The notes below the pieces were generated by a model, which did no database searches, was not told where the DNA came from, and worked only from the letters and a program-made list of their open reading frames with translations. 64,000 nt of DNA, taken from the NCBI GenBank assembly GCA_015063805.1, contig SVTK01000015.1, positions 12,188 through 76,187 of the forward strand, written 5' to 3'. Each line of letters opens with the position of its first letter. The stretch's first letter is position 1. The position numbers and the translations under genes were made by a program. This stretch comes from Oscillospiraceae bacterium. Its GTDB lineage: Bacteria > Bacillota > Clostridia > Oscillospirales > CAG-272. Shown in pieces: positions 1-64,000 of this stretch.

Positions 1-913
1 ACTCTTCCAGGTTGACGATGGATGCACCGTCATCCAGGGTAAGCAGCCCCTGCTCGCGCAGCTTTTCCACCTGTGCCGGCATTTTGTCGGTATAGAAGCT
101 CTCGCCTTTGTAGCTGTCAAATGTGATGCCCAGCTGTTTGTAGGTCTTCTCGTACTCGGCCAGAGAAATATCCACAAACCAGCGCCAAAGTGCCAGATTT
201 TCCTCGTCACCCTCCTCCAGCTTGTGGAACTCGGCGCGAGCCTCGTCGCCAAGGACAGGATCGGCGGGGATTCCCTTTTCCTCATTGCCGGAGATCGCAT
301 TATTGATCCGCACATAAAGTGCTACCAGCTCATCAATGCCGCCCTGCTCGATCAGCTCACGGTTGCCCCACTTTTTGTAGGCAACGATCAGCTTGCCGAA
401 CTGGGTTCCCCAGTCGCCGAGGTAGTTGATACCCGTGCAATGGTAACCCACAAACTCATGCAGGCACTTCAGGGAATGGCCGATGACGGTGGTGCCCAGG
501 TGGCCGATGTGGAAGGGCTTGGCCACGTTGGGGGAGGAATAGTCGAGGACGACCTCCTTGCCCGCGCCGATATCGGAGGAGCCGTACTTCTCCCGCTCGG
601 CAAGGATGCGGGTCAGCACGTTCTCGCCCAGCCAGGCGGGATCAAGATAGAGGTTGAAGTAACCGTTAACCGCCTCAGCACGCTCTACGCCGGCACAGGC
701 AAAGCCTTCGGCGATGGCGGCGGCGATCTGTACGGGGGAACGGCGCATGGTCTTGCTCAGCTTGAAGCAAGGCAGAGCCAGGTCACCCATTTTGGGATCG
801 GGGGGATATTCGAGCATGGCGGCCAGTTCTGCCGCCGTGGGTGCACCGTCGGGATTGAGGGTGCGGAGCCGATCAACGCATTGCTCGGCGATGGTCAATT
901 TCAAAGTCTGCAT
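1..913 (-). CDS. argS: arginyl-tRNA synthetase (5' part; continues beyond window start)
   Basis: Hand translation of minus strand from ATG at 913 (MQTLKLTIAEQ...) gives VLDYSSPNVAKPFHIGHLGTTVIG (class I HIGH motif, ArgRS context) and NYLGDWGTQFG; GGAAAGG RBS; not in the ORF track because it is truncated. Confidence 0.95.
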   Translation of the reverse strand, partial: MQTLKLTIAEQCVDRLRTLNPDGAPTAAELAAMLEYPPDPKMGDLALPCFKLSKTMRRSPVQIAAAIAEGFACAGVERAEAVNGYFNLYLDPAWLGENVLTRILAEREKYGSSDIGAGKEVVLDYSSPNVAKPFHIGHLGTTVIGHSLKCLHEFVGYHCTGINYLGDWGTQFGKLIVAYKKWGNRELIEQGGIDELVALYVRINNAISGNEEKGIPADPVLGDEARAEFHKLEEGDEENLALWRWFVDISLAEYEKTYKQLGITFDSYKGESFYTDKMPAQVEKLREQGLLTLDDGASIVNLEE

Positions 914-989
914 AATAACCTTTCCTTACTGCCCGCAATTCGGGCGAAACCGTAATTGTTCAAGCACGGATGTGCTAAAATTGATCGAC

Positions 990-1130
990 TTATTTGCGGC
1001 GTTTGCCCATGAGCAGAACGACGACCAGCAGCACGACGCAAATCGCACCGCCAATCCCCACAACGGTCATAATCTGGTCACCCGTGGCGGGAGAAGACAT
1101 AATCAGAAGCGGCAAATTCGTTGTTTCCAT
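990..1130 (-). CDS. 46-aa micro-protein consisting almost entirely of a sortase-type sorting signal
   Basis: METTNLPLLIMSSPATGDQIMTVVGIGGAICVVLLVVVLLMGKRRK*; AGAAAGGA RBS upstream; SPATGD + hydrophobic helix + KRRK tail. Confidence 0.75.
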   Translation of the reverse strand: METTNLPLLIMSSPATGDQIMTVVGIGGAICVVLLVVVLLMGKRRK

Positions 1131-1163
1131 TTTATTTTTCCTTTCTGTATCTTTGGATTAATT

Positions 1164-1643
1164 TCATCGGACGGTAAGATCGGCGATCTTCGCGCCGGTG
1201 AAGCGAAGGATCTCCTCGGCGGAAAGCAAAAGCTGGCAGCCGCGGACCCCCGCGCTGACGGTCATCTTTTCCTGTTCTGTCACCGCGGCATCAAACCACG
1301 TTGGGAATTTTTTCTTCATCCCCACAGGGGAGCAGCCCCCGCGGATATAGCCGGTCAGCCCCAGCAGATCCTTGACCGCAATCATTTCCAGCTTTTTGTT
1401 GCCGGTGGCAGCGGCGGCGCGCTTCAGGTCGATCTCTTTGGCGCAGGGGATCACCAGCACAATGGGGCCTGTTTTGTCCCCCTTCGCCACCAGGGTCTTG
1501 AAGACGATCTCCACGGGCAGGCCGATCTGTTCGGCAATGTGTACCCCGGAGAGGTCGCTCTCGTCCACCTCGTAGGTCATGGGTTCGTATTTGATCTTTG
1601 CCACGTCCAGCTGGCGCATGGCATTGGTTTTATTCATGTTCAT
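1164..1643 (-). CDS. ybaK: Cys-tRNA(Pro) deacylase YbaK/EbsC
   Basis: KTNAMRQLD start, VFKTLV, GYIRGGCSPVGMKK, VSAGVRG motifs. Confidence 0.93.
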   Translation of the reverse strand: MNMNKTNAMRQLDVAKIKYEPMTYEVDESDLSGVHIAEQIGLPVEIVFKTLVAKGDKTGPIVLVIPCAKEIDLKRAAAATGNKKLEMIAVKDLLGLTGYIRGGCSPVGMKKKFPTWFDAAVTEQEKMTVSAGVRGCQLLLSAEEILRFTGAKIADLTVR

Positions 1644-3348
1644 TCACCTCCCCGGAAAGGGTGTGCCGCTCGCGAAGCAGCTCGGCGGCGGCTTCCCGCT
1701 GACGGTCAGTAACGGTGATCCCGCCCATAATCCGGGCGATCTCTCCTACCCGCTCCTCCTCGGCCAGCCGGCGCAGGGAGGATTCCATGCGGCCGTCCCG
1801 CTCCGCTTTGGCGATGAGCAGATGGACATCTGCCATGGAGGCCACCTGGGCCGAATGGGTCACGCAGATCACCTGGGTATCCCGGGCAATGTCCGAGAGA
1901 AGCAAACCGATCTTTCGGGCGGTCTTGCCCGAGATGCCGGTATCGATTTCATCGAAAACAATGGTCCCTACCCCGTCCCGGTCGGCCAGCACTCGCTTAA
2001 GCGCCAGCAAAATACGGGAGAGCTCGCCCCCCGAGGCAATCTTCGCCATGGGCAGCAGAGGCTCGCCGGGGTTGGCTGCCAGCAGAAATTCCACATCGTC
2101 GCCGCCGTCCGGGGCAAATTTGGTTTTTCCGTCGGGCTCGCGTCGAGGCGTCACCGCCGCAGAGAAGCGAACCTTGGGCATATCTAAGAAAGTGAGGGTG
2201 CGGAGAACCTCTTCTCTGAGGCGTTCTGCCGCCGCGGTACGGCTCTCCCGCAGAGCAGCAGAGGCTCGCTCGGCGGCAGCTGTCAGGACAGCAATTTCTT
2301 TTTTCAAAGCATCTGCCCGCTCATCGGCAGAGTTGAGTTCCTCCAGCTCCTCGGCAGCCCGGGCACGGAAGGCCAAAATCTCCCGCTCATCGGCACCGTA
2401 CTTCCGCTTCAGCTTGGAGATGGCGTCCAGCCGTCCCTCGATGCGGTTGAGCCGCGCGGTGGGATCTCCGTCATCGTCAGGGGCAAGGTCGCTCACCAGC
2501 TCGGCAATGTCCGCCACCTCATAGCGGCAGTTTTCCAACCGCTGGGCCAGAGCATCGGCCTCGGGGACCACGTCAGCGATCTGCCGCATGGCAGACAGGG
2601 CGCGGTCCAGCAGGGCAACCGCCGCTCCCTTCTCGGCCTGGGACAGAATCCGTGCCGTCAGGGAAACATGGCGGGATATTTTCTCAATATTCTGCAGACG
2701 CAGGGATTCGGCGGTGAGCTTTTCCTCTTCTCCCACCACCGGTTTGACTGCGTCAATGTCGGCAATCTGATAGGCAAGCATTTCGGCGCGACGCGCCTTC
2801 TCTGCCCCGTCTATGGAAATGGCGTTCAGGGCATGGCGGGCGGCCTGCAGGGCTTCGTAGCATCGGCTGTACTCGGCACGTTGGGCATCGTTGCCCGCGT
2901 AGGCATCCAAAAGGGAGAGATGCGCGGCCTTCTGCAGCAGGGTCTGCCCCTCGTGCTGGCCGTTGATACAGAGCAGGATGCGGCCGATTTCCCGCTGGAG
3001 GGCCAGGGTAATACTGCGCCCATTGAGACGGGTCTGGGAGCGGCCGTCGGCGGTCACCGTCTTCTGCAGGAGCAGCCCCCCCTCCTCATCGGGGGAAACG
3101 CCAAGCTCGGCCAGGGCGGCCACAGCCTCCCCGTCAAGCCCGCAGAACAGAGCCTCCACCACAGCGCGATCAGCGCCGGTACGGATGAGATCGCGGCTCG
3201 GTCGGTTCCCCAACAGCAGGTTGATGCTGTCCAGAATCACCGATTTACCGGCCCCCGTCTCTCCCGTCAGTACGGTAAAGCCGGGTGTCAGATCCACGTC
3301 CAGCTGCCGGATCACCGCCATATTTTCAATGTGCAGGGATGCAAGCAC
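1630..3348 (-). CDS. recN: DNA repair protein RecN
   Basis: Walker A LTGETGAGKS, signature ASGGELSR, Walker B VFDEIDTG, CVTHSAQVA; GTG start at 3348 after GAGGTGG. Confidence 0.97.
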   Translation of the reverse strand: MLASLHIENMAVIRQLDVDLTPGFTVLTGETGAGKSVILDSINLLLGNRPSRDLIRTGADRAVVEALFCGLDGEAVAALAELGVSPDEEGGLLLQKTVTADGRSQTRLNGRSITLALQREIGRILLCINGQHEGQTLLQKAAHLSLLDAYAGNDAQRAEYSRCYEALQAARHALNAISIDGAEKARRAEMLAYQIADIDAVKPVVGEEEKLTAESLRLQNIEKISRHVSLTARILSQAEKGAAVALLDRALSAMRQIADVVPEADALAQRLENCRYEVADIAELVSDLAPDDDGDPTARLNRIEGRLDAISKLKRKYGADEREILAFRARAAEELEELNSADERADALKKEIAVLTAAAERASAALRESRTAAAERLREEVLRTLTFLDMPKVRFSAAVTPRREPDGKTKFAPDGGDDVEFLLAANPGEPLLPMAKIASGGELSRILLALKRVLADRDGVGTIVFDEIDTGISGKTARKIGLLLSDIARDTQVICVTHSAQVASMADVHLLIAKAERDGRMESSLRRLAEEERVGEIARIMGGITVTDRQREAAAELLRERHTLSGEVNEHE

Positions 3349-3361
3349 CCGCTCCACCTCC

Positions 3362-3817
3362 TTACATCATTTGAATCATGGACTTGATCTTCTCGCAGGT
3401 CTTCTCGGCGGTACCTGCGTCACGGATGACCACGATGATCGTGTCGTCCCCCGCCACACAGCCGAGAATCTCGTTGGATTTGATGGTATCAATCCCCGTA
3501 GCAACGGCGTTCGCCATGCCCGAGGCGGTTCGGATGACCACAATGTTCCCCGCGCAGTCCACCCCGGTAATGGATTCCACCAGGGCGCTGTTGAAACGGG
3601 TGTTTACGGTGGTTTCAGCCATGGCGGGGCGAACATATTTGTAGGTTCCCTCCCCCGTCATCACCTTGGACAGCTTCAGTTCGCGGATGTCCCGGGAGAT
3701 GGTAGCCTGGGTAGCGGGATATCCCGCCGCCTGAAGACGCTCGATGAGATTATCCTGGGTCTCGATATCGTACTGCACGATCAGCTCAAGAATTTTATCC
3801 TGTCTTCTGTTTTTCAT
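3362..3817 (-). CDS. argR: arginine repressor
   Basis: TQATISRDIRELKL HTH and GCVAGDDTI arginine-binding motif; canonical nadK-argR-recN order. Confidence 0.97.
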   Translation of the reverse strand: MKNRRQDKILELIVQYDIETQDNLIERLQAAGYPATQATISRDIRELKLSKVMTGEGTYKYVRPAMAETTVNTRFNSALVESITGVDCAGNIVVIRTASGMANAVATGIDTIKSNEILGCVAGDDTIIVVIRDAGTAEKTCEKIKSMIQMM

Positions 3818-3830
3818 AGGTCCTCCTCCG

Positions 3831-4712
3831 TCATTTTCCGCCGCTGAGCTTTTGTCTCAGGGTCATGTAAAAGCTGCGTTCCTTCACGCGGAGCAGCTTG
3901 GTGGTCCGCTCGGCGCGGACAACGCGGACGCAGTCACCGCGGCGAAGCTCAAAATTGGCCTTTCCGTCCACGGTAAGATAGAGCATTTTCTCTCGCTCGC
4001 ATATGTTCTTTGCTTCCAACACGGCGTCATCGGGGAAGATCAGGGGCCGTGCGGTCAGGCTGTGGGAGCAGATGGGGGTCACGCAGATACAGCGCTGACG
4101 GGGATCGATGATGGGGCCGCCGGCCGACATGGAGTAGGCGGTAGAGCCGGTGGGGGTGGCAAAGATCAGCCCGTCCGCCCGATAGGTGGAGAGAACGGTG
4201 CCCCCCTCACAGAGTTCAAGGTCCACCAGCCGGGCTACCGAGCCGTTGGTGATCACGGCATCGTTTAAGGCATAGGCCACTGCGGCGGGTTCCTGACTCC
4301 CTCCCCGCAGAATCTCCACCTTGAGCATACTGCGCTCATCCACCTGGTAGTTTCCGCGGATGATCCCATCAAGGAGGTTCAGTTCGTCCATCTCAATCTC
4401 TGCCATGTAGCCCAGGCGGCCGAGGTTGACCCCCACCACGGGGACCCCCTCGGGGGAAGCCAAACGGGTGCCTTCAAGAATGCTCCCGTCTCCCCCCAGC
4501 ACCACCAGCAGATCAACTCCGCGGCATAGCGCGGAATAGGGGACAAAGCGCAGGCCCCGGCGGTTGCGGACAAGCCGCTGGACCCGCTCCCGGTTCTGCA
4601 CCGCCACATAAATCTCGCACCCCAGCTTCTGCAGGTGGTCGATCACCGAAACGGCGCAGTTGGCCTTTTCATAAATATTAAAATTGGTTTGCAGCGCGAC
4701 TTTTTTCATCAT
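3831..4712 (-). CDS. nadK: NAD kinase
   Basis: LGGDGSIL, ALNDAV, ADGLIFATPTGSTAYSMSAGGP motifs; start moved to ATG after GAAAGGA. Confidence 0.96.
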   Translation of the reverse strand: MMKKVALQTNFNIYEKANCAVSVIDHLQKLGCEIYVAVQNRERVQRLVRNRRGLRFVPYSALCRGVDLLVVLGGDGSILEGTRLASPEGVPVVGVNLGRLGYMAEIEMDELNLLDGIIRGNYQVDERSMLKVEILRGGSQEPAAVAYALNDAVITNGSVARLVDLELCEGGTVLSTYRADGLIFATPTGSTAYSMSAGGPIIDPRQRCICVTPICSHSLTARPLIFPDDAVLEAKNICEREKMLYLTVDGKANFELRRGDCVRVVRAERTTKLLRVKERSFYMTLRQKLSGGK

Positions 4713-4732
4713 CACGGGCAAAATCCTTTCTA

Positions 4733-5527
4733 TCATTGTCGTGTTTTGCCGTCCTCCAGCCACCGACGGATATCGGCGGGCTTGGGCAGACACACGCTGT
4801 CCGTTGTCCGGCGCAGGCAGGCCAGATACTCACGGTTTCCGTCGCCGCCGTCAATGGGGGAACGGATCAGGCCGTCCACCGCGAACCCGCACTCGGCGGC
4901 ACAGGTCAGCACGCGAAGGATTGCCGCCATACGGTCGGCTTCACGGCGCACGATGCCGCCGTGGCCGAGCGCCTCCCGTCCCGCCTCAAACTGGGGCTTG
5001 ATCAGGGAGATCAGACGGCCATCTCCGGTCAGAAGCGGTGCCAGCCCCGGCAGGATATAGGTTTGGGAGATGAAGGAAACATCCATCACCGCCAGGTCGT
5101 AGGGTGGGCACAAGGGGGCGGCGGAAAGATCCCTTGCGTTACAGTGCTCAAGGCAGAGCACCCGGGCATCGGCACGCAGAGTGGGGTGCAGCTGCCCTTC
5201 CCCCGCATCCAGGGCGGTAACGTGCACTGCGCCCTGCTGCAGCAGGCAATCGGTAAAGCCCCCAGTGGAGGCACCGATATCCAGGGCACGGAGTCCCGCA
5301 GGGGAGACTCCGAAGGCATCCAGAGCACCGGCCAGTTTCAGCCCGCCCCGGCTGACATAGGGCATGGGGTTGCGCACCTCCACTTGGTGCTCACCCTCAT
5401 CCACCTGCTCTGCCGGGCGGCGGAGTTGTCTGCCGTCCAGGTAGACATTCCCCTGGGCAATGGCGGCCTGCGCCATACTGCGGGAAGCAAAATGTCCCGC
5501 GCTGACCAGGTAAAGATCGGCTCGCAT
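4733..5527 (-). CDS. tlyA: TlyA-family rRNA (cytidine-2'-O)-methyltransferase
   Basis: S4 N-terminus RADLYLV, YVSRGGLKL, LDIGASTGGFTD, DVSFIS, IKPQFE, GGDGNREY. Confidence 0.95.
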   Translation of the reverse strand: MRADLYLVSAGHFASRSMAQAAIAQGNVYLDGRQLRRPAEQVDEGEHQVEVRNPMPYVSRGGLKLAGALDAFGVSPAGLRALDIGASTGGFTDCLLQQGAVHVTALDAGEGQLHPTLRADARVLCLEHCNARDLSAAPLCPPYDLAVMDVSFISQTYILPGLAPLLTGDGRLISLIKPQFEAGREALGHGGIVRREADRMAAILRVLTCAAECGFAVDGLIRSPIDGGDGNREYLACLRRTTDSVCLPKPADIRRWLEDGKTRQ

Positions 5528-5982
5528 TACCGCACCACCCACAAAATCAGGGAAATTGCGATTCCCAGCAGAGATCCCATGGTCACCTGAAATGGGGTGT
5601 GACCCACCAGTTCCTTGAGGCCTGTATTGATTTCCTCGGGTTTGCCCGAGAAGATTTCATTCATCATTTTGTTGATCAGTTTGGCCTGCTCACCCGTTTC
5701 CCAGCGCACCCCGGATGCATCCCGCATCACGACCATGGCAACCACAAAGGAAATGGCAAGCTCGGCGGAGGCAAATCCGTACTGCAGCGCGCAGCCTGTG
5801 GCAAGGGCGCATACGGTGGCGGAATGGGAGCTGGGCATACCACCCGACGCTACCAGCATACGCAGATCGAAGCGGTGGGTCTGAAACAGGTTGGTGAAAA
5901 TCTTGAGCACCTGTGCCACGCACCAGCCCAGAACCGCACAGACCAGGGGAAAATTGGACAAAATCGCGTCAAACGTGTACAT
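5527..5982 (-). CDS. divergent PAP2 family membrane protein (DUF212/YuiD-like)
   Basis: SGGMPSSHSA, VMRDASGVR, LKELVGHTP motifs; usual position after ispA. Confidence 0.9.
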   Translation of the reverse strand: MYTFDAILSNFPLVCAVLGWCVAQVLKIFTNLFQTHRFDLRMLVASGGMPSSHSATVCALATGCALQYGFASAELAISFVVAMVVMRDASGVRWETGEQAKLINKMMNEIFSGKPEEINTGLKELVGHTPFQVTMGSLLGIAISLILWVVR

Positions 5983-6008
5983 ATTGTATTCCTTTTCTTT
6001 GCCGTTTG

Positions 6009-6899
6009 TTACGACTGGCGTTCAAGAAGATAGTCGGCCAGGTCCAGCAGGATCTCGCTGCCGGAATAGGCAGCGATGGCAGCCTTGGCTTTTGCGGTGA
6101 GCTCGGCTGCATAAGCCTGTGCCTCAGCCACCGACATAAAGTGCATGAAGGTTGTCTTCCCCTGCTCGGCATCACTGCCGATGGGCTTGCCCAAAAGGGC
6201 TTCATTGCCGATGCAGTCCAGGATATCGTCAACAATCTGGAAGGCCAGGCCGATATTTTCGGCATAGGCAGAGGCGGCCGCGGCACGGTCGTCCTCCTCC
6301 GGTACGCCTGCGGCCAGGCATCCCAAGAGGGCTGCGGCCCGGATCAGCGCACCGGTCTTGCAGGCCTGCAGCTTCCGCAGCTGTTCCATGGTCATGGGAT
6401 GTTCCTCTCCCCACATATCTATCACCTGTCCGCCGATCATGCCGTCTGTTCCGGCCGAGCGGGCCAGCAGCTTGACCGCCGCCAAGGCGATGGCCGGGTC
6501 GACCTGTGCGTTGTTCGCCGCCGTCTCAAGGGCGCGAATGGACAGGGAGTCCCCCGCCAGCAGGGCCAGCGCCTCGCCGTACACCACATGATTGGTAGGC
6601 TTGCCACGGCGCAGGTTATCATCATCCATACAGGGAAGATCGTCATGAATCAGGGAGAAGCAATGCATCATTTCGATAGCGGCGGCAAAAGGAAGTGCGG
6701 CTTCGGCGGTTCCGCCGAACAGGCGGCAGAACTCCACCACAAGGAAGGGGCGGATTCGCTTCCCTCCCCCAAGCACGCTGTAACGCTCGGCCTCCTGGAT
6801 GCGTCCGTAGTCGGGATCATTGCCCGACAACAAAGCGGCAAGATGCGTCTCAACCGCAGCAGAATTTTGGCGCAATGCCTTGATCAGTTGCTCGGTCAT
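6009..6899 (-). CDS. ispA: farnesyl-diphosphate synthase
   Basis: [42 protein letters not shown]. Confidence 0.96.
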
Positions 6900-7168
6900 G
6901 CCTTCGGACCTCCGAAATCGGTTTCGGTCATGCTGCCGTCGGGGGCGGCCTGCAGAAGCTTGATCTTCTGCTCCGCCTCATCCAGGCGGCGGTTGCAGAG
7001 CTTCACCAGAGAGATCCCCTCCTCGAACAGGGAGAGAGAGGTATCCAGGGGCGCCTGCCCCACCTCCAGGGCGCGGACGATCTCTTCCAGACGCGCAAGG
7101 GCGGTCTCAAAGCTTTGGGTTGTCTGATTTTCGGTCATGGGTTTATCCTCCGAAATTGATTCATTCAT
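6896..7168 (-). CDS. xseB: exodeoxyribonuclease VII small subunit
   Basis: [17 protein letters not shown]...[11 protein letters not shown]...LDEAEQKI. Confidence 0.95.
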
Positions 7169-8408
7169 GGGCTCCTGTCTTGGGGAGCGGGGTCAGGGCG
7201 GTCACATTCGCCTGTGCCTCACCGTCGCTGAGGCGCAGGGTGATGGGCTGGCCGATTTCCAGCTGGTCAACCCGGCTCAAAAGCTCGCCGTTCTCGGCAA
7301 AAGCCGCCGAATAGCCACGGCCGAAGATGGCCAGGGGATTGAGGGCATCCAGCTTTACCGCCCGCTGTGCCAGGTCCGCGCGGCAAGCGTTCATCTTTAC
7401 CTGCACCGCGCGATCCAGCTTTTCGCTCAAATATACGAGATTCATGCGGCGGTCATCCAGCATGGCGGCGGGAGCCGAGAGCACCCGGGCACCGGAAAAA
7501 TAGCGCACCGCCTGGCGGCGCTGTTCGATCTGCCGCCCAAGCAGCAGTTCCATTCGCCCTACAATATTGTTGATCTTACGTTTGAGCTCGGCCGTCTCGG
7601 GCACCGCCAGTTCGGCAGCAGCCGAAGGCGTAGGTGCGCGGCGGTCTGAGACAAAATCGCAAATAGTAAAATCGGTTTCATGCCCCACCGCCGAGATCAC
7701 AGGCAAGTCGGATGCCGCGATGCAGCGGGCAAGGCCCTCATCGTTGAAGGCCCACAGGTCCTCAATGGATCCGCCGCCGCGGCCGATAATGATCACATCC
7801 ACGTTCCGCGCAGCGTTGAAATAATTGATTCCCGTAATCAGCTGGGGGGGGGCATCGCTGCCCTGCACCAGGGCGGGATAGAGCAGGATTTTGGCATAGG
7901 GAAAGCGGCGGCCAATGATATTGATCATATCCCGGATGGCCGCGCCGGTGGGAGAAGTGATAATCCCGATTCGCGTGGGAATTTTCGGCAGAGGTTTCTT
8001 GCGGGACTCGGCAAACAGCCCCTCGGCCTCCAGCTTCTTTTTGAGCTGTTCAAAGGCGAAGTAAAGCGAGCCAATGCCGTCGGGCTCCATGTCATCGGCG
8101 TAGAGTTGATACTGACCGTCCCGTACAAAAGCCGAGATGCGGCCATGTACCACCACCTTCATACCGTTCTCCGGTACAAAAGGCAGCTTCGAGGCCGAGG
8201 CGCGGAACATCACCGCCTTCAGCAGACTCCCCTCATCCTTGAGGGTGAAGTAAAAATGCCCGGTTTTATAGTGATTGGTGAAGTTGGAGATTTCCCCTTT
8301 GATGTAGACACTGCGGAGGAAATCCGCCCCTTCGATGAGAGTTTTGATGCAGGTATTGAGCTGGGTTACCGTCAGCACGTTGCGGTGGTCGGTGCGCATT
8401 TCATCCAT
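7161..8408 (-). CDS. xseA: exodeoxyribonuclease VII large subunit
   Basis: [57 protein letters not shown]. Confidence 0.97.
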
Positions 8409-9363
8409 GGGCGGACACCTCCCCATGCTCTGCCGCGCGCCAGCCTAAGAGGGCTACCCCCGCCGCATTGTCGGCGGAGAAGGCGGGCTCGGCAAAATAG
8501 GCGTTTCCCTTTGCGCCGAGACGGGATTGCAGCATCCGGTTGCTCATCACGCCGCCGCCAAAAACGATAGGAATCTCGGGGAAGCGCAGACGGAGATCGT
8601 CCCGCATGGCCTCAAGGGTACGGGCAACAAATTCCATGGTAAAAGCCGCAACAAGGGCTTTGTCCCCGGTCTTTTCAAACAGCGATGCGGCCATATTCTC
8701 TGCCCCTGACAGGTTACAGCGGCAATCCTTGACCGAGATACGTGGACGAGGGATCTGACGGGGATCGGCTTCGGCGGCAAGGGCCTCCAGGGCCGGGCCG
8801 CAAGGGAAACGAAGCCCCAGCATCACGCCAACCCGGTCGATGAGCTGTCCCGCATTGATGTCGGCAGTCTCACCCACCAGCTCCACCCCAAAGGATGTTC
8901 CCGTGGGACGGACAAAAAGCACCTCGGTGGTGCCGCCCGACACATGAAAGGCGGCAAACTCACCGTCAAGCAGTTCCTCAGCCCCTGCCGAATAGACAGC
9001 GGCCATAATGTGCCCGTTTTGATGGGAAACGGGAATCATGGGCTTACCGTAAGCTGCGCAGAGAGCGGAAGCAACCGCCTCACCGGCCAAAAAGCAGGGC
9101 ATATAGGAGCCCTCCTCATCCCGGGGCTTGGTGGAACAGGCCACCGCCGCCACTTCGGCATCTGCCAGGTATGGGGCGAGCTCAGCCATCAGCGACGGAA
9201 AATTCCGCACATGGGCAAACACCGCGTCACTTTGGCGCAGTCCCCGCTCTCCCTCCCGCACCGGAAGGGGACGCTTGAGGTTGGCAATGATCCGCCCTTC
9301 AGCGCAAATTGCCGCGGAGGTAGTATAATTGCTCGCGTCAACGCCAAGATAAAGGCGCTTCAT
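8401..9363 (-). CDS. TsaD/Kae1-like ASKHA protein (clostridial paralogue, peptidase M22 annotation)
   Basis: GVDASNYTTS, SHQNGH metal motif, HVSGGTT, GQLIDRVG, GGGVMSN, SADNAAGVA. Confidence 0.85.
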   Translation of the reverse strand: MKRLYLGVDASNYTTSAAICAEGRIIANLKRPLPVREGERGLRQSDAVFAHVRNFPSLMAELAPYLADAEVAAVACSTKPRDEEGSYMPCFLAGEAVASALCAAYGKPMIPVSHQNGHIMAAVYSAGAEELLDGEFAAFHVSGGTTEVLFVRPTGTSFGVELVGETADINAGQLIDRVGVMLGLRFPCGPALEALAAEADPRQIPRPRISVKDCRCNLSGAENMAASLFEKTGDKALVAAFTMEFVARTLEAMRDDLRLRFPEIPIVFGGGVMSNRMLQSRLGAKGNAYFAEPAFSADNAAGVALLGWRAAEHGEVSAHG

Positions 9364-9767
9364 TTTCTTGCCTCTTCGGACAGGGCGTGGAGAATGCCGT
9401 TGATAAAGCCGGGGGCGCGCTCGTCTTCATAGCGCTTAGCCAGCTCCACCGCCTCGTTGATCACCACATTGCGGGGGATCTCCGGCATATAGAGCAGCTC
9501 ATAGGCGGCAAGACGGAGAATATTGCGGGCAATCCGCGACATTCGCTCGGGCTTCCAGCTGCCCGAATATGCGGCGATCTTTTCGTCCAGCTCCTCACGG
9601 TGCGTGCAGACACCGTAGTATGCTGCAGAGATGTAGGCGTCAGCTTCAACGTCAATCTCGCGGTTTTCCACCGAAACGGCAAACACTGTCTCGGCATCGG
9701 AATCCTTCTGGAATTCACATTCATACAAAAGCGTAAAAACAATGTCCCGTGCTTCTTTTCTGGTCAT
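9360..9767 (-). CDS. nusB: transcription antitermination factor NusB
   Basis: TRKEAR N-terminus, ILRLAAYEL, VVINEAVELAKRY, FINGIL. Confidence 0.96.
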   Translation of the reverse strand: MTRKEARDIVFTLLYECEFQKDSDAETVFAVSVENREIDVEADAYISAAYYGVCTHREELDEKIAAYSGSWKPERMSRIARNILRLAAYELLYMPEIPRNVVINEAVELAKRYEDERAPGFINGILHALSEEARK

Positions 9768-9839
9768 GATAATCCTTTCCGCAGACCGTGCATTTTCCTG
9801 TCAGTCTGCGTTTTTTGCATAAATATCCATAATATATGT

Positions 9840-9868
9840 ATTATATCTCTTTTTGTGCGAAATGTCAA
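9840..9868 (-). promoter_or_regulatory. sigmaA promoter of nusB operon
   Basis: minus strand TTGACA-17-TATAAT. Confidence 0.8.
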
Positions 9869-10049
9869 GAAATATTGAAATTTTTTCGCCGTCTTTCCCC
9901 GCAGAAGCGGGCAATTCCTTCATCGGTGCAAAAAAGGTCCGCAATCGGGAAAATCTGCAAAAAAGTTACAGAATAAACTTGCTTTTTGCCTGCAAATGTG
10001 GTATGGTATATGCGGATTTCAATAAAAAATTTCACCAAAGAGGTTTGAA

Positions 10050-10451
10050 ATGAATACTCACCCTATGAAAGCACTTTTGAATGCGGCCTGCCGTATTTAT
10101 GCCGTCTGCACGATTTTGCTCTGCCTGATCATTCTCCTGTTTGCCAAGGATGAACTTGTGGTGGCCCCCCTGCCCTTTATTCTGCTCTTCCCCTTTGCCT
10201 TCTGCCTTGCCTGGGCCAACAGCATCCTGTGGGGCGAGCAATTCTCCGGGGGGATCCGTTTTCTCCTCCATTTTCTCTTGGTTACAGCCGGGGTCGTATT
10301 CTTCCTTTTGCTGCCTGCTGGCACATTTGCGTCGGGGCGGTCGGCCTTGGTTATGGTGTCCATTTATTTGCTTCTCTACGGCATCCTCATGGCGGTGATC
10401 GCTTTGGTCCGCCGGATGATTCAGCGCAGCAAAGAAGCCAAGGAAATCTGA
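10050..10451 (+). CDS. small 4-TM membrane protein, unknown function
   Basis: four hydrophobic segments, basic C-tail, AGAGG RBS. Confidence 0.75.
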   Translation: MNTHPMKALLNAACRIYAVCTILLCLIILLFAKDELVVAPLPFILLFPFAFCLAWANSILWGEQFSGGIRFLLHFLLVTAGVVFFLLLPAGTFASGRSALVMVSIYLLLYGILMAVIALVRRMIQRSKEAKEI

Positions 10452-10487
10452 TCTCTGCGGAAAAGAACCAAAAAAACGCAAAAACAC

Positions 10488-10516
10488 TTGATAATTTCAC
10501 CATATCGTGATATAAT
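10488..10516 (+). promoter_or_regulatory. sigmaA promoter
   Basis: TTGATA-17-TATAAT upstream of SGNH gene. Confidence 0.6.
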
Positions 10517-10594
10517 TAAACGATTAAACTTTTTCAATTACCCGCCTTCGCCGCCGCACCTCAGCGGAACGAAGCGGTATACGGAGGAATAGCA

Positions 10595-11602
10595 ATGAAG
10601 GAAAACGAATATTTCGACAATTCGCTTTTTATGAAGCTGGTATGTATTCTTGCGGCCATTGCTTTGGTTTGCGTGCTTGTTTTTGTTTTGGTTGGTGCCA
10701 TCAGCGGCGGCAGCCAGGAAAACCCAGAGGAAACCGATCCCTATGAGGAATGGACCTTTGCCCCCGATGCCAACACCAATGAACCTGTAACCACCGAAAC
10801 GCCGGTCACCACCGCCGATCCCGACACCACGACTGCTCCGGACACCACCGCTGATCCCGGCACCACCGCCGATCCCGGCACAGCCGATGCCCCCGGCACC
10901 ACGACTGCCCCTGCCACCACCGCGGCCCCCTCTGCCTTGACGCCCCTCCCTGAGAGCAGCGCGATCCTGGGCGAGACCCCCGATGCTGGCCAGGCTTATC
11001 AGGACAGCATTGTATTCCTGGGCGACTCCACCACCTACGGCATGATTCCCTATGCGGTTCTCGCGGAAGGCAAGCAGACCAAGCAGGTGTGGACCCCCTC
11101 CTCCGGCACCCTTACCCTGGATCAGGCCGTGAAGAAAAAGATCTATTTCCCCGATACCGATGCCGAGGTCACCGCCGCTGAGGCCGCCGCGGCCAAGCAG
11201 CCCGCATTTCTGATCATTACCTTGGGTGTCAACGGTGTTTCCTTCATGAATGAGGAGCAGTTTGTCACCGAATATGTCAAGCTGGTGCAGTCGATCCAGG
11301 CCGCAAGCCCCAAGACCCAGATCATTCTCCAGTCCATCTTCCCCGTGGCCTCCAACTATGACAAGCTTGACCGCATCAACAACGAGAAGATCACCCTTGC
11401 CAACACCTGGGTGCTCAAGGTTGCCGAGACCTGCGGTATTCCCTATCTGAACACTGCTTCGATACTTCACGATGAAAACGGCTGGCTCCATGCCTCCTTC
11501 CAGAACGGCGACGGAATGCACTTCAACGAGGTAGGCTTCCGTGCCGTGCTGAATTATATTCGCACCCACGCACACCCCACAGTAGGAGGAGATGAACATT
11601 GA
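10595..11602 (+). CDS. membrane-anchored SGNH/GDSL hydrolase with Thr/Pro-rich linker
   Basis: N-terminal TM; TTADP/TTAP linker; blocks FLGDSTT, LGVN, DGMH. Confidence 0.88.
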   Translation: MKENEYFDNSLFMKLVCILAAIALVCVLVFVLVGAISGGSQENPEETDPYEEWTFAPDANTNEPVTTETPVTTADPDTTTAPDTTADPGTTADPGTADAPGTTTAPATTAAPSALTPLPESSAILGETPDAGQAYQDSIVFLGDSTTYGMIPYAVLAEGKQTKQVWTPSSGTLTLDQAVKKKIYFPDTDAEVTAAEAAAAKQPAFLIITLGVNGVSFMNEEQFVTEYVKLVQSIQAASPKTQIILQSIFPVASNYDKLDRINNEKITLANTWVLKVAETCGIPYLNTASILHDENGWLHASFQNGDGMHFNEVGFRAVLNYIRTHAHPTVGGDEH

Positions 11603-12084
11603 AAAAACGCTTCTCTTCCCTGCTGCTCCTCATCCTTGCCGCCGCCCTTCTGCTTTGTGCCTGTGCCGCGCCCGCACTACGGGATGATCTCACCACGGCC
11701 CAGCTGAGCGAGACGGTGGATGCCCTGCTGGCCAATGCCAAATACCTGGACGAGGCCGACGGGGACTACCTCCGCTTCAATCTGCCCGGCACCGCCGATG
11801 CAACCAACCGCCTGGTACGCTTTTCGGTCGCCGGCCAATGCCTGGACGAATACGGCATCTTCCATGCTGCATCCCCTGAGGGGGTGGGGGCCCTGGAGAA
11901 AGCCTGCGCCGACTATCTGCAGAAGCGCAACGACGCCTGGATGAACGAATACCTGGTGGAGGAATATCCCAAGCTGCGGGATGCCGAGGTCTTCACCATG
12001 GGCAACTATGTGTTCTACCTCATTCTCTCCGAGTCCGACAAGGATCTGGTGCTGAATGCGCTGAGTGAAACCCTCAAAAAATAA
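11599..12084 (+). CDS. DUF4358-like lipoprotein
   Basis: lipobox LLCAC, DEYGIF, YLVEEYPKLRDAEV..GNYVFY; 4-nt overlap with SGNH gene. Confidence 0.75.
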   Translation: MKKRFSSLLLLILAAALLLCACAAPALRDDLTTAQLSETVDALLANAKYLDEADGDYLRFNLPGTADATNRLVRFSVAGQCLDEYGIFHAASPEGVGALEKACADYLQKRNDAWMNEYLVEEYPKLRDAEVFTMGNYVFYLILSESDKDLVLNALSETLKK

Positions 12085-12142
12085 AAATACCACCGCGGGG
12101 CGGGCAATGTGCCCGCCCCGCGATGTCTTAAAGGAGCTGTCT

Positions 12143-13213
12143 ATGTTTCCCACCACCGATCTGTGGCAGTATCTGCAGACCGTGCAGAAGCCCATTCTGC
12201 TCTACGGCATGGGCAACGGGGCTGACAAGGTCCACGCCGTCTGTGCAGAACGGCAGATCCCCATTGCCGACTGCTTTGCCAGCGATGAATTTGTCCGCGG
12301 CCAGCTTTTCCACGGCCGCCGTGTCCTGCGCTACGATGAGGCGAAGGCACAGTACGGGGAGTTCATCGTACTGCTCTCCTTCGCCACCTCGCGTTCCGAG
12401 GTACTGGAGCGTATCTTCGCCATTGCCGGGGAGCAGGAACTGTATGTCCCCGATCTGCCCGCCTGCGGCGACACGCTTTTCGATGCGGAATTTGCCGGTG
12501 CACACCGGGAGGCCCTCGCCGAAAACGCAGCCCTGTTTGCGGATGACCGCTCCCGTCAGCTGTTTTGGGATATCGTGTCCGCCAAGCTGACCGGCTCCCT
12601 CTCCCTTTTGCAGAAGACGGTGTGCGATCCCGCCGAGGTTTGGGCAAACATCCTCCACCCCGCCGACTATCGGTGCACCGCCGATCTTGGGGCATATACC
12701 GGCGACACCCTCAGAGAACTGCTGACCTATGCCCCTAACCTGTGCGAGGCCTGGGCCATGGAGCCGGACCGCCGCAGCTTTGCCAAGCTCTGCGCCTGGG
12801 GAGAAAATGAACCCCGCCTGCACCTGCACGCCCATCAGCTGGGCGCCTGGCACAAGCGGGATACGCTGTTTTTCACGGATGCGGGGGGACGGGGCTCGAC
12901 CCTGACCGCAGCCGGCCGCAAGCAGGTCGAGGTGGAAGCCCTGGACGCCCTGGTGGGAGATGCTCACATCGACTACATCAAATTCGATGTAGAGGGGGCG
13001 GAGCACGAGGCACTGCGGGGAGCGGAGAAAACCATCCGCCGCTGCCGACCTGAGCTGCTGATCTCCCTCTACCACCGTGGGGAGGATCTCGTCCGCCTGC
13101 CGCCGCTGGTGGCCGGGCTTTGCCCGGGATACCGCTTCTATCTGCGGAGAATGGCGGGGGTTCCCGCCTGGGATATCAACCTTTACGCGGTTCCCGAGGA
13201 ATCGGAGGGCTGA
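12143..13213 (+). CDS. FkbM-family methyltransferase
   Basis: DLGAYTGDT, AMEPD, YIKFDVEGAE, LLISLYH; AAGGAG RBS before ATG 12143. Confidence 0.88.
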   Translation: MFPTTDLWQYLQTVQKPILLYGMGNGADKVHAVCAERQIPIADCFASDEFVRGQLFHGRRVLRYDEAKAQYGEFIVLLSFATSRSEVLERIFAIAGEQELYVPDLPACGDTLFDAEFAGAHREALAENAALFADDRSRQLFWDIVSAKLTGSLSLLQKTVCDPAEVWANILHPADYRCTADLGAYTGDTLRELLTYAPNLCEAWAMEPDRRSFAKLCAWGENEPRLHLHAHQLGAWHKRDTLFFTDAGGRGSTLTAAGRKQVEVEALDALVGDAHIDYIKFDVEGAEHEALRGAEKTIRRCRPELLISLYHRGEDLVRLPPLVAGLCPGYRFYLRRMAGVPAWDINLYAVPEESEG

Positions 13214-13890
13214 GCAGGAAGACGGAGCTCACGGTGGATCTCCTGCATTTCCACATCCACCTCTGAGATGGCCTCGGCGCAGATCTGCAGTCTGCGGCGA
13301 AGCTCCTCTGAGACATCCACATCCGCCTTGTAGCGGAGCTGATGCTCAAGGCTGGCCCAGAAGTCCATGGCAATGGTGCGCAGCTGCACCTCCACCATGA
13401 CATTCACCGGTCCTTCGGCCAGGAAAATGGGCACCTCCAGCACCAGGTGCATACTGCGGTAGCCGTTTTCCTTGGGGTTTTTGATGTAATCGCTCTTGGA
13501 AATGAGCCGCAGGTCATGCTGGGCCATGAGCAGGTCCGCCACCCGGTAAACATCGTCGATGTAGTTGCAGATTACCCGAACCCCCGCGATGTCGTAGATC
13601 CCCGTGCGCAGAGCCGACAGGGTGATGGGCAGGTTCTTCCGCTGCAGCTTTTCCAGGATACTGCGGGGGGATTTCAGGCGGGACTCAATATGGTGAATGG
13701 GATTGAACTCGTAATGGGTGCTGAACTCGTCGTCAAGGATTTCCAGCTTGGTTTTGATTTCCTTGATCCCGGCGTTGTACAGCTGCATCTGCGCTGCGTA
13801 TTCCTTCATCTCGGCAAGCAGAGCAAAATTGGCCGGCAGGGGGGCTTCCTCAGCGGGGTCTCCCCGTCGGTTATGGTTGAAGGTATACAT
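13183..13890 (-). CDS. small alarmone synthetase (RelP/RelQ-like GTP pyrophosphokinase)
   Basis: SRLKSPRSI, DIAGVRVIC, DYIKNPKENGYRSMHL, EVQLRTIAMDFWASLEH. Confidence 0.92.
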   Translation of the reverse strand: MYTFNHNRRGDPAEEAPLPANFALLAEMKEYAAQMQLYNAGIKEIKTKLEILDDEFSTHYEFNPIHHIESRLKSPRSILEKLQRKNLPITLSALRTGIYDIAGVRVICNYIDDVYRVADLLMAQHDLRLISKSDYIKNPKENGYRSMHLVLEVPIFLAEGPVNVMVEVQLRTIAMDFWASLEHQLRYKADVDVSEELRRRLQICAEAISEVDVEMQEIHRELRLPAQPSDSSGTA

Positions 13891-13987
13891 TCGTACATCC
13901 TTTCTTTTTTGACGGTAAACACAGTATAACACACGTTTATAAACTGCGTTTGAACAAATCACAAGCAAACCTTATCTTTTTCACAGC

Positions 13988-14021
13988 TTCGCCCCGACCG
14001 TTTCGATCGGGGCGACTTTTT
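13988..14021. terminator. intrinsic terminator-like hairpin
   Basis: TCGCCCCGAcCG/CGaTCGGGGCGA stem followed by T tract. Confidence 0.5.
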
Positions 14022-14493
14022 ATTGGGTGGGAATATCCCGTCCGTCAAGCACCGCGCGGCAAAGCTGCTCGCCGCGATAGCAAAGCTTCAAGGAAAAGAA
14101 GGGACGCTCCTTGGCCAGCAGCCGCAGGAAAATCTTATCCCCCTGCCAAATGGGCAGCTCGGCCACGCGGGCCTTCTCTACCCAGGCAAGCTCGCCTTCG
14201 CTGCAGAGGGTCTGCACCCCCGTCCAGGCCGTTGCGGTGAAAAGGTGCATATACTCGGTTCCCCACTCGTCCGAAACGAAGGTAACAATGCCCCGGTAAC
14301 GGTAATCGGTGAGGGTGAAGCCGGTTTCTTCCCGCACTTCCCGCAGAACGCAGTCCTCGGGGCTCTCCCCCTCCTCAAATTTCCCGCCGATGCCGATCCA
14401 TTTATCCTTATTCTCGTCTACCGCCTTCTTGGTGCGGTGCAGCATCAGGTAGCGGTCATGGGCTTCCATGTAGCACAGGGTGGTCTGCTTCAT
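14020..14493 (-). CDS. NUDIX hydrolase (8-oxo-dGTP diphosphatase, MutX-like)
   Basis: Nudix box GGKFEEGESPEDCVLREVREETG. Confidence 0.92.
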   Translation of the reverse strand: MKQTTLCYMEAHDRYLMLHRTKKAVDENKDKWIGIGGKFEEGESPEDCVLREVREETGFTLTDYRYRGIVTFVSDEWGTEYMHLFTATAWTGVQTLCSEGELAWVEKARVAELPIWQGDKIFLRLLAKERPFFSLKLCYRGEQLCRAVLDGRDIPTQ

Positions 14494-16859
14494 GCCTCTC
14501 CCTCCCCCGGCTTGAGCCTTGCATAAGTGGCCATCAGCCGTTTGGTGCCTACGGTATCGAACATAACTTCATACAGGGTATCCGAGCCCATGGGGGTGGC
14601 AGACAGAATCACGCCCCGACCAAAGGTGAGGTGCACCACCGCATCTCCCGGCATAAAGGCAGCGGCAGGTGCTGCACGCTTGGGCGTACTGCCGATGGTG
14701 AGCCGGTCCTCCCGGCGCGGGGAGAAGGCGGTGCTGACCGGACGTGCGCCCATTTGGGGAACCGCGTCGATGTGAAGGATTTCTTCGGGAATCTCACTGA
14801 CGAAGCGGGAGATGGGATTGTATCGGGTGGAACCGAAGAGCAGACGCTCTCGGGTGTGCAGGATGTAAAGCCGCTCCTTGGCGCGGGTGATAGCCACATA
14901 AGCCAGGCGGCGTTCCTCCTCCAGCTCCTCGGGATCCATGGCCGACTGGTTGGTTGGGAACAGCCCCTCCTCCATGCCCGGCAGGAAGACCACGGGGAAT
15001 TCCAGGCCCTTGGCCGAGTGGATCGTCATGAGCACCACCGCATCGGCTGTTTCATCGTAGCGGTCCACGTCGGCCACAAGAGCCGTTTCCTCCAGGAATT
15101 CGGTGAGGGATGGGTTTTCGCTTCCCGTTTCATACTCCATCACCCCGGAGCGGAACTCATCGATATTCTCCAGCCGCTCGGCCTCTTCTTCTCCGCCGTC
15201 GATGAGCATCTGCCGGTAGCCGGTACGGTCAAGGGTCTGTTCCACCAGCTCGGAGAGCGGCACTCGCTCACTCAACTCGGTCAAATCGTGGATGAGGGTG
15301 ACGAAATCGCCCAGGCGGCCCACATAATTGGCCAGCTCCGGGTAGACATTGGCCCGCTCCATAACGGTGAACATACTGACGCCCTCTGCCGCGGCCAGGG
15401 CTTCCACCGTTTCCACCGCCTTGGGGCCAATCTTTCGCTTGGGCTCATTGATGATGCGCTTGAGCCGCTCTCTGTCGTTGTGGTTGTTGATGAGCTGCAG
15501 GTAAGCCACAATGTCACGGATTTCCTTGCGGTCGGTGAAGCGCACGCCCCCCAGTACACGGTAGGGGATGCCGCTCTTGGCGAATGCACGCTCAATGTTG
15601 CCCGACTGGGCGTTCATGCGGTAGAGCACCGCAAAATCCCGGTACTGCCGCTTACCCTCAGCCACCTGATTGGCCACGGTGTCGATGATAAACCGGGCCT
15701 CGGCGTTCTGGTTGTCGCACTTCTTCACCCGCAGGCGCTCGCCCTCCCCTGCCGCGGTCCAAAGGGTCTTGCCCTTTCTGCCTACGTTGTGGGCGATGAT
15801 GGCATTGGCTGCGTTGAGGATATTCCCGGTGGAGCGGTAATTCTGCTCCAGGCGGATGACAGCGGCATCCTCAAAGGCACGGTCGAATTCCAGAATATTG
15901 GCAATGGTGGCACCGCGGAATTTGTAAATACTCTGATCATCGTCTCCCACCACCATCAGGTTTCGGCTGCCGGCAGAGAGCAGAGCGGTGAGGACAAACT
16001 GGGCGTGGTTGGTATCCTGATACTCGTCCACGCAGATGTAGCGGAAGCGGCGCTGATATTCCTCCAGCACCTCGGGGAAATCCCGCAGGAGAAATACGGT
16101 CTGCATGATGATGTCGTCAAAGTCCAGAGCCCCGGCTTCTTTGAGAGCCTTTTGGTAGGCGCGGTAGATGCGTGCGGTCTGCCGCAGGGAGAAGTCATTC
16201 CCCGCGTCGGCCTCAAAGATATCGGGCGTCATCAGCTTATCCTTGGCGCGGCTGATACGGTTCATAACCCCCTTCACCGGCATGAGCTTTTCATCGATAT
16301 TCAGCTGCTTCATGCAGGCAGAGAGAAGCTTTTTCTGATCGTCGGTATCGTAAATCGTGCAGTTGTCGGGGTAGCCCAGCCGGTAACCATGCTTGCGCAG
16401 GATGCGCATACAAATGGCGTGGAAGGTACCCGCCCAGATCTCCTTGGCAATGCTCTCATCCCCAAGCGCCGCGGCCAGGCGGGCTTTGATCTCATTGGCG
16501 GCTTTATTGGTGAAGGTGATAGCCAGCACCCGCCAAGGGGGGCAGGGATCGCTGATGAATTCGGGCAGAATGTCGGTCAGCACATCGGGATCGAGTTCTT
16601 TCGCCCCCTCCAGACGAACCACGTCCGCCTCGGTGAGGCCATAAGGGACCCGCTTATCGTGATAGGCATTGCCGTAACGGATGATATAGGCGATCCGCTT
16701 GACCAGCACCGTGGTCTTGCCGCTTCCGGCGCCTGCCAGAATCAAAAGCGGACCGTTGACATGATAAACAGCGCGGCGCTGTTCGGCATTCAACGAAGAA
16801 AAAGCGCGGTCAAACAAGTCGCGCTTGGCTTGAAGATAACGTGCAGATAACTGATCCAA
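14490..16859 (-). CDS. pcrA: ATP-dependent DNA helicase PcrA/UvrD
   Basis: LAGAGSGKT, AITFTNKAA, VDEYQDTN, VGDDDQSIY, LEQNYRST, MTIHSAKGLEF, EERRLAYVAITRA; TTG start at 16859 after GGGGG RBS; TTGCGA-17-TATAAT promoter at 16936-16908. Confidence 0.96.
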   Translation of the reverse strand: MDQLSARYLQAKRDLFDRAFSSLNAEQRRAVYHVNGPLLILAGAGSGKTTVLVKRIAYIIRYGNAYHDKRVPYGLTEADVVRLEGAKELDPDVLTDILPEFISDPCPPWRVLAITFTNKAANEIKARLAAALGDESIAKEIWAGTFHAICMRILRKHGYRLGYPDNCTIYDTDDQKKLLSACMKQLNIDEKLMPVKGVMNRISRAKDKLMTPDIFEADAGNDFSLRQTARIYRAYQKALKEAGALDFDDIIMQTVFLLRDFPEVLEEYQRRFRYICVDEYQDTNHAQFVLTALLSAGSRNLMVVGDDDQSIYKFRGATIANILEFDRAFEDAAVIRLEQNYRSTGNILNAANAIIAHNVGRKGKTLWTAAGEGERLRVKKCDNQNAEARFIIDTVANQVAEGKRQYRDFAVLYRMNAQSGNIERAFAKSGIPYRVLGGVRFTDRKEIRDIVAYLQLINNHNDRERLKRIINEPKRKIGPKAVETVEALAAAEGVSMFTVMERANVYPELANYVGRLGDFVTLIHDLTELSERVPLSELVEQTLDRTGYRQMLIDGGEEEAERLENIDEFRSGVMEYETGSENPSLTEFLEETALVADVDRYDETADAVVLMTIHSAKGLEFPVVFLPGMEEGLFPTNQSAMDPEELEEERRLAYVAITRAKERLYILHTRERLLFGSTRYNPISRFVSEIPEEILHIDAVPQMGARPVSTAFSPRREDRLTIGSTPKRAAPAAAFMPGDAVVHLTFGRGVILSATPMGSDTLYEVMFDTVGTKRLMATYARLKPGEGEA

Positions 16860-17110
16860 AAGTAGTAACCCCCGATATCGGTTGTTTCCGCGAATACGGT
16901 TATCATTATTATACCGCAAACGATGACTTTTCGCAAGGGGGAAAGTGTCGATTTTTCATTCCTGCGCCTTCACGGAAGGAAAATGTGCTTTCCTCTTGTC
17001 TTTTGTGTTGATATAGGCTTATCCGTCAAATCCTTCGTCGATTTGATGGAAATCAATGAATTAAGCATCGCTTAAAATGAACCACAGGGCAATTATAGAG
17101 CAAAACAACA

Positions 17111-17136
17111 GGAGCAGAGGTCAAAGCCCCTGCTCC
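17111..17136 (-). terminator. terminator of inserted lipoprotein gene
   Basis: GGAGCAGAGG-tcaaag-CCCCTGCTCC hairpin, U-rich tail on minus strand. Confidence 0.65.
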
Positions 17137-17168
17137 TTAACTGCTCGAACAAGTTGGAATTGGCTGAT

Positions 17169-17954
17169 TTAATCTGCCGTGGATAATCCTGTTTTGTCTG
17201 TCTTATCAACAGAAAATACGACTGCAAGGTGGGGAATGTCTGTCCTTCTTACTGCCGATGGATTGCAGACCACTCGAATGTAGTCACCCTCACCCAAAGA
17301 AGGTACTTTATCAGATACAGAAATTGTGTAGTTACCTCCAACCTCAAGGTTAGTATTTCCTGCGTCTGTAATCTCTATGGTAATGTATTCTGTGTCGGTT
17401 GCGGTAACAAGAGCAACGATGGTTTCACCAACATTGAAGGTTAACATGAATTCGGATTCCACTGTCCATTCATCAGAATACTTATATCCTTCAGGAACTG
17501 ATAATACAGAATAATATTCTAAGTTTTCTTCTATCGGTGATCTTTCATCTGCAACAGGAGGAGTTGACGGATTCGTCACAGAGAACCAATTCCCTTCAGG
17601 ATTTAGAATGTAGCAATCATTCTCTCCGTTGATTACATAGGAAAAACCTGTCCATTCTCCTCCGGTAAAGGTAAAGTTATAACCCTCGTTACCATCATTA
17701 TCACCAGGAGTCTGTCCGTCTTTAACCTCAATGAGTTTATAGGTAAGTTTATCAAACCACTCTCTCAAAGTATCAATTTCCGTTTCTTCTATGCTCCAAC
17801 TTGTTGTCTTTCCACCGATATGATGTGTAATATCAATTTTTGTTACATTCTCACTGATCACGGCAGCAACAACTTGTTTTGAGTTCCATCCGCAACTGCA
17901 GAAAGCTGTGGTACAGACTAATGCTAACACCAATGCTATCAACTTTTTTACCAT
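17169..17954 (-). CDS. hypothetical lipoprotein
   Basis: signal peptide with FCSC lipobox, AAGGAGG RBS, TTGAAA-17-TATACT promoter at 18043-18015; AT-rich codons. Confidence 0.8.
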   Translation of the reverse strand: MVKKLIALVLALVCTTAFCSCGWNSKQVVAAVISENVTKIDITHHIGGKTTSWSIEETEIDTLREWFDKLTYKLIEVKDGQTPGDNDGNEGYNFTFTGGEWTGFSYVINGENDCYILNPEGNWFSVTNPSTPPVADERSPIEENLEYYSVLSVPEGYKYSDEWTVESEFMLTFNVGETIVALVTATDTEYITIEITDAGNTNLEVGGNYTISVSDKVPSLGEGDYIRVVCNPSAVRRTDIPHLAVVFSVDKTDKTGLSTAD

Positions 17955-18229
17955 CGTTTACCTCCTTGTTTTGAGTCAGACGCAAAATTTCTCAAAAAAA
18001 AAACATCTATACACAGTATACAGTACATTTATGAATATTTCAAGGTATAGGAACAAAGCCGTGTATGTTTTCAGCTTTATTCGCTGAAACGAGATCGCTC
18101 TTTGCTGAAACAGACGAAGTTTTTTCATCAGCACAAAAGGTAAAAAGGATAAATGTGCTTCCCTCTTGTCTTTTTTCGGAATTTATTGTATAATATTGTA
18201 GATACCCTCATGGCGAAAGGAGAAGCATC

Positions 18230-19264
18230 ATGGAATACAGCCACGCGCAGAACATCAAGCGGGAGAACATAGGCGCCGTGTTCTCTGCCATTGCCGATGC
18301 CGGAAAAACCAGCCGCGCCGCCATCTCAGCCCACACGGGGCTCAGCCTGATGACGGTGGGCAAGATTGCCGATGCCCTGGTAGGGGCAGGCGTTCTCTGC
18401 CAGGCAAAAAACGGGGAAGTCACCCCCGGACGCAAGGCACGGATGCTGACCTGTGCCCCGGAGCATGATTTGCTTCTGCTGGATCTGACCGCGAAGGATT
18501 TCCGTCTGACTGTACTGGATCTTTCCTTCAACGTATGCTACGACACCCGCCATGTCTATGACGACGGGATGCTATGTGAGGAAAATCTGCTGTTCTTTCT
18601 GAAGAATGCCGCTGCAGGGTACATCCCTTCCGGTGACACCGCCCGCTTCATTGGCATGGCTGTACTTCTCCCGGGTGTTTACGATGCCGGAAGTGACTGC
18701 ATCTGCGGCAGCCGACTCCCTGAGCTCGCCCCCCTCCGTCCCGGTGCGCTGCTGAAGGCACTCTTCCCCGCCCTCTCCCCCATCATGCTGGAGGATACCC
18801 GTGCGGCAGCCATTTCGGCCCTCTCGGAATTTCCCGAAAAGGAAGACGGCTCCTGCCTTTGGCTCTCCCTCGACCGCCCCGTCAGCGGTGCGTTGATGGT
18901 GGATGGCCGGATTCTCACCGGAAGCCGCGGCGGACACTTCGGCGAAATCACGGTTGGCACCAACTTCACCCTGGATCAGGCTCTGGTCAGTCTGCGGGAG
19001 CCGGATGAGTTGGCTGCCGCCCTGTCCGCCGCCCTGTACACCCTCATCGCCATCTTTGATCCCGTACAGATTCTGCTGGAATCCTCCGCCCCCATGATGG
19101 ACGTCTCCTTCACCGGAAGGCTCACCGCTCATTTGACACAGCGAAATGTACACCACCATCTCCCCATCCCCCCCATTTCCATCACCGCAAAGCAAATGGG
19201 CCGCGCCATGCGGGGAGCGGCTCTCCACCTCCGCAGCACATGGCTGGATGGGTTAATCGATTGA
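18230..19264 (+). CDS. ROK-family transcriptional regulator (divergent)
   Basis: N-terminal SRAAISAHTGLSLMTVGKI HTH; ROK remnants LEDTRAAAI, GHFGEI. Confidence 0.8.
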   Translation: MEYSHAQNIKRENIGAVFSAIADAGKTSRAAISAHTGLSLMTVGKIADALVGAGVLCQAKNGEVTPGRKARMLTCAPEHDLLLLDLTAKDFRLTVLDLSFNVCYDTRHVYDDGMLCEENLLFFLKNAAAGYIPSGDTARFIGMAVLLPGVYDAGSDCICGSRLPELAPLRPGALLKALFPALSPIMLEDTRAAAISALSEFPEKEDGSCLWLSLDRPVSGALMVDGRILTGSRGGHFGEITVGTNFTLDQALVSLREPDELAAALSAALYTLIAIFDPVQILLESSAPMMDVSFTGRLTAHLTQRNVHHHLPIPPISITAKQMGRAMRGAALHLRSTWLDGLID

Positions 19265-19294
19265 TTTTTCGAATGGCAATCCTGTTAGATTTGG

Positions 19295-19323
19295 TTGACA
19301 AATGTAAATTTTTGATGTATAAT
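19295..19323 (+). promoter_or_regulatory. sigmaA promoter of symporter
   Basis: TTGACA-17-TATAAT. Confidence 0.75.
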
Positions 19324-19352
19324 GGTAAAAACAGTTTTGAAAGGTTTTATTC

Positions 19353-20861
19353 ATGCTCATTAAAGTTCTGCTTCTTGTTCTCTTCTTTGCCGTGACCGTT
19401 ACGGTCGGCGTTGTGTGCTCCCGAAAAAATGTCAGCGTGGGGGACTTTGTCATGGGCGGTCGCAATGTCGGCCCGTGGCTGACTGCTTTCTCCTACGGCA
19501 CCGCATACTTCTCTGCCGTGGTTTTTGTAGGCTACGCTGGCCAGTTCGGCTGGAATTTCGGGATAAGTGCCGCCTGGATCGGCATCGGAAACGCGCTGAT
19601 CGGCTCGCTTCTTGCCTGGGTGATACTCGGCCGCCGCACCCGCATTATGACCAAGCATCTCGGTTCGGCCACCATGCCCGAATTCTTCGGCCGCCGCTAT
19701 GACAGCCGCCTGCTGAAGGTCGTGTCCTCGGTGATTGTTTTCGTATTTCTGGTGCCCTATTCCGCTTCTGTGTACAAGGGTCTCTCCGGCCTCTTCGCCC
19801 TCTCTTTCAATATCCCTTTCGCCGCCGTCATCATTGTGATGGCACTGATCACGGGAATTTACGTCATTGCCGGGGGCTACATGGCGACCGCCATCAATGA
19901 CCTCATCCAGGGCTTCATCATGATCGTCGGCATGATCCTCATCCTCCGGGGCGTGCTTACCGGTCAGGGCGGCTTTACCGCCGCCATCGAGGCGCTGTCT
20001 CAGGTTCCCTCTCCCGATACCCCGGCGCTGCAGGGCGCTTTCTCTTCCATGTTCGGTCCGGCGCCGCTGAAGCTTCTCTCGGTGCTGATCCTCACCTCGG
20101 TGGGCACATGGGGCCTTCCCCAGATGGTTGCGAAATTCTACGCCATCAAGAATGAGGCATCCATCAAAACCGGCACGGTGATTTCCACGATATTTGCGCT
20201 GATCATCGCCGGCGGCTCCTACTTCATGGGCGGCTTCGGCCGACTCTACTACACGGGAGATCCCGTGGTCTTCGATGAGATCGTTCCTGCCATGCTGAGC
20301 CGTGCTCTTCCCGACGCGCTGATGGGGGTAGTGCTTCTTTTGGTGCTGTCGGCCTCCATGTCAACCCTCTCTTCCCTGGTACTCACCTCGGCATCTACCT
20401 TTGTCATTGACTTTGTCGGCGGTATGTTCCCCGGCAAGCTCTCCGAGAAACGTCAGAAACTGGCCATTCGCGCACTCTGCGCCTGCTTCATTGTGATCTC
20501 GGTGCTCATTGCCATCCGTCCCAACAGCCTTATCACCTCTCTCATGTCCATCTCCTGGGGAGCCCTGGCGGGCGCCTTCCTCGGCCCCTTCCTCTTCGGC
20601 CTCTTCTGGAAGAAGACCACCCGCGCCGGTGTATGGGCCGCCATGCTTTTCGGCATCGGCTTTGTATCGGCCAACGCGGTGTTCAGCTGGGTGGATCCCA
20701 CCGTCTGCGGTGCCATTTCGATCCTCTCCTCTTTCGTGATCGTTCCCCTGGTGAGCCTGATCACCCCGAAAATGAATGCCGAGTATGTGGATGCTGCCTT
20801 CACCTGCTACGATGCCCCCTCTGTGGTATCGCAGAAACATTCCCTGAGCGGAAAAGAATAA
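19353..20861 (+). CDS. sodium:solute symporter (SSS/PutP family)
   Basis: DFVMGGRNVGPW, TMPEFFGRRY, WGLPQM, LSASMSTLSS; ~13 hydrophobic segments. Confidence 0.92.
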   Translation: MLIKVLLLVLFFAVTVTVGVVCSRKNVSVGDFVMGGRNVGPWLTAFSYGTAYFSAVVFVGYAGQFGWNFGISAAWIGIGNALIGSLLAWVILGRRTRIMTKHLGSATMPEFFGRRYDSRLLKVVSSVIVFVFLVPYSASVYKGLSGLFALSFNIPFAAVIIVMALITGIYVIAGGYMATAINDLIQGFIMIVGMILILRGVLTGQGGFTAAIEALSQVPSPDTPALQGAFSSMFGPAPLKLLSVLILTSVGTWGLPQMVAKFYAIKNEASIKTGTVISTIFALIIAGGSYFMGGFGRLYYTGDPVVFDEIVPAMLSRALPDALMGVVLLLVLSASMSTLSSLVLTSASTFVIDFVGGMFPGKLSEKRQKLAIRALCACFIVISVLIAIRPNSLITSLMSISWGALAGAFLGPFLFGLFWKKTTRAGVWAAMLFGIGFVSANAVFSWVDPTVCGAISILSSFVIVPLVSLITPKMNAEYVDAAFTCYDAPSVVSQKHSLSGKE

Positions 20862-20947
20862 TATTGTTCTGATTGTCTGGCGGATCTGCGGATCCGCCAG
20901 ACTTTTGTTCGGGAGAAATTTTGTTGGGAAAACTTTTTCAAACCCTC

Positions 20948-20976
20948 TTGAAAAAGTACGGAAGATATGGTATAAT
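20948..20976 (+). promoter_or_regulatory. sigmaA promoter of tRNA-Leu
   Basis: TTGAAA-17-TATAAT with extended TG. Confidence 0.75.
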
Positions 20977-20990
20977 AGTTCACGTTGTTC

Positions 20991-21077
20991 GCCGGTGTGA
21001 TGGAATTGGCAGACGTGCTGGACTCAAAATCCAGTCCTGGCAACAGGGTGCGGGTTCGACCCCCGCCACCGGCACCA
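20991..21077 (+). tRNA. tRNA-Leu(CAA)
   Basis: GCCGGTG/CACCGGC acceptor stem, anticodon arm CTGGA-CT-CAA-AA-TCCAG, long variable arm, GGTTCGAC T loop, encoded CCA. Confidence 0.96.
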
Positions 21078-21277
21078 GCCAACAGTGTTGGCAGACTAAT
21101 CCGAGCTTCTTCCCCTTCGGGATGAGGCTCGATTTTTTTCCTCTTCGCCCAATCCTCCGTTTTTCCGGATTTGATTGGTGAGATTTCCATGAAATACTTG
21201 ACAAACCCATGTTTTTTTTATATAATAGATGTAATCGCATATTGCGGCATTCGCCGCGAAGGAGGGATTATTACACA

Positions 21278-22984
21278 TTGAAAATGATCAACAACCTCAA
21301 GGGTGCCAAACCGCCAAAGATTATTACCGATCTGCGGCATCTCGTACTGTCCAGTGCGGAAAAGTTTGGTGATCAGTACCTTTACAAGTACAAAGTTGGC
21401 GACAGCTTCGTTGAATACTCCTATAAACAGCTTTGGGAAGAAATGAATGCCTTTGGTACCGCTCTGGCACAGCACGGTCTCATGGGCCGTCCTGTTGCGG
21501 TCATGGGCGACACCCATCCCCATTACATCTGTACCTATTTTGCCACTGTCAACGGCGGCGGCTACATCGTGCCCATTGACAAGGACCTTGCCATCGAACA
21601 GATCGTTGGGTTTCTTGAACTGGCAGAAGTAGAGGCTGTGGTTTATACTTCCGCGCTGAACGGAAAAATCGCTGCCTGTGCCGATCAGCTCCCCCGCGTT
21701 CAGGCTTTCATCCCGATTCATCCCGAAACCGAAACCGTCATCACCGATAAGACCATTCCCTTCTCCGCTCTGCTGGAGGAAGGAAAGCAGGCTTTGGCCA
21801 ACGGTGTCACCACTTACCTCGACTACGAGATTGAGATGGAAAAGATGGCTGCTCTGCTCTTCACTTCGGGCACCACGGGCACCAGCAAGGGCGTCATGCT
21901 CTCTCACAAGAACCTGACTGCCGCCACCAATGCTTCCTGCCTGTCCATGTCTTATGACGACAACAACTACTTTGTTTCGGTTCTTCCCCCGCACCATTCC
22001 TACGAAATGACCTGCGGACACCTGGCCATGATCAACATTGGCGGCCATGTGCTCATCAATGACTCCCTCAAGCACGTCATGCGCAACTTCAAGGAAGGTG
22101 CCCCCAATGCCTTGGCGCTGGTTCCCCTGTATGTGGAAACCATGCACAGAAAGATCTGGGACACCGTGCGCAAGAACGGCATGGAGAAGCGACTCCGCAC
22201 CGGTATGAAGATCAGCAGCGCTCTTCTGGCGCTTGGCATCGACCGCCGCCGTCAAATCTTCAGCCAGGTTCTTGAGGCCTTCGGCGGCGAGCTGAAGAGT
22301 ATCGTCTGCGGCGGCGCTCCCCTCTCCCCCCAGCTGATCAAGGACTTCTACGCCTTCGGCGTGACCGTTCTGGAGGGCTACGGCATCACCGAATGTGCTC
22401 CTCTGGTAGCGGTTAACTCCCCCGGCAAGATTCGTTTCCATTCGGTAGGTACTCCCGTCCGCGGCTGTCAGGTCAAGATCGACAAGACAGAGGAAGAGGA
22501 GACCGGTGAGATTCTGGTCAAGGGCGACAACGTGATGATGGGCTACTACCGCAATCCCGAAGCCACCGCCGAGGCCTTCACCGAGGATGGCTGGTTCCGC
22601 ACCGGCGACATCGGTTACATGGACAAGGACGGCTACATCTACATCACCGGCCGCAAGAAAAATGTCATTATTCTTTCCAACGGCAAGAATGTCTTCCCCG
22701 AAGAGCTGGAAGAATATCTGATGCCCCTGGATTCCATTGAAGAGGTTGTGGTGCTTGCCCGTGAGAACGAGAACAAGGACCTGACGATCACCGCACTCAT
22801 CGTGCCCAACGCCGAGTACTTCGGTGAAAAGAGCAAGGAAGAGATCTACGCGCAGATCAAGGCTGAAGTAAACGAGATCAACAAAAAGCTCCCCTCCTTC
22901 AAGCAAATCCGCGAGATCGAGCTTCGTGAGGAAAAATTTGAACGCAACACCTCCCGCAAGATCCAGCGCTTCAAAGTAAAATAA
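21278..22984 (+). CDS. long-chain fatty acid--CoA/ACP ligase (AMP-binding enzyme)
   Basis: FTSGTTGTSKGVML, EGYGITEC, GWFRTGDIG, ITGRKKNVIILSNGKNVFPEELE; TTG start after GGAGG. Confidence 0.92.
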   Translation: MKMINNLKGAKPPKIITDLRHLVLSSAEKFGDQYLYKYKVGDSFVEYSYKQLWEEMNAFGTALAQHGLMGRPVAVMGDTHPHYICTYFATVNGGGYIVPIDKDLAIEQIVGFLELAEVEAVVYTSALNGKIAACADQLPRVQAFIPIHPETETVITDKTIPFSALLEEGKQALANGVTTYLDYEIEMEKMAALLFTSGTTGTSKGVMLSHKNLTAATNASCLSMSYDDNNYFVSVLPPHHSYEMTCGHLAMINIGGHVLINDSLKHVMRNFKEGAPNALALVPLYVETMHRKIWDTVRKNGMEKRLRTGMKISSALLALGIDRRRQIFSQVLEAFGGELKSIVCGGAPLSPQLIKDFYAFGVTVLEGYGITECAPLVAVNSPGKIRFHSVGTPVRGCQVKIDKTEEEETGEILVKGDNVMMGYYRNPEATAEAFTEDGWFRTGDIGYMDKDGYIYITGRKKNVIILSNGKNVFPEELEEYLMPLDSIEEVVVLARENENKDLTITALIVPNAEYFGEKSKEEIYAQIKAEVNEINKKLPSFKQIREIELREEKFERNTSRKIQRFKVK

Positions 22985-23070
22985 TTCTGCCCCCGGGCAG
23001 CCCCCATGACGGATGATGCCGGGGCGCATCCGCTCATGTAATCCACGCCACCGGAGAAAGAGGACTTATC

Positions 23071-23295
23071 ATGTTTGAACAGATCAAAACTTTGCTGATG
23101 GACGAAATGCAGATCGATGCAGAAGATATCACCATGGAGGCCGAGCTGACCAAGGATCTCGGCATCAACTCCATCGAACTGGCCGACCTGGTCATGCTCT
23201 GCGAGGAGCGCTTCAACATTGAGATCAACGATGAAGACATTCATAAGCTGATCTCGGTGGGCGACGTGGTCAAATACCTCGAAGCTAAAGCGTAA
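23071..23295 (+). CDS. acyl carrier protein
   Basis: acidic 74 aa, DLGINSIE phosphopantetheine-Ser motif, SVGDVVKYL. Confidence 0.9.
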   Translation: MFEQIKTLLMDEMQIDAEDITMEAELTKDLGINSIELADLVMLCEERFNIEINDEDIHKLISVGDVVKYLEAKA

Positions 23296-23431
23296 GCCGC
23301 AACTGCTGTCCAAAATGTGTGCCGCACGGTCTGTGCGGCACACATTTTTTCTCACGGAAAAAGTTCTCATTTCCGGGAACAAAACCGTTTTTTTCCCGTC
23401 TTTAATTACAAGTCCGCATGAAAGGAAGGTA

Positions 23432-24655
23432 ATGATGATGAAACGAATTCTCGCACTGCTCCTGCTTTCGGCTGTTTTCTGCAGCTGTATGACGATCAGC
23501 GCCTCCACCGACCTGATGGAGGGCATTCTGCCCGAGCAGGTCGAAAAGGCAGCGTCGGAGTCCTCGGATGCCGCGTCCATGGCAGACCTTGCCCTGACTC
23601 TGCTGGGCGAACGGGAGCTTGACCGGGAAAATACCCTGATCTCTCCCTTATCCCTCTTTGCCGCCCTGGGAATGACCGCCAACGGCGCCGCAGGTGAGAC
23701 GCTGGCGCAGATGGAAGCAGTTCTAGGAATGCCGGCAGACCGGCTCAATGCCGTGATGGCCGCTCTTCCCCGTGACGGAGGGAAGACCCTGCACATGGCA
23801 AACGGCATCTGGTTCCGCAACATTGATCTTACCGTTTCCCCGAACTTCCTGCAAACCAATGCCAATTTCTACGGTGCCGCGGCACGCCAGGCCATCATGG
23901 ACGACTCTACCCGCCGGGAGATCAACGCCTTCATCGAAAAGCAAACCGATGGTATGATCCGGGATATGCTGGAGGAGGGCACCATTGACCACAACACCGT
24001 CATGTGCCTGATCAATGCTCTCACCTTTGAGGCGGAGTGGGCCAAGATGTACGAGAAACATCAGGTCTCCGCCGACAAGTTCACCTTGACCGACGGCACT
24101 TCGGTCAAGGCGGAGTATATGTACAGCGATGAGAACGTCTACCTTGAGGACGAAAACGCTGTGGGTTTTGTCAAATACTACCGGGACCGGGACTATGCCT
24201 TTGTCGCCATCCTCCCCCGTGAGGGGCTTTCCCTCTCGGATTATCTCGCCTCCCTTGACGGAGAGTCGCTGATCGCCATGCTGGAAAATCCCCAGTCCGC
24301 CGCGGTACAGGCCGCCCTGCCCAAGTTCAGCTACGACGATACCATGGATATGTCCGATGCGTTGAAAAACGCCGGAATGAAGGATGCCTTTGACGATTCC
24401 CGCGCCGACTTCTCCCGCATGGGGCAGAGTCACCGGGGACGGATCTTCGTGCGCTTCGTTCTGCAGAAAACCTTTATCTCCGTTGCCGAGCGGGGCACCC
24501 GTGCCGGAGCCGCCACGGTGGTATCCATGGCCGACAAGAGTGCATCTATCCACCAGCCCAAGCAGGTCTACCTCACCCGCCCCTTCCTGTATCTGATCAT
24601 CGATACCCAAACAAACCTCCCCGTTTTCATGGGTACCGTTGCAAATCCCGCCTGA
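23432..24655 (+). CDS. serpin family protease inhibitor, lipoprotein
   Basis: lipobox FCSC; NTLISPLS, LINALTFEAEW, LPKF, hinge ERGTRAGAAT, RPFLYLI..PVFMG. Confidence 0.93.
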   Translation: MMMKRILALLLLSAVFCSCMTISASTDLMEGILPEQVEKAASESSDAASMADLALTLLGERELDRENTLISPLSLFAALGMTANGAAGETLAQMEAVLGMPADRLNAVMAALPRDGGKTLHMANGIWFRNIDLTVSPNFLQTNANFYGAAARQAIMDDSTRREINAFIEKQTDGMIRDMLEEGTIDHNTVMCLINALTFEAEWAKMYEKHQVSADKFTLTDGTSVKAEYMYSDENVYLEDENAVGFVKYYRDRDYAFVAILPREGLSLSDYLASLDGESLIAMLENPQSAAVQAALPKFSYDDTMDMSDALKNAGMKDAFDDSRADFSRMGQSHRGRIFVRFVLQKTFISVAERGTRAGAATVVSMADKSASIHQPKQVYLTRPFLYLIIDTQTNLPVFMGTVANPA

Positions 24656-24751
24656 CCGAGTTTGCAATTTGTTCACACACTCGGGACGGAAATATGTTAA
24701 AATAAACACAAAGCCGGGCTGATCCGGCGAAAGAAAGGATGGACAATACCC

Positions 24752-25900
24752 ATGGCAAACCGTTTTGTGCTCAATGAAACCTCTTACCACGGCGCAGGTG
24801 CGATCAATGCAATTCCTGCCGAGATCCAGGGACGCGGCTTCAAAAAAGCCCTCGTCGCCTCCGACCCCGATCTGATCAAGTTCGGCGTGACCAAGAAGGT
24901 CACCGATGTCCTTGACGGGGCCGGCATTGCCTACACCCTCTTCTCCGAGATCAAGCCCAATCCCACCATCGAGAACGTACAGGCCGGTGTCGCCGCATAC
25001 AAGGCTGCCGGAGCTGACTGCATCGTTGCCATCGGCGGCGGCTCCTCCATGGACACCGCAAAGGCTGTGGGCATCATCATCAACAACCCCGAGTTCGCCG
25101 ATGTGCGTTCCCTGGAGGGCGTTGCTCCCACCAAGAACAAGTGCGTTCCCATTATCGCTGTTCCCACAACCGCCGGTACTGCCGCTGAAGTCACCATCAA
25201 CTACGTCATCACCGACGTGGAAAAGAACCGCAAGATGGTGTGCGTCGACGTGCATGACATTCCCGTGGTTGCAGTGGTTGACCCCGATATGATGTCCACC
25301 ATGCCCCGCGGCCTCACCGCCGCCACCGGTATGGATGCCCTGACCCACGCCATCGAGGGTTACATCACCCTGGGGGCATGGGAGCTGTCGGATATGTTCC
25401 ACCTGAAGGCCATCGAGATCATTGCCCGCTCCCTGCGGGGTGCGGTGGACAACACCGCTGAGGGCCGCGCCGATATGGCGCTGGGCCAGTATGTGGCCGG
25501 CATGGGCTTCTCCAACGTGGGCCTTGGCATCGTGCACTCCATGGCACATCCTCTGGGTGCCCTGTATGACACTCCCCACGGTGTGGCCAACGCCATCATC
25601 CTGCCCACCGTTATGGCTTACAATGCACCCGCTACCGGTGAAAAGTATCGCGAAATCGCCCGCGCAATGGGTGTTGTCGGCGTAGACAGCATGAGTGTTG
25701 AGGAATATCGCGCCGCCGCCATCGAGGCAGTGAAGCAGCTCTCCGCCGATGTGGGCATTCCCGCCGACCTCAAGGATATTGTCAAGGCAGAGGATATCCC
25801 CTTCCTGGCACAGTCGGCTTACGACGATGCCTGCCGTCCCGGCAATCCCCGCGAGACCAGCGTGGAGGAGATCACCGCCCTCTATCAGTCTCTGATGTAA
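24752..25900 (+). CDS. fucO: lactaldehyde reductase (Fe-ADH)
   Basis: MANRFVLNETSYHGAGAI start typical of FucO; GGGSSMD, PTTAGTAAEVT, DALTHAIE, HSMAH..PHG. Confidence 0.92.
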   Translation: MANRFVLNETSYHGAGAINAIPAEIQGRGFKKALVASDPDLIKFGVTKKVTDVLDGAGIAYTLFSEIKPNPTIENVQAGVAAYKAAGADCIVAIGGGSSMDTAKAVGIIINNPEFADVRSLEGVAPTKNKCVPIIAVPTTAGTAAEVTINYVITDVEKNRKMVCVDVHDIPVVAVVDPDMMSTMPRGLTAATGMDALTHAIEGYITLGAWELSDMFHLKAIEIIARSLRGAVDNTAEGRADMALGQYVAGMGFSNVGLGIVHSMAHPLGALYDTPHGVANAIILPTVMAYNAPATGEKYREIARAMGVVGVDSMSVEEYRAAAIEAVKQLSADVGIPADLKDIVKAEDIPFLAQSAYDDACRPGNPRETSVEEITALYQSLM

Positions 25901-25910
25901 TTTCGACACA

Positions 25911-25948
25911 CAAAAAAAGTGCCGCGCAGCTGCGCGGCACTTTTTTTG
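25911..25948. terminator. bidirectional terminator
   Basis: A7-GTGCCGCGCAGCTGCGCGGCAC-T7 between convergent genes. Confidence 0.85.
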
Positions 25949-25959
25949 TTTTTGGAAGA

Positions 25960-27234
25960 TTACTTGGTTTCCGCAGTATCTTTCACTTCAGCCAGGTTCT
26001 CCTTGGCATTGGCCAGCATCAGCTTGATGCGGTTTTCCTGGTTGATGCGGGTGGCACCGGGGTCATAGTCGATGGCCACAATGTTCACCCCGGGATTGCG
26101 GGATTTGATGGGCTTCATCATCCCCTTCCCCACGATATGGTTGGGCAGGCAGCCGAAGGGCTGAGTGCAGACGATATTCCGCACATCCCCCTCGATGAGC
26201 TCCAGCATCTCGGCGGTAAGCAGCCAGCCCTCTCCCATTTTCACCCCGACATTGAGGTAGTCCCGGGTGAGGGTGCAGGTATGCCGGAAGGATCCGGGGG
26301 GCGTGAAGCGGCTCTCTTCCCGCACAATGCGGATGAGATCCTCCTGCTTCCCGGTGAGGATACGGTAGGCCAGGCGATAGATGGGTGCGATGAGCTTGCT
26401 GCGTCCGTAGAGTTCCCGATCCACCAGGGTGTTGTATACACAGTAAAGAGCAAAATCAGTCAGGCCCGGCACCACAACCTCCGCCCCTTCGGACAGGAGG
26501 AAGTCCTCCAGATTATTGTTGCCGAGGGGAGAATACTTCACAAAAATCTCGCCCACGATACCCACTTTGACCCGCTGCTCTTCCCTGCACTCGATAGCGG
26601 AAAAGTCCCGCAGGATGGCGCGGTAGTTCTCTTTGACCCGGCGGTAGTTGATCCGCCGCTCGCTTTGCTCCTTCACCAGACGGTCTGTCCAGGCAAGGGC
26701 CAGGGCCTCGCTCTCGCCAGCCTTGATCTCGTAGGGCTGGCACTGGTTTTTGAGCAGCATCAGCAGGTCACCGTAAAGGACACCGTAGGCCATGCGGTGA
26801 AGCATGGGCAGGGTCAGCTTGAAACCCGAGTCCTTCTCCAGCCCCGCAATATTGAAAGAGAGGACGGGCACGTAGTCGAAGCCCGCCTTGATGAGGGCCT
26901 TGCGAAGCAGAGAGATGTAATTGGAAGCGCGGCATCCGCCTCCCGTTTGCGAAATCATCAGCGCGACTTTATGCGGGTCGTACTTTCCCGACTGCAGGGC
27001 ATCGATAAACTGTCCGATGACCAAGATCGCGGGATAGCAGGTGTCGTTGTGCACATACTTCACGCCGGTTTCGGCGATGTGGGGGCCTGAGGTTTCCAGC
27101 AGCTCGGCACGGTAGCCATACAATCCCATGATTTTGATGATGAATCGGAAGTGCATGGGCAGCATGGTGGGCACGAGGATGGTATAGGTTTTGCGCATTT
27201 CCTCGGTAAAGCGCGGGTAGGTTGTCTCAGCCAT
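25960..27234 (-). CDS. 2-hydroxyacyl-CoA dehydratase-like subunit (partner of CoA activase)
   Basis: VHNDTCYPA, QTGGGCRASNY, GEGWLL, QPFGCLPNH, DYDPGA..NQENR. Confidence 0.85.
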   Translation of the reverse strand: MAETTYPRFTEEMRKTYTILVPTMLPMHFRFIIKIMGLYGYRAELLETSGPHIAETGVKYVHNDTCYPAILVIGQFIDALQSGKYDPHKVALMISQTGGGCRASNYISLLRKALIKAGFDYVPVLSFNIAGLEKDSGFKLTLPMLHRMAYGVLYGDLLMLLKNQCQPYEIKAGESEALALAWTDRLVKEQSERRINYRRVKENYRAILRDFSAIECREEQRVKVGIVGEIFVKYSPLGNNNLEDFLLSEGAEVVVPGLTDFALYCVYNTLVDRELYGRSKLIAPIYRLAYRILTGKQEDLIRIVREESRFTPPGSFRHTCTLTRDYLNVGVKMGEGWLLTAEMLELIEGDVRNIVCTQPFGCLPNHIVGKGMMKPIKSRNPGVNIVAIDYDPGATRINQENRIKLMLANAKENLAEVKDTAETK

Positions 27235-30220
27235 GATTTTCCTCCGTTTCCCGTTTATCCAGGGCGCCCAGCAGGCTGCGCAGACGAATCTTCACAGCGC
27301 CGAGGTTAGTGATCTCGTCAATCTTGATTTGCGTATAAAGCTTCCCCGCCCGCTCCAGGATGGCACGGACCTCATCGGTGGTAATGGCATCAATGCCGCA
27401 GCCAAAGGACACCAGCTGGACAAGCTCCACGTCCCGATTCTGGGCCGCAAATTCTGCGGCGGCGTAAAGGCGGGCGTGATAGGTCCACTGGTTGAGCACG
27501 TCCACCTGCACCGGGGACCGGGGCAGAACCAGGCTATCCTCGGTGAGGACCACAAACCCCAGGGAAGCGGCCAGCCGGTCGATGCCATGGCCGATCTCAG
27601 GGTCGATGTGATAGGGCCGCCCTGCCAGGATCATCACCCGCAGGCCACGGGCACGGGCATAGGCAAGGGCGCAGGCCCCTTCCCTGCGCACATCCCGCAT
27701 ATAGGATTCATAAGCGGCGAAGCCGGATTTGACCGCAGCGCGTATCTCCCGCATGGGGATAGATTCAAGCTCTGCTGCGAAGAAACGGTGCAGCTCACGG
27801 GCAAGCTCACGGGGTTTGTTGATATTGAGATAAGGATAGAGGAATTTCGTCCCCGAAAGGGAGTCCACATTCCCCGCCAGCAGCTCGGAATAATAGGCCA
27901 CCACCGGGCAGTTGTAGTGATTGTCCCCCTGCCCTTCGTCCACGTTGTAGGTCAGGCAGGGATAGAAAATGGCATCCACCCCCTCCTCCAGCAGCTTCTC
28001 CACATGGCCGTGCATCAGCTTGGCCGGGTAGCAGGCGGTGTCGGAGGGAATGCTGTACTGTCCGGCTGCATAGATGTCCCGGGTGGAAGGACCGGAGAGA
28101 ATAACCTCATATCCCAGCGCCGTGAAAATCCCGTGCCAAAGGGGTGCCAGCTCATAAATCCCCAGGGCGCGGGGGATGCCGATGCGCCCCCGCTTGCCCT
28201 TGACGGGGCGCAGCGCCGAGATCTTCTCCCGTTTGAACTGGTGCAGGTTGGGCAGTGTTTCCACGGCGGCTTTCCCGTCCAGGCCCCCTTTTTCGCACTT
28301 GTTCCCTGAGATGAACTTCTCTCCGTTGGGGAAATGGTTGACGGTAAGATGGCACTGGTTGGTACAGCCACGGCAGACCGCCGAGCGGGAGGTATGGGTA
28401 AAGGATGCAATGGCCTCTTCGTCAAGCAATTCCGACTTGGAAAGCCCCAGGGCCCTTGCGTGGAGGGCGGCGCCGTATGCCCCCATCAGCCCTGCAATGG
28501 CGGGACGGATGACCTGGCACCCCAGCTCCCGCTCGAAGCTGCGCAGAACGGCATCGTTGTAGAAGGTCCCCCCCTGCACCACGATATGCCGTCCCAGCTC
28601 CTCGGGGGAAGCGGCGCGAATGACTTTATAGAGCGCATTTTTCACCACGCTCATGGACAGGCCGGCGGAGATATCTCCCACACCTGCTCCGTCCTTTTGG
28701 GCCTGTTTTACCGAGGAATTCATAAACACCGTGCATCGGCTTCCCAGCTCCACCGGTGCGGCGGCGAAAAGTCCAAGGCGGGAGAATTCCTCTACGTTGT
28801 AGCCCATGGAGCGGGCAAAGGTTTCAATGAAGGAGCCGCATCCCGAGGAGCAGGCCTCGTTGAGCATAATGCTGTCAATGGCCCCGCCCCGGATTTGGAA
28901 GCACTTAATGTCCTGTCCCCCGATATCCAGGATAAAATCCACCTCGGGCAGGAAATCTGCCGCCGCGGTATAATGGGCCATGGTTTCCACCAGCCCGGCA
29001 TCCACGTGGAAGGCATGGCGGATCAGCTCCTCACCGTACCCCGTCACCGCAGACCCCCGGATCGTCACCCGGTCGCCGCACAGGCGGTAGATCTTTGCCA
29101 TCTGGTGACGCACCACCGTTACCGGGTCGCCTTCGTTGGAGTTATAATATGTATAGAGGATCTTTTTATCGGCCGAGAGCAGCACCAGCTTTGTGGTGGT
29201 GGAGCCGCAGTCGATGCCCAGGTAAGCATCTCCGCAATAGTCAGCGGGATCAGCTGTGGGCACAGTGGCTTTGGCATGGCGGGCGCGGAAAGCCTCGTAT
29301 TCCGCTTCGTCGGCAAAGAGGGGCTCGGCGTGGGAAACGGGGCTGTCGCTTTGCTCGGCGGCACGGCCGATGGCCTCCAGTAGAGCCTCGAAGGCGATCT
29401 CCTCCCTCTCTCCCGCCTGTCGGTCGGCGTAGATTGCAGCCCCCAATGCCACGGCATAAAGGCCGTATTCGGGGAATACCGCTTCTCCCCGGGTGCCGTC
29501 AAGGCCGAGGGTCTCCACAAACCGCGCACGAAGGCCGCGGTTATAGTAGAGCGGACCGCCCAGGAAGACCACCTTCCCTTCAATCCGCCGTCCCTGGGCC
29601 AGACCCGCCACCGTTTGATTTACCACGGCCTGATAGATACTGGCCGCAATGTCGGCTTTGGCAGCCCCCTGATTGAGCAGGGGCTGGATGTCGGTTTTTG
29701 CAAACACCCCGCAGCGGGAAGCAATGGGATAGATCCGTCGGTGGGCGAGGCTGAGGGCATCCAGCTCGTCGGGGGTGACATTGAGCAGGGTTGCCATCTG
29801 ATCGATGAATGCCCCCGTCCCGCCGGCGCAGGAACCGTTCATGCGCTCATCGGTTCCCCCGGCAAAAAAGATGACCTTCGCATCCTCTCCCCCCAGTTCC
29901 ACCACAGAAGCGGCATCGGGGATGAGGCGGCGCACCGTTTCACAGGTGGCAAACACCTCCTGCACAAAGGGCAGGTTTGCCGCCCGGGCCAGGCCGAGTC
30001 CGGCAGAACCGGAAATCGAGATCACCAGGCGTTTGCCAGTCAGCCGGTCACGGAGGCCCTCCAAAAGCTCCAGGGTCTTCTGCCGCACCTGAGAGAAGTG
30101 GCGGGCATAGCAGGAAAAGACCGGTCTTCCCCCCTCCAGCAGAAACAACTTTGCCGTGGTGGAGCCGATGTCGATTCCAAGAGCATATTCGTGTGTCTGT
30201 TGAATTTGCATATTATCCAT
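27227..30220 (-). CDS. acyl-CoA dehydratase activase (two BadF/BcrAD ATPase domains + DUF2229-like)
   Basis: GIDIGSTTAK and GIDCGSTTTK, MNGSCAGGTG, LNEACSSGCG, SDTACYPAK, SFGCGIDA. Confidence 0.9.
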   Translation of the reverse strand: MDNMQIQQTHEYALGIDIGSTTAKLFLLEGGRPVFSCYARHFSQVRQKTLELLEGLRDRLTGKRLVISISGSAGLGLARAANLPFVQEVFATCETVRRLIPDAASVVELGGEDAKVIFFAGGTDERMNGSCAGGTGAFIDQMATLLNVTPDELDALSLAHRRIYPIASRCGVFAKTDIQPLLNQGAAKADIAASIYQAVVNQTVAGLAQGRRIEGKVVFLGGPLYYNRGLRARFVETLGLDGTRGEAVFPEYGLYAVALGAAIYADRQAGEREEIAFEALLEAIGRAAEQSDSPVSHAEPLFADEAEYEAFRARHAKATVPTADPADYCGDAYLGIDCGSTTTKLVLLSADKKILYTYYNSNEGDPVTVVRHQMAKIYRLCGDRVTIRGSAVTGYGEELIRHAFHVDAGLVETMAHYTAAADFLPEVDFILDIGGQDIKCFQIRGGAIDSIMLNEACSSGCGSFIETFARSMGYNVEEFSRLGLFAAAPVELGSRCTVFMNSSVKQAQKDGAGVGDISAGLSMSVVKNALYKVIRAASPEELGRHIVVQGGTFYNDAVLRSFERELGCQVIRPAIAGLMGAYGAALHARALGLSKSELLDEEAIASFTHTSRSAVCRGCTNQCHLTVNHFPNGEKFISGNKCEKGGLDGKAAVETLPNLHQFKREKISALRPVKGKRGRIGIPRALGIYELAPLWHGIFTALGYEVILSGPSTRDIYAAGQYSIPSDTACYPAKLMHGHVEKLLEEGVDAIFYPCLTYNVDEGQGDNHYNCPVVAYYSELLAGNVDSLSGTKFLYPYLNINKPRELARELHRFFAAELESIPMREIRAAVKSGFAAYESYMRDVRREGACALAYARARGLRVMILAGRPYHIDPEIGHGIDRLAASLGFVVLTEDSLVLPRSPVQVDVLNQWTYHARLYAAAEFAAQNRDVELVQLVSFGCGIDAITTDEVRAILERAGKLYTQIKIDEITNLGAVKIRLRSLLGALDKRETEENHG

Positions 30221-30692
30221 GAAGTTTCCCTTCCTGGCCGTCTGCAGCGGTGTCGCCGCCTGCGGACTCCATCTGCTCAGCAATGTCTAAAATCCGGGTA
30301 AGAATGCGAAGTCCCTCGCGGGCATCGTCCTCACCCAGGCGGTCAATAATCTCGGCGATGTAGTGGTGCATCTCCCCGCGGCGGGCTTCCACCAGTCCGC
30401 GTCCTGCGGGGGTGATGCAGACAAGGATCTTTCGGCGGTCATCGGTATCCATCCGCCGCTCAATCTGCCCCTTGCTCTCAAGCCGCTTCAGCACCGCCGC
30501 AACCCGCGCCGAGCTGGCATCCAGAATCTGACACAGCTCCCCGGGCTGAACCGGCTCCTGCTGTTGATAAAGATAACTTAAAATACGCATCTCCCCCTTG
30601 GTAAAGCTGCCGTACAGCCTGGGCCGCCCCAGCTTCATCAAAAGGGAAAAACGCTGAATAAACAGATTAGTAAAGCCTTCCTTCATCGTCAT
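30213..30692 (-). CDS. MarR-family regulator
   Basis: QPGELC..SSARVAAVLKRLESKGQIER..DDRRKILVCITPAG. Confidence 0.92.
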   Translation of the reverse strand: MTMKEGFTNLFIQRFSLLMKLGRPRLYGSFTKGEMRILSYLYQQQEPVQPGELCQILDASSARVAAVLKRLESKGQIERRMDTDDRRKILVCITPAGRGLVEARRGEMHHYIAEIIDRLGEDDAREGLRILTRILDIAEQMESAGGDTAADGQEGKLHG

Positions 30693-30704
30693 CCTCCCGT
30701 TTTT

Positions 30705-30746
30705 CTAACACGGTTAGATTTTAACACGGTTAGGTTTTTCTGTCAA
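30705..30746 (-). promoter_or_regulatory. marR promoter with tandem palindromic operators
   Basis: TTGACA-17-TAAAAT on minus strand overlapped by CTAACACGGTTAG (30705-30717) and TTAACACGGTTAG (30721-30733). Confidence 0.75.
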
Positions 30747-30780
30747 GCGAGAGAAAAAAATGTTCAAAATTTCTTTTCAT

Positions 30781-30809
30781 TTGACACAGGAACGGATTTG
30801 GTGTATAAT
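30781..30809 (+). promoter_or_regulatory. sigmaA promoter
   Basis: TTGACA-17-TATAAT. Confidence 0.7.
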
Positions 30810-30942
30810 ACCCCTGTCCCATGCATACATAAATTTCACAAATCATCCGAAAAAAAGTTGCGGATTATTTCCCCTCATGCCGCAATCCTATGGTAGACTA
30901 TAGTGAAATTATGCGGGCAACTCCCCGGGAAAGTGAAATGAT

Positions 30943-31362
30943 ATGGCAAACTTCAAGCAAAAACTGATGCAATTTATGTACGGCCGATACGGAAACGATC
31001 AGCTGGGCAATGCCCTTTTGATCCTTTATCTTGTTTTGACCGTCCTCCATCTGTTTACCAGATGGTACACGCTGGCCGCCCTTTTGCTGATCGACGCGGT
31101 ATGGATGCTCTTCCGCTGTTTTTCCCGCAATATTCCGGCACGGCGGCGGGAAAACGAGGCATTTCTGCGCATTTGGCAAAAAATCACAGGCTTCTTCACC
31201 CTCACCCGCGACCGCCTGCGAGATTGCCGCACCCATGTTTACCACAAATGCCCCCATTGTCGGGCGACCCTCCGGCTCCCCCGCCGTAAGGGTGAGCACA
31301 CCGTGCGATGCCCCCGATGCGGGGATACTTTCTCCATGAAAGTCCACTTCGGAAAGGAATGA
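30943..31362 (+). CDS. conserved membrane protein with C-terminal Zn ribbon
   Basis: FMYGRYGNDQL, two TM, FSRNI..RRREN, CPHC...CPRC. Confidence 0.85.
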   Translation: MANFKQKLMQFMYGRYGNDQLGNALLILYLVLTVLHLFTRWYTLAALLLIDAVWMLFRCFSRNIPARRRENEAFLRIWQKITGFFTLTRDRLRDCRTHVYHKCPHCRATLRLPRRKGEHTVRCPRCGDTFSMKVHFGKE

Positions 31363-31366
31363 CACC

Positions 31367-32533
31367 ATGACAGAACGGCTTTATGACAACGGACATTGCG
31401 CTGACTTCTCTGCCACCGTCCTCGATTGTATCCCCGACAAGGACGGCTTTGCCCTGCGCCTCGACCGCACCGCTTTTTTCCCCGGCGGAGGCGGCCAGGC
31501 CGCGGACAGCGGAAGCCTCGGTTCGCTCCCCGTCCGCGGGATGCGGGAAGAAAACGGTGAGCTATGGCATTTGGTGGATTCTCCTCTTCCGGTCGGCAGC
31601 ACGGTTGAAGGCAGGATCGATGCCGAGATCCGCCTGCGCCGGATGCAGAATCACTCGGGAGAGCACATCATCTCGGGGCTTCTCTGGCACGAGCACGGTC
31701 TGACCAACGTGGGCTTCCACATGGGCCACGAGGATGTGACCCTTGACCTTGACGGGGAGCTGACACGGGATCAGCTTGACCGGATTGAACAAATGGCAAA
31801 CGGCATTGTGGCCCAAAATCTGCCCATCACGGTCCACTATCCTATCCCCGATCAGCTTGACGCACTGGAATACCGCAGCAAGCTGGATCTGCGGGAAAAT
31901 GTGCGGATCGTTTCCATCGGCGAGGAGGGAGCGGTGGACCGCTGTGCCTGCTGTGCCCCACATGTTGCCCGCACCGGGGAGATCGGCATCATCAAGCTAT
32001 TGGATTTCATCCGCTACAAGGGCGGCATCCGCATCCATATGCTCTGCGGGCTGGATGCGCTGGAGGACTACCGATGCCGCTATCACGCCGTGGCATCCAT
32101 CGCCGCTTCCCTCTCGGCCAAGCAGCATGAGGTCGTGGAGGCAGTGGCGCGTTTGGGGGATGAAATTGGTGCGGGAAAAGCGCGACAAAGCGCCCTGTGC
32201 AGCCGGCTCATTGAGCTGCATCTGGCTGCCCTCGACGGCAATGCTGACTCCCCTGCCGTTGTGTTCGAGCCGCTGTTCGGCGCAAACGAACTTCGCTACC
32301 TGGTCAATGCTGCGATTGCCCATACCGATACCGCCATTGCCCTCTCGGGAAGCGATGAGGACGGCTATACCTATGTGCTGGGCAGCCGAAATGACTGCCG
32401 TCCCCTCAGCGCGGCAATGCATAAGGAACTTGGCGGAAAAGGCGGCGGCTCCGCAGAGATGGTTCGCGGCAAGCTTCCCGCGTCCCGCGACATGATCCTA
32501 CGCTTCTTCTCCCCATCGACAGCGCAGAAATAA
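31367..32533 (+). CDS. alanyl-tRNA editing protein AlaX with DHHA1 domain
   Basis: TAFFPGGGGQAAD, MQNHSGEH, CACCAPHV..TGEIG, GGKGGGS. Confidence 0.9.
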   Translation: MTERLYDNGHCADFSATVLDCIPDKDGFALRLDRTAFFPGGGGQAADSGSLGSLPVRGMREENGELWHLVDSPLPVGSTVEGRIDAEIRLRRMQNHSGEHIISGLLWHEHGLTNVGFHMGHEDVTLDLDGELTRDQLDRIEQMANGIVAQNLPITVHYPIPDQLDALEYRSKLDLRENVRIVSIGEEGAVDRCACCAPHVARTGEIGIIKLLDFIRYKGGIRIHMLCGLDALEDYRCRYHAVASIAASLSAKQHEVVEAVARLGDEIGAGKARQSALCSRLIELHLAALDGNADSPAVVFEPLFGANELRYLVNAAIAHTDTAIALSGSDEDGYTYVLGSRNDCRPLSAAMHKELGGKGGGSAEMVRGKLPASRDMILRFFSPSTAQK

Positions 32534-32541
32534 TCAAATTG

Positions 32542-32582
32542 AAAGACCCGAAAAATCCCATGGATTTTTTCGGGTCTTTTTT
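32542..32582 (+). terminator. terminator after alaX
   Basis: AAAGACCCGAAAAATCC/GGATTTTTTCGGGTCTTT + T tract. Confidence 0.75.
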
Positions 32583-32727
32583 GCCGTTGCGGCGCAAAAA
32601 TTGGCACTTATATTTCATGCACGCCGGGCGATAATAATGCCAGAGAACGCGAGCAGATGCCCGCGGGCTCAATTCAAATAGATCGCGGTGTCAGGGCAAG
32701 CTCCGGGCATCGCAAAAGGAGAAAATT

Positions 32728-32925
32728 ATGGCAAGCAACAAGTCTCTCGTACCCGAGGCAAAGGAAGCTCTCGACCGTTTCAAGATGGAGGCCGCATCTG
32801 AGGTTGGCGTAAACCTCAGCCAGGGCTACAACGGTGATCTCACCGCCCGTCAGGCCGGTTCCATCGGCGGTCAGATGGTTAAGAAGATGATCGAGAAGTA
32901 CGAGAACGATATCAAGACCAAGTAA
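32728..32925 (+). CDS. alpha/beta-type small acid-soluble spore protein
   Basis: VPEAKEALDRFKMEAASEVG..NGDLTARQAGSIGGQMVKKMI. Confidence 0.96.
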   Translation: MASNKSLVPEAKEALDRFKMEAASEVGVNLSQGYNGDLTARQAGSIGGQMVKKMIEKYENDIKTK

Positions 32926-32990
32926 CCATAAAAGCAATGGCAAAAGGTGCCGGTTGGCCGGTTGATTCGCCATCCGCACCGTCAGCGCAG

Positions 32991-33027
32991 GGAGTGCCGC
33001 GCAAATATGCGCGGCACTCCTTTTTTG
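32991..33027 (+). terminator. terminator after SASP gene
   Basis: GGAGTGCCGCGCA-aata-TGCGCGGCACTCC-T7. Confidence 0.85.
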
Positions 33028-33109
33028 CTGCTGCAGCTCGCCTCCCCTTGCAAAACGGCGGGATTTGTGTTATACTATGGGCAATAAAACCTACAAATGA
33101 GGAAATTAT

Positions 33110-34252
33110 ATGACCGAATACAACTTTGCTGCTACCTGCCTGTTTGGACTGGAAAAGCTACTTGGGGGAGAACTGGATGCCCTGGGTTGTCACCGCACCG
33201 AAACCATGGATGGGCGGGTATATTTCCGTGCCTCTCTGGATGCTGTGGCCCGCTGCAATCTTCAGCTGCGCACCGCGGAACGGGTGTATCTTGTGCTGGG
33301 CCGCTTCCCTGCCCGATCCTTTACCGAGCTCTTCGACGGCACCGCCGCCCTGCCCTGGGAGGATTTCATTGGTGCGGTCGATGCCTTCCCCGTGAAGGGA
33401 CACGCCATCAAAAGCACTCTGTTCTCGGTTCCCGACTGCCAGAGCATTGTGAAAAAAGCCATTGTCGACCGCCTGTCCGGGGCTTACGGGCAAAGCTGGT
33501 TTGACGAAACGGGCATCAAATACCAGGTGGAGTTTTTCCTCTTCAAGGATGAAGCCGCCCTGATGATCGACACCTCCGGCATTGCCCTCCACAAGCGGGG
33601 GTACCGCCCCGCCGCCAATGCCGCGCCGCTGCGGGAGACCTTGGCTGCTGCGCTGGCCATGACCGCACGGCCTCGCAGCGATATTCTCTTTTGGGATCCC
33701 ACCTGCGGCTCGGGCACCATTGCCATCGAGGCCGCCATGCTGCAGACCAAAACCGCCCCTGGGCTTGGTCGTCAGTTCGCCGCCGAGGAATACCCCTGGA
33801 TTCCTGCGGAATATTGGGATGATGCCCGGGATGAAGCCATCTCGGCCATTGATGAGGAGTCTGCATTTGAAGTGTGGGCCTCGGACATTGATCCCGAGTG
33901 CGTTTCGCTGACCAAGGAAAACGCCCGCCGTGCCGGGGTATCGGCCTATCTGAAGGTGTTTGAAGCCGACGTGCGCACCATCACCAAACCCGACCGCCGG
34001 GGCACCATTGTCTGCAATCCGCCTTACGGCGAGCGGCTGATGACCCCCGAGGCCGTAGAAGAACTTTACCGCGACATGGGCAGATGCTTTTCCGGCTTCG
34101 AGCCCTGGCAGATCTATGTTCTCACCTCCCACGAGGGATTTGAGCAGCTGTACGGCCGCCGGGCCGACAAGATCCGCCGGCTTTACAACGGCATGATCCC
34201 CTGCAGCTTCTATCAGTTCTTCCGCCCGCAGATGCCGAAGAAGGGACGATAA
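33110..34252 (+). CDS. THUMP-domain RNA methyltransferase (RlmL/YpsC-like)
   Basis: ATCLFGLE, NLQLRTAERV, LHKRGYR, APLRETLAAA, DPTCGSGTI, CNPPYGERL. Confidence 0.92.
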   Translation: MTEYNFAATCLFGLEKLLGGELDALGCHRTETMDGRVYFRASLDAVARCNLQLRTAERVYLVLGRFPARSFTELFDGTAALPWEDFIGAVDAFPVKGHAIKSTLFSVPDCQSIVKKAIVDRLSGAYGQSWFDETGIKYQVEFFLFKDEAALMIDTSGIALHKRGYRPAANAAPLRETLAAALAMTARPRSDILFWDPTCGSGTIAIEAAMLQTKTAPGLGRQFAAEEYPWIPAEYWDDARDEAISAIDEESAFEVWASDIDPECVSLTKENARRAGVSAYLKVFEADVRTITKPDRRGTIVCNPPYGERLMTPEAVEELYRDMGRCFSGFEPWQIYVLTSHEGFEQLYGRRADKIRRLYNGMIPCSFYQFFRPQMPKKGR

Positions 34253-34268
34253 CCCCAACAACCGACAC

Positions 34269-34305
34269 AAAATATCCCCCGGCTTTCTTAGCCGGGGGGT
34301 ATTTT
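34269..34305. terminator. bidirectional terminator
   Basis: AAAATATCCCCCGGCT/AGCCGGGGGGTATTTT between convergent genes. Confidence 0.8.
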
Positions 34306-34309
34306 GCGC

Positions 34310-34483
34310 TCATTTCGTCATGACAGCCATGCTTTGGAGCATGGAGCCCAGGGCATCCATGGTCTGCCCTGCGCGGCGGGTCATGCGTCTTGCCCGCATT
34401 TTCGGGGTGTTCCGCACGGCAACGGCACTGACAAGAATGAGGCCGGTGACGATTCCTGCGGCTGCGGCATTTCTTACGTTCAT
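34310..34483 (-). CDS. 57-aa basic membrane-anchored protein, probably sporulation-expressed
   Basis: MNVRNAAAAGIVTGLILVSAVAVRNTPKMRARRMTRRAGQTMDALGSMLQSMAVMTK*; AAGGAGG RBS; own terminator. Confidence 0.75.
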   Translation of the reverse strand: MNVRNAAAAGIVTGLILVSAVAVRNTPKMRARRMTRRAGQTMDALGSMLQSMAVMTK

Positions 34484-34514
34484 CTGCAATTCCTCCTTGC
34501 TTTTTCTGCATCGT

Positions 34515-34544
34515 TAGTGTTGCCGCCGCACGCGCCCTTTATGC
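34515..34544 (-). promoter_or_regulatory. sigmaF/sigmaG-type forespore promoter
   Basis: GCATA-N15-GGCAACACTA on minus strand, matching GYATA-N15-GGnnAnAHTR. Confidence 0.6.
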
Positions 34545-34859
34545 GTGGCGGGCCATGCGATTTTTCTTTGCCGCCACCAGGGCCAGTCCTCGCCGCTTGA
34601 GACGAAAGGCGGTGGCACGGCTGATCCCCAGCCGCTCGGCACACCGCTCCACGCTGCATCCGCGGAGATAGTGCAGCTCTAAGAGCAGCCGCGCATCACC
34701 CACCGGCAAGTCTCCCAGCAGGTTCTCGATCTCCCGCATCCGCATTCGCAGAAGCACCCGGTCGCAGCTGCTCATCCCTTCTCCGCAAAGGAGCATTTTC
34801 TCATAGATCCGATATGCAGACAGCACCTGCGCTGCCTTTTTTTCTTCCGTTCCGTTCAT
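34539..34859 (-). CDS. sigma70-region-4-like HTH protein (DUF1492/RinA-ArpU-like)
   Basis: LLLELHYLRGCSVERCAERLGISRATAFRLKRRGL; GGAGG RBS. Confidence 0.75.
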   Translation of the reverse strand: MNGTEEKKAAQVLSAYRIYEKMLLCGEGMSSCDRVLLRMRMREIENLLGDLPVGDARLLLELHYLRGCSVERCAERLGISRATAFRLKRRGLALVAAKKNRMARHA

Positions 34860-34902
34860 TCAACCCTGCCTCCCATCGTCCGCCAATCTCCACACAAAAC
34901 TT

Positions 34903-35040
34903 TCGCATTTCCGTCATAATGGAAACACCCCCTTGACTTCGGGACGAAAATGCGGTATACTGTTCCTCGGATATTCTGATTTTCACCTGAATTATATCGC
35001 ATTTGCGAATGTCTGTCAAGATGCAACTTCGGAAATGCGA
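34903..35040. promoter_or_regulatory. face-to-face promoters with repeated operators
   Basis: + TTGACT-17-TATACT (34933-34961); - TTGACA-17-TATAAT (35019-34991); TCGSA-WW-TSCGA-like boxes at 34903, 34944, 34997, 35029. Confidence 0.7.
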
Positions 35041-35063
35041 CAATACTGTGAGGTTGTACCTAT

Positions 35064-35663
35064 ATGGATTACACCGCATTCAAAGCATTGCTCAAGGCGC
35101 ACAATACCTCGGCCTACCGGGTGGCACAGGCCACGGGGATATCCCCCACCACCCTGGCCGACTGGAAAAGCGGCCGCTCAACACCGAAGGCCGACAAGCT
35201 TGCCCGCATTGCCGATCACTTCGGCATCAGCCTGGACGAAATGCTGGGCCGGGAATCCCCTCTGCGCACCGCATCGGTGCCCATTGTGGGGGAGATCCGT
35301 GCCGGCCAGCCCATCATCACCGAGGAAACTTTGTTGGGCTATGAACAGGCCTCCGTGTCGGCAGCCGAGGCTGAGGAGCATTTTTTCCTCCGCATCCGTG
35401 GGGACAGTATGCGGAACATCGGCATGGTGGAGGGGGCTCTGGTTCTCTTCCGCAAACAGCAGTATGCCGAAGAGGGCGCCGTAGTCGCCTGCCTTGTGGG
35501 GGGCGACAGCGCCACCGTCAAACGCTTCCATCGCGAGGGGCGGCGGATTTTCCTGCTCCCCGAAAACGAAGCCTATTCCCCCATTGAGCTCTCCACCGTG
35601 GACTTTGAAACGGGGGAAGCCCGCATTCTCGGGGTTGCCCGGGAAATCAAAATCTATCTTTGA
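35064..35663 (+). CDS. CI/XRE-type repressor with S24 autopeptidase domain
   Basis: HTH_3 (AYRVAQATGISPTTLADWKSG..P), Ala-Gly site EIRAG, catalytic GDSM and ATVK. Confidence 0.9.
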   Translation: MDYTAFKALLKAHNTSAYRVAQATGISPTTLADWKSGRSTPKADKLARIADHFGISLDEMLGRESPLRTASVPIVGEIRAGQPIITEETLLGYEQASVSAAEAEEHFFLRIRGDSMRNIGMVEGALVLFRKQQYAEEGAVVACLVGGDSATVKRFHREGRRIFLLPENEAYSPIELSTVDFETGEARILGVAREIKIYL

Positions 35664-35699
35664 TCGGCCATCTCCCATGGCCGCAGAAAGGTAAGCAAT

Positions 35700-37649
35700 A
35701 TGACCAGCATTTCCGTCAATGATCTTTCCCTCTCCTTTGGCATCAAGCCGGTGCTGGAGAAGGTGTCCTTTTCTCTGGAGGAGGGGGACAAGCTCGGCAT
35801 CATCGGTGTCAACGGCTGCGGCAAGTCCACGCTGTTCAAGCTGATTTTGGGCGAGCTGGAACCTGATGAAGGCAATATCTTCTTTTCCAAAAATAAAACC
35901 GTAGGTGTGCTGACACAGGATGGAGCATTTGAGGTCAGCGACCTCTGCGGCGACACCGTTCTTGAACAGATGTATGCCGCCTATCCCCAGCATATCGCCG
36001 CGGAAGAACGGCTGGCCGAGCTGGAGGCAGCACTCCATGACGAGGACCGTCCCACCGAGGAAACCATGCGCATTTCCACCGAATACGCCGAGCTCTATCG
36101 CAGGTACAGCGAAGGCGGCGGTCTGGAGTTCCGGGGCCGTGCCGCATCCATCCTCACCAAAATGGGCTTTGATGCCGACACGCAGAAGCAATCGGTTGAG
36201 GTGCTTTCCGGCGGCCAGCGCACCAGGCTGGCGCTGGCAAAACAGCTCTGCGCCGAACCCGACATTCTTCTGCTGGACGAGCCCACCAACCACCTGGACA
36301 TTGAAACCATGGGCTGGCTGGAGAACTTCCTCATGGACTACAGCGGGAATGTCCTCATCATCTCCCACGACCGCTTCTTCCTTGATCGGGTCACCAACAA
36401 GACCCTGCGCATCGAGCATTGCCGCGCCAAGCTTTACAACGGCGGCTACACCGCCAGCGTAGCGCAGTACGAAACCGACCGCGCCATCCAGGAGAAGCAT
36501 TACCGCAATCAGCAGAAGGAGATCGCACGGCAGGAGGCGTATATTGCCCAGCAGAGGGCATGGAACCGTGAACGGAACATCATTGCCGCCGAATCGAGAG
36601 AAAAGGCACTGGAGCGCATGGTGAAGGTCGAGCGCCCCCAGGATGCCCCCAAGGCCATTCGGATGCGCTTCACCGCATCGGGGGAGAGCGGCAACGAAGT
36701 GCTCCGCGCCCGGGGACTTTCCATGGGCTTCGGAGAGAACTCCCTCTTCTCGGGGCTGGACTTTCTCATCAAAAAGCGGGAGCGCGTCTTTATCGTCGGC
36801 CCCAACGGCTGCGGAAAATCCACCCTCATCAAGCTGATGCTGGATCAGCTCGCTCCCACCGCCGGACTGATCGAATTCGGCTACAATGTGGAGATCGGCT
36901 ACTACGACCAGGAAAACCAAAATCTCACTCCCTCCAACACGGTACTGGAGGAACTGTGGTCGGCTTATCCTTCCCTGCCCGAGCTGGAGATTCGCTCGGC
37001 TCTGGCCCTCTTCCTCTTCCGCGGGGATGATATTGAGAAGACAGTTTCCGTCCTCAGCGGCGGTGAGCGGGCGCGGCTGACCCTGGCCAAGCTGATCCTC
37101 TCCCGCATGAATCTGCTGATCCTGGACGAGCCCACCAACCATCTGGACATCAACTCCCGCGAGGCACTTGAGGCTGCCCTGGAAGGCTTCGACGGCACGC
37201 TGATCACGGTGTCCCACGACCGCTACCTCATTGACAAGCTGGCCACCCGCATCCTTGCCCTCTCCCCCGGAGAGGCCATGGGGGGCGGTGATCTCTACGA
37301 TTATCGGGTCACCCACGAGGGACAGGGCTACAGCGAGCTCCGCGCGCTGATGGCCGAGCGGGAAGCGATTTATGCCGAAAACCAGATTGATTCCCCCGTC
37401 CAAACCTCCGGCGGAGGCCGTGAGCAGTACCTGCAGCAGAAGAAATCCCGCAATGATGACCGGAAAGAGAAAAAACGTCGGGAAGCCATGGCACGGGAGC
37501 AGGTCAAGCTGGAAGCCGAGCTGGAAGCACTGGAGGCCGAGCTCTACGGCGAGGCCGCCACCGACTATGTCCGCGCCGCCGAAATCGATGCACGGCGCGC
37601 CGAGGTGGAGGAGCGGCTGATGGAGATTTACGAAGAGCTGGAGGGGTAA
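35700..37649 (+). CDS. ABC-F family ATPase (YdiF/Uup-like)
   Basis: two cassettes GVNGCGKST / GPNGCGKST, LSGGQ / LSGGE, LDEPTNHLD x2, no TM, C-terminal coiled coil. Confidence 0.94.
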   Translation: MTSISVNDLSLSFGIKPVLEKVSFSLEEGDKLGIIGVNGCGKSTLFKLILGELEPDEGNIFFSKNKTVGVLTQDGAFEVSDLCGDTVLEQMYAAYPQHIAAEERLAELEAALHDEDRPTEETMRISTEYAELYRRYSEGGGLEFRGRAASILTKMGFDADTQKQSVEVLSGGQRTRLALAKQLCAEPDILLLDEPTNHLDIETMGWLENFLMDYSGNVLIISHDRFFLDRVTNKTLRIEHCRAKLYNGGYTASVAQYETDRAIQEKHYRNQQKEIARQEAYIAQQRAWNRERNIIAAESREKALERMVKVERPQDAPKAIRMRFTASGESGNEVLRARGLSMGFGENSLFSGLDFLIKKRERVFIVGPNGCGKSTLIKLMLDQLAPTAGLIEFGYNVEIGYYDQENQNLTPSNTVLEELWSAYPSLPELEIRSALALFLFRGDDIEKTVSVLSGGERARLTLAKLILSRMNLLILDEPTNHLDINSREALEAALEGFDGTLITVSHDRYLIDKLATRILALSPGEAMGGGDLYDYRVTHEGQGYSELRALMAEREAIYAENQIDSPVQTSGGGREQYLQQKKSRNDDRKEKKRREAMAREQVKLEAELEALEAELYGEAATDYVRAAEIDARRAEVEERLMEIYEELEG

Positions 37650-37782
37650 CCTCAAAACAGATCGCGCGATGCGCGGAGCAAGCTCCGCGCATCGCCTTTT
37701 TTCTCACGGTGTAACCTTTCCCGCAAAAACGGTGCTTATTTGGGTGAAGGGCCTTCAAACCAAACAGAAAGGAGATGACGCC

Positions 37783-38343
37783 ATGGAAGACAGGGAGATT
37801 GTGGATCTGTTTCTGTGCCGTGACGAGCGTGCCATCGGACAGGCCGCCGAGAAATACGGCAATCGCCTGCGCACATTGGCCTACGGTATTGTGGAAGATC
37901 GGCAGACCGCCGAGGAATGCGAAAATGACACTTATCTCGAAGCGTGGAACGCCATTCCGCCCCATGAGCCGCGGGATTATCTCTACGCCTTTCTCGCCCG
38001 GATCACCCGCCACCTTGCCCTCAACTGCTGCCGCGACCGTGCACGTTTGAAGCGCAGCGCGGAGATCTGCACCTTGAGTGATGAGTTGGAGCAATGCCTG
38101 CCGGCCCCCGATGATACCGCCTGCCGCATGGACGACATGGAGCTGGGAGGAATCATCAACGCATTTCTCGCTGGGCTGGACGGAGAAAAGCGGAATGTGT
38201 TTATTCGGCGATATTGGTACCTGGACTCGGTGGCCGATATCTCCCAGCGCTTTGCTCTTTCCCAGAGCAAGGTGAAGACCCTGCTCTTCCGCTGTCGGAA
38301 GCAGCTGCGAAAATATCTTGAACAGGAAGGTTACCATCTATGA
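37783..38343 (+). CDS. ECF RNA polymerase sigma factor
   Basis: AEECENDTYLEAWNAIPP, FIRRYWYLDSVADIS..SKVKTLLFRCRKQLRKYLEQEG. Confidence 0.92.
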   Translation: MEDREIVDLFLCRDERAIGQAAEKYGNRLRTLAYGIVEDRQTAEECENDTYLEAWNAIPPHEPRDYLYAFLARITRHLALNCCRDRARLKRSAEICTLSDELEQCLPAPDDTACRMDDMELGGIINAFLAGLDGEKRNVFIRRYWYLDSVADISQRFALSQSKVKTLLFRCRKQLRKYLEQEGYHL

Positions 38344-39152
38344 GAGGAAATGAATTGCTGGACAAAATGGCACTGATCGATCCCGCTTACCTTGCGGCGG
38401 CCGATGCGGTGCCAAAACAGAAAATCGGATGGGTCAGGCTGGGGGTGCTGGCTGCCTGCCTCTGCCTCATCGCGGGAGTATGCCTTGTTCCCGCCCTGCG
38501 GAATGAGTCCCCTGCCCCGCCTTTCTCCCCTGTGCCCAATCCCGACGGCTCCGTTGAACGGGATTCCGAACCTGCCGTCTATCCGCCCCATACCATCCTC
38601 AAGCCGGGGGACGAGGGGTACATCGCCCCCGCCGAAACCGTTGCGCCGGGACAAAACCACAACATCTTCGCCCCCTTCATCGGTGAAGCCACAGAAGGGG
38701 CAGATCTGCCCAACATCCCCCCCATGATCTCGTTCTTCGGCGAGACGGCTGACCGTGAGATCGAACCGGTACCAAACGGCGAAGTGCAGCTTTCCCCTTC
38801 GCTTCGGGCCGCAATGGCTCACTACGGAGATTCAGCCAACTACCGGGTGCTGGTCATGCTTTTCCGGGACGAGCAGCCCATTCCCGGCAGGGCTGAAGCA
38901 GCCCTGCCGGAGGCAGAGCGACTGGGCAAACTGGGGTACATCGTGGCCATGGAAACCTACGGGCCCATCGATGATCCCGCCGCGGGTGTGACCGATTTCA
39001 CCCTGCACGCCACATACGCCCAGCTGACGGAATTCCCCAATTCCGGTGAATTGGGATATTCCCTGATGCTGTACGGCGAATACTTCGGCGAGAGCGCCAT
39101 GGGGAATGTTCCGGTAGTCTTCCACGGCTTTGCCGGGATGGAAAATGAATGA
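38340..39152 (+). CDS. putative anti-sigma factor
   Basis: ATGA overlap with sigma; LLDKMALIDPAYL N-terminus, LAACLCL TM, extracytoplasmic domain. Confidence 0.75.
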   Translation: MRGNELLDKMALIDPAYLAAADAVPKQKIGWVRLGVLAACLCLIAGVCLVPALRNESPAPPFSPVPNPDGSVERDSEPAVYPPHTILKPGDEGYIAPAETVAPGQNHNIFAPFIGEATEGADLPNIPPMISFFGETADREIEPVPNGEVQLSPSLRAAMAHYGDSANYRVLVMLFRDEQPIPGRAEAALPEAERLGKLGYIVAMETYGPIDDPAAGVTDFTLHATYAQLTEFPNSGELGYSLMLYGEYFGESAMGNVPVVFHGFAGMENE

Positions 39153-39186
39153 AAAAAGGTCTGCCGCTGTGCGGCAGACCTTTTTT
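39152..39186. terminator. bidirectional terminator
   Basis: A6-GGTCTGCCGC/GCGGCAGACC-T6. Confidence 0.85.
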
Positions 39187-39192
39187 CATCCG

Positions 39193-39942
39193 TCAGAATT
39201 TTCCGCCGCCTCCGCCGTGACTGCGGCCGGAGGAGGAGGTATGGGTGCGTGAACCGCCCGAAGAGCTGGTTTGCTTCGCCACGCGGTGAACATTGCGGTA
39301 GAGGAAGAAATCGTTGGAGCCGGTGATGTTCAGACTGCCTGCCTTGACATAATCGGCAGCTGCTGTGGCGGCTCTTACGGTTTTGAGCTCACCCTTCAGC
39401 TTACCCGTCACAATGAATGCAGCCACAAGGCCAACGCCAAGCGAAATCAGCAATGCCTTGCCGAAATCAAAGGGGTAACCGTTGACCTCGCCATTGATGT
39501 AATAATCGCAGTCATCGGCAAAAGCCTCGAAGGCATCGGAATTGTCTCCCTGCCCCAAATAACCCGCTACATTTTCGCCGATGGACTCGATGCGGTAATC
39601 ATCGAAGATGTTGATGCAGCGTCCTGCAGTGGAGATCCACCACTCACGGTATTCCATACTCACCAGCAGAAGAATGCCGTCGTTGCCGAAGTTGGCATCG
39701 TAGTAATCATCGGCAAAATCCATGGGGGATTTTCCCTCAGTGGACATTACCGTGACGACCGCCACATCCATGCCGTAGGCTTCACTGATGCTGTCGAAAC
39801 GGGCGAGAAGCTCTGCCTCCTCCCCGGCACTCAGCAGATCCGCGCCGTCATAGAGGCGGGGCATCCCTTCAGCCGAGACGCCAAGGGAAAGCAGGATCGA
39901 GAGGGAGATCAGCACGAGACAAATGTAAATTTTCTTTTTCAT
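39193..39942 (-). CDS. TPM-domain membrane protein
   Basis: signal peptide, YDGADLLS, FADDYYD..DGILLLVSM, TM, Gly/Ser tail SHGGGGGKF. Confidence 0.88.
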   Translation of the reverse strand: MKKKIYICLVLISLSILLSLGVSAEGMPRLYDGADLLSAGEEAELLARFDSISEAYGMDVAVVTVMSTEGKSPMDFADDYYDANFGNDGILLLVSMEYREWWISTAGRCINIFDDYRIESIGENVAGYLGQGDNSDAFEAFADDCDYYINGEVNGYPFDFGKALLISLGVGLVAAFIVTGKLKGELKTVRAATAAADYVKAGSLNITGSNDFFLYRNVHRVAKQTSSSGGSRTHTSSSGRSHGGGGGKF

Positions 39943-39959
39943 ATGTTTCTCTCTCCTCC

Positions 39960-41045
39960 TTACAGCAGCCAGAACAGGAACTGCAGCGCAAAAGCGGCAG
40001 CGCCGGCAATGGCAAATACCGAGAAGAACCAGCGTTCATAGGCTCCCTTGTCCACCGGCAGATCACCCACCATTTTCCCCGTCTGTCCGTTCATGGCAAA
40101 GGTGTATTTTTGCCCGTTCCAGTTGGTGGTAAGAAGCCACACGGGATAAAGGGCATACTTGGTGACACCGTCTGAGAAGTTCACCCCGGAGCTTTCGGTA
40201 ATCACCGTATCGTAACCGGTAACCGTTCTGCGGAACGCCTCTTCTGTGCTCTTCTTGATGCGCTCATTGGCGCGGTTAATGCTGGTTTCGGCATCCACAT
40301 CGTATTTATCGGCGAGGTAGCCGGCCAGATATGCCGTCTGAAAATCCACCGCCTCACGGAAATCGTAGGGCTCGATGGACTCCATCAGGGTGTCATCAAT
40401 CTTGGAGGAACCGTCCACGGGAACCCGGGTGAAACCCAGAGAACCACTTCGGTTGACAGAAAAATATGAGGTTTCGGTATAATTGTAGCGGCTGTCTGAC
40501 CAAAATCTTGTCCGGGTGGCCTTATAGCGGACATTGGCATTGGCATCGGCATCAAAGAGCCAGAAAGGAACGTAGATCCCCTTCACCTCTTCAATATGAT
40601 TCTGATCGGCAAACACCTTGGGCAGCAAGCGCTTACCGCCGTAATGCCGCTTGAGGGCCTCCACCGCCGCCTTCTTGTCCAGCTTAAAGGGGATCACATA
40701 ATCAGGCTTCAGTGCCCCCGAGAACTTACCCATCATCACCACGGGATTGCCGCAATACGGACAAGAGGTGGCACCGCAGTTTTCGTCGCCCACAATTTCG
40801 CCGCCGCAGGATTGGCAGCTGTAAACATGAAGGCCATCGGTCTCACCCTCATCCCACTCCCCTCCCGCGCGCTCGGCCCAATCCATTTGATCGGCAGGCT
40901 CATGCTTGAGCGCCTCATCGTAAGAGGCCAGGGTCTCCATTTCAAATTCGGTATCGCAATAGGGACACTTCATTTTTTGCGACGCGCTGTCAAAGGCAAT
41001 CGCACCGCCGCAGCAGGGACATTTGTATTCCTGGAGAACTGCCAA
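39960..41045 (-). CDS. Zn-ribbon membrane protein (partner of TPM/SPFH modules)
   Basis: CPCC/CPYC/CQSC/CPYC, GIYVPFWLFD, YALYPVW, MNGQTGK, C-terminal TM; TTGACG-17-TATAAT promoter 41125-41097. Confidence 0.85.
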   Translation of the reverse strand: MAVLQEYKCPCCGGAIAFDSASQKMKCPYCDTEFEMETLASYDEALKHEPADQMDWAERAGGEWDEGETDGLHVYSCQSCGGEIVGDENCGATSCPYCGNPVVMMGKFSGALKPDYVIPFKLDKKAAVEALKRHYGGKRLLPKVFADQNHIEEVKGIYVPFWLFDADANANVRYKATRTRFWSDSRYNYTETSYFSVNRSGSLGFTRVPVDGSSKIDDTLMESIEPYDFREAVDFQTAYLAGYLADKYDVDAETSINRANERIKKSTEEAFRRTVTGYDTVITESSGVNFSDGVTKYALYPVWLLTTNWNGQKYTFAMNGQTGKMVGDLPVDKGAYERWFFSVFAIAGAAAFALQFLFWLL

Positions 41046-41219
41046 ATTGATCACTCCTTCGTTTATTTCATCGCAGGGCGGAAATTATTCGACTCTATTA
41101 TATCACATCCGTCATGGCCCGTCAATCTCCTCCGCCGTCACTTTTCGCTTTTTTTCAAAATCCGCTTCACCAAAACAGGCGGGATCTCACCCCGATCGGA
41201 GCAAAATCCCGCTTGCTTT

Positions 41220-41744
41220 CTATATGCCATAGGTTCCTGTTATCGGATCTCTGAAAATCCCGATTTCAGGGGTGAAAAAGGTGAATACCGCGAACAGCAC
41301 GGCAATTATGCAAAGCAAGACGAATGCCGCCTTCGGCCAGCGACACCGCCCGGCACCACGGTTGAACTGCCGTGTTTCAACGAGATACACAGCCGCCGCC
41401 GAGAGAAAAAAGATCGCAATATTGATCCAGTCGGGAGAACTGCCGATCACACCGTTGTAAGTGTAAAACAGCACGGGGATCAAGGCAAGACCGAGAAGGT
41501 TCCCGCGAAGCTTTACGCACCAAAAATCCTCACGATCGCGGAAAAAATATGACTGAACAATCGCAAAGATGAACATGGGCCAAAACAAAAGTTTCATGTG
41601 TTCCCATGTGGATTCATTCACCCCGGAAAAAGGGGAAATCAAGACGGATTCTCCGCTCCAATCATATAAAAAATGCAAAATTGTTCCCCCAAGAGAGGTA
41701 ACAGCAAAGCCCCAAAGCTGCCAAAGACCGATTGCATATTTCAT
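41220..41744 (-). CDS. DUF6512-like membrane protein
   Basis: LGGTILHFLYDW, VNESTWEHMKL, FYTYNG, FRDPITGTYG; GGAGG RBS. Confidence 0.75.
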   Translation of the reverse strand: MKYAIGLWQLWGFAVTSLGGTILHFLYDWSGESVLISPFSGVNESTWEHMKLLFWPMFIFAIVQSYFFRDREDFWCVKLRGNLLGLALIPVLFYTYNGVIGSSPDWINIAIFFLSAAAVYLVETRQFNRGAGRCRWPKAAFVLLCIIAVLFAVFTFFTPEIGIFRDPITGTYGI

Positions 41745-41942
41745 GGCATCCTCCCGCAGCAGTATATTTTCAGAACAGTATATGACTGCAGGTGGGGATT
41801 TATACTGTTTTCTCCTCATCATCGCCGATGGATGACAATGAATCCCGATATTCATTTCATACACGGAACAATCCCGTGCAAAAACTCCGGAAAAGAAAAA
41901 TCTTTTGTAAAGGGCAGTGAAAATTATGGCTAAAAACAAAAG

Positions 41943-41974
41943 AAAATCGGAGGTTCGGTTGAACCTCCGATTTT
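41943..41974 (-). terminator. terminator of the original tRNA-Pro locus
   Basis: AAAATCGGAGGTTC-ggtt-GAACCTCCGATTTT immediately after CCA. Confidence 0.8.
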
Positions 41975-42018
41975 GGTCTGAGTGACAAGACTTGAACTTG
42001 CGGCCTCTACCACCCCAA
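41974..42018 (-). repeat. att site: 3' half of tRNA-Pro(GGG)
   Basis: minus strand TTGGGGTGGTAGAGGCCGCAAGTTCAAGTCTTGTCACTCAGACCA = anticodon loop, T arm, acceptor strand, CCA; no D arm/5' half upstream. Confidence 0.85.
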
Positions 42019-42248
42019 CGCCAAAATTAACGTTTTTCCGGTACTTTTTCGTTTTTTTCGTACTTCCCTGTCCGGAAAAATCGCATTTCCGTGCTCTCGT
42101 GTGCTCTTGTGTCCGAATAGTCCGTGCGTGTCTATGGTCTGAATATGTGGTCAAACTTGCCTCCCGAATTTTGCAGCGAATGCGGTTCGGGAGGCATTTG
42201 CATTGTAGCACTTGTGAAGGTGATTGTCAAGAGGTTTCGCGGGTGAAA

Positions 42249-42290
42249 ATTTGGGATGCATAGTCAAAGATTTGGGATGCATAGTCAAAG
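42249..42290 (+). repeat. 21-bp tandem duplication
   Basis: ATTTGGGATGCATAGTCAAAG x2. Confidence 0.9.
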
Positions 42291-42458
42291 AAAAGGGGAG
42301 GACATACATGCAGGCAGAACTTTAATAACATAGGAAGATCGACGAATACAAAACATACAATTCGCGTGTTACATGCATAAGCCAAAGGCTTGGGAACCCA
42401 CTTTATATCCTCACAGATAGCCAACCGGCTATCTTGAAAATTGTGTGCGCCGAAAAAA

Positions 42459-44228
42459 TCAGTGCGGTATTTTTACATCAATGTAAACTGCACAATGATC
42501 GCTCGCCTTCAGCGCATTTTCATCTGTGATAATTCTGTGGACATAGGATATAATTCCCTCGCTGATGAAGATGCGGTCGATACTTTCCTTTGATACCGGC
42601 ATTTTTCCAACTTCATGGTTTGTTCCTATCCCCTCCATACTACTAACGGTTGATACGATCTCAGGATTAAGCAAACCACCCTTTACGGCTTCTGCATATC
42701 CCTTTGCATGACGATAGAAATTGTAGTCACCGGTACTGAAAGAAGGAAGATTTCCGTATTTTGTACGCAATTCCGCAATGATTTCCAACATTTCGCGAAC
42801 GTTATCTGCCCGCCATTCGGCACCTTCAACCTCATTGGTCCCGGGAATATTGTAACTTGCAGAAAGCATTGCACCGTGCAGATTTGTGACAATAAAATCC
42901 GGACTGCCATCCAACGGCGAAAGAACGGCCCAGGAAATTGATTTGGTATTGGTGCCTTTATAGCTTGAACGCAGGAATCTCACGCCGGCTTCCAACAGTT
43001 CAAACTTATCCTTGCGGTAAAGAATCGGGGTATAGTTGGCAATTTCTCCATTGTCGTGCCATCTTTGATTGTACGCATAAAATTCAAGCAAGGGCTTGAT
43101 GACATAGCTCTGAACGGTCTTGTTTGCTTCCTGCAAACCGATTACATCGGGAAGATACTGCTTGATCAGATCGATCATATAGGGGAAGCGTTCCTCATAG
43201 TTTTCCTGTGCGCCCAGCGTATTCAAGGTCATGACCCGAAAATCCGCCTCGGCATAAACGGGGTACTGATGCATTGTTGCATCAGTCAAGGCAATGTCAC
43301 CGACATCAACCTTCCCGGTTTTTCCTTTCAGATAATTCTCGGAAAATAAAAGCACAGCATTGCTGGTTGTCCATCCGCTCTTCCCTGCCAGTACCATTGT
43401 CCCCTCTTTGTGTTCAATTGCGTACATGGCAGGATCGGCCCCTTCCTGCGTGATTGCGGAGACGTTGGTTCCCTCACACGGTGAAATATCTGTATTGCCG
43501 GGAAGGCCAACCAAAATTTTCTTTTTCTGAGCCTGATCCATCGACACAACATTCAAATTCCAACCACATGCAAAAGCGATCTCCTGCTGCAAAAGGACAG
43601 CTGCATCCTTGAACTGACTCTCTGTGTAAGCAATGGAATATTCAGTAATCGGGTTTCCGCCAAGAGACAGCACATCAATCGGATACGCAACATTGTGCAA
43701 AATCATCGTGTCACGCGGAATGAGGATCTCCCCATTTGCGATGGACGACAGGAATGTACGAACGAACGTCGCACAGGCTTCCGCTGTCGCTTCGGGGCTT
43801 CCGCCGCAAATAACAATACGTTCATTTTCTACCGAGATGGAATATTCGCCGACTCGAAGTTTTGATGCTGCTTGAATAGATTCCTCACGATTCGTCACGC
43901 CCAGCAAAATTTCCTTTTTGGGACGAGAGGCAGGGTCTGTGCCGGGTCTCTCCCAGTCATCGGTCAGGTTAATATCAATTCCGGCCTTCAAAAATGCGCC
44001 ATAGAGATCGGAACCTGCATCAACCACGCATGGGTCTGCTGTTTCCGCTCGAACAATGGTATATTCACTCTTGCTCCCTGTTGCCAGAACAATCGGTTCC
44101 ATGGCAGGAACTGATTGTTCAAGAGGGGACGTTGTTTCGGATACATTTACATCTTCGCTTGTGTCCTGACAGCCAATTAACAGCAAGACAGACAAAAACA
44201 ATGGGAGAAAGACAAATTTCTTTTTCAT
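42459..44228 (-). CDS. lipoprotein: two GH20-domain-2-like modules + endonuclease/exonuclease/phosphatase (EEP) domain
   Basis: lipobox LIGC; EILLGVTNR / KILVG repeats; RVMTLN, PDVIGLQE, STGDYN, IDRIF, ASDHCAV. Confidence 0.85.
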   Translation of the reverse strand: MKKKFVFLPLFLSVLLLIGCQDTSEDVNVSETTSPLEQSVPAMEPIVLATGSKSEYTIVRAETADPCVVDAGSDLYGAFLKAGIDINLTDDWERPGTDPASRPKKEILLGVTNREESIQAASKLRVGEYSISVENERIVICGGSPEATAEACATFVRTFLSSIANGEILIPRDTMILHNVAYPIDVLSLGGNPITEYSIAYTESQFKDAAVLLQQEIAFACGWNLNVVSMDQAQKKKILVGLPGNTDISPCEGTNVSAITQEGADPAMYAIEHKEGTMVLAGKSGWTTSNAVLLFSENYLKGKTGKVDVGDIALTDATMHQYPVYAEADFRVMTLNTLGAQENYEERFPYMIDLIKQYLPDVIGLQEANKTVQSYVIKPLLEFYAYNQRWHDNGEIANYTPILYRKDKFELLEAGVRFLRSSYKGTNTKSISWAVLSPLDGSPDFIVTNLHGAMLSASYNIPGTNEVEGAEWRADNVREMLEIIAELRTKYGNLPSFSTGDYNFYRHAKGYAEAVKGGLLNPEIVSTVSSMEGIGTNHEVGKMPVSKESIDRIFISEGIISYVHRIITDENALKASDHCAVYIDVKIPH

Positions 44229-44261
44229 TTTATGATCCTCCTGTTTTAGAACTAATATCAT

Positions 44262-45392
44262 TTATGCCTGATGCGTTCCGTACAAACAATGTTTGATTCT
44301 GGGGAGTACATACTCCTCCTGATTATTGAGCATGTGCTGCGCATAGAAGAGAGAAAGGTGATTCTCCGGATCGATCAGAACATATGATCCGGCTGCACCG
44401 TGCCACCCAAATTCTCCGTACGGTCCGGGATTCCCTACGGAAGTGTCCATCATTGTTCTAACGCCAAACCCGTAGCCGTAACCATCATAGCAGTGCCATT
44501 GGGCAGCAAATTCGGCAAGCTGGTTTTCGTTGAGACAGTTGGTCCGCATCATATCGATCATATGACCGGAGAGGATCTGTTCCCCCGTCGCAGCTACACC
44601 GCCACAGGCCAATGCATCGGCAAAAAGAATATAATCCCGCACGGAAGAAATCAATCCTGCACCTCCGCTTTCATATTCACTGCCCAGCACGTACATATTG
44701 GTCAGCGGAATTTGCTCCGCCCTCCCGGTTTTATCATTAAAACGGTATTGTGTTGCCATTTTTTCGGCAATTGCGGAATTGAACCGGAATGTACTTTCTA
44801 TCATGCCGCAGGGAGTAAAAATATTCTTCTTGGCATACTCTTCAAAAGACATTCCCGAGATTACCTCAACAGCTCTTGCCAGCACATCGTGGCTCAAACC
44901 GTATCCAAACTGCTCTCCGGGGTGAAAATCCAGTGGCATTTTGGCAATTCCGCGAACTACATCACACAAAGGAGATCGGCCGCCTGTTCGTTCACCGACA
45001 TTCTGCAGATATGCTGAGGTAAGATTATAGGAAAGGCCCGATGTCATCGTGAAAAGATCGCGGAATGTGATTTCCCGGTTTGGCTCGACCGTATAGGCAC
45101 CGCAGCGGACTCGAATGTCACGGAATTCCGGAAGCACGCTCGAGATAGGATCACGCATTAAAAATTTTCCTTGAGAAAAAAGCTGCAGTGCTGCCGTACA
45201 GGTAATTACCTTTGAGCAGGAATACATGAAATATAATTCGTTGCCGTGAAGTTTCATTCCGCTTGTGTTATCCGGTGTACTGACCGTATAACGGTACAGT
45301 TCTTCATGATCACGGTACACAACAATATCTCCGCCGGGGATACCCCGTTGGGAAAGGCTGTTCATCAATTCTGTAAGATATTTGAAATCCAT
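44262..45392 (-). CDS. cytoplasmic serine hydrolase, beta-lactamase/class C esterase family
   Basis: MYSCSK (SxxK), DLFTMTSGL, PGEQFGYG, SGGAGL, FGWHGAAGS; no signal peptide. Confidence 0.9.
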   Translation of the reverse strand: MDFKYLTELMNSLSQRGIPGGDIVVYRDHEELYRYTVSTPDNTSGMKLHGNELYFMYSCSKVITCTAALQLFSQGKFLMRDPISSVLPEFRDIRVRCGAYTVEPNREITFRDLFTMTSGLSYNLTSAYLQNVGERTGGRSPLCDVVRGIAKMPLDFHPGEQFGYGLSHDVLARAVEVISGMSFEEYAKKNIFTPCGMIESTFRFNSAIAEKMATQYRFNDKTGRAEQIPLTNMYVLGSEYESGGAGLISSVRDYILFADALACGGVAATGEQILSGHMIDMMRTNCLNENQLAEFAAQWHCYDGYGYGFGVRTMMDTSVGNPGPYGEFGWHGAAGSYVLIDPENHLSLFYAQHMLNNQEEYVLPRIKHCLYGTHQA

Positions 45393-45510
45393 ATTGCCCA
45401 CTCCTCTTGATTTTTGTCCGAAACGATTGATGCCAAAATTTTCACAGAATGGTTCCGCATCGATCATATCGAATGTCAGACCGAAATAATTTCGTAATGC
45501 TTGTATCTCA

Positions 45511-45678
45511 ATTATACATGATGCAATTTCGCTTGTCAAGGCAAAAAGCAAAAATAATGAAAAATTTCTGTAATTACATTATCCGTCTTTCTTTGAAATA
45601 ATTCCAAAAACCCTGTTGACATTCATATTTTTTTGTGATAAACTAAAAACAAGTTGGAGGAGATCCAATGTAATTACA
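45511..45678. promoter_or_regulatory. divergent promoters with two TGTAATTACA palindromes
   Basis: - TTGACA-17-TATAAT (45539-45511); + TTGACA at 45616; TGTAATTACA at 45569-45578 and 45669-45678. Confidence 0.65.
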
Positions 45679-45685
45679 CAAAGGA

Positions 45686-46669
45686 GTGATTGTTTTGTCC
45701 ACCATGCCCACCCGAGAAAAGGCGCTCGGAATGTACCGAAAAATGTATGAAATCCGTCAGTACGAAGAAACGGTAAAGTATCTCTTTTTCGAAGGAATCA
45801 TGCCGGGTACGATTCATCAAAGTGCCGGTGAAGAGGCTTCTGCTGTCGGTATCATTTATGACCTGAGAAAAGAGGATATCGTGTATTCCACTCACCGTCC
45901 CGCCGGTCATGATCTTGCGAAGGGAATCTCTCTCAGATCCATGATGTGCGAAATGTTTGGCAAAGCGGACGGCTGCTGTAAGGGCAAGGGCGGTGCGATG
46001 CATACCGGAGACATGTCGGTTGGTGTTCCTCCTGCAAATGCAATTGTGGGTGGCAACATCCCGATTGCAGCAGGGACCGCACTCGCGTTCAAAATGCAAA
46101 AAAAAGACAATATCGCAGTTTCTTTTATGGGTGATGGAGCAACAAACGAAGGATCGTTCCATGAAGGACTTAATTTCGCGGCAACGTGGAAACTTCCCGT
46201 GGTTTATGTCTGCGAGAATAATCTTTATTCCGCAACCACCTCCATTCATCTGACAACCCTTCTTGAAAATCCTGCGGCAGGACGCGCATCGGCTTACGGT
46301 TGTCCCGGCGTAGTCGTCGACGGAAACGATGTTCTCGCAGTCAACGAGGCAATGGAAGAGGCAATCCGTCGCGCTCGTTCCGGCGAAGGCCCTACGATTC
46401 TTGAACTCAAGACTTACCGCAAATATGGTCACTCGAGAAATGATGCCTGCGGATACCGCCCCAAGGATGAGGAAAAAGAATGGCTCGAGGACAGAGATCC
46501 CATCAAGACCTTCCGAGCAAGACTGCTTGCGGAAGGCGTAGCCTCTGAGGAAGAGCTCGCACAAATTGAAGAGTGTGTCGATACCGAGATTGATGAAGCC
46601 GTAGAATATGCAAAGTCCTCCCCGATGCCAACGCTCGCGTCTGCACTCGAGGACATCTACGCAGACTGA
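45686..46669 (+). CDS. TPP-dependent dehydrogenase E1 alpha (AcoA/PdhA family)
   Basis: STHR..GH, GKGGAMH, GDGATNEG...ENN TPP motif, YRKYGHS. Confidence 0.93.
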   Translation: MIVLSTMPTREKALGMYRKMYEIRQYEETVKYLFFEGIMPGTIHQSAGEEASAVGIIYDLRKEDIVYSTHRPAGHDLAKGISLRSMMCEMFGKADGCCKGKGGAMHTGDMSVGVPPANAIVGGNIPIAAGTALAFKMQKKDNIAVSFMGDGATNEGSFHEGLNFAATWKLPVVYVCENNLYSATTSIHLTTLLENPAAGRASAYGCPGVVVDGNDVLAVNEAMEEAIRRARSGEGPTILELKTYRKYGHSRNDACGYRPKDEEKEWLEDRDPIKTFRARLLAEGVASEEELAQIEECVDTEIDEAVEYAKSSPMPTLASALEDIYAD

Positions 46670-46688
46670 TAAAGGAGGAGTTTTAGTT

Positions 46689-47732
46689 ATGGCAATCATG
46701 TCAATTGCAGAAGCGCTGAAAGCAGCCATCGCAGAAGAAATGCGCAGAGATCCCAGCGTTTATGTCCTGGGAGAAGATGAAGATATTCCCGGAGGCATGG
46801 GAGGAGCATTTACCGTAACCAAGGGAATTGGTGATGAATTCGGTAGACTTGAGAACATTAACGGTGAGATCAAAGAAGGCCGTTGCATCAACACGCCCAT
46901 TTCCGAAATTATGATCGCAGGCGTTTGTGTCGGGTCTGCAATGTACGGAATGCGGCCTGTAGCTGACCTACAGTATTGTGATTTCCTTTTTTGCATGATG
47001 GATCAGCTGGTCAATCAGGCAGCTAAAATGCGATATATGTCCGGTGGAGCGCTTAGTGTTCCCATGGTAATGCGCTGTCCTTCCGGTGCAACCAACCGTG
47101 GTGCTCAGCACGCTCAAAGCCCTGAAACATATTTTGCTCATGTCCCGGGATTGAAGGTAATCTGTCCTTCTACCGCGTATGATGCCAAGGGAATGATGAA
47201 GCAGGCAATTCGAGACAACAATCCCGTTATTGTCTTCGAGCATAAACTGCTGTACGGCAGCAAGAGAAAGGAAGCCGGTGCACTCAATTCGTCCAGTGAG
47301 GTTCCAAGTGACGATTATACCATTCCCTTCGGGAAAGCAGCTGTCCGCCGTGAAGGCAAGGATATCACCATAGTTGCTAATCTGCTGATGAGCTATCGCG
47401 CCCAGGAAGCGGCTGCCGAGTTGGAAAAAGAGGGGATCTCGTGCGAGATTATTGACCCGCGTTCGCTTCTCCCGTTTGACTATGAAACCGTTGTGGAATC
47501 GGTCAGAAAAACAGGCAAGCTGATGATTGTGCATGAGGACACTTATAACTGTGGCTGGGGTGCGCAGGTAGCTTCCTATTTTGCGGAACATGAAATTTTC
47601 CTGCTGGATGCACCGATCGTTCGCGTTGCAGCGCTGGATACGCCTGTTCCCTTCTCCCCTGTGTTGGAGAATTATGTGATCCCTTCCAAAGATCGCATCG
47701 TAGAAGAAGCACGAAAGCTTGCAAAGCTTTGA
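46689..47732 (+). CDS. TPP-dependent dehydrogenase E1 beta (AcoB/PdhB family)
   Basis: NTPISE, MRPVAD, DQLVNQAAKMRYMSGG, GAQHAQS, VPGLKV, LDAPIVRV. Confidence 0.93.
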   Translation: MAIMSIAEALKAAIAEEMRRDPSVYVLGEDEDIPGGMGGAFTVTKGIGDEFGRLENINGEIKEGRCINTPISEIMIAGVCVGSAMYGMRPVADLQYCDFLFCMMDQLVNQAAKMRYMSGGALSVPMVMRCPSGATNRGAQHAQSPETYFAHVPGLKVICPSTAYDAKGMMKQAIRDNNPVIVFEHKLLYGSKRKEAGALNSSSEVPSDDYTIPFGKAAVRREGKDITIVANLLMSYRAQEAAAELEKEGISCEIIDPRSLLPFDYETVVESVRKTGKLMIVHEDTYNCGWGAQVASYFAEHEIFLLDAPIVRVAALDTPVPFSPVLENYVIPSKDRIVEEARKLAKL

Positions 47733-47747
47733 TTTGGAGGAAGAACT

Positions 47748-48896
47748 ATGTTGAAAACCGTAGTTATGCCTGCCGCAGGACAGACAACCGATGTCGCAAC
47801 AGTTACCGAACTCAAGGTTGCTGTCGGTGATACAGTACGCAAAGGAGATGTACTCCTTGAAGTAGAGACCGATAAAGCGGTACTGCCAATCGAAAGCTTT
47901 GCACGCGGCGTTGTCGTGGAAATATTCGTCAATGAATCGGACACCATTGACGCAGGTTCGCCTCTGCTTTCCATCGGAGACGAAAATGACCTGAAAGCGG
48001 CTCAAGAAAAGCAATCACCCTCTCCCGCCGCAATCCTCCGGACAAATGAAACAACAGAACCCGAAGAAGACGACTTTACCCCCATTCTTCCTCCCGAAAC
48101 AATACCCCAAGCACCCATTTCCACACGTTCGGCGCGTGTAAAAGCCATGCCCTCTGCCAAACAGGCGGCAGCCCAACTGGGAATCTCATTGGAGGAGCTC
48201 ACGCCCGCCAACGGATTGTTCCTCAAAGTTTCCGATGTTAAACGGGCTGCGGAAGAAAAGCAATGCGAGGTTTCTGCCCCGGCAGAAATCAATGTTCCGC
48301 TGGGAAGAATGAGAACATCTCTTGCCCGTCGTTTAGATGCAAGCGCGAATATTCCCGCATTTACTGTGGGGATCTGCGCGGATGCGTCGGCATATCACAC
48401 ATTAGCAGAAGCCAATGCAGACATTACCCCCGCACATTACGTGATGCTTGCACTTTCCCATTTGGCCCTGCGATATCCGATTCTGCGCACGCGCAATGAT
48501 GACATGAAACTGTCCGAATCCGATCTGCCCTGTATCGGCATGGCTGTATACGGTGAAAACGGAACTGTGGCATCGGTACTGGAAGATACAGCATTGTATA
48601 GCATTTCTGCGATTGCCAAGCGTTGCGGCGAAAACCGAGCAGCCGTCCTTCGCGGAGACTTTTCTTCCGTTCGTCCCGCATCTGTTGTGGTGCACGATAT
48701 GACCCAGTATGCTGTAAATATGTTCACCGCACCGGTCATTGCACCTTCTGTCGCTGCATTTGGCATTACTTATGCCAATCATCAAATCGCCGTTCACGGA
48801 AGCTTTGATATGCGTGTGGTAGAAGGTCATATCGGCGCATCGATCATGGCTGACCTGGAAAAGCTGCTCTCCACCCCTGTACTGATGCTGATGTAA
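47748..48896 (+). CDS. E2-like lipoyl protein with degenerate acyltransferase domain
   Basis: lipoyl motif EVETDKA; E3-binding KAMPSAKQAAAQLGISL..DV; C-terminal SFDMRVVEG instead of SFDHRxxDG. Confidence 0.85.
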   Translation: MLKTVVMPAAGQTTDVATVTELKVAVGDTVRKGDVLLEVETDKAVLPIESFARGVVVEIFVNESDTIDAGSPLLSIGDENDLKAAQEKQSPSPAAILRTNETTEPEEDDFTPILPPETIPQAPISTRSARVKAMPSAKQAAAQLGISLEELTPANGLFLKVSDVKRAAEEKQCEVSAPAEINVPLGRMRTSLARRLDASANIPAFTVGICADASAYHTLAEANADITPAHYVMLALSHLALRYPILRTRNDDMKLSESDLPCIGMAVYGENGTVASVLEDTALYSISAIAKRCGENRAAVLRGDFSSVRPASVVVHDMTQYAVNMFTAPVIAPSVAAFGITYANHQIAVHGSFDMRVVEGHIGASIMADLEKLLSTPVLMLM

Positions 48897-48898
48897 GC

Positions 48899-50257
48899 AT
48901 GGAGAACACCACAGAAATGAATATGAAATATGATTTGCTTGTGATTGGCGGCGGCCCGGGCGGGTATTCCGCCGCCGCTGCCGCGGCCAAAGCGGGGCTT
49001 TCCGTTTGTCTGTTTGAAAAAGATCGCATTGGCGGCACCTGTTTGCATCAAGGGTGCATTCCTACGAAATATTTGCTTGATCGGGCAGCTGCACTGGAGA
49101 AAATCCGTACCATGACAAAAGCCGGTCTTCTGCGCAATGCGGGAGAGTTCTCATTCCGCGCAGTGATGCAAGAAAAGCAAGTCGTGATCGATCGACTCTG
49201 TACGGGCCTCGAGACCATGCTCCAATCAAACAAAGTAAAAATCGTGAGGGGAGAAGCGCGATTCCGTGATAATAAAACCTTGATTTGCAATGGCGAGACA
49301 TACACCGCTGACAACATGATCATTGCCGCTGGCTCCTCGCCGATCAAACTTGGGTTTCGAGGGAGTGAGTTCTGCCTTGACAGCACAGAGGCACTGTCTC
49401 TGACCAAGGTGCCTCGTCGAATGTGTATTATTGGCGGTGGTGTAATCGGCCTGGAGCTTGGTTCGGCTTATATGGCCTACGGCTCATCCGTTCATATTGT
49501 AGAGCTTCAGGATCGCTTGCTGGCAAATGAACTTCCTGAGGCCGCTGATTATCTTGTGCGCAAGCTGTCTGCGCGTGGAATGAATTTGCACACGTCAAGT
49601 ACCGTAAAGGCTGTAGAGAAGGTTGGCAATGAATTTATCGTCCACACGAGTGCCGGCAAAATTGCAGCAGACGTTGTAGTATCCGCCATTGGCAGAAGAG
49701 CGAATTCCGGCGTGCTGGGAATTGAAAATACTGACATTCAAAGCGACAGCAGAGGCTGCATCGCCGTAAATGCACAGATGCAGACAACCGTTGACAGCAT
49801 CTATGCCATTGGCGATATCGTCGGCGGATATATGCTTGCACATGCGGCATATGCTGAAGCCGATGTTGCCGTGGCAAACATCGCCGGCTCTGTCGGGAAA
49901 AGCGATCAGCATATTATGCCGAGATGTATCTATACCATTCCACCATTTGCTGCAGTTGGCCTTACCCGTACCGGAGCCGAGGCAAAGGGATACTCTGTCA
50001 CCGTGGGCCGTGCAGATTATCGCGCCAACGGTATGGCAGCCGCTGAGGGTGAGGACGGCTGTGTATTCGCCATATTGGATCAAAAAAGCCGCAAGTGTCT
50101 TGGCTTCTCCTGTATTGGCGCAGGTGCACCGGAAATGATTAATGCAGCCTCCATTGCATTGGAGCGCGAGTACACCACAGACCACTGGCATCGCCTGATC
50201 GTCGCTCACCCCTCCCTTTCCGAATCACTTCGTGAAGCTGTCTTGGCAGCAAAATAA
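48899..50257 (+). CDS. lpdA: dihydrolipoyl dehydrogenase E3
   Basis: GGGPGG, GGTCLHQGCIPTK, GGGVIGLE, AIGD..MLAHAA, HPSLSE. Confidence 0.93.
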   Translation: MENTTEMNMKYDLLVIGGGPGGYSAAAAAAKAGLSVCLFEKDRIGGTCLHQGCIPTKYLLDRAAALEKIRTMTKAGLLRNAGEFSFRAVMQEKQVVIDRLCTGLETMLQSNKVKIVRGEARFRDNKTLICNGETYTADNMIIAAGSSPIKLGFRGSEFCLDSTEALSLTKVPRRMCIIGGGVIGLELGSAYMAYGSSVHIVELQDRLLANELPEAADYLVRKLSARGMNLHTSSTVKAVEKVGNEFIVHTSAGKIAADVVVSAIGRRANSGVLGIENTDIQSDSRGCIAVNAQMQTTVDSIYAIGDIVGGYMLAHAAYAEADVAVANIAGSVGKSDQHIMPRCIYTIPPFAAVGLTRTGAEAKGYSVTVGRADYRANGMAAAEGEDGCVFAILDQKSRKCLGFSCIGAGAPEMINAASIALEREYTTDHWHRLIVAHPSLSESLREAVLAAK

Positions 50258-50378
50258 TCTTATTCTTGAACAATATTTTGGGGAGGCAAACGGTAATTGT
50301 CTCAAATTTGAACTTCTGTTTTTAAGCTTCTTTTTTTCCATGTAAAATTATCCAATTGAATTTTTAAGGAGTAAAATT

Positions 50379-51368
50379 ATGAAAAAAATTTTAGCAATTC
50401 TATTTGCGGTATCTATGATTGTTTCCAGCATGGTTTTCTCTTCTTTAGCAGCTGAACCGGTAAACGTGATGCTGGACGCGGATAATGTAATATCCAGATA
50501 CACGCTCAACCTTTGGGAAGAAAACGGCGGTTGGGGAAGATACAACGCTGCCGCTTTGTACGGATTCGCCTATATCAATGACGGCGAATACAGCGCAGGT
50601 CCCTGGGATACTGAAGGAAAAGACGCCAATAAAGCCGTTTCACAAAAATATGTTGCCGGCTACAGACGCAAGAGTGCTGCGAATGTTGACCTTAACGGTC
50701 AGGCAATGCCGGAGGGCGAGACTGGCTATGTGTTTATCACAGCAGGTATCAACTTTGATGTTCCTGTCAATGTTGATGTACTGAAACTGTATGTTGGTTC
50801 TGCTCCAGGATGTAATTTTCCCAGCTTTGATGTTGTCGTGGGATACCAAGCAAATACGGGCGATACAAAGCTGACCTGGAAAATCATCGGAACGGTAAAC
50901 GACTTGTACACCGAAGGTACAAAGTATGACGATTATACGCGTTGCTTCGAGTTTGCATTTGACCCTACTGAAGTATGTGCATTTCAGATCGCATGCAAAA
51001 CTGCGATCGATAATGGCGGAGTAGACGGTACCGACGGTTCAACGAAGGCATTCGCAATTTCCGAAATTGAGATGTTCAAAACCGGTACGTATTCTTCTGC
51101 ACCTGCAACCACTGCAGCACCCGCAACCACTGCAGCACCTGCAACCACTGCAGCACCCGCAACCACTGCAGCACCCGCAACCACTGCAGCACCCGCAACC
51201 ACTGCAGCACCTGCAACCACTGCAACGCCTGAAACCACTGCAGCACCTGCAACCACTGCAGCGCCCACGACCTCACCCAGTACAGCTGACGGGACGGTTG
51301 TTGGTTTTGTCGTCGCAGCGGTGGCGCTGGCTGCCGTAATCGTCCTGCGCCGCCGTGTTCACGGTTAA
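50379..51368 (+). CDS. cell-wall-anchored protein: discoidin/F5/8-like beta-sandwich + Ala/Pro/Thr linker + sorting signal
   Basis: signal peptide; ..AISEIEMF domain end; (APATTA)n; SPSTAD + TM + RRR. Confidence 0.8.
   Translation: MKKILAILFAVSMIVSSMVFSSLAAEPVNVMLDADNVISRYTLNLWEENGGWGRYNAAALYGFAYINDGEYSAGPWDTEGKDANKAVSQKYVAGYRRKSAANVDLNGQAMPEGETGYVFITAGINFDVPVNVDVLKLYVGSAPGCNFPSFDVVVGYQANTGDTKLTWKIIGTVNDLYTEGTKYDDYTRCFEFAFDPTEVCAFQIACKTAIDNGGVDGTDGSTKAFAISEIEMFKTGTYSSAPATTAAPATTAAPATTAAPATTAAPATTAAPATTAAPATTATPETTAAPATTAAPTTSPSTADGTVVGFVVAAVALAAVIVLRRRVHG
51099..51260 (+). repeat. in-frame 18-bp tandem repeat x9
   Basis: GCACC(T/C)GCAACCACTGCA units encoding APATTA (one TPETTA variant). Confidence 0.95.
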
Positions 51369-51450
51369 CCTTAGCGTCTAAAGTTGATTGACAAACGATA
51401 CCCCAAAAATCAAAGATGTCTGTTTCTTTGAGAGAAAGGATAATTGGCAA

Positions 51451-52179
51451 ATGACAACAGTATATATTATCAGACACGGTGAGACCGATTTCAACCGCCT
51501 GTACCGTTTTATTGGAAGCACCGATCACCCGCTCAATGAACGCGGCATCGCACAGGCCGAAACACTGCGAGAACCGATGTCAAAATTTGCATTGGACCGT
51601 ATCTATTCAAGCCCGCTGAAGCGAACCATGATGACTGCCGAACGGGTCAGAAACGGACGCGACCTTGAGATTATCGAAGCCCCCGGCCTCAGAGAAATCC
51701 ACTGCGGTGCCTGGGAAGGTCTCAATCGCGAAGAAATTGAGGTGAAATGGCCCGGTGAGATCAATCTCTGGGAAAAGCACCCCCATTTGCTGCACATGGA
51801 AGGTGGAGAAACCTTTGCCGAAGTACAAGACAGGGCAATCAACGCATTTTGTGAGATCATTGCGCGGGAGCGTGGGAACTGCATTGCCATCACCTCACAT
51901 ATGCTCACGATTCAATTGATCATGGGGAAGCTGCTCAATGTACCCATTTGCGATGTATGGGAAATGGTGAGACTGGAAAACACCTCAATCACCACGATGA
52001 CAATCGAAGACAACGGTGACTTTGCGGTTGTACGCTGGGCTGACGATTCCCATCTTCCTCAATCTCTTAAAAATGCGAATGTGAAAATTGCCGGTATTCA
52101 TAACACCAGTTTTGAAGCAAAATACGATATCTCCGATGTGGAAGGCAGTCATCATTTTTCCGGTTTTGCTGTTGTTTAA
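51451..52179 (+). CDS. histidine phosphatase family protein
   Basis: IIRHGET, YSSPLKR, LREIHCGAWEG, GGET, ITSH, ENTSIT. Confidence 0.92.
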   Translation: MTTVYIIRHGETDFNRLYRFIGSTDHPLNERGIAQAETLREPMSKFALDRIYSSPLKRTMMTAERVRNGRDLEIIEAPGLREIHCGAWEGLNREEIEVKWPGEINLWEKHPHLLHMEGGETFAEVQDRAINAFCEIIARERGNCIAITSHMLTIQLIMGKLLNVPICDVWEMVRLENTSITTMTIEDNGDFAVVRWADDSHLPQSLKNANVKIAGIHNTSFEAKYDISDVEGSHHFSGFAVV

Positions 52180-52290
52180 CTGTTACCTCCAACGGGGGAA
52201 AATGAAGTGCGAAAAGCAGAAGTGCAAATTCCTGTTGTGTGTAAATACAATCATGGATATACAAAGTAAACAGAAAGAAGGTCATCTATC

Positions 52291-53052
52291 ATGAATAAAA
52301 ATCTTTGTGAGGGTAAGGTAGCCGTTGTTACAGGTGCAGGCCAAGGAATTGGAGAGGCTATCGCACGTCGTCTGGCAGAATTCGGTGCCAAGACAATCAT
52401 CACCGATATTAATGCCGAGAAAGGACAGGCCACCGCGGATGCACTGTGCGCAGATGGCCTGTCGGCTGCCTTCAAATATTTTGATGTCACCGATTTTTCC
52501 CATATCGAAGAAACTATCCGAGAAATTAAAAACATATTCGGCCGCATTGATATTTGGGTGAATAATGCCGGTATCACGGGAACAGCAAGAGTGGATGAAA
52601 TTACGCTTGAAGATTGGGATCGGATGCAGACCATTGACATCAAAAGTGTTTTCTTCTGCACACAGGCTGTATTCAAAATTATGAGAGAACAAAAATACGG
52701 GAAACTGGTACATATCTCCTCCATGGCCGGTGAACGCGGAGGCCGTTCCTCATCCTGTGCTTACTCTTCTGCCAAGGCCGGTGTGCTGAATATTTCTAAA
52801 TGCTTTGCATTGGCCGGCGGAGAATTCAATATTACCTCCAACTGTGTTTGCCCGGGAAGAACACTCACGCCTATGGCACAGGGACTCTCCTGGCTGACGG
52901 ATCCGAAGGACGATCCCCGGAAAACCATTCCTCTCGGCCGCTTTGGTACGCCTGAGGATATTGCCAATGCTGTGCTCTTCCTTGCCAGCGACCTGTCCTC
53001 CTATATCACCGGAGATATCATCGACGTCAACGGTGGCCTTTATATGAAATAA
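52291..53052 (+). CDS. SDR oxidoreductase (likely NAD-dependent)
   Basis: TGAGQGIG, Asp in TDIN, NNAG, YSSAK, CPG. Confidence 0.93.
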   Translation: MNKNLCEGKVAVVTGAGQGIGEAIARRLAEFGAKTIITDINAEKGQATADALCADGLSAAFKYFDVTDFSHIEETIREIKNIFGRIDIWVNNAGITGTARVDEITLEDWDRMQTIDIKSVFFCTQAVFKIMREQKYGKLVHISSMAGERGGRSSSCAYSSAKAGVLNISKCFALAGGEFNITSNCVCPGRTLTPMAQGLSWLTDPKDDPRKTIPLGRFGTPEDIANAVLFLASDLSSYITGDIIDVNGGLYMK

Positions 53053-53075
53053 GATCGTGTCCCGAAAGTCAAAAA

Positions 53076-53114
53076 GCTCCATGCCAAAGCGCGTTACGGC
53101 GCTTGGCATGGAGC
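53076..53114. terminator. hairpin between convergent SDR and lacI genes
   Basis: GCTCCATGCCAA...TTGGCATGGAGC. Confidence 0.65.
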
Positions 53115-53146
53115 GTGAATGTATCATTTTCAGGCAGAATCTGTTG

Positions 53147-54175
53147 TCATTTTTTGTCTGCCCGATGCAGCGAAATTACGCTGTTATGCTCGGTTAAGGT
53201 GGGCGGGAAAACCATACGCTTGGCCGCCTGTTCCGGGAAAGCAATGCGATCAAGCAGCAGCGAGGCGGCAGTTTTTCCCATCAGAATAGGATCCTGTTCA
53301 AACGTCGTGAAATCCATTGGACACGGCATATAGTCCCGGCTGTAATCATCATTGCAAATGACGCTGACATCGTTCGGCACTTGAATTCCCTCGCGCAGCA
53401 GAACATCAACCATACCCGCAGCCATCAATCCTGTGGTGGAAAAAACAGCAGAAAAACGCTTGTTGGCAGGCATTTGACAAATGATTTCTCCAAAATCCCG
53501 TCCACAACGATAACGACGGTCGCCGTAGAACACGTAATGATCTTCAATCGGCAGATTATGTGCCCGCATGGCGTCAAAATATCCCTGTGTACGATTTTGG
53601 CAAGTTACGGAGGAGGAAGGTCCTGCAATGTGCGCAATTCTGCGATGGCCGCGCTCTATCAAATATTCGGTGGCAAGGTAGCCACACCGATAATTATCCA
53701 CTGTGACCACATCCATATCTACGCTGCGCAAATATCGATTTACAAAAATGATGGGCGTTTTCATACGCGTAACGTGGCGAATTAAATTGCGGTTTTCAAT
53801 GGCATTGAGCATAAAAATTCCCGAGAATCCGTTTTTGGCTGCATATTGCAGGATGTCACATTCCACAGCAGAGTCATAATCGCTGAGAGAAATCATGCAG
53901 CGCAGCCCTTCTTCATACAGACGTGACCGAATACCGTCAATAAAACCAAGCGTGATGGGGTTTTGCAGCTGCCCCGCGATAATCAAAACCGTTTCACCAT
54001 TGCGGAACTCAACGGAACTGCGGCGGGTTCGCTTTTGATAATTTTCTTTTTCCAGTGCTGAAAGAACTTTCTCACGGGTGTGTGCAGATACATTGTCCTC
54101 ACCGTTCAGCACGCGGGAAATCGTTGCTGTGGACACACCTATTTCTTTTGCAATGTCTGCTAATGTCTTCCCCAT
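53147..54175 (-). CDS. LacI-family regulator
   Basis: TLADIAKEIGVSTATISRVLNG HTH; YLIERGHRRIAHI, VPNDVSVICNDD. Confidence 0.93.
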   Translation of the reverse strand: MGKTLADIAKEIGVSTATISRVLNGEDNVSAHTREKVLSALEKENYQKRTRRSSVEFRNGETVLIIAGQLQNPITLGFIDGIRSRLYEEGLRCMISLSDYDSAVECDILQYAAKNGFSGIFMLNAIENRNLIRHVTRMKTPIIFVNRYLRSVDMDVVTVDNYRCGYLATEYLIERGHRRIAHIAGPSSSVTCQNRTQGYFDAMRAHNLPIEDHYVFYGDRRYRCGRDFGEIICQMPANKRFSAVFSTTGLMAAGMVDVLLREGIQVPNDVSVICNDDYSRDYMPCPMDFTTFEQDPILMGKTAASLLLDRIAFPEQAAKRMVFPPTLTEHNSVISLHRADKK

Positions 54176-54306
54176 TATCTCAGCCCCTTTTTCTTTATCC
54201 ATCGTAGTACTATTGTACATGATTTTCCTTAAAAAATCAACCATATTTTAAAAACAAACCCCAAGATCATCCCCAAAAACAGAACTGTCAAACGTGAGAG
54301 GTATCT

Positions 54307-55632
54307 ATGAAAAAAAGAATTCTTGTATTTTCTGTTGATGCTATGGTTTATGAAGATCTTGAATATTTGCGCACCAAGCCCAACTTTCGTGCCTACCTTG
54401 AAGGCGGAAGTGCGGTAAAACGCATTCGTTCAATCTATCCCACCGTAACCTATCCCAATCATGTCAGTATGGCGACCGGATGCTATCCCGACAAGACCGG
54501 AGTGTTCAGCAACTACAAATTCACCACAGACAGCAAAGAAGACACCTGGCAATGGTTTGCCGATAGCATTCAGGTGAAGGACATTTTCACTGCGGCCAAA
54601 CAAGCCGGGTATCAAACGGCTGCGATTTTCTGGCCTGTTACAGGCTGTCACCCAGATATTGATTATCTTATCGATGAGTACTGGATGCCGGAGAAGGACG
54701 ACACCCTGAAGAGTGCGTTCACCCGTGTCGGTTCGTCGCCACAAATGCTTGAAATTATCCAAAAAAATGAACACAGGTTGGCCCGCTCATATTTAAAGAC
54801 CGGAAGAAAAAATTTCTGTGTTCAGCCGGAGGTGGATAACTTCCTCATCGGTTGTGCCGCAGATATCATCCGCGAATACGCCCCCGAGGTGGTTTTCGTA
54901 CACAGTGGGTGCATGGATAATATCCGTCATACCAAGGGTGCGTTCGGTCCGTGGATCAACCCTACACTTGACCTTGTGGATGAGCAAATCGGCACACTCT
55001 GCCACGCACTGGAAGAAATCGGTCAACTTGAAAACACTGACATCTTTTTGGTTAGTGACCATGGACAGTTGGAAATCAAGCGCACCATTAAACTCAACGC
55101 ATTACTGGCAGATCGCGGATATATAACGGTAAACGAAAAAGGGAAAGCAGTTGATTATTCGGCTTACTGTCTCTCCAACGCGATGTCCAGTTTGGTTTAT
55201 TTGAAAGATTCCACAAATACAGAACTCCGAAATAAGCTTTATGAAGAACTTTGCCGGCTAAGAGATGAGGGGATTTACGGTTTTAATGCGGTCTATACCC
55301 GCGAAGAAATCGCACAAAGCGAACATCTTGACGGAGATTTTGCGTTTGTATTGGAAAGTGACGGCTATACCTCTTTCTCTGACAGCTGTAAGCGTCCGTT
55401 AATTGCGCAGCTTGATCTAAGTGATTTCCGTTTTGGCAAGGCGACGCATGGCTATTTCCCGGACAAGGGGCCACAGCCCACACTTGTAGCCCAAGGACCT
55501 CACATCAAAGCAGGTGTGGAAATCGAACGACGTTCGATCGTTGATGAAGCACCTACCTACGCCAAGTTGTTGGGCGCTGTTCTGGATGATGCTCAGGGGA
55601 CTGCAATTGATGAAATATTGCAGCTTGATTAA
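54307..55632 (+). CDS. alkaline-phosphatase-superfamily nucleotide pyrophosphatase/phosphodiesterase (cytoplasmic)
   Basis: FSVDAM, PTVTYPNHVSMATG (Thr nucleophile), DNIRH, VSDHG, ATHGY. Confidence 0.9.
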   Translation: MKKRILVFSVDAMVYEDLEYLRTKPNFRAYLEGGSAVKRIRSIYPTVTYPNHVSMATGCYPDKTGVFSNYKFTTDSKEDTWQWFADSIQVKDIFTAAKQAGYQTAAIFWPVTGCHPDIDYLIDEYWMPEKDDTLKSAFTRVGSSPQMLEIIQKNEHRLARSYLKTGRKNFCVQPEVDNFLIGCAADIIREYAPEVVFVHSGCMDNIRHTKGAFGPWINPTLDLVDEQIGTLCHALEEIGQLENTDIFLVSDHGQLEIKRTIKLNALLADRGYITVNEKGKAVDYSAYCLSNAMSSLVYLKDSTNTELRNKLYEELCRLRDEGIYGFNAVYTREEIAQSEHLDGDFAFVLESDGYTSFSDSCKRPLIAQLDLSDFRFGKATHGYFPDKGPQPTLVAQGPHIKAGVEIERRSIVDEAPTYAKLLGAVLDDAQGTAIDEILQLD

Positions 55633-55749
55633 TCCCAGATAAATGAAAATAAAATTTTCATCTATATCGAAATTTATCGAAAAGAAGTAATGACTCATAA
55701 TATCATTGTTAACAGATCCAATCAAATAACAAAGAAAGGAACAAGAAAC

Positions 55750-58083
55750 ATGAAAATCATTTCCCTGTTAATGAAAATCATTTCCCTGCTACTCATAATC
55801 AGTTGTTTTTGCTCATTGCTAATTATTTCCTCAACCGCTACAACTTCCCCATACGATGACGATTATTACAAAGATCGTACCAACGTAATGCGCGGTGCCG
55901 CTCTAGCAGGAAAGGCCAATGTCGGATTTTTCGGAACTACCTATGTAACAGGTTCCGCAAATTCGACCGATGGTCAAAGAACTCACGATTGCAACAGTAA
56001 CTCTACCTTTCTTAACACCAGAACCTCCGTCTCAGCAGACACCATTTCCAAGGGTGGCAGCACACTTCAGTCCAGTTTGTTTGATGTCAACGGAAAAAAA
56101 GGAAGTGAAGCCACAAATCCGAAGTATCTTATGATCTTCTGCTTTAAACTTACTAAACCCGCTACGGTTGACACCGCACGTGTCTTTTTAGACGAAATCA
56201 ACAATGGATCTCTTTGTGCGAGAACGCTTGACAGTCTAGACATTGCCCTTAGTGCAACCGGCGAAGATGGTTCTTGGAAGATTGTTCATTCCGTTGACAA
56301 AATCTACTGCGGAAACAACTACCATATTTATGAAGACAAGAGTGGTAACAAAACTTCCTACATTGAAGCCTCTTTTGATCCCACTGAAACACTCTACATC
56401 CGTCTCTGCATTCCCGAGCCCACATGTCTGCATGGCCAAACCGAAATCAAAGGCGATTCAATCCGATACTGCCGCTTTACCGAGATAGAGCTTTGGTCTG
56501 TCCCTAAGACTAATGAAGATAACAACACCACAAAGCCCACCGATACTTCCATTAAATCCACCGTTCTTTTTCCCCTGCTGATGAAACACAGACAGTACGA
56601 GACCGAGACTTCCACCACCATGTTTGGGCTGCGTGTTAAGAACCTCCTCAGCTCCACTAACAGCATTACCTTTGAAAAGAACGGCACCAAAGCTACTGTT
56701 CCCGGCGAGACTTTGAAGGAACTAAAGTTGGGCGGTTTCCAAAAGTTGGTTGTTGCGATTACCACCCCAAATGCTACCACAGTTAAGATCACTGCCACCG
56801 CTGCAGGCAAAGTCGTTGAAAGTCTCGCAGGTACACTTGTTACCATGCCTTGGGATTCTTCCAAGGGCATCGAAGTAAAGGCAGTTGACGCACAAGGAAA
56901 CACTACCAACGCTACCTATGACGCAACTTCGGAGACCGTTTCCTTTATTGCTAACACCATGGGCGTCTACAGCATTGTAGAGGGGACTGCCATTGATTCG
57001 CCTGTTACTGATCCAGTGTCCAAAGATAATTTCAACTGGAGCAACACCAGTGTGGTGTTTATCGGCGACAGTATCACAGCTGGTACCGGAACCACGAAAA
57101 CATATCACAGTTATCTGAGCAATATGAACATATTCAAATCGGTCAGGTCAATGGGTGTTGGAGGCTCTTGCATTAGTCAGCGATCGGATTACGGCTCGAA
57201 GAATTCTCCTTTGGTCGGACGTTATTCTTCTATCCCTGCTGCCGATTTAATTGTCGTGTTCATGGGGACCAATGATTACGGTCACGAAACACCTCTCGGC
57301 ACCATATCTGACACATCGGACGTCTCATTCTACGGTGCTTTGGATACGGTAATCACCGGTATCCAGAAAGAACACCCTGACAGTCAGCTTGTTTTTGTAA
57401 CGCCATTACATCGTTATGGATTTGGAACAAGTAAAATCACGGGAACAAAGTTCACCTATGATAATCTTCCCAATGGAAACGGTCATAAGCTCGAGGATTA
57501 TGTAAACGCAATCAAGGTAGTTTGTGATAAATATGCCGTGCCGGTAATTGATCTGTTCAACCTGTGTCCGATCACCCCGGAAAACCCCGAAGACAAAAAA
57601 CAATATTTTCCTGATGGCCTTCATCCGAATGAGGCAGGGCATGAAATCATTGCAAAATTAATCTTTGAACAACTTTCTTTGGTCCCAAATCCGAATCCCG
57701 TAGATCCTGATGATACAGACAGTACCGCCGAACAGGAGCCGGAAATCAGTCGTGTCCTGATGCAATACGGAAACAAATTTGTAAAAAGCTATGCAAACGA
57801 CCGCACCAGAGCAACCTCGGAAATCAATATTTATCTCGAAGAAGGTCAGACAGTAACTATTCTTTCGACCCAGAATCTCCAATGGGCCCTTGCCAAAACA
57901 GATAGTGTCAATTCAACCTCCTACTCGCGGTACTATCCTAAGAATGGGTGGAATTCTGTTGCTTCCTATACGGTTGCGGAAAGTGGATATTACGGTTTGG
58001 TTTTGATGAAATCTGACAAAAGCGAGTTTGATTTTGAAAACTTTGATCCCGCTGAAATGTCAAGCTACATTCTCATTCGTTGA
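55750..58083 (+). CDS. secreted multidomain protein: discoidin-like domain + SGNH esterase
   Basis: signal peptide; ..RFTEIELW; FIGDSIT, GVGGS, MGTNDY, DGLHPN. Confidence 0.85.
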   Translation: MKIISLLMKIISLLLIISCFCSLLIISSTATTSPYDDDYYKDRTNVMRGAALAGKANVGFFGTTYVTGSANSTDGQRTHDCNSNSTFLNTRTSVSADTISKGGSTLQSSLFDVNGKKGSEATNPKYLMIFCFKLTKPATVDTARVFLDEINNGSLCARTLDSLDIALSATGEDGSWKIVHSVDKIYCGNNYHIYEDKSGNKTSYIEASFDPTETLYIRLCIPEPTCLHGQTEIKGDSIRYCRFTEIELWSVPKTNEDNNTTKPTDTSIKSTVLFPLLMKHRQYETETSTTMFGLRVKNLLSSTNSITFEKNGTKATVPGETLKELKLGGFQKLVVAITTPNATTVKITATAAGKVVESLAGTLVTMPWDSSKGIEVKAVDAQGNTTNATYDATSETVSFIANTMGVYSIVEGTAIDSPVTDPVSKDNFNWSNTSVVFIGDSITAGTGTTKTYHSYLSNMNIFKSVRSMGVGGSCISQRSDYGSKNSPLVGRYSSIPAADLIVVFMGTNDYGHETPLGTISDTSDVSFYGALDTVITGIQKEHPDSQLVFVTPLHRYGFGTSKITGTKFTYDNLPNGNGHKLEDYVNAIKVVCDKYAVPVIDLFNLCPITPENPEDKKQYFPDGLHPNEAGHEIIAKLIFEQLSLVPNPNPVDPDDTDSTAEQEPEISRVLMQYGNKFVKSYANDRTRATSEINIYLEEGQTVTILSTQNLQWALAKTDSVNSTSYSRYYPKNGWNSVASYTVAESGYYGLVLMKSDKSEFDFENFDPAEMSSYILIR

Positions 58084-58170
58084 AACACACCTCAGTTTGC
58101 ATATACCTTCCCTGTGACACAGACAGTATTCATACAACCACTTTTTATTACTCAAAAGGAAGATCAAACA

Positions 58171-60273
58171 ATGAAGACATCTTTTATATGCTGTATGCTA
58201 CTGTTTCTCATTGCATTCCCTAGTTTGGGCAGCTGCTCGTTCGAACAACCGCAAATATCTGAGCCAACTGCCGCTCCCCAAACCTCTATAGCACCAGAAA
58301 CAACTGTCCCCCTCCAAGAAATTTTGGCTCCCGAAACGACCGGTGAACCGGCGGTCACACAGTTTACCCCAAATCCCAATGCCTCGATCGTTTATAACGT
58401 TACAGAAAAAAAGCTGGTTCGTGCTTTGCTGGATTGGCAGCATGTCAAAACCACCACACAATCCGGCGAACCCGCCTTTTGGAATCTCTCGGTTGCACGA
58501 ACCATGCGAAACAACATGATCAACATATATCCACGTGCAAGAAATGAAAATCTCGAGACCATCAAAGGCGGATATCTTATACCGCAATATACCGATTTCC
58601 TCATGGAATATACTGCTCCGGCGCTTAAGGAATCACATGACATGGGCATGGAGGTTATCTCTTCACTTCCCATGATCCTGATAGAAAGGGAAACCTTTGA
58701 AGCTGCCGGTCTGAAAATTGAGGATTATGCTGCAATTTATCCAAATGGCAAAATTTATGACGGCGGGTGTCTGAATAATCCCAACTGGCGTAAGCTGATC
58801 TATGACTATACTATGCGCACCGCCCAAGCCGGATTCGACGGGATGTTCTGCGATGCGAACCCCTATTCCTACGGTCCCGGATTCAACTGCTGCTGTCAGT
58901 ACTGTGCGGATGCGTGGGCAAAATTCTCGCTCGAAAAACTAGGCCGCGAGGAAAAACTGCTCAAAACCGTCCCCACCAATCAGACTAGCGTCAGCCGCTG
59001 TTTTTATGATTTCCGTGCCCAAACATACCTCGATTTTTTGCTCCTGCTGCGAGATGATGCCCGTAAGATTAATCCTGATTTCTCCATGTGGCCCAATACA
59101 AATATGAACAATGGTATCGCTGCCTATTATTTGCTCGGAGGCAATGAGCATATGATCTCAGAATATGGCGATGTCAAAAATCTCGAGAGCGGCGAGGACA
59201 GCACACTATATATGTTCCGCCAATATGAAGCCATTTACGAACATCTCCCCATGCAATCGCAATACAACAATACCAAAACGCAAGGATATCCCTTCTATAA
59301 GCTTTACACCGCATATGCTGAGGCATTGGCTTCGGGCGGCTCAATGATGATGCCCGTTCTTTATGCTGCAAAAGATCTCTACCCCGTTCTGAACAACTAC
59401 AACAATATCATAGACGAAAACGAGGACGCTTTCACCAGCAGTACCTCGATTGCCGAAACTGCTGTCGTTTACTCCTGGCGCGACATCTATACCTATCACC
59501 ACAAGAGCTCCGGACAGGTTAAGTTTGCCCAAAACACCTCTCGTGTGGCCTCTTCCCTGCTAGCTGCAAATGGAATCCCCTTTGATTATATTCTACCCGA
59601 AAAAAACACATTGACTGTCAACGATCTCAAGCAGTACAAAACCATCATACTCCCTGAACTTCATTTGCTTGATCAAAAATTTCTCAACATGCTTGATGCC
59701 TATGTGTGCAACGGAGGACAACTACTCATTCTCGGCAAGACTTTCGCCACTAACTACACCTCGGAAAATGGCTATGACTACCCCGCCTACGATTTCGACG
59801 TCTTTGAATCGCTGACCGGTACCAAATTTTCCGACGCCAAGGATGGCACAGTGTATCCTTGCGGAGTTGGCAAAATCTTGGTATGCAAAAATTATGCCAC
59901 AGGAACCTCATCTGAGCGCACCATACGAGCAACCGCAGCCTTACGCAGCAGCTATGAAACACTCGATATGTTTGCGCCTGTCCGCGTAACCGAAGATATT
60001 ACCGGCAAGGTTGAAACCACTCTCCGAAGCGACGCAACAGGACAACACTGGTGGCTGCACCTGATCAACTACAACACCGGTGGAGAAATTGAGGAAAAAC
60101 CTTATCGTGTCACCATTACCATTCCTGAAGGTGAAACCGTGATTGATGTCATTCCATCCTGTGCATTTCGCGAAGTCAAAGAGATGGAGTTCAGTTGGGA
60201 CTTCAAAGACGGGCTCCTCACGGTCTCTGGAATTTTTGACATTCACACCATGCTCACCATCTGTAAGCAATAA
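58171..60273 (+). CDS. glycoside-hydrolase-like lipoprotein (TIM barrel + GH42-type trimerisation domain)
   Basis: lipobox LGSC; CLNNPNWR, GFDGMFCD, CCCQYC; YKTIILPE..YVCNGGQLL. Confidence 0.7.
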   Translation: MKTSFICCMLLFLIAFPSLGSCSFEQPQISEPTAAPQTSIAPETTVPLQEILAPETTGEPAVTQFTPNPNASIVYNVTEKKLVRALLDWQHVKTTTQSGEPAFWNLSVARTMRNNMINIYPRARNENLETIKGGYLIPQYTDFLMEYTAPALKESHDMGMEVISSLPMILIERETFEAAGLKIEDYAAIYPNGKIYDGGCLNNPNWRKLIYDYTMRTAQAGFDGMFCDANPYSYGPGFNCCCQYCADAWAKFSLEKLGREEKLLKTVPTNQTSVSRCFYDFRAQTYLDFLLLLRDDARKINPDFSMWPNTNMNNGIAAYYLLGGNEHMISEYGDVKNLESGEDSTLYMFRQYEAIYEHLPMQSQYNNTKTQGYPFYKLYTAYAEALASGGSMMMPVLYAAKDLYPVLNNYNNIIDENEDAFTSSTSIAETAVVYSWRDIYTYHHKSSGQVKFAQNTSRVASSLLAANGIPFDYILPEKNTLTVNDLKQYKTIILPELHLLDQKFLNMLDAYVCNGGQLLILGKTFATNYTSENGYDYPAYDFDVFESLTGTKFSDAKDGTVYPCGVGKILVCKNYATGTSSERTIRATAALRSSYETLDMFAPVRVTEDITGKVETTLRSDATGQHWWLHLINYNTGGEIEEKPYRVTITIPEGETVIDVIPSCAFREVKEMEFSWDFKDGLLTVSGIFDIHTMLTICKQ

Positions 60274-60277
60274 ACAC

Positions 60278-60318
60278 CACCACCTGTGACTGCCGTAAAT
60301 GGCACACAGGTGGTTTTT
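60278..60318 (+). terminator. terminator ending cargo operon
   Basis: ACCACCTGTG..TGCC/GGCA..CACAGGTGGT + T tract. Confidence 0.75.
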
Positions 60319-60460
60319 CATCCCTGTCGAAAAAATTCCCCTCCGAACAAAACATCACCCTGCATTCGCCGTGTGTGCCGCATTGTGACAGCTATTCCCT
60401 GCCTCAAATCTAATCCGCATAAAATAAAGAAACCATCTGTAACAAATCGTCTCAAATATC

Positions 60461-60510
60461 TTGACAAAAACTTGAACCTGTGTTAGAATATTATTGAAAC
60501 AGTTTGTTTC
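60461..60510 (+). promoter_or_regulatory. promoter and candidate operators of LexA-like gene
   Basis: TTGACA-17-TAGAAT; GAACctgtGTTA in spacer; GAAAC-N5-GTTTC at 60496-60510. Confidence 0.6.
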
Positions 60511-60525
60511 CGTATTGGAGGCACC

Positions 60526-61155
60526 ATGAAAAACATCCGAAATGAAGCAAAATCCACGATCGTTGAGTACATCGATCAGTATTACAGCAACTACAGAGCA
60601 ATCCCTTCCGTGCGCGATATCGCGGCAGGCACGGGGATCTCCGTTTCCACCGTGCACCGCTGTCTCAAAGACATGAAGGAGAACGGCGAACTGGAATACC
60701 GCGGCAGACGTTCTGTCCGTACGCTGCGCATGGAGATGGAAGGAAGACATCCCGCCATGGCTGTGCTCGGCTATGTTGCCTGCGGCGAGGGTCAGGAAGA
60801 GACAGAGGAAGTCATCGAGTACATCCGCATGCCGGAATCGCTGATCGGGCAAGGCGAATTCTTTGCGCTGATCGCGAAAGGCGAGTCCATGGTGGATGCG
60901 GGAATCGCTCCCGGCGATTACGTTGTGATCCGCAAGCAGAATACGGCGGAGATCGGCGATATCGTCGTTGCGCTGGATCAGGGCGTGAACAATCTGAAGG
61001 TGCTCGGATACAACAAAAAGCGTGAGCGGTATTTCTTGCGTTCCTGCAATGAAGACCGAGAGCGATACAGAGACATTTATCCCGAGGAACTGCAGATCCA
61101 GGGCGTGGCGGTTTGTGTATCGAAGAAGCTGGGGAAAGTGGATGTTGAGATATAA
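60526..61155 (+). CDS. LexA-like repressor of the element
   Basis: PSVRDIAAGTGISVSTVHRCL winged HTH, VACG cleavage site, GESM Ser, NLK Lys. Confidence 0.88.
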   Translation: MKNIRNEAKSTIVEYIDQYYSNYRAIPSVRDIAAGTGISVSTVHRCLKDMKENGELEYRGRRSVRTLRMEMEGRHPAMAVLGYVACGEGQEETEEVIEYIRMPESLIGQGEFFALIAKGESMVDAGIAPGDYVVIRKQNTAEIGDIVVALDQGVNNLKVLGYNKKRERYFLRSCNEDRERYRDIYPEELQIQGVAVCVSKKLGKVDVEI

Positions 61156-61178
61156 AACAAGAGTTGGGAGTGAGGAAG

Positions 61179-61493
61179 ATGAACCAAGTTGGTTGTTGCG
61201 GACACGATTGTTCCCGCTGTGTTACATATCAGGCAACAGTTAAAAATGATGATACACTCAGAAAACAAGCACAACTCTTTTATCGGGAGATGTTCAACCG
61301 AGAAATTCCCCTCCAGGAAATACGATGTATGGGTTGTCAATCGGAATGTATATTCAAACTCGCCGAAGATTGTCCGTTTACAAAATGCGTGCGAGAGAAA
61401 CAACTTGGAAGTTGTTCTGATTGCGCTGAACACCCCTGCCTCATGTTAGCTGAGTATCAAAAGAAGTATGTGAATAAATGCAATCAGATATAA
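61179..61493 (+). CDS. DUF3795-like Cys-rich protein
   Basis: GCCGHDCSRC, CMGC, CPFTKC..CSDCAEHPC. Confidence 0.8.
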   Translation: MNQVGCCGHDCSRCVTYQATVKNDDTLRKQAQLFYREMFNREIPLQEIRCMGCQSECIFKLAEDCPFTKCVREKQLGSCSDCAEHPCLMLAEYQKKYVNKCNQI

Positions 61494-61512
61494 ATAACCA
61501 AAAGGAGTATAA

Positions 61513-61770
61513 ATGCCCGAAAGAACACGCACCGATGACGGCTGCCGTCATATGCCAAAACTGAAATGTCCGTACGGGAATCACCGCTTCGCCGATGTGC
61601 CGGATGTGAATTTCCGAAACGTGCTGGAACTGCGGAAGCTGAAAGAATCTGAATCGCTCGGCTACGGCGATTCGATTCTCATTTGTCCGAAATGTCAGCA
61701 GCCAGTCGTTCTCAGCGTAAAAATCCTGCGCCATCCGCCAATGCACGCAGTCCGTGCACAAACCATATAA
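61513..61770 (+). CDS. small Zn-ribbon (Cys-rich) protein
   Basis: AAGGAG RBS; KCPYGNH ... ICPKC. Confidence 0.65.
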   Translation: MPERTRTDDGCRHMPKLKCPYGNHRFADVPDVNFRNVLELRKLKESESLGYGDSILICPKCQQPVVLSVKILRHPPMHAVRAQTI

Positions 61771-61843
61771 CTGCCGCTTCGCGCGGCGAATAAATTCCAT
61801 CCTCCCGGCTGTGAATTCGGGAACACACTTATAAAGTCAGGGT

Positions 61844-61917
61844 CGGAATCTGCATAACAATTCGATACAAATCCTACGGGATGATTGTGTTTTGTTGTTG
61901 TGCGGATTCCGTTTTTT
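61844..61917 (+). terminator. long leader hairpin/attenuator before excisionase
   Basis: CGGAATCTGCATAACAA pairs with TTGTTGTGCGGATTCCG (two G-U), then T6. Confidence 0.6.
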
Positions 61918-61936
61918 ATTTGAAAGGAGAACCAAC

Positions 61937-62140
61937 ATGAAAAAATGCACCTACCAAAACTTCGAAGATCTCCCGCTGATGCTGAACGCCACTGAATTGG
62001 AACATGCACTCGGCATCTCCCGATCATCCGTGTACGAGCTCATGAAAAAGGATGGCTTCCCTGCACTGTGGATCGAGGGACGCGTTGTTGTGCCGCGGGA
62101 CAAGTTTATCGAATGGGTGGAACAGAACACAGGAAAGTGA
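61937..62140 (+). CDS. excisionase-like HTH_17 protein
   Basis: FEDLPLMLNA..LGISRSSVYELM..GFPAL.IEGRVVVPRDKFIEW. Confidence 0.88.
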   Translation: MKKCTYQNFEDLPLMLNATELEHALGISRSSVYELMKKDGFPALWIEGRVVVPRDKFIEWVEQNTGK

Positions 62141-62148
62141 GGTGCTGA

Positions 62149-62994
62149 ATGGAAAATAAATTTGACTCACCCGAAACCGCGCAGGAATTCTTCGACCGAC
62201 TCTTCGCCTACGATCTGCTCGACCGCTATCCGAATCACAAGGTCGCAGCCGAGGTGGATTACTCTCTCCGCCTATTATGGAGTGCAGAAAAAGTCTGCAT
62301 TCAGGATTGGTCGTTCAGCCGCGAGCGTATCCGTGAAATTCTATACGATGAGTTGACTCCCGAAATCCTTCTCAACGCCATCGGCGCATACAAAATCTAC
62401 TGCACCGCGCCGTGGGATTTGTCAATCATCATTCTCGCAATGCTGACACTCTGCAAATACGATCCGGATCTGCTCGAACCGACGAAGATGAATGAACTTC
62501 GTGAGCAGAGTATGATCTGCTTTGCCGGAACCGACTTCACCGATTATGCAAACGCGAAAAACAAAGCGGATTTCTTTTCGTACGCAAAAGGAAAATTCTT
62601 TCCCCTGCCCCAGCGCATCTTCAGTCTCGGGTTATCCTCGGGCGAGATTCTGGTGTATGCGTATCTGCTCTACCGCGAGGATCGGAAAACATTCAAGTGT
62701 CATCCCAGCTACGAAACCATCGGCAAAGCGGTCGGCATGAGCAAGAACACCGTGAAAAAATATGTGGACGGTCTGCATGAGAAGCGGCTGATTGAAACAT
62801 GCTATACGACCGTGCAGACGAAGGACGGTCACGTACACAACGGAACGCTCGAGTACACGATCCTGCCGCTGAACATCGCGGAGGAATATTACGATGCCAA
62901 GCAGATGAAGCGGTTGGTGCAGGAGCAGGCGAAGGTGAATCTTTTCAAGAAACTTGCGAAATTCGATAAGAAGCGGGAGCGTTCCAAAGGTTAA
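62149..62994 (+). CDS. HTH_36-type (replication-associated) protein with N-terminal extension
   Basis: FFPLP..IFSLGLSSGEILVYAYL, CHPSYETIGKAVGMSKNTVKKYV..L.EKRLI. Confidence 0.75.
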   Translation: MENKFDSPETAQEFFDRLFAYDLLDRYPNHKVAAEVDYSLRLLWSAEKVCIQDWSFSRERIREILYDELTPEILLNAIGAYKIYCTAPWDLSIIILAMLTLCKYDPDLLEPTKMNELREQSMICFAGTDFTDYANAKNKADFFSYAKGKFFPLPQRIFSLGLSSGEILVYAYLLYREDRKTFKCHPSYETIGKAVGMSKNTVKKYVDGLHEKRLIETCYTTVQTKDGHVHNGTLEYTILPLNIAEEYYDAKQMKRLVQEQAKVNLFKKLAKFDKKRERSKG

Positions 62995-63081
62995 AAACTG
63001 CGCCGCATAGTCAAAGAAAAGCGGTTTTTGAGGAGAAATACAGGGGACATTACGCGGATGATTCAGAAGCAGGATAAAGCC

Positions 63082-63319
63082 GTGTCTCATGGGATTGCCG
63101 GCTGATAGCTGTCGGCATCCCTACACGGCAGTTCACACCGTCCGGCAACGCCGTGCGGGGATATTTGGGCAGATTTGCGTCGATTGAGGCAACTTCGGAT
63201 GCTGGCATTATACCGGCACCGTGTGTCTCGCAGGGAACCGATTTGCCGAAAACGTGTCTCCGCATGGCGAATTTGCTGTGTTTTCGGGACTTTTTGCGTG
63301 TCTCAACCATAGGGACACA
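63082..63319. repeat. oriT-like region with GTGTCTC iterons
   Basis: GTGTCTC at 63082, 63223, 63254, 63298 and inverted GGGACAC at 63312, upstream of RHH + relaxase genes. Confidence 0.55.
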
Positions 63320-63334
63320 GAAATGGAGGATATT

Positions 63335-63757
63335 ATGGCAAAAAACAATACCGATGCGATGCCGGCGAAAAGTATTCGCCTTACCGCAGAACAATGGAAT
63401 ACATGTGACCGACTGTACAAGCAGCTCGGCCTGCCGTCCCGCAACGATTTTATCCGTGACGCGGTCGATTTCTACATCGCGTGGCAGAGCCGTGAGAGCG
63501 TGGAGCGGTACTTAACGCCGGCGCTTGAGTCGGTGATCGGCGCAAAGATCCGTGACACAGAGGAACGGCTGGCGCGCATTCTCTTCAAGCTGGCGGTCGA
63601 TCAGAACCTGCTCGCGCGGTTTCTCGCACGCTATGACGGCTACGATGATGATGCGATCGAAGAGATGCGCATCCTGTCCTTGAATCAGGTAAAGCGTACG
63701 AACGGCACGCTCGATGCCGATGATGTGCTGATAGAACGTGAAGAATGGCAGGATTGA
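63335..63757 (+). CDS. ribbon-helix-helix relaxosome accessory protein
   Basis: KSIRLT..SRNDFIRDAVDFYI, ERLARILFKLAV, VKRTNG; GGAGG RBS; overlaps relaxase start. Confidence 0.75.
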   Translation: MAKNNTDAMPAKSIRLTAEQWNTCDRLYKQLGLPSRNDFIRDAVDFYIAWQSRESVERYLTPALESVIGAKIRDTEERLARILFKLAVDQNLLARFLARYDGYDDDAIEEMRILSLNQVKRTNGTLDADDVLIEREEWQD

Positions 63758-64000
63758 TACTGAAAGCGCCGTACTATTCGCCACGGAGTACGCCCAAGAA
63801 CGGCGGCACGCGCGGTGGCTATGCGGAATATATATCCACTCGCGAAGGCGTGGAGGTGCTTCCTCGCGGCGGAATGGCGGACTATGTCGGCGAGCGAAGA
63901 GGATCCAACGGGCTATTCTCCGACGAAGGTGTGCCGATTGTTCTCTCGCAGGTCAAGGCAGAGATCGACAACCACCCCGGCAACGTGTGGGGGCTGGTCT
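63745..64000 (+). CDS. MobP3/MobL-type relaxase (5' end)
   Basis: hand translation MAGLILKAPYY..GGYAEYISTREGVE..DYVGERRGSNGLFS..EIDNHPGNVW. Confidence 0.8.
   Translation, partial: MAGLILKAPYYSPRSTPKNGGTRGGYAEYISTREGVEVLPRGGMADYVGERRGSNGLFSDEGVPIVLSQVKAEIDNHPGNVWGLV

Follow-up and report, generated by a model that had tools for sequence, protein, structure and literature searches.

The window (the whole 64,000-nucleotide stretch of DNA analysed here) carries a 2-oxoacid/acetoin dehydrogenase-type operon whose E2 belongs to an old, monophyletic and selectively maintained lineage that lacks the active-site His and has kept the E2 catalytic-domain fold. The features of the region are listed in Table 1.

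Table 1. Features of the operon and its surroundings; positions are counted from the first nucleotide of the window, residues from the start of E2.
Feature	Position	Strand	Remarks
SxxK serine hydrolase, cytoplasmic	44262..45392	-	PF00144, family-VIII-esterase-like; 376 aa from ATG 45392
Sigma-70-like promoter toward hydrolase	45511..45539	-	TTGACA-17-TATAAT, 12/12 consensus positions; consensus match only
Palindrome, candidate operator 1	45569..45578		TGTAATTACA, between the divergent promoters
Sigma-70-like promoter toward E1a	45616..45644	+	TTGACA-17-TAAACT with TG extension, 10/12 consensus positions
Palindrome, candidate operator 2	45669..45678		TGTAATTACA, directly upstream of the E1a ribosome-binding site
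E1 alpha (E1a), TPP-binding subunit	45686..46669	+	PF00676 (E1_dh), 291 bits
E1 beta (E1b)	46686..47732	+	PF02779 (Transket_pyr), 143 bits; PF02780 (Transketolase_C), 124 bits
E2 with His-less core	47748..48896	+	382 aa, frame uninterrupted
E2 lipoyl domain	residues 1-80		lipoyl K43 codon 47874-47876
E2 linker	after lipoyl domain		disordered, carries invariant DDF
E2 PSBD, probable	residues ~131-175
E2 core	residues 176-382
E2 H316	48693-48695		at the Ser position
E2 M355	48810-48812		at the His position
E3, dihydrolipoyl dehydrogenase	48899..50257	+	TIGR01350, 440 bits (cut-off 408.8)
Secreted protein	50379..51368	+	PATTAA repeats, C-terminal hydrophobic anchor; inserted, outside the conserved operon
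Histidine phosphatase, PhoE/PspA-like	51451..52179	+	conserved operon member; PF00300, 185 bits; PDB 1h2e, 116 bits
SDR oxidoreductase	52291..53052	+	conserved operon member; PF13561, 214 bits; 79-86% identity in relatives
LacI-family regulator	53147..54244	-	conserved operon neighbour; PF00356 and PF13377; 57-72% identity in relatives
Alkaline-phosphatase-superfamily phosphodiesterase/pyrophosphatase	54307..55632	+	conserved neighbour; PF01663, 148 bits; 64-74% identity in relatives

Both the catalytic His and the catalytic Ser had been described as replaced in this protein, and two kinds of alignment bear this out. A phmmer search against the PDB aligned GSFDMRVVEGHIGA of the window E2 to ASFDHKVVDGAVGA of 6zlm, and PASVVVHD to GGTFTITN of the same entry. 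When 37 His-less and 40 canonical cores were aligned, M355 fell on the invariant His (canonical frequency 1.00; 40/40 canonical cores), H316 on the Ser (0.80) and D317 on the Asn (0.97). The codon found where E2 enzymes have the His of DHRxxDG is ATG, in a reading frame of full length, as the initial annotation had it; its reading of the lipoyl Lys (ETDKA) as kept also holds, since K43 lies in the motif EVETDKA of a PF00364 domain (Pfam scan, 69 bits) and is invariant in 25/25 homologues. The core matches PF00198 with 49 bits (cut-off 23), against 227 bits for the other E2 of the same genome. The E3-binding domain scores 18.4 bits over 22 residues with PF02817, below the cut-off of 23.7; a PF02817 match is precomputed for many of the E2 homologues, and in the AF2 model residues 135-173 form a helix-loop-helix predicted with confidence (helices 135-144 and 161-173). 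Scores with the NCBIfam E2 models are far under every cut-off, the best being TIGR01349 with 81 versus 445 bits.

The initial annotation had proposed alignment and structure prediction as checks: His and Ser are missing in the multiple alignment, and the AF2 model, with pLDDT above 90 across the core, shows the E2-core fold. Foldseek comparison of this core with solved E2 cores gave TM scores of 0.72-0.84 and rmsd values of 2.4-4 A at 14-23% identity. The annotation had also considered that close homologues might retain DHR, which would indicate recent decay. None does: His is absent from this position in 120/120 database homologues, which have I, V, M, A or L instead, and was likewise absent in a smaller set (25/25; identity of both sets 45-96%), so that the loss is ancient and conserved. 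At the Ser position the 120 homologues have F (62), Y (47) or H (7), 116 fitting this pattern, and the Asn that follows is an invariant D across the family. The nearby His of VEGH, once a candidate for rescuing acyl transfer, proved unconserved: 34 of the 37 aligned cores are accounted for by N (17), R (14), H (2) and E (1). In a tree, 18 His-less cores (14 of the main family and 4 others) separated from 43 canonical cores with support of 100/100 and a branch length of 1.25. Whether the His-less E2 is under purifying selection had been raised as a question, and a dN/dS of 0.14-0.20 for the core, compared with 0.02-0.09 for the lipoyl domain, answers it in the affirmative. The lipoyl arm is the most conserved part of the protein, and the lipoyl Lys, the probable PSBD and the trimer/assembly motifs are maintained throughout the lineage.

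The His-less cores have changed well beyond the His. Other conserved residues stand in place of the GL-VPV and TxSNLG motifs, and a 14-residue hairpin adjoining the motif is deleted. Invariant polar residues (R247, N271, T273, C293, D304, S306, D317, E359 and S365) replace canonical invariants, while D354, R356 and E359 of a D-x-R-x-x-[DE] motif, an N-terminal helix with R189, R194 and R195 and the C-terminal P-x-L-x-L are conserved. With so many new invariant polar residues, the pocket looks remodelled with a function of its own and not like a bare scaffold.

The window operon is best explained as serving an accessory catabolic function; it comes with a LacI-family regulator and encodes a heterotetramer-type E1ab. 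E1a shows the GDG...NN TPP motif; it scores 332 bits with TIGR03182, below the cut-off of 394, and is 77-90% identical in related operons. E1b reaches 332 bits with NF006667, above the cut-off of 321, at 84-93% identity in related operons and a dN/dS of 0.015-0.04. E3 has the redox disulfide CLHQGC (CxxxxC) and the C-terminal HPSLSE. Upstream of E1a, exactly two copies of the palindrome occur in the 64 kb window; the pair is kept in 10/10 related loci, and relatives have TTGAC[AT]-N17-TATA[AC]T at the position equivalent to the E1a promoter. The listed hydrolase ORF extends to a TTG at 45551, and tblastn matches in relatives start at residue 53-55 of this long ORF. In relatives the histidine phosphatase gene directly follows E3. 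The gene that lies between the two in the window is absent from all related loci, and its product found no match in Pfam or NCBIfam. The PF01663 protein has weak NPP matches in the PDB. The initial annotation found no lipoate ligase in the cluster. This is correct for the window, but relatives have LplA right between the hydrolase and E1a, co-directional with the hydrolase; the single LplA copy of the present genome lies on contig C14.

That the E2 has recently decayed or become a pseudogene in a dying operon is scarcely credible. It is true that the PF00198 score is weak, that E2 evolves faster than any other gene of the operon (whole-gene dN/dS 0.15-0.17, versus 0.013-0.055 for E1a and E1b), and that the window copy has lost LplA and taken up a foreign gene behind E3. 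However, the reading frame is intact in every copy, the same loss is found in 120/120 homologues, dN/dS is well under 1 and the predicted fold is confident. RNA libraries from two studies contain contigs 95-100% identical to E1a, E1b, E2, E3 and the hydrolase, a weak hint since DNA carry-over is possible. Pseudogenisation was rejected on the 25/25 and 120/120 counts and on the dN/dS.

The operon was found in 9/401 genomes of the family, in animal-gut metagenome bacteria labelled Clostridia, Eubacteriales or Anaerotruncus. In its conserved layout E1a-E1b-E2-E3-histidine phosphatase-SDR lie on the strand opposite to that of the SxxK hydrolase and LplA, and the LacI-family regulator accompanies them. 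Public databases annotate the His-less proteins plainly as "2-oxo acid dehydrogenase subunit E2". The E2 slot comes in three forms. Six genomes have the His-less core, 1 genome and 2 contigs have a chimera whose core is of the canonical DHR kind, and in 2 genomes (17 protein clusters) a lipoyl-PSBD unit is joined directly to an SxxK hydrolase, with E2 core and E3 absent. In the canonical-core operons (L008, L009, L099) the core is 84% identical to the second E2 of the window genome. That second E2 is part of a canonical E2-E3-fused E1ab-LplA cluster on contig C14, and the window genome (G000) is the only one of the six His-less carriers to have a second PF00198 protein; in the five others, 91-98% complete, there is none above cut-off.

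This distribution bears on a further possibility, namely that the His-less E2 is a non-catalytic paralogue of the E3BP/protein X kind, which co-assembles with the canonical E2 of the contig C14 cluster or passes acyl-lipoyl to it. The eukaryotic precedent, which is reported to lack catalytic activity, is an E2 paralogue with lipoyl domain, binding domain and a core called "pseudocatalytic" (PMC466950), and canonical clusters are present both in G000 and in the two genomes with the lipoyl-hydrolase unit. We nevertheless consider such a role very improbable, because five of the carrier genomes (91-98% complete) have no E2 above cut-off apart from the His-less one; in addition the operon brings its own E1ab and E3, and LplA in relatives.

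The neighbouring hydrolase, transcribed divergently from a control region that it shares with E1a, matches Pfam Beta-lactamase (PF00144) with 167 bits. Among 17 aligned sequences S58-C-S-K61 (SxxK), Y122, H168-D169, GGAG and W330-H-G332 are invariant (17/17), the W-x-G taking the place of KTG. Its nearest solved relatives are esterases and carboxylesterases (7pp3, 165 bits; 4ivi; Est-Y29; EstB 1ci8). Co-occurrence of the hydrolase with His loss had been proposed as a check. The hydrolase does adjoin the operon in 6/6 His-less loci with flank available; it is also kept in G670, beside a canonical DHR core, and is thus not tied to His loss alone.

The initial annotation had named this enzyme as a candidate for off-loading the acyl group. 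In genomes G667 and G624, E1b is followed by a gene for a lipoyl domain (PF00364), a PSBD (PF02817, 25.7 bits) and a PF00144 domain (201 bits), and these operons have neither an E2 core nor E3; a canonical E2-E3 cluster is present at another place in both genomes, and its action in trans is conceivable. The fusion forms 17 clusters at 90% identity, on many contigs and 58-96% identical to the query, and its hydrolase domain is sister to the free hydrolases of the operon (SH-aLRT 86; clades 99 and 98). The window itself keeps an E2-like core and encodes the hydrolase separately. A lipoyl arm fused to the hydrolase in the E2 slot indicates that the hydrolase may take the acyl group from the arm. 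Gene arrangement thus suggests that the neighbouring serine hydrolase unloads the lipoyl arm; the natural fusion that replaces E2 speaks for the proposed off-loading, and the presence of the hydrolase beside a canonical core in G670 speaks against a strict view in which the hydrolase makes up for His loss.

From these arrangements a mechanism can be proposed, to which we give about an even chance. E1ab would reductively acylate lipoyl-K43; the His-less core would serve mainly as an oligomeric scaffold, presenting the arm and binding E1 and E3; the SxxK hydrolase would deacylate S-acyl-dihydrolipoyl-lysine via a serine acyl-enzyme; and E3 would reoxidise the arm with NAD+. The final acceptor could then be water, CoA or another nucleophile; for a serine acyl-enzyme, transfer to CoA or some other acceptor is as conceivable as CoA-independent release of a free acid. 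The canonical-core operons make CoA-dependent transfer compatible with the pathway. A stricter version, in which lipoate/TPP/NAD oxidative cleavage is independent of CoA, seems possible but doubtful: the SxxK enzyme would hydrolyse the acyl group or move it to a non-CoA acceptor, and the E2 core would be a pseudoenzyme scaffold, lost in some species in favour of a minimal lipoyl-PSBD-hydrolase "E2".

Alternatively, the His-less core may still be an acyltransferase, to CoA or to a small acceptor such as phosphate, by means of its remodelled pocket, the hydrolase acting elsewhere in the pathway, for instance to open an ester, amide or lactam substrate or to proofread acyl-lipoyl that has stalled. 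We regard this as less likely than the hydrolase mechanism. The active-site His, Ser and Asn are all replaced, with Phe, whose side chain cannot hydrogen-bond, often at the Ser position, and the hairpin by the motif is deleted. The core is moreover dispensable in G667 and G624, where the lipoyl-fused hydrolase is hard to reconcile with an enzyme acting on free substrate. On the other side stand the conserved D354/R356/E359, the R189/R194/R195 helix, the new invariant polar residues with a dN/dS of ~0.15, the canonical-core chimeras that the same operon naturally holds, and the hydrolase of G670. In E. coli E2o, H375A and D374A each cost 54-fold and H375W and H375G retain 60% and 13% of activity, a range of 2-60% for His variants (PMC5986005); the His is not strictly essential there, and the description of the window core as dead does not follow from His loss.

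To our knowledge, acyl transfer to CoA by E2 is regarded as a fixed step in all lipoate-dependent dehydrogenase complexes; here a whole bacterial lineage appears to have rebuilt it. The three natural genotypes of the operon (His-less core, canonical core, fused hydrolase without core) provide a ready-made comparative experiment. Should the hydrolase unload the lipoyl arm, it would show how pseudoenzyme scaffolds persist, extend the partners of lipoyl domains by a new class and give gut anaerobes a route to NADH without acyl-CoA. If the CoA-independent version were true, the operon would encode a 2-oxoacid/acyloin dehydrogenase complex of a new type, with the first family VIII esterase directed at the lipoyl arm. 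Assigning these genes to PDH or acetoin dehydrogenase in metabolic models may be a mistake.

With family VIII carboxylesterases (EstB 1ci8, Est-Y29, 7pp3) the window hydrolase shares the SxxK nucleophile, the Tyr and WxG, and it is comparable to LovD, a beta-lactamase-fold acyltransferase. We are not aware that LovD or any family VIII carboxylesterase works together with a lipoyl domain or is fused to one, and a full-text literature search for a lipoyl domain-family VIII esterase fusion found nothing. Some proteobacterial AcoC proteins, as usually described, combine their lipoyl domain with an alpha/beta-hydrolase-fold domain and have no E2 core. NCBIfam NF011457, which we take to be the AcoC model, matched the window E2 and the fusion in the lipoyl part only, and scanning of three AcoC candidates (L020, L038, L067) revealed a lipoyl domain, with a PSBD in L020, and no hydrolase domain. 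AcoC, as generally described, and the G667/G624 fusion are analogous in having a serine-hydrolase-fold domain on the lipoyl arm in a proposed acyl-handling role; unlike AcoC, the fusion has a PF00144 hydrolase of the beta-lactamase/family VIII esterase fold with SxxK. The window E2 resembles E3BP/protein X of eukaryotic pyruvate dehydrogenase as an E2 paralogue with a lipoyl domain, a probable binding domain and a non-canonical core; however, E3BP works in a core shared with catalytic E2, whereas 5/6 carriers have no E2 besides the His-less protein. Finally, unlike canonical E2, the window E2 has His, Ser, Asn and the GL-VPV and TxSNLG motifs replaced and the hairpin deleted; yet, like the E2 of PDH, acetoin and BCKDH complexes with heterotetrameric E1ab (Geobacillus stearothermophilus E2p, PDB 1b5s/3duf), it has the order lipoyl, probable PSBD, core, a core that folds alike (against 1b5s, TM 0.76 and rmsd 3.7 A), the C-terminal P-x-L-x-L and the operon order E1a-E1b-E2-E3.

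The E2 encoded in the window has lost the canonical acyl-transfer residues of its catalytic core. As listed in the table below, E1a, E1b, E2 and E3 are four co-directional genes (ORF list and family scans). The catalytic domain of E2 scores only 49 bits against PF00198, compared with 227 bits for the genome's other E2. A phmmer search of the PDB paired GSFDMRVVEG with ASFDHKVVDG of 6zlm and PASVVVHD with GGTFTITN, and when 37 His-less cores were aligned jointly with 40 canonical ones, M355 fell on the invariant His, H316 on Ser and D317 on Asn. Residue 355 is encoded by ATG; the absence of the catalytic His, reported in the initial annotation, is thus borne out.

Features of the operon region and its flanks (window positions)
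Feature	Position	Strand	Remarks
PF00144 serine hydrolase	44262-45392	-	divergent from E1a; listed ORF reaches 45551
Sigma-70-like promoter	45539-45511	-	12/12 consensus matches
Palindrome TGTAATTACA, two exact copies	45569-45578 and 45669-45678		
Sigma-70-like promoter	45616-45644	+	
E1a	45686-46669	+	PF00676, 291 bits
E1b	46686-47732	+	PF02779 + PF02780; NF006667, 332 bits (cut-off 321)
E2	47748-48896	+	382 aa; strong lipoyl domain, 69 bits, K43
Linker motif D108-D109-F110	48069-48077		
Codon of M355	48810-48812		ATG
E3	48899-50257	+	TIGR01350, 440 bits (>408.8)
Secreted repeat protein	50379-51368		between E3 and HisPhos; ~10 PATTAA repeats, C-terminal hydrophobic segment
Flank genes: Exo_endo_phos lipoprotein (600 aa), 797-aa GDSL-lipase-domain protein, 719-aa Glyco_hydro_42M-domain protein	42459-44261 and 55690-60273		

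Decay of the gene is one conceivable reading of such losses. A word-indexed search returned 1014 homologues, the best 120 of which are 45-96% identical. The His was absent from 25/25 aligned homologues, and across the best 120 of the 1014 its position is occupied by I (52), V (51), M (8), A (8) or L (1), and never by His; the Ser position holds F (62), Y (47) or H (7) in the 116 of these 120 that fit the search pattern. Retention of DHR by close homologues, which the initial annotation had named as pointing to recent decay, was found in none of the best 120 of 1014. The neighbouring His in VEGH, considered there as a possible rescue, is not conserved (N 17, R 14, H 2 and E 1 among 37, counting these four residues as listed). 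As most pairs of the window sequence with a relative were saturated, with dS undefined, dN/dS was taken from closer pairs alone; in the least saturated of these it was 0.14-0.20 for the core and 0.02-0.09 for the lipoyl domain. By gene, values were 0.15-0.17 for E2, 0.08-0.19 for E3, 0.013-0.055 for E1a, 0.015-0.040 for E1b and 0.02-0.08 for SDR (the HisPhos and LacI rows of the L095-L096 locus pair were dropped as artefacts of mismatched HSP fragments). Thus, E2 is constrained, yet its rate of evolution is four to ten times that of E1. An AF2 model built on a 92-sequence alignment has pLDDT >90 for the lipoyl domain, the peripheral-subunit-binding domain (PSBD) and the core, and <50 for the linker at residues 90-128; the predicted core superimposes on solved E2 cores with TM 0.72-0.84 and rmsd 2.4-4 A (Foldseek). 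Decay was rejected, given the His missing from 120/120 of the best homologues, the low dN/dS and the confident fold.

Judged from the alignment, the His-less core reads as remodelled, beyond mere mutation. Canonical G-L-V-V-P-V becomes G-T-V-[ST]-[AS]-V (T273 in 37/37), P..N gives way to R247, S-N-L-G to [FYH]-D-A-[TVC], I-I-N-P-P to P-[VL]-x-x-P, I-L-A to A-[FY]-G and D-H-R-x-x-D to D-x-R-x-x-E, and a 14-residue hairpin ahead of the last motif is deleted. N271, C293, D304, S306 and S365 are invariants specific to the His-less lineage; D354, R356, the N-terminal helix with R189/R194/R195 and the C-terminal P-x-L-x-L are kept.

The linker, otherwise variable and disordered, holds a [ED]-D-D-F-x-P motif that is invariant in 120/120 His-less E2s (the best 120 of 1014). 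The motif is also present in chimeras, where an operon-type lipoyl-PSBD part is joined to a canonical DHR core. In fusion proteins, where lipoyl domain and PSBD are followed by the hydrolase, the linker is without it and their 'DDF' falls in the hydrolase domain. The linker DDF may be a docking motif.

Exhaustive phmmer comparison of the core with 1.84 billion representatives gave only 90 proteins with E <1e-3 and 6 with E <1e-10. Among the 90 are four more His-less E2-like proteins (P0123, P0125, P0126 and P0144; P0125 is labelled Clostridia), in which C, A or Q replaces the His and F/H-D stands at Ser-Asn; they do not have the 14-residue deletion and fall together with the His-less clade. 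The tree, built on 61 cores, gives 100/100 support to the split between all 18 His-less and the 43 canonical cores, and by this sequence measure the His-less cores may have a single origin.

His-less E2s are rare, occurring in 2/301 sampled genomes of the order; the operon as defined by E1b is present in 9/401 genomes of the family and in 0/6 other species of the genus, some of these genomes being incomplete. Tblastn with the window proteins revealed a conserved layout, with the hydrolase and LplA on one strand and E1a-E1b-E2-E3-HisPhos-SDR on the other, continuing with a LacI-family gene and a PF01663 phosphodiesterase. Identity to the window in related operons is 77-90% for E1a, 84-93% for E1b, 46-60% for E3 and 79-86% for SDR, and hydrolase matches in relatives start at residue 53-55 of the listed ORF (tblastn). 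The window copy departs from the layout by loss of LplA and gain of the secreted repeat gene, whose product matched no family and which, among the related loci compared, is found in this genome only. The earlier remark that the cluster has no lipoate ligase therefore holds for the window, while relatives keep LplA at the operon (confirmed by Pfam in L010, L006 and L099 and by tblastn in L008, L009, L099, L100 and L101). Genes of the two flanks adjoin the operon in the window's own genome only. Compared with the Transket_pyr profile, E1b shows ~16 inserted residues around positions 40-75 of the protein (171 profile positions matched by 187 residues), and the inserted sequence differs between the window and genome G667, though the remaining E1b is 84-93% identical.

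Contig C14 of the window's genome (G000; 2.10 Mb, 89% complete) carries a further cluster, of canonical type (L005:7273-13552), with a 452-aa E2 whose DHR is intact (FDHRALDG), E3, an E1ab that is a single fused protein of 828 aa, and the only LplA of the genome. In the five other His-less carriers (91-98% complete) no other PF00198 protein scored above cut-off, which excludes for those genomes an E3BP-like role beside a catalytic E2. In G486 and G538, the two carriers examined for E3, the E3 of the operon is the only one. Weak PF00198-like matches (21-23 bits, C-terminal 80 profile positions) lie in 344-383-aa open frames in G000 (C11:98030-98284, L003), G538 (C6) and G624 (C3); these may represent another CAT-like protein.

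The E2 slot occurs in three forms. The His-less form is found in G000, G321, G265, G463, G486, G538 and locus L007 (L094 and L097 gave the same match tables as L006 and L010 and were counted once). The chimera form, in G670 (L099), L008 and L009, has the operon's own type of lipoyl domain, DDF linker and PSBD on a canonical core (FDHRALDG, FTVTNLG) that shares 84% identity with the C14 E2 core and groups with it at 100/100; G670 has no E2 other than its chimera. In the fusion form (G667 and G624), E1b is followed by a gene for a protein of 577-583 aa comprising lipoyl domain, PSBD and PF00144 hydrolase. Neither an E2 core nor E3 is present in these two operons, and both genomes hold a canonical E2-E3 cluster elsewhere. 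At a clustering threshold of 90% identity, 17 protein clusters show the fusion architecture, with 58-96% identity to the query; the occurrence of this architecture on many contigs from several sources rules out an assembly artefact. Catalytic motifs of the hydrolase are all invariant in fused and free forms, and the fused domain is sister to the operon's free hydrolases (quick tree, SH-aLRT 86). A scan of metagenome contigs with the fusion alignment gave 46 loci and no fusion, each locus matching distantly through its lipoyl domain (28-48% identity across the N-terminus). When fused versions of the His-less E2 were sought, only two unrelated multi-lipoyl E2s came up, covering 20-21% of the query.

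The two palindrome copies flank back-to-back promoters, and the pair lies upstream of E1a in 10/10 related loci, covering all three E2 forms. The conserved LacI-family regulator probably uses this pair as its operator. Further copies were noted upstream of SDR in the window (52240-52249, one mismatch) and, in L095 and L096, between LacI and the phosphodiesterase gene (a third copy). Metagenomes of animal gut or faeces from 15 studies contain the window stretch. In three RNA libraries, from two studies, short contigs correspond to E1a, E1b, E2, E3 and the hydrolase with 95-100% identity, one spanning the E1b-E2 junction; with depth and strand uninformative and DNA carry-over possible, they hint only weakly at transcription.

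As a Rosetta-stone protein, the fusion ties the SxxK enzyme to the swinging lipoyl arm: the hydrolase occupies the position of the E2 core, a sensible arrangement if the acylated arm is its substrate. With every canonical acyl-transfer residue lost as well, unloading by the hydrolase becomes the best-supported mechanism. E1 would load the lipoyl arm, the His-less core would serve as scaffold of the complex, the serine hydrolase would unload the arm through an acyl-enzyme and E3 would reoxidise it, a scheme to which we give about an even chance. A serine acyl-enzyme can be resolved by CoA as well as by water. The case for the hydrolase, which the initial annotation gave as one candidate for off-loading, is strengthened by the fusion in G667 and G624 and weakened by G670, where the hydrolase persists beside a canonical core. 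Also counted against hydrolase unloading are the new invariant polar residues of the His-less core, and the canonical E2 of the fusion genomes, which could act in trans. Nor does inertness of the core follow from loss of the His, since E. coli E2o variants retain activity: in PMC5986005, H375A costs 54-fold, while H375W keeps 60% and H375G 13% of activity. As for the substrate, the PhoE-like phosphatase, SDR, NPP-type phosphodiesterase and LacI regulator hint at a phosphorylated sugar- or polyol-like precursor; NCBIfam and PDB searches with SDR, phosphatase, phosphodiesterase, E1a and E1b gave generic matches only.

Public records label the His-less proteins plain E2. Full-text searches, in a literature that includes few subscription journals, turned up neither a bacterial His-less E2 lineage nor a lipoyl-PF00144 (beta-lactamase-fold) fusion. 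The closest analogues are proteobacterial AcoC and eukaryotic E3BP. In AcoC, an alpha/beta-hydrolase is attached to a lipoyl domain; when this hydrolase domain was sought in three proteobacterial ORFs (L020, L038 and L067), the lipoyl domain only was found, plus a PSBD in L020. E3BP is inactive, yet works beside a catalytic E2, whereas five of the His-less carriers are without a second E2.
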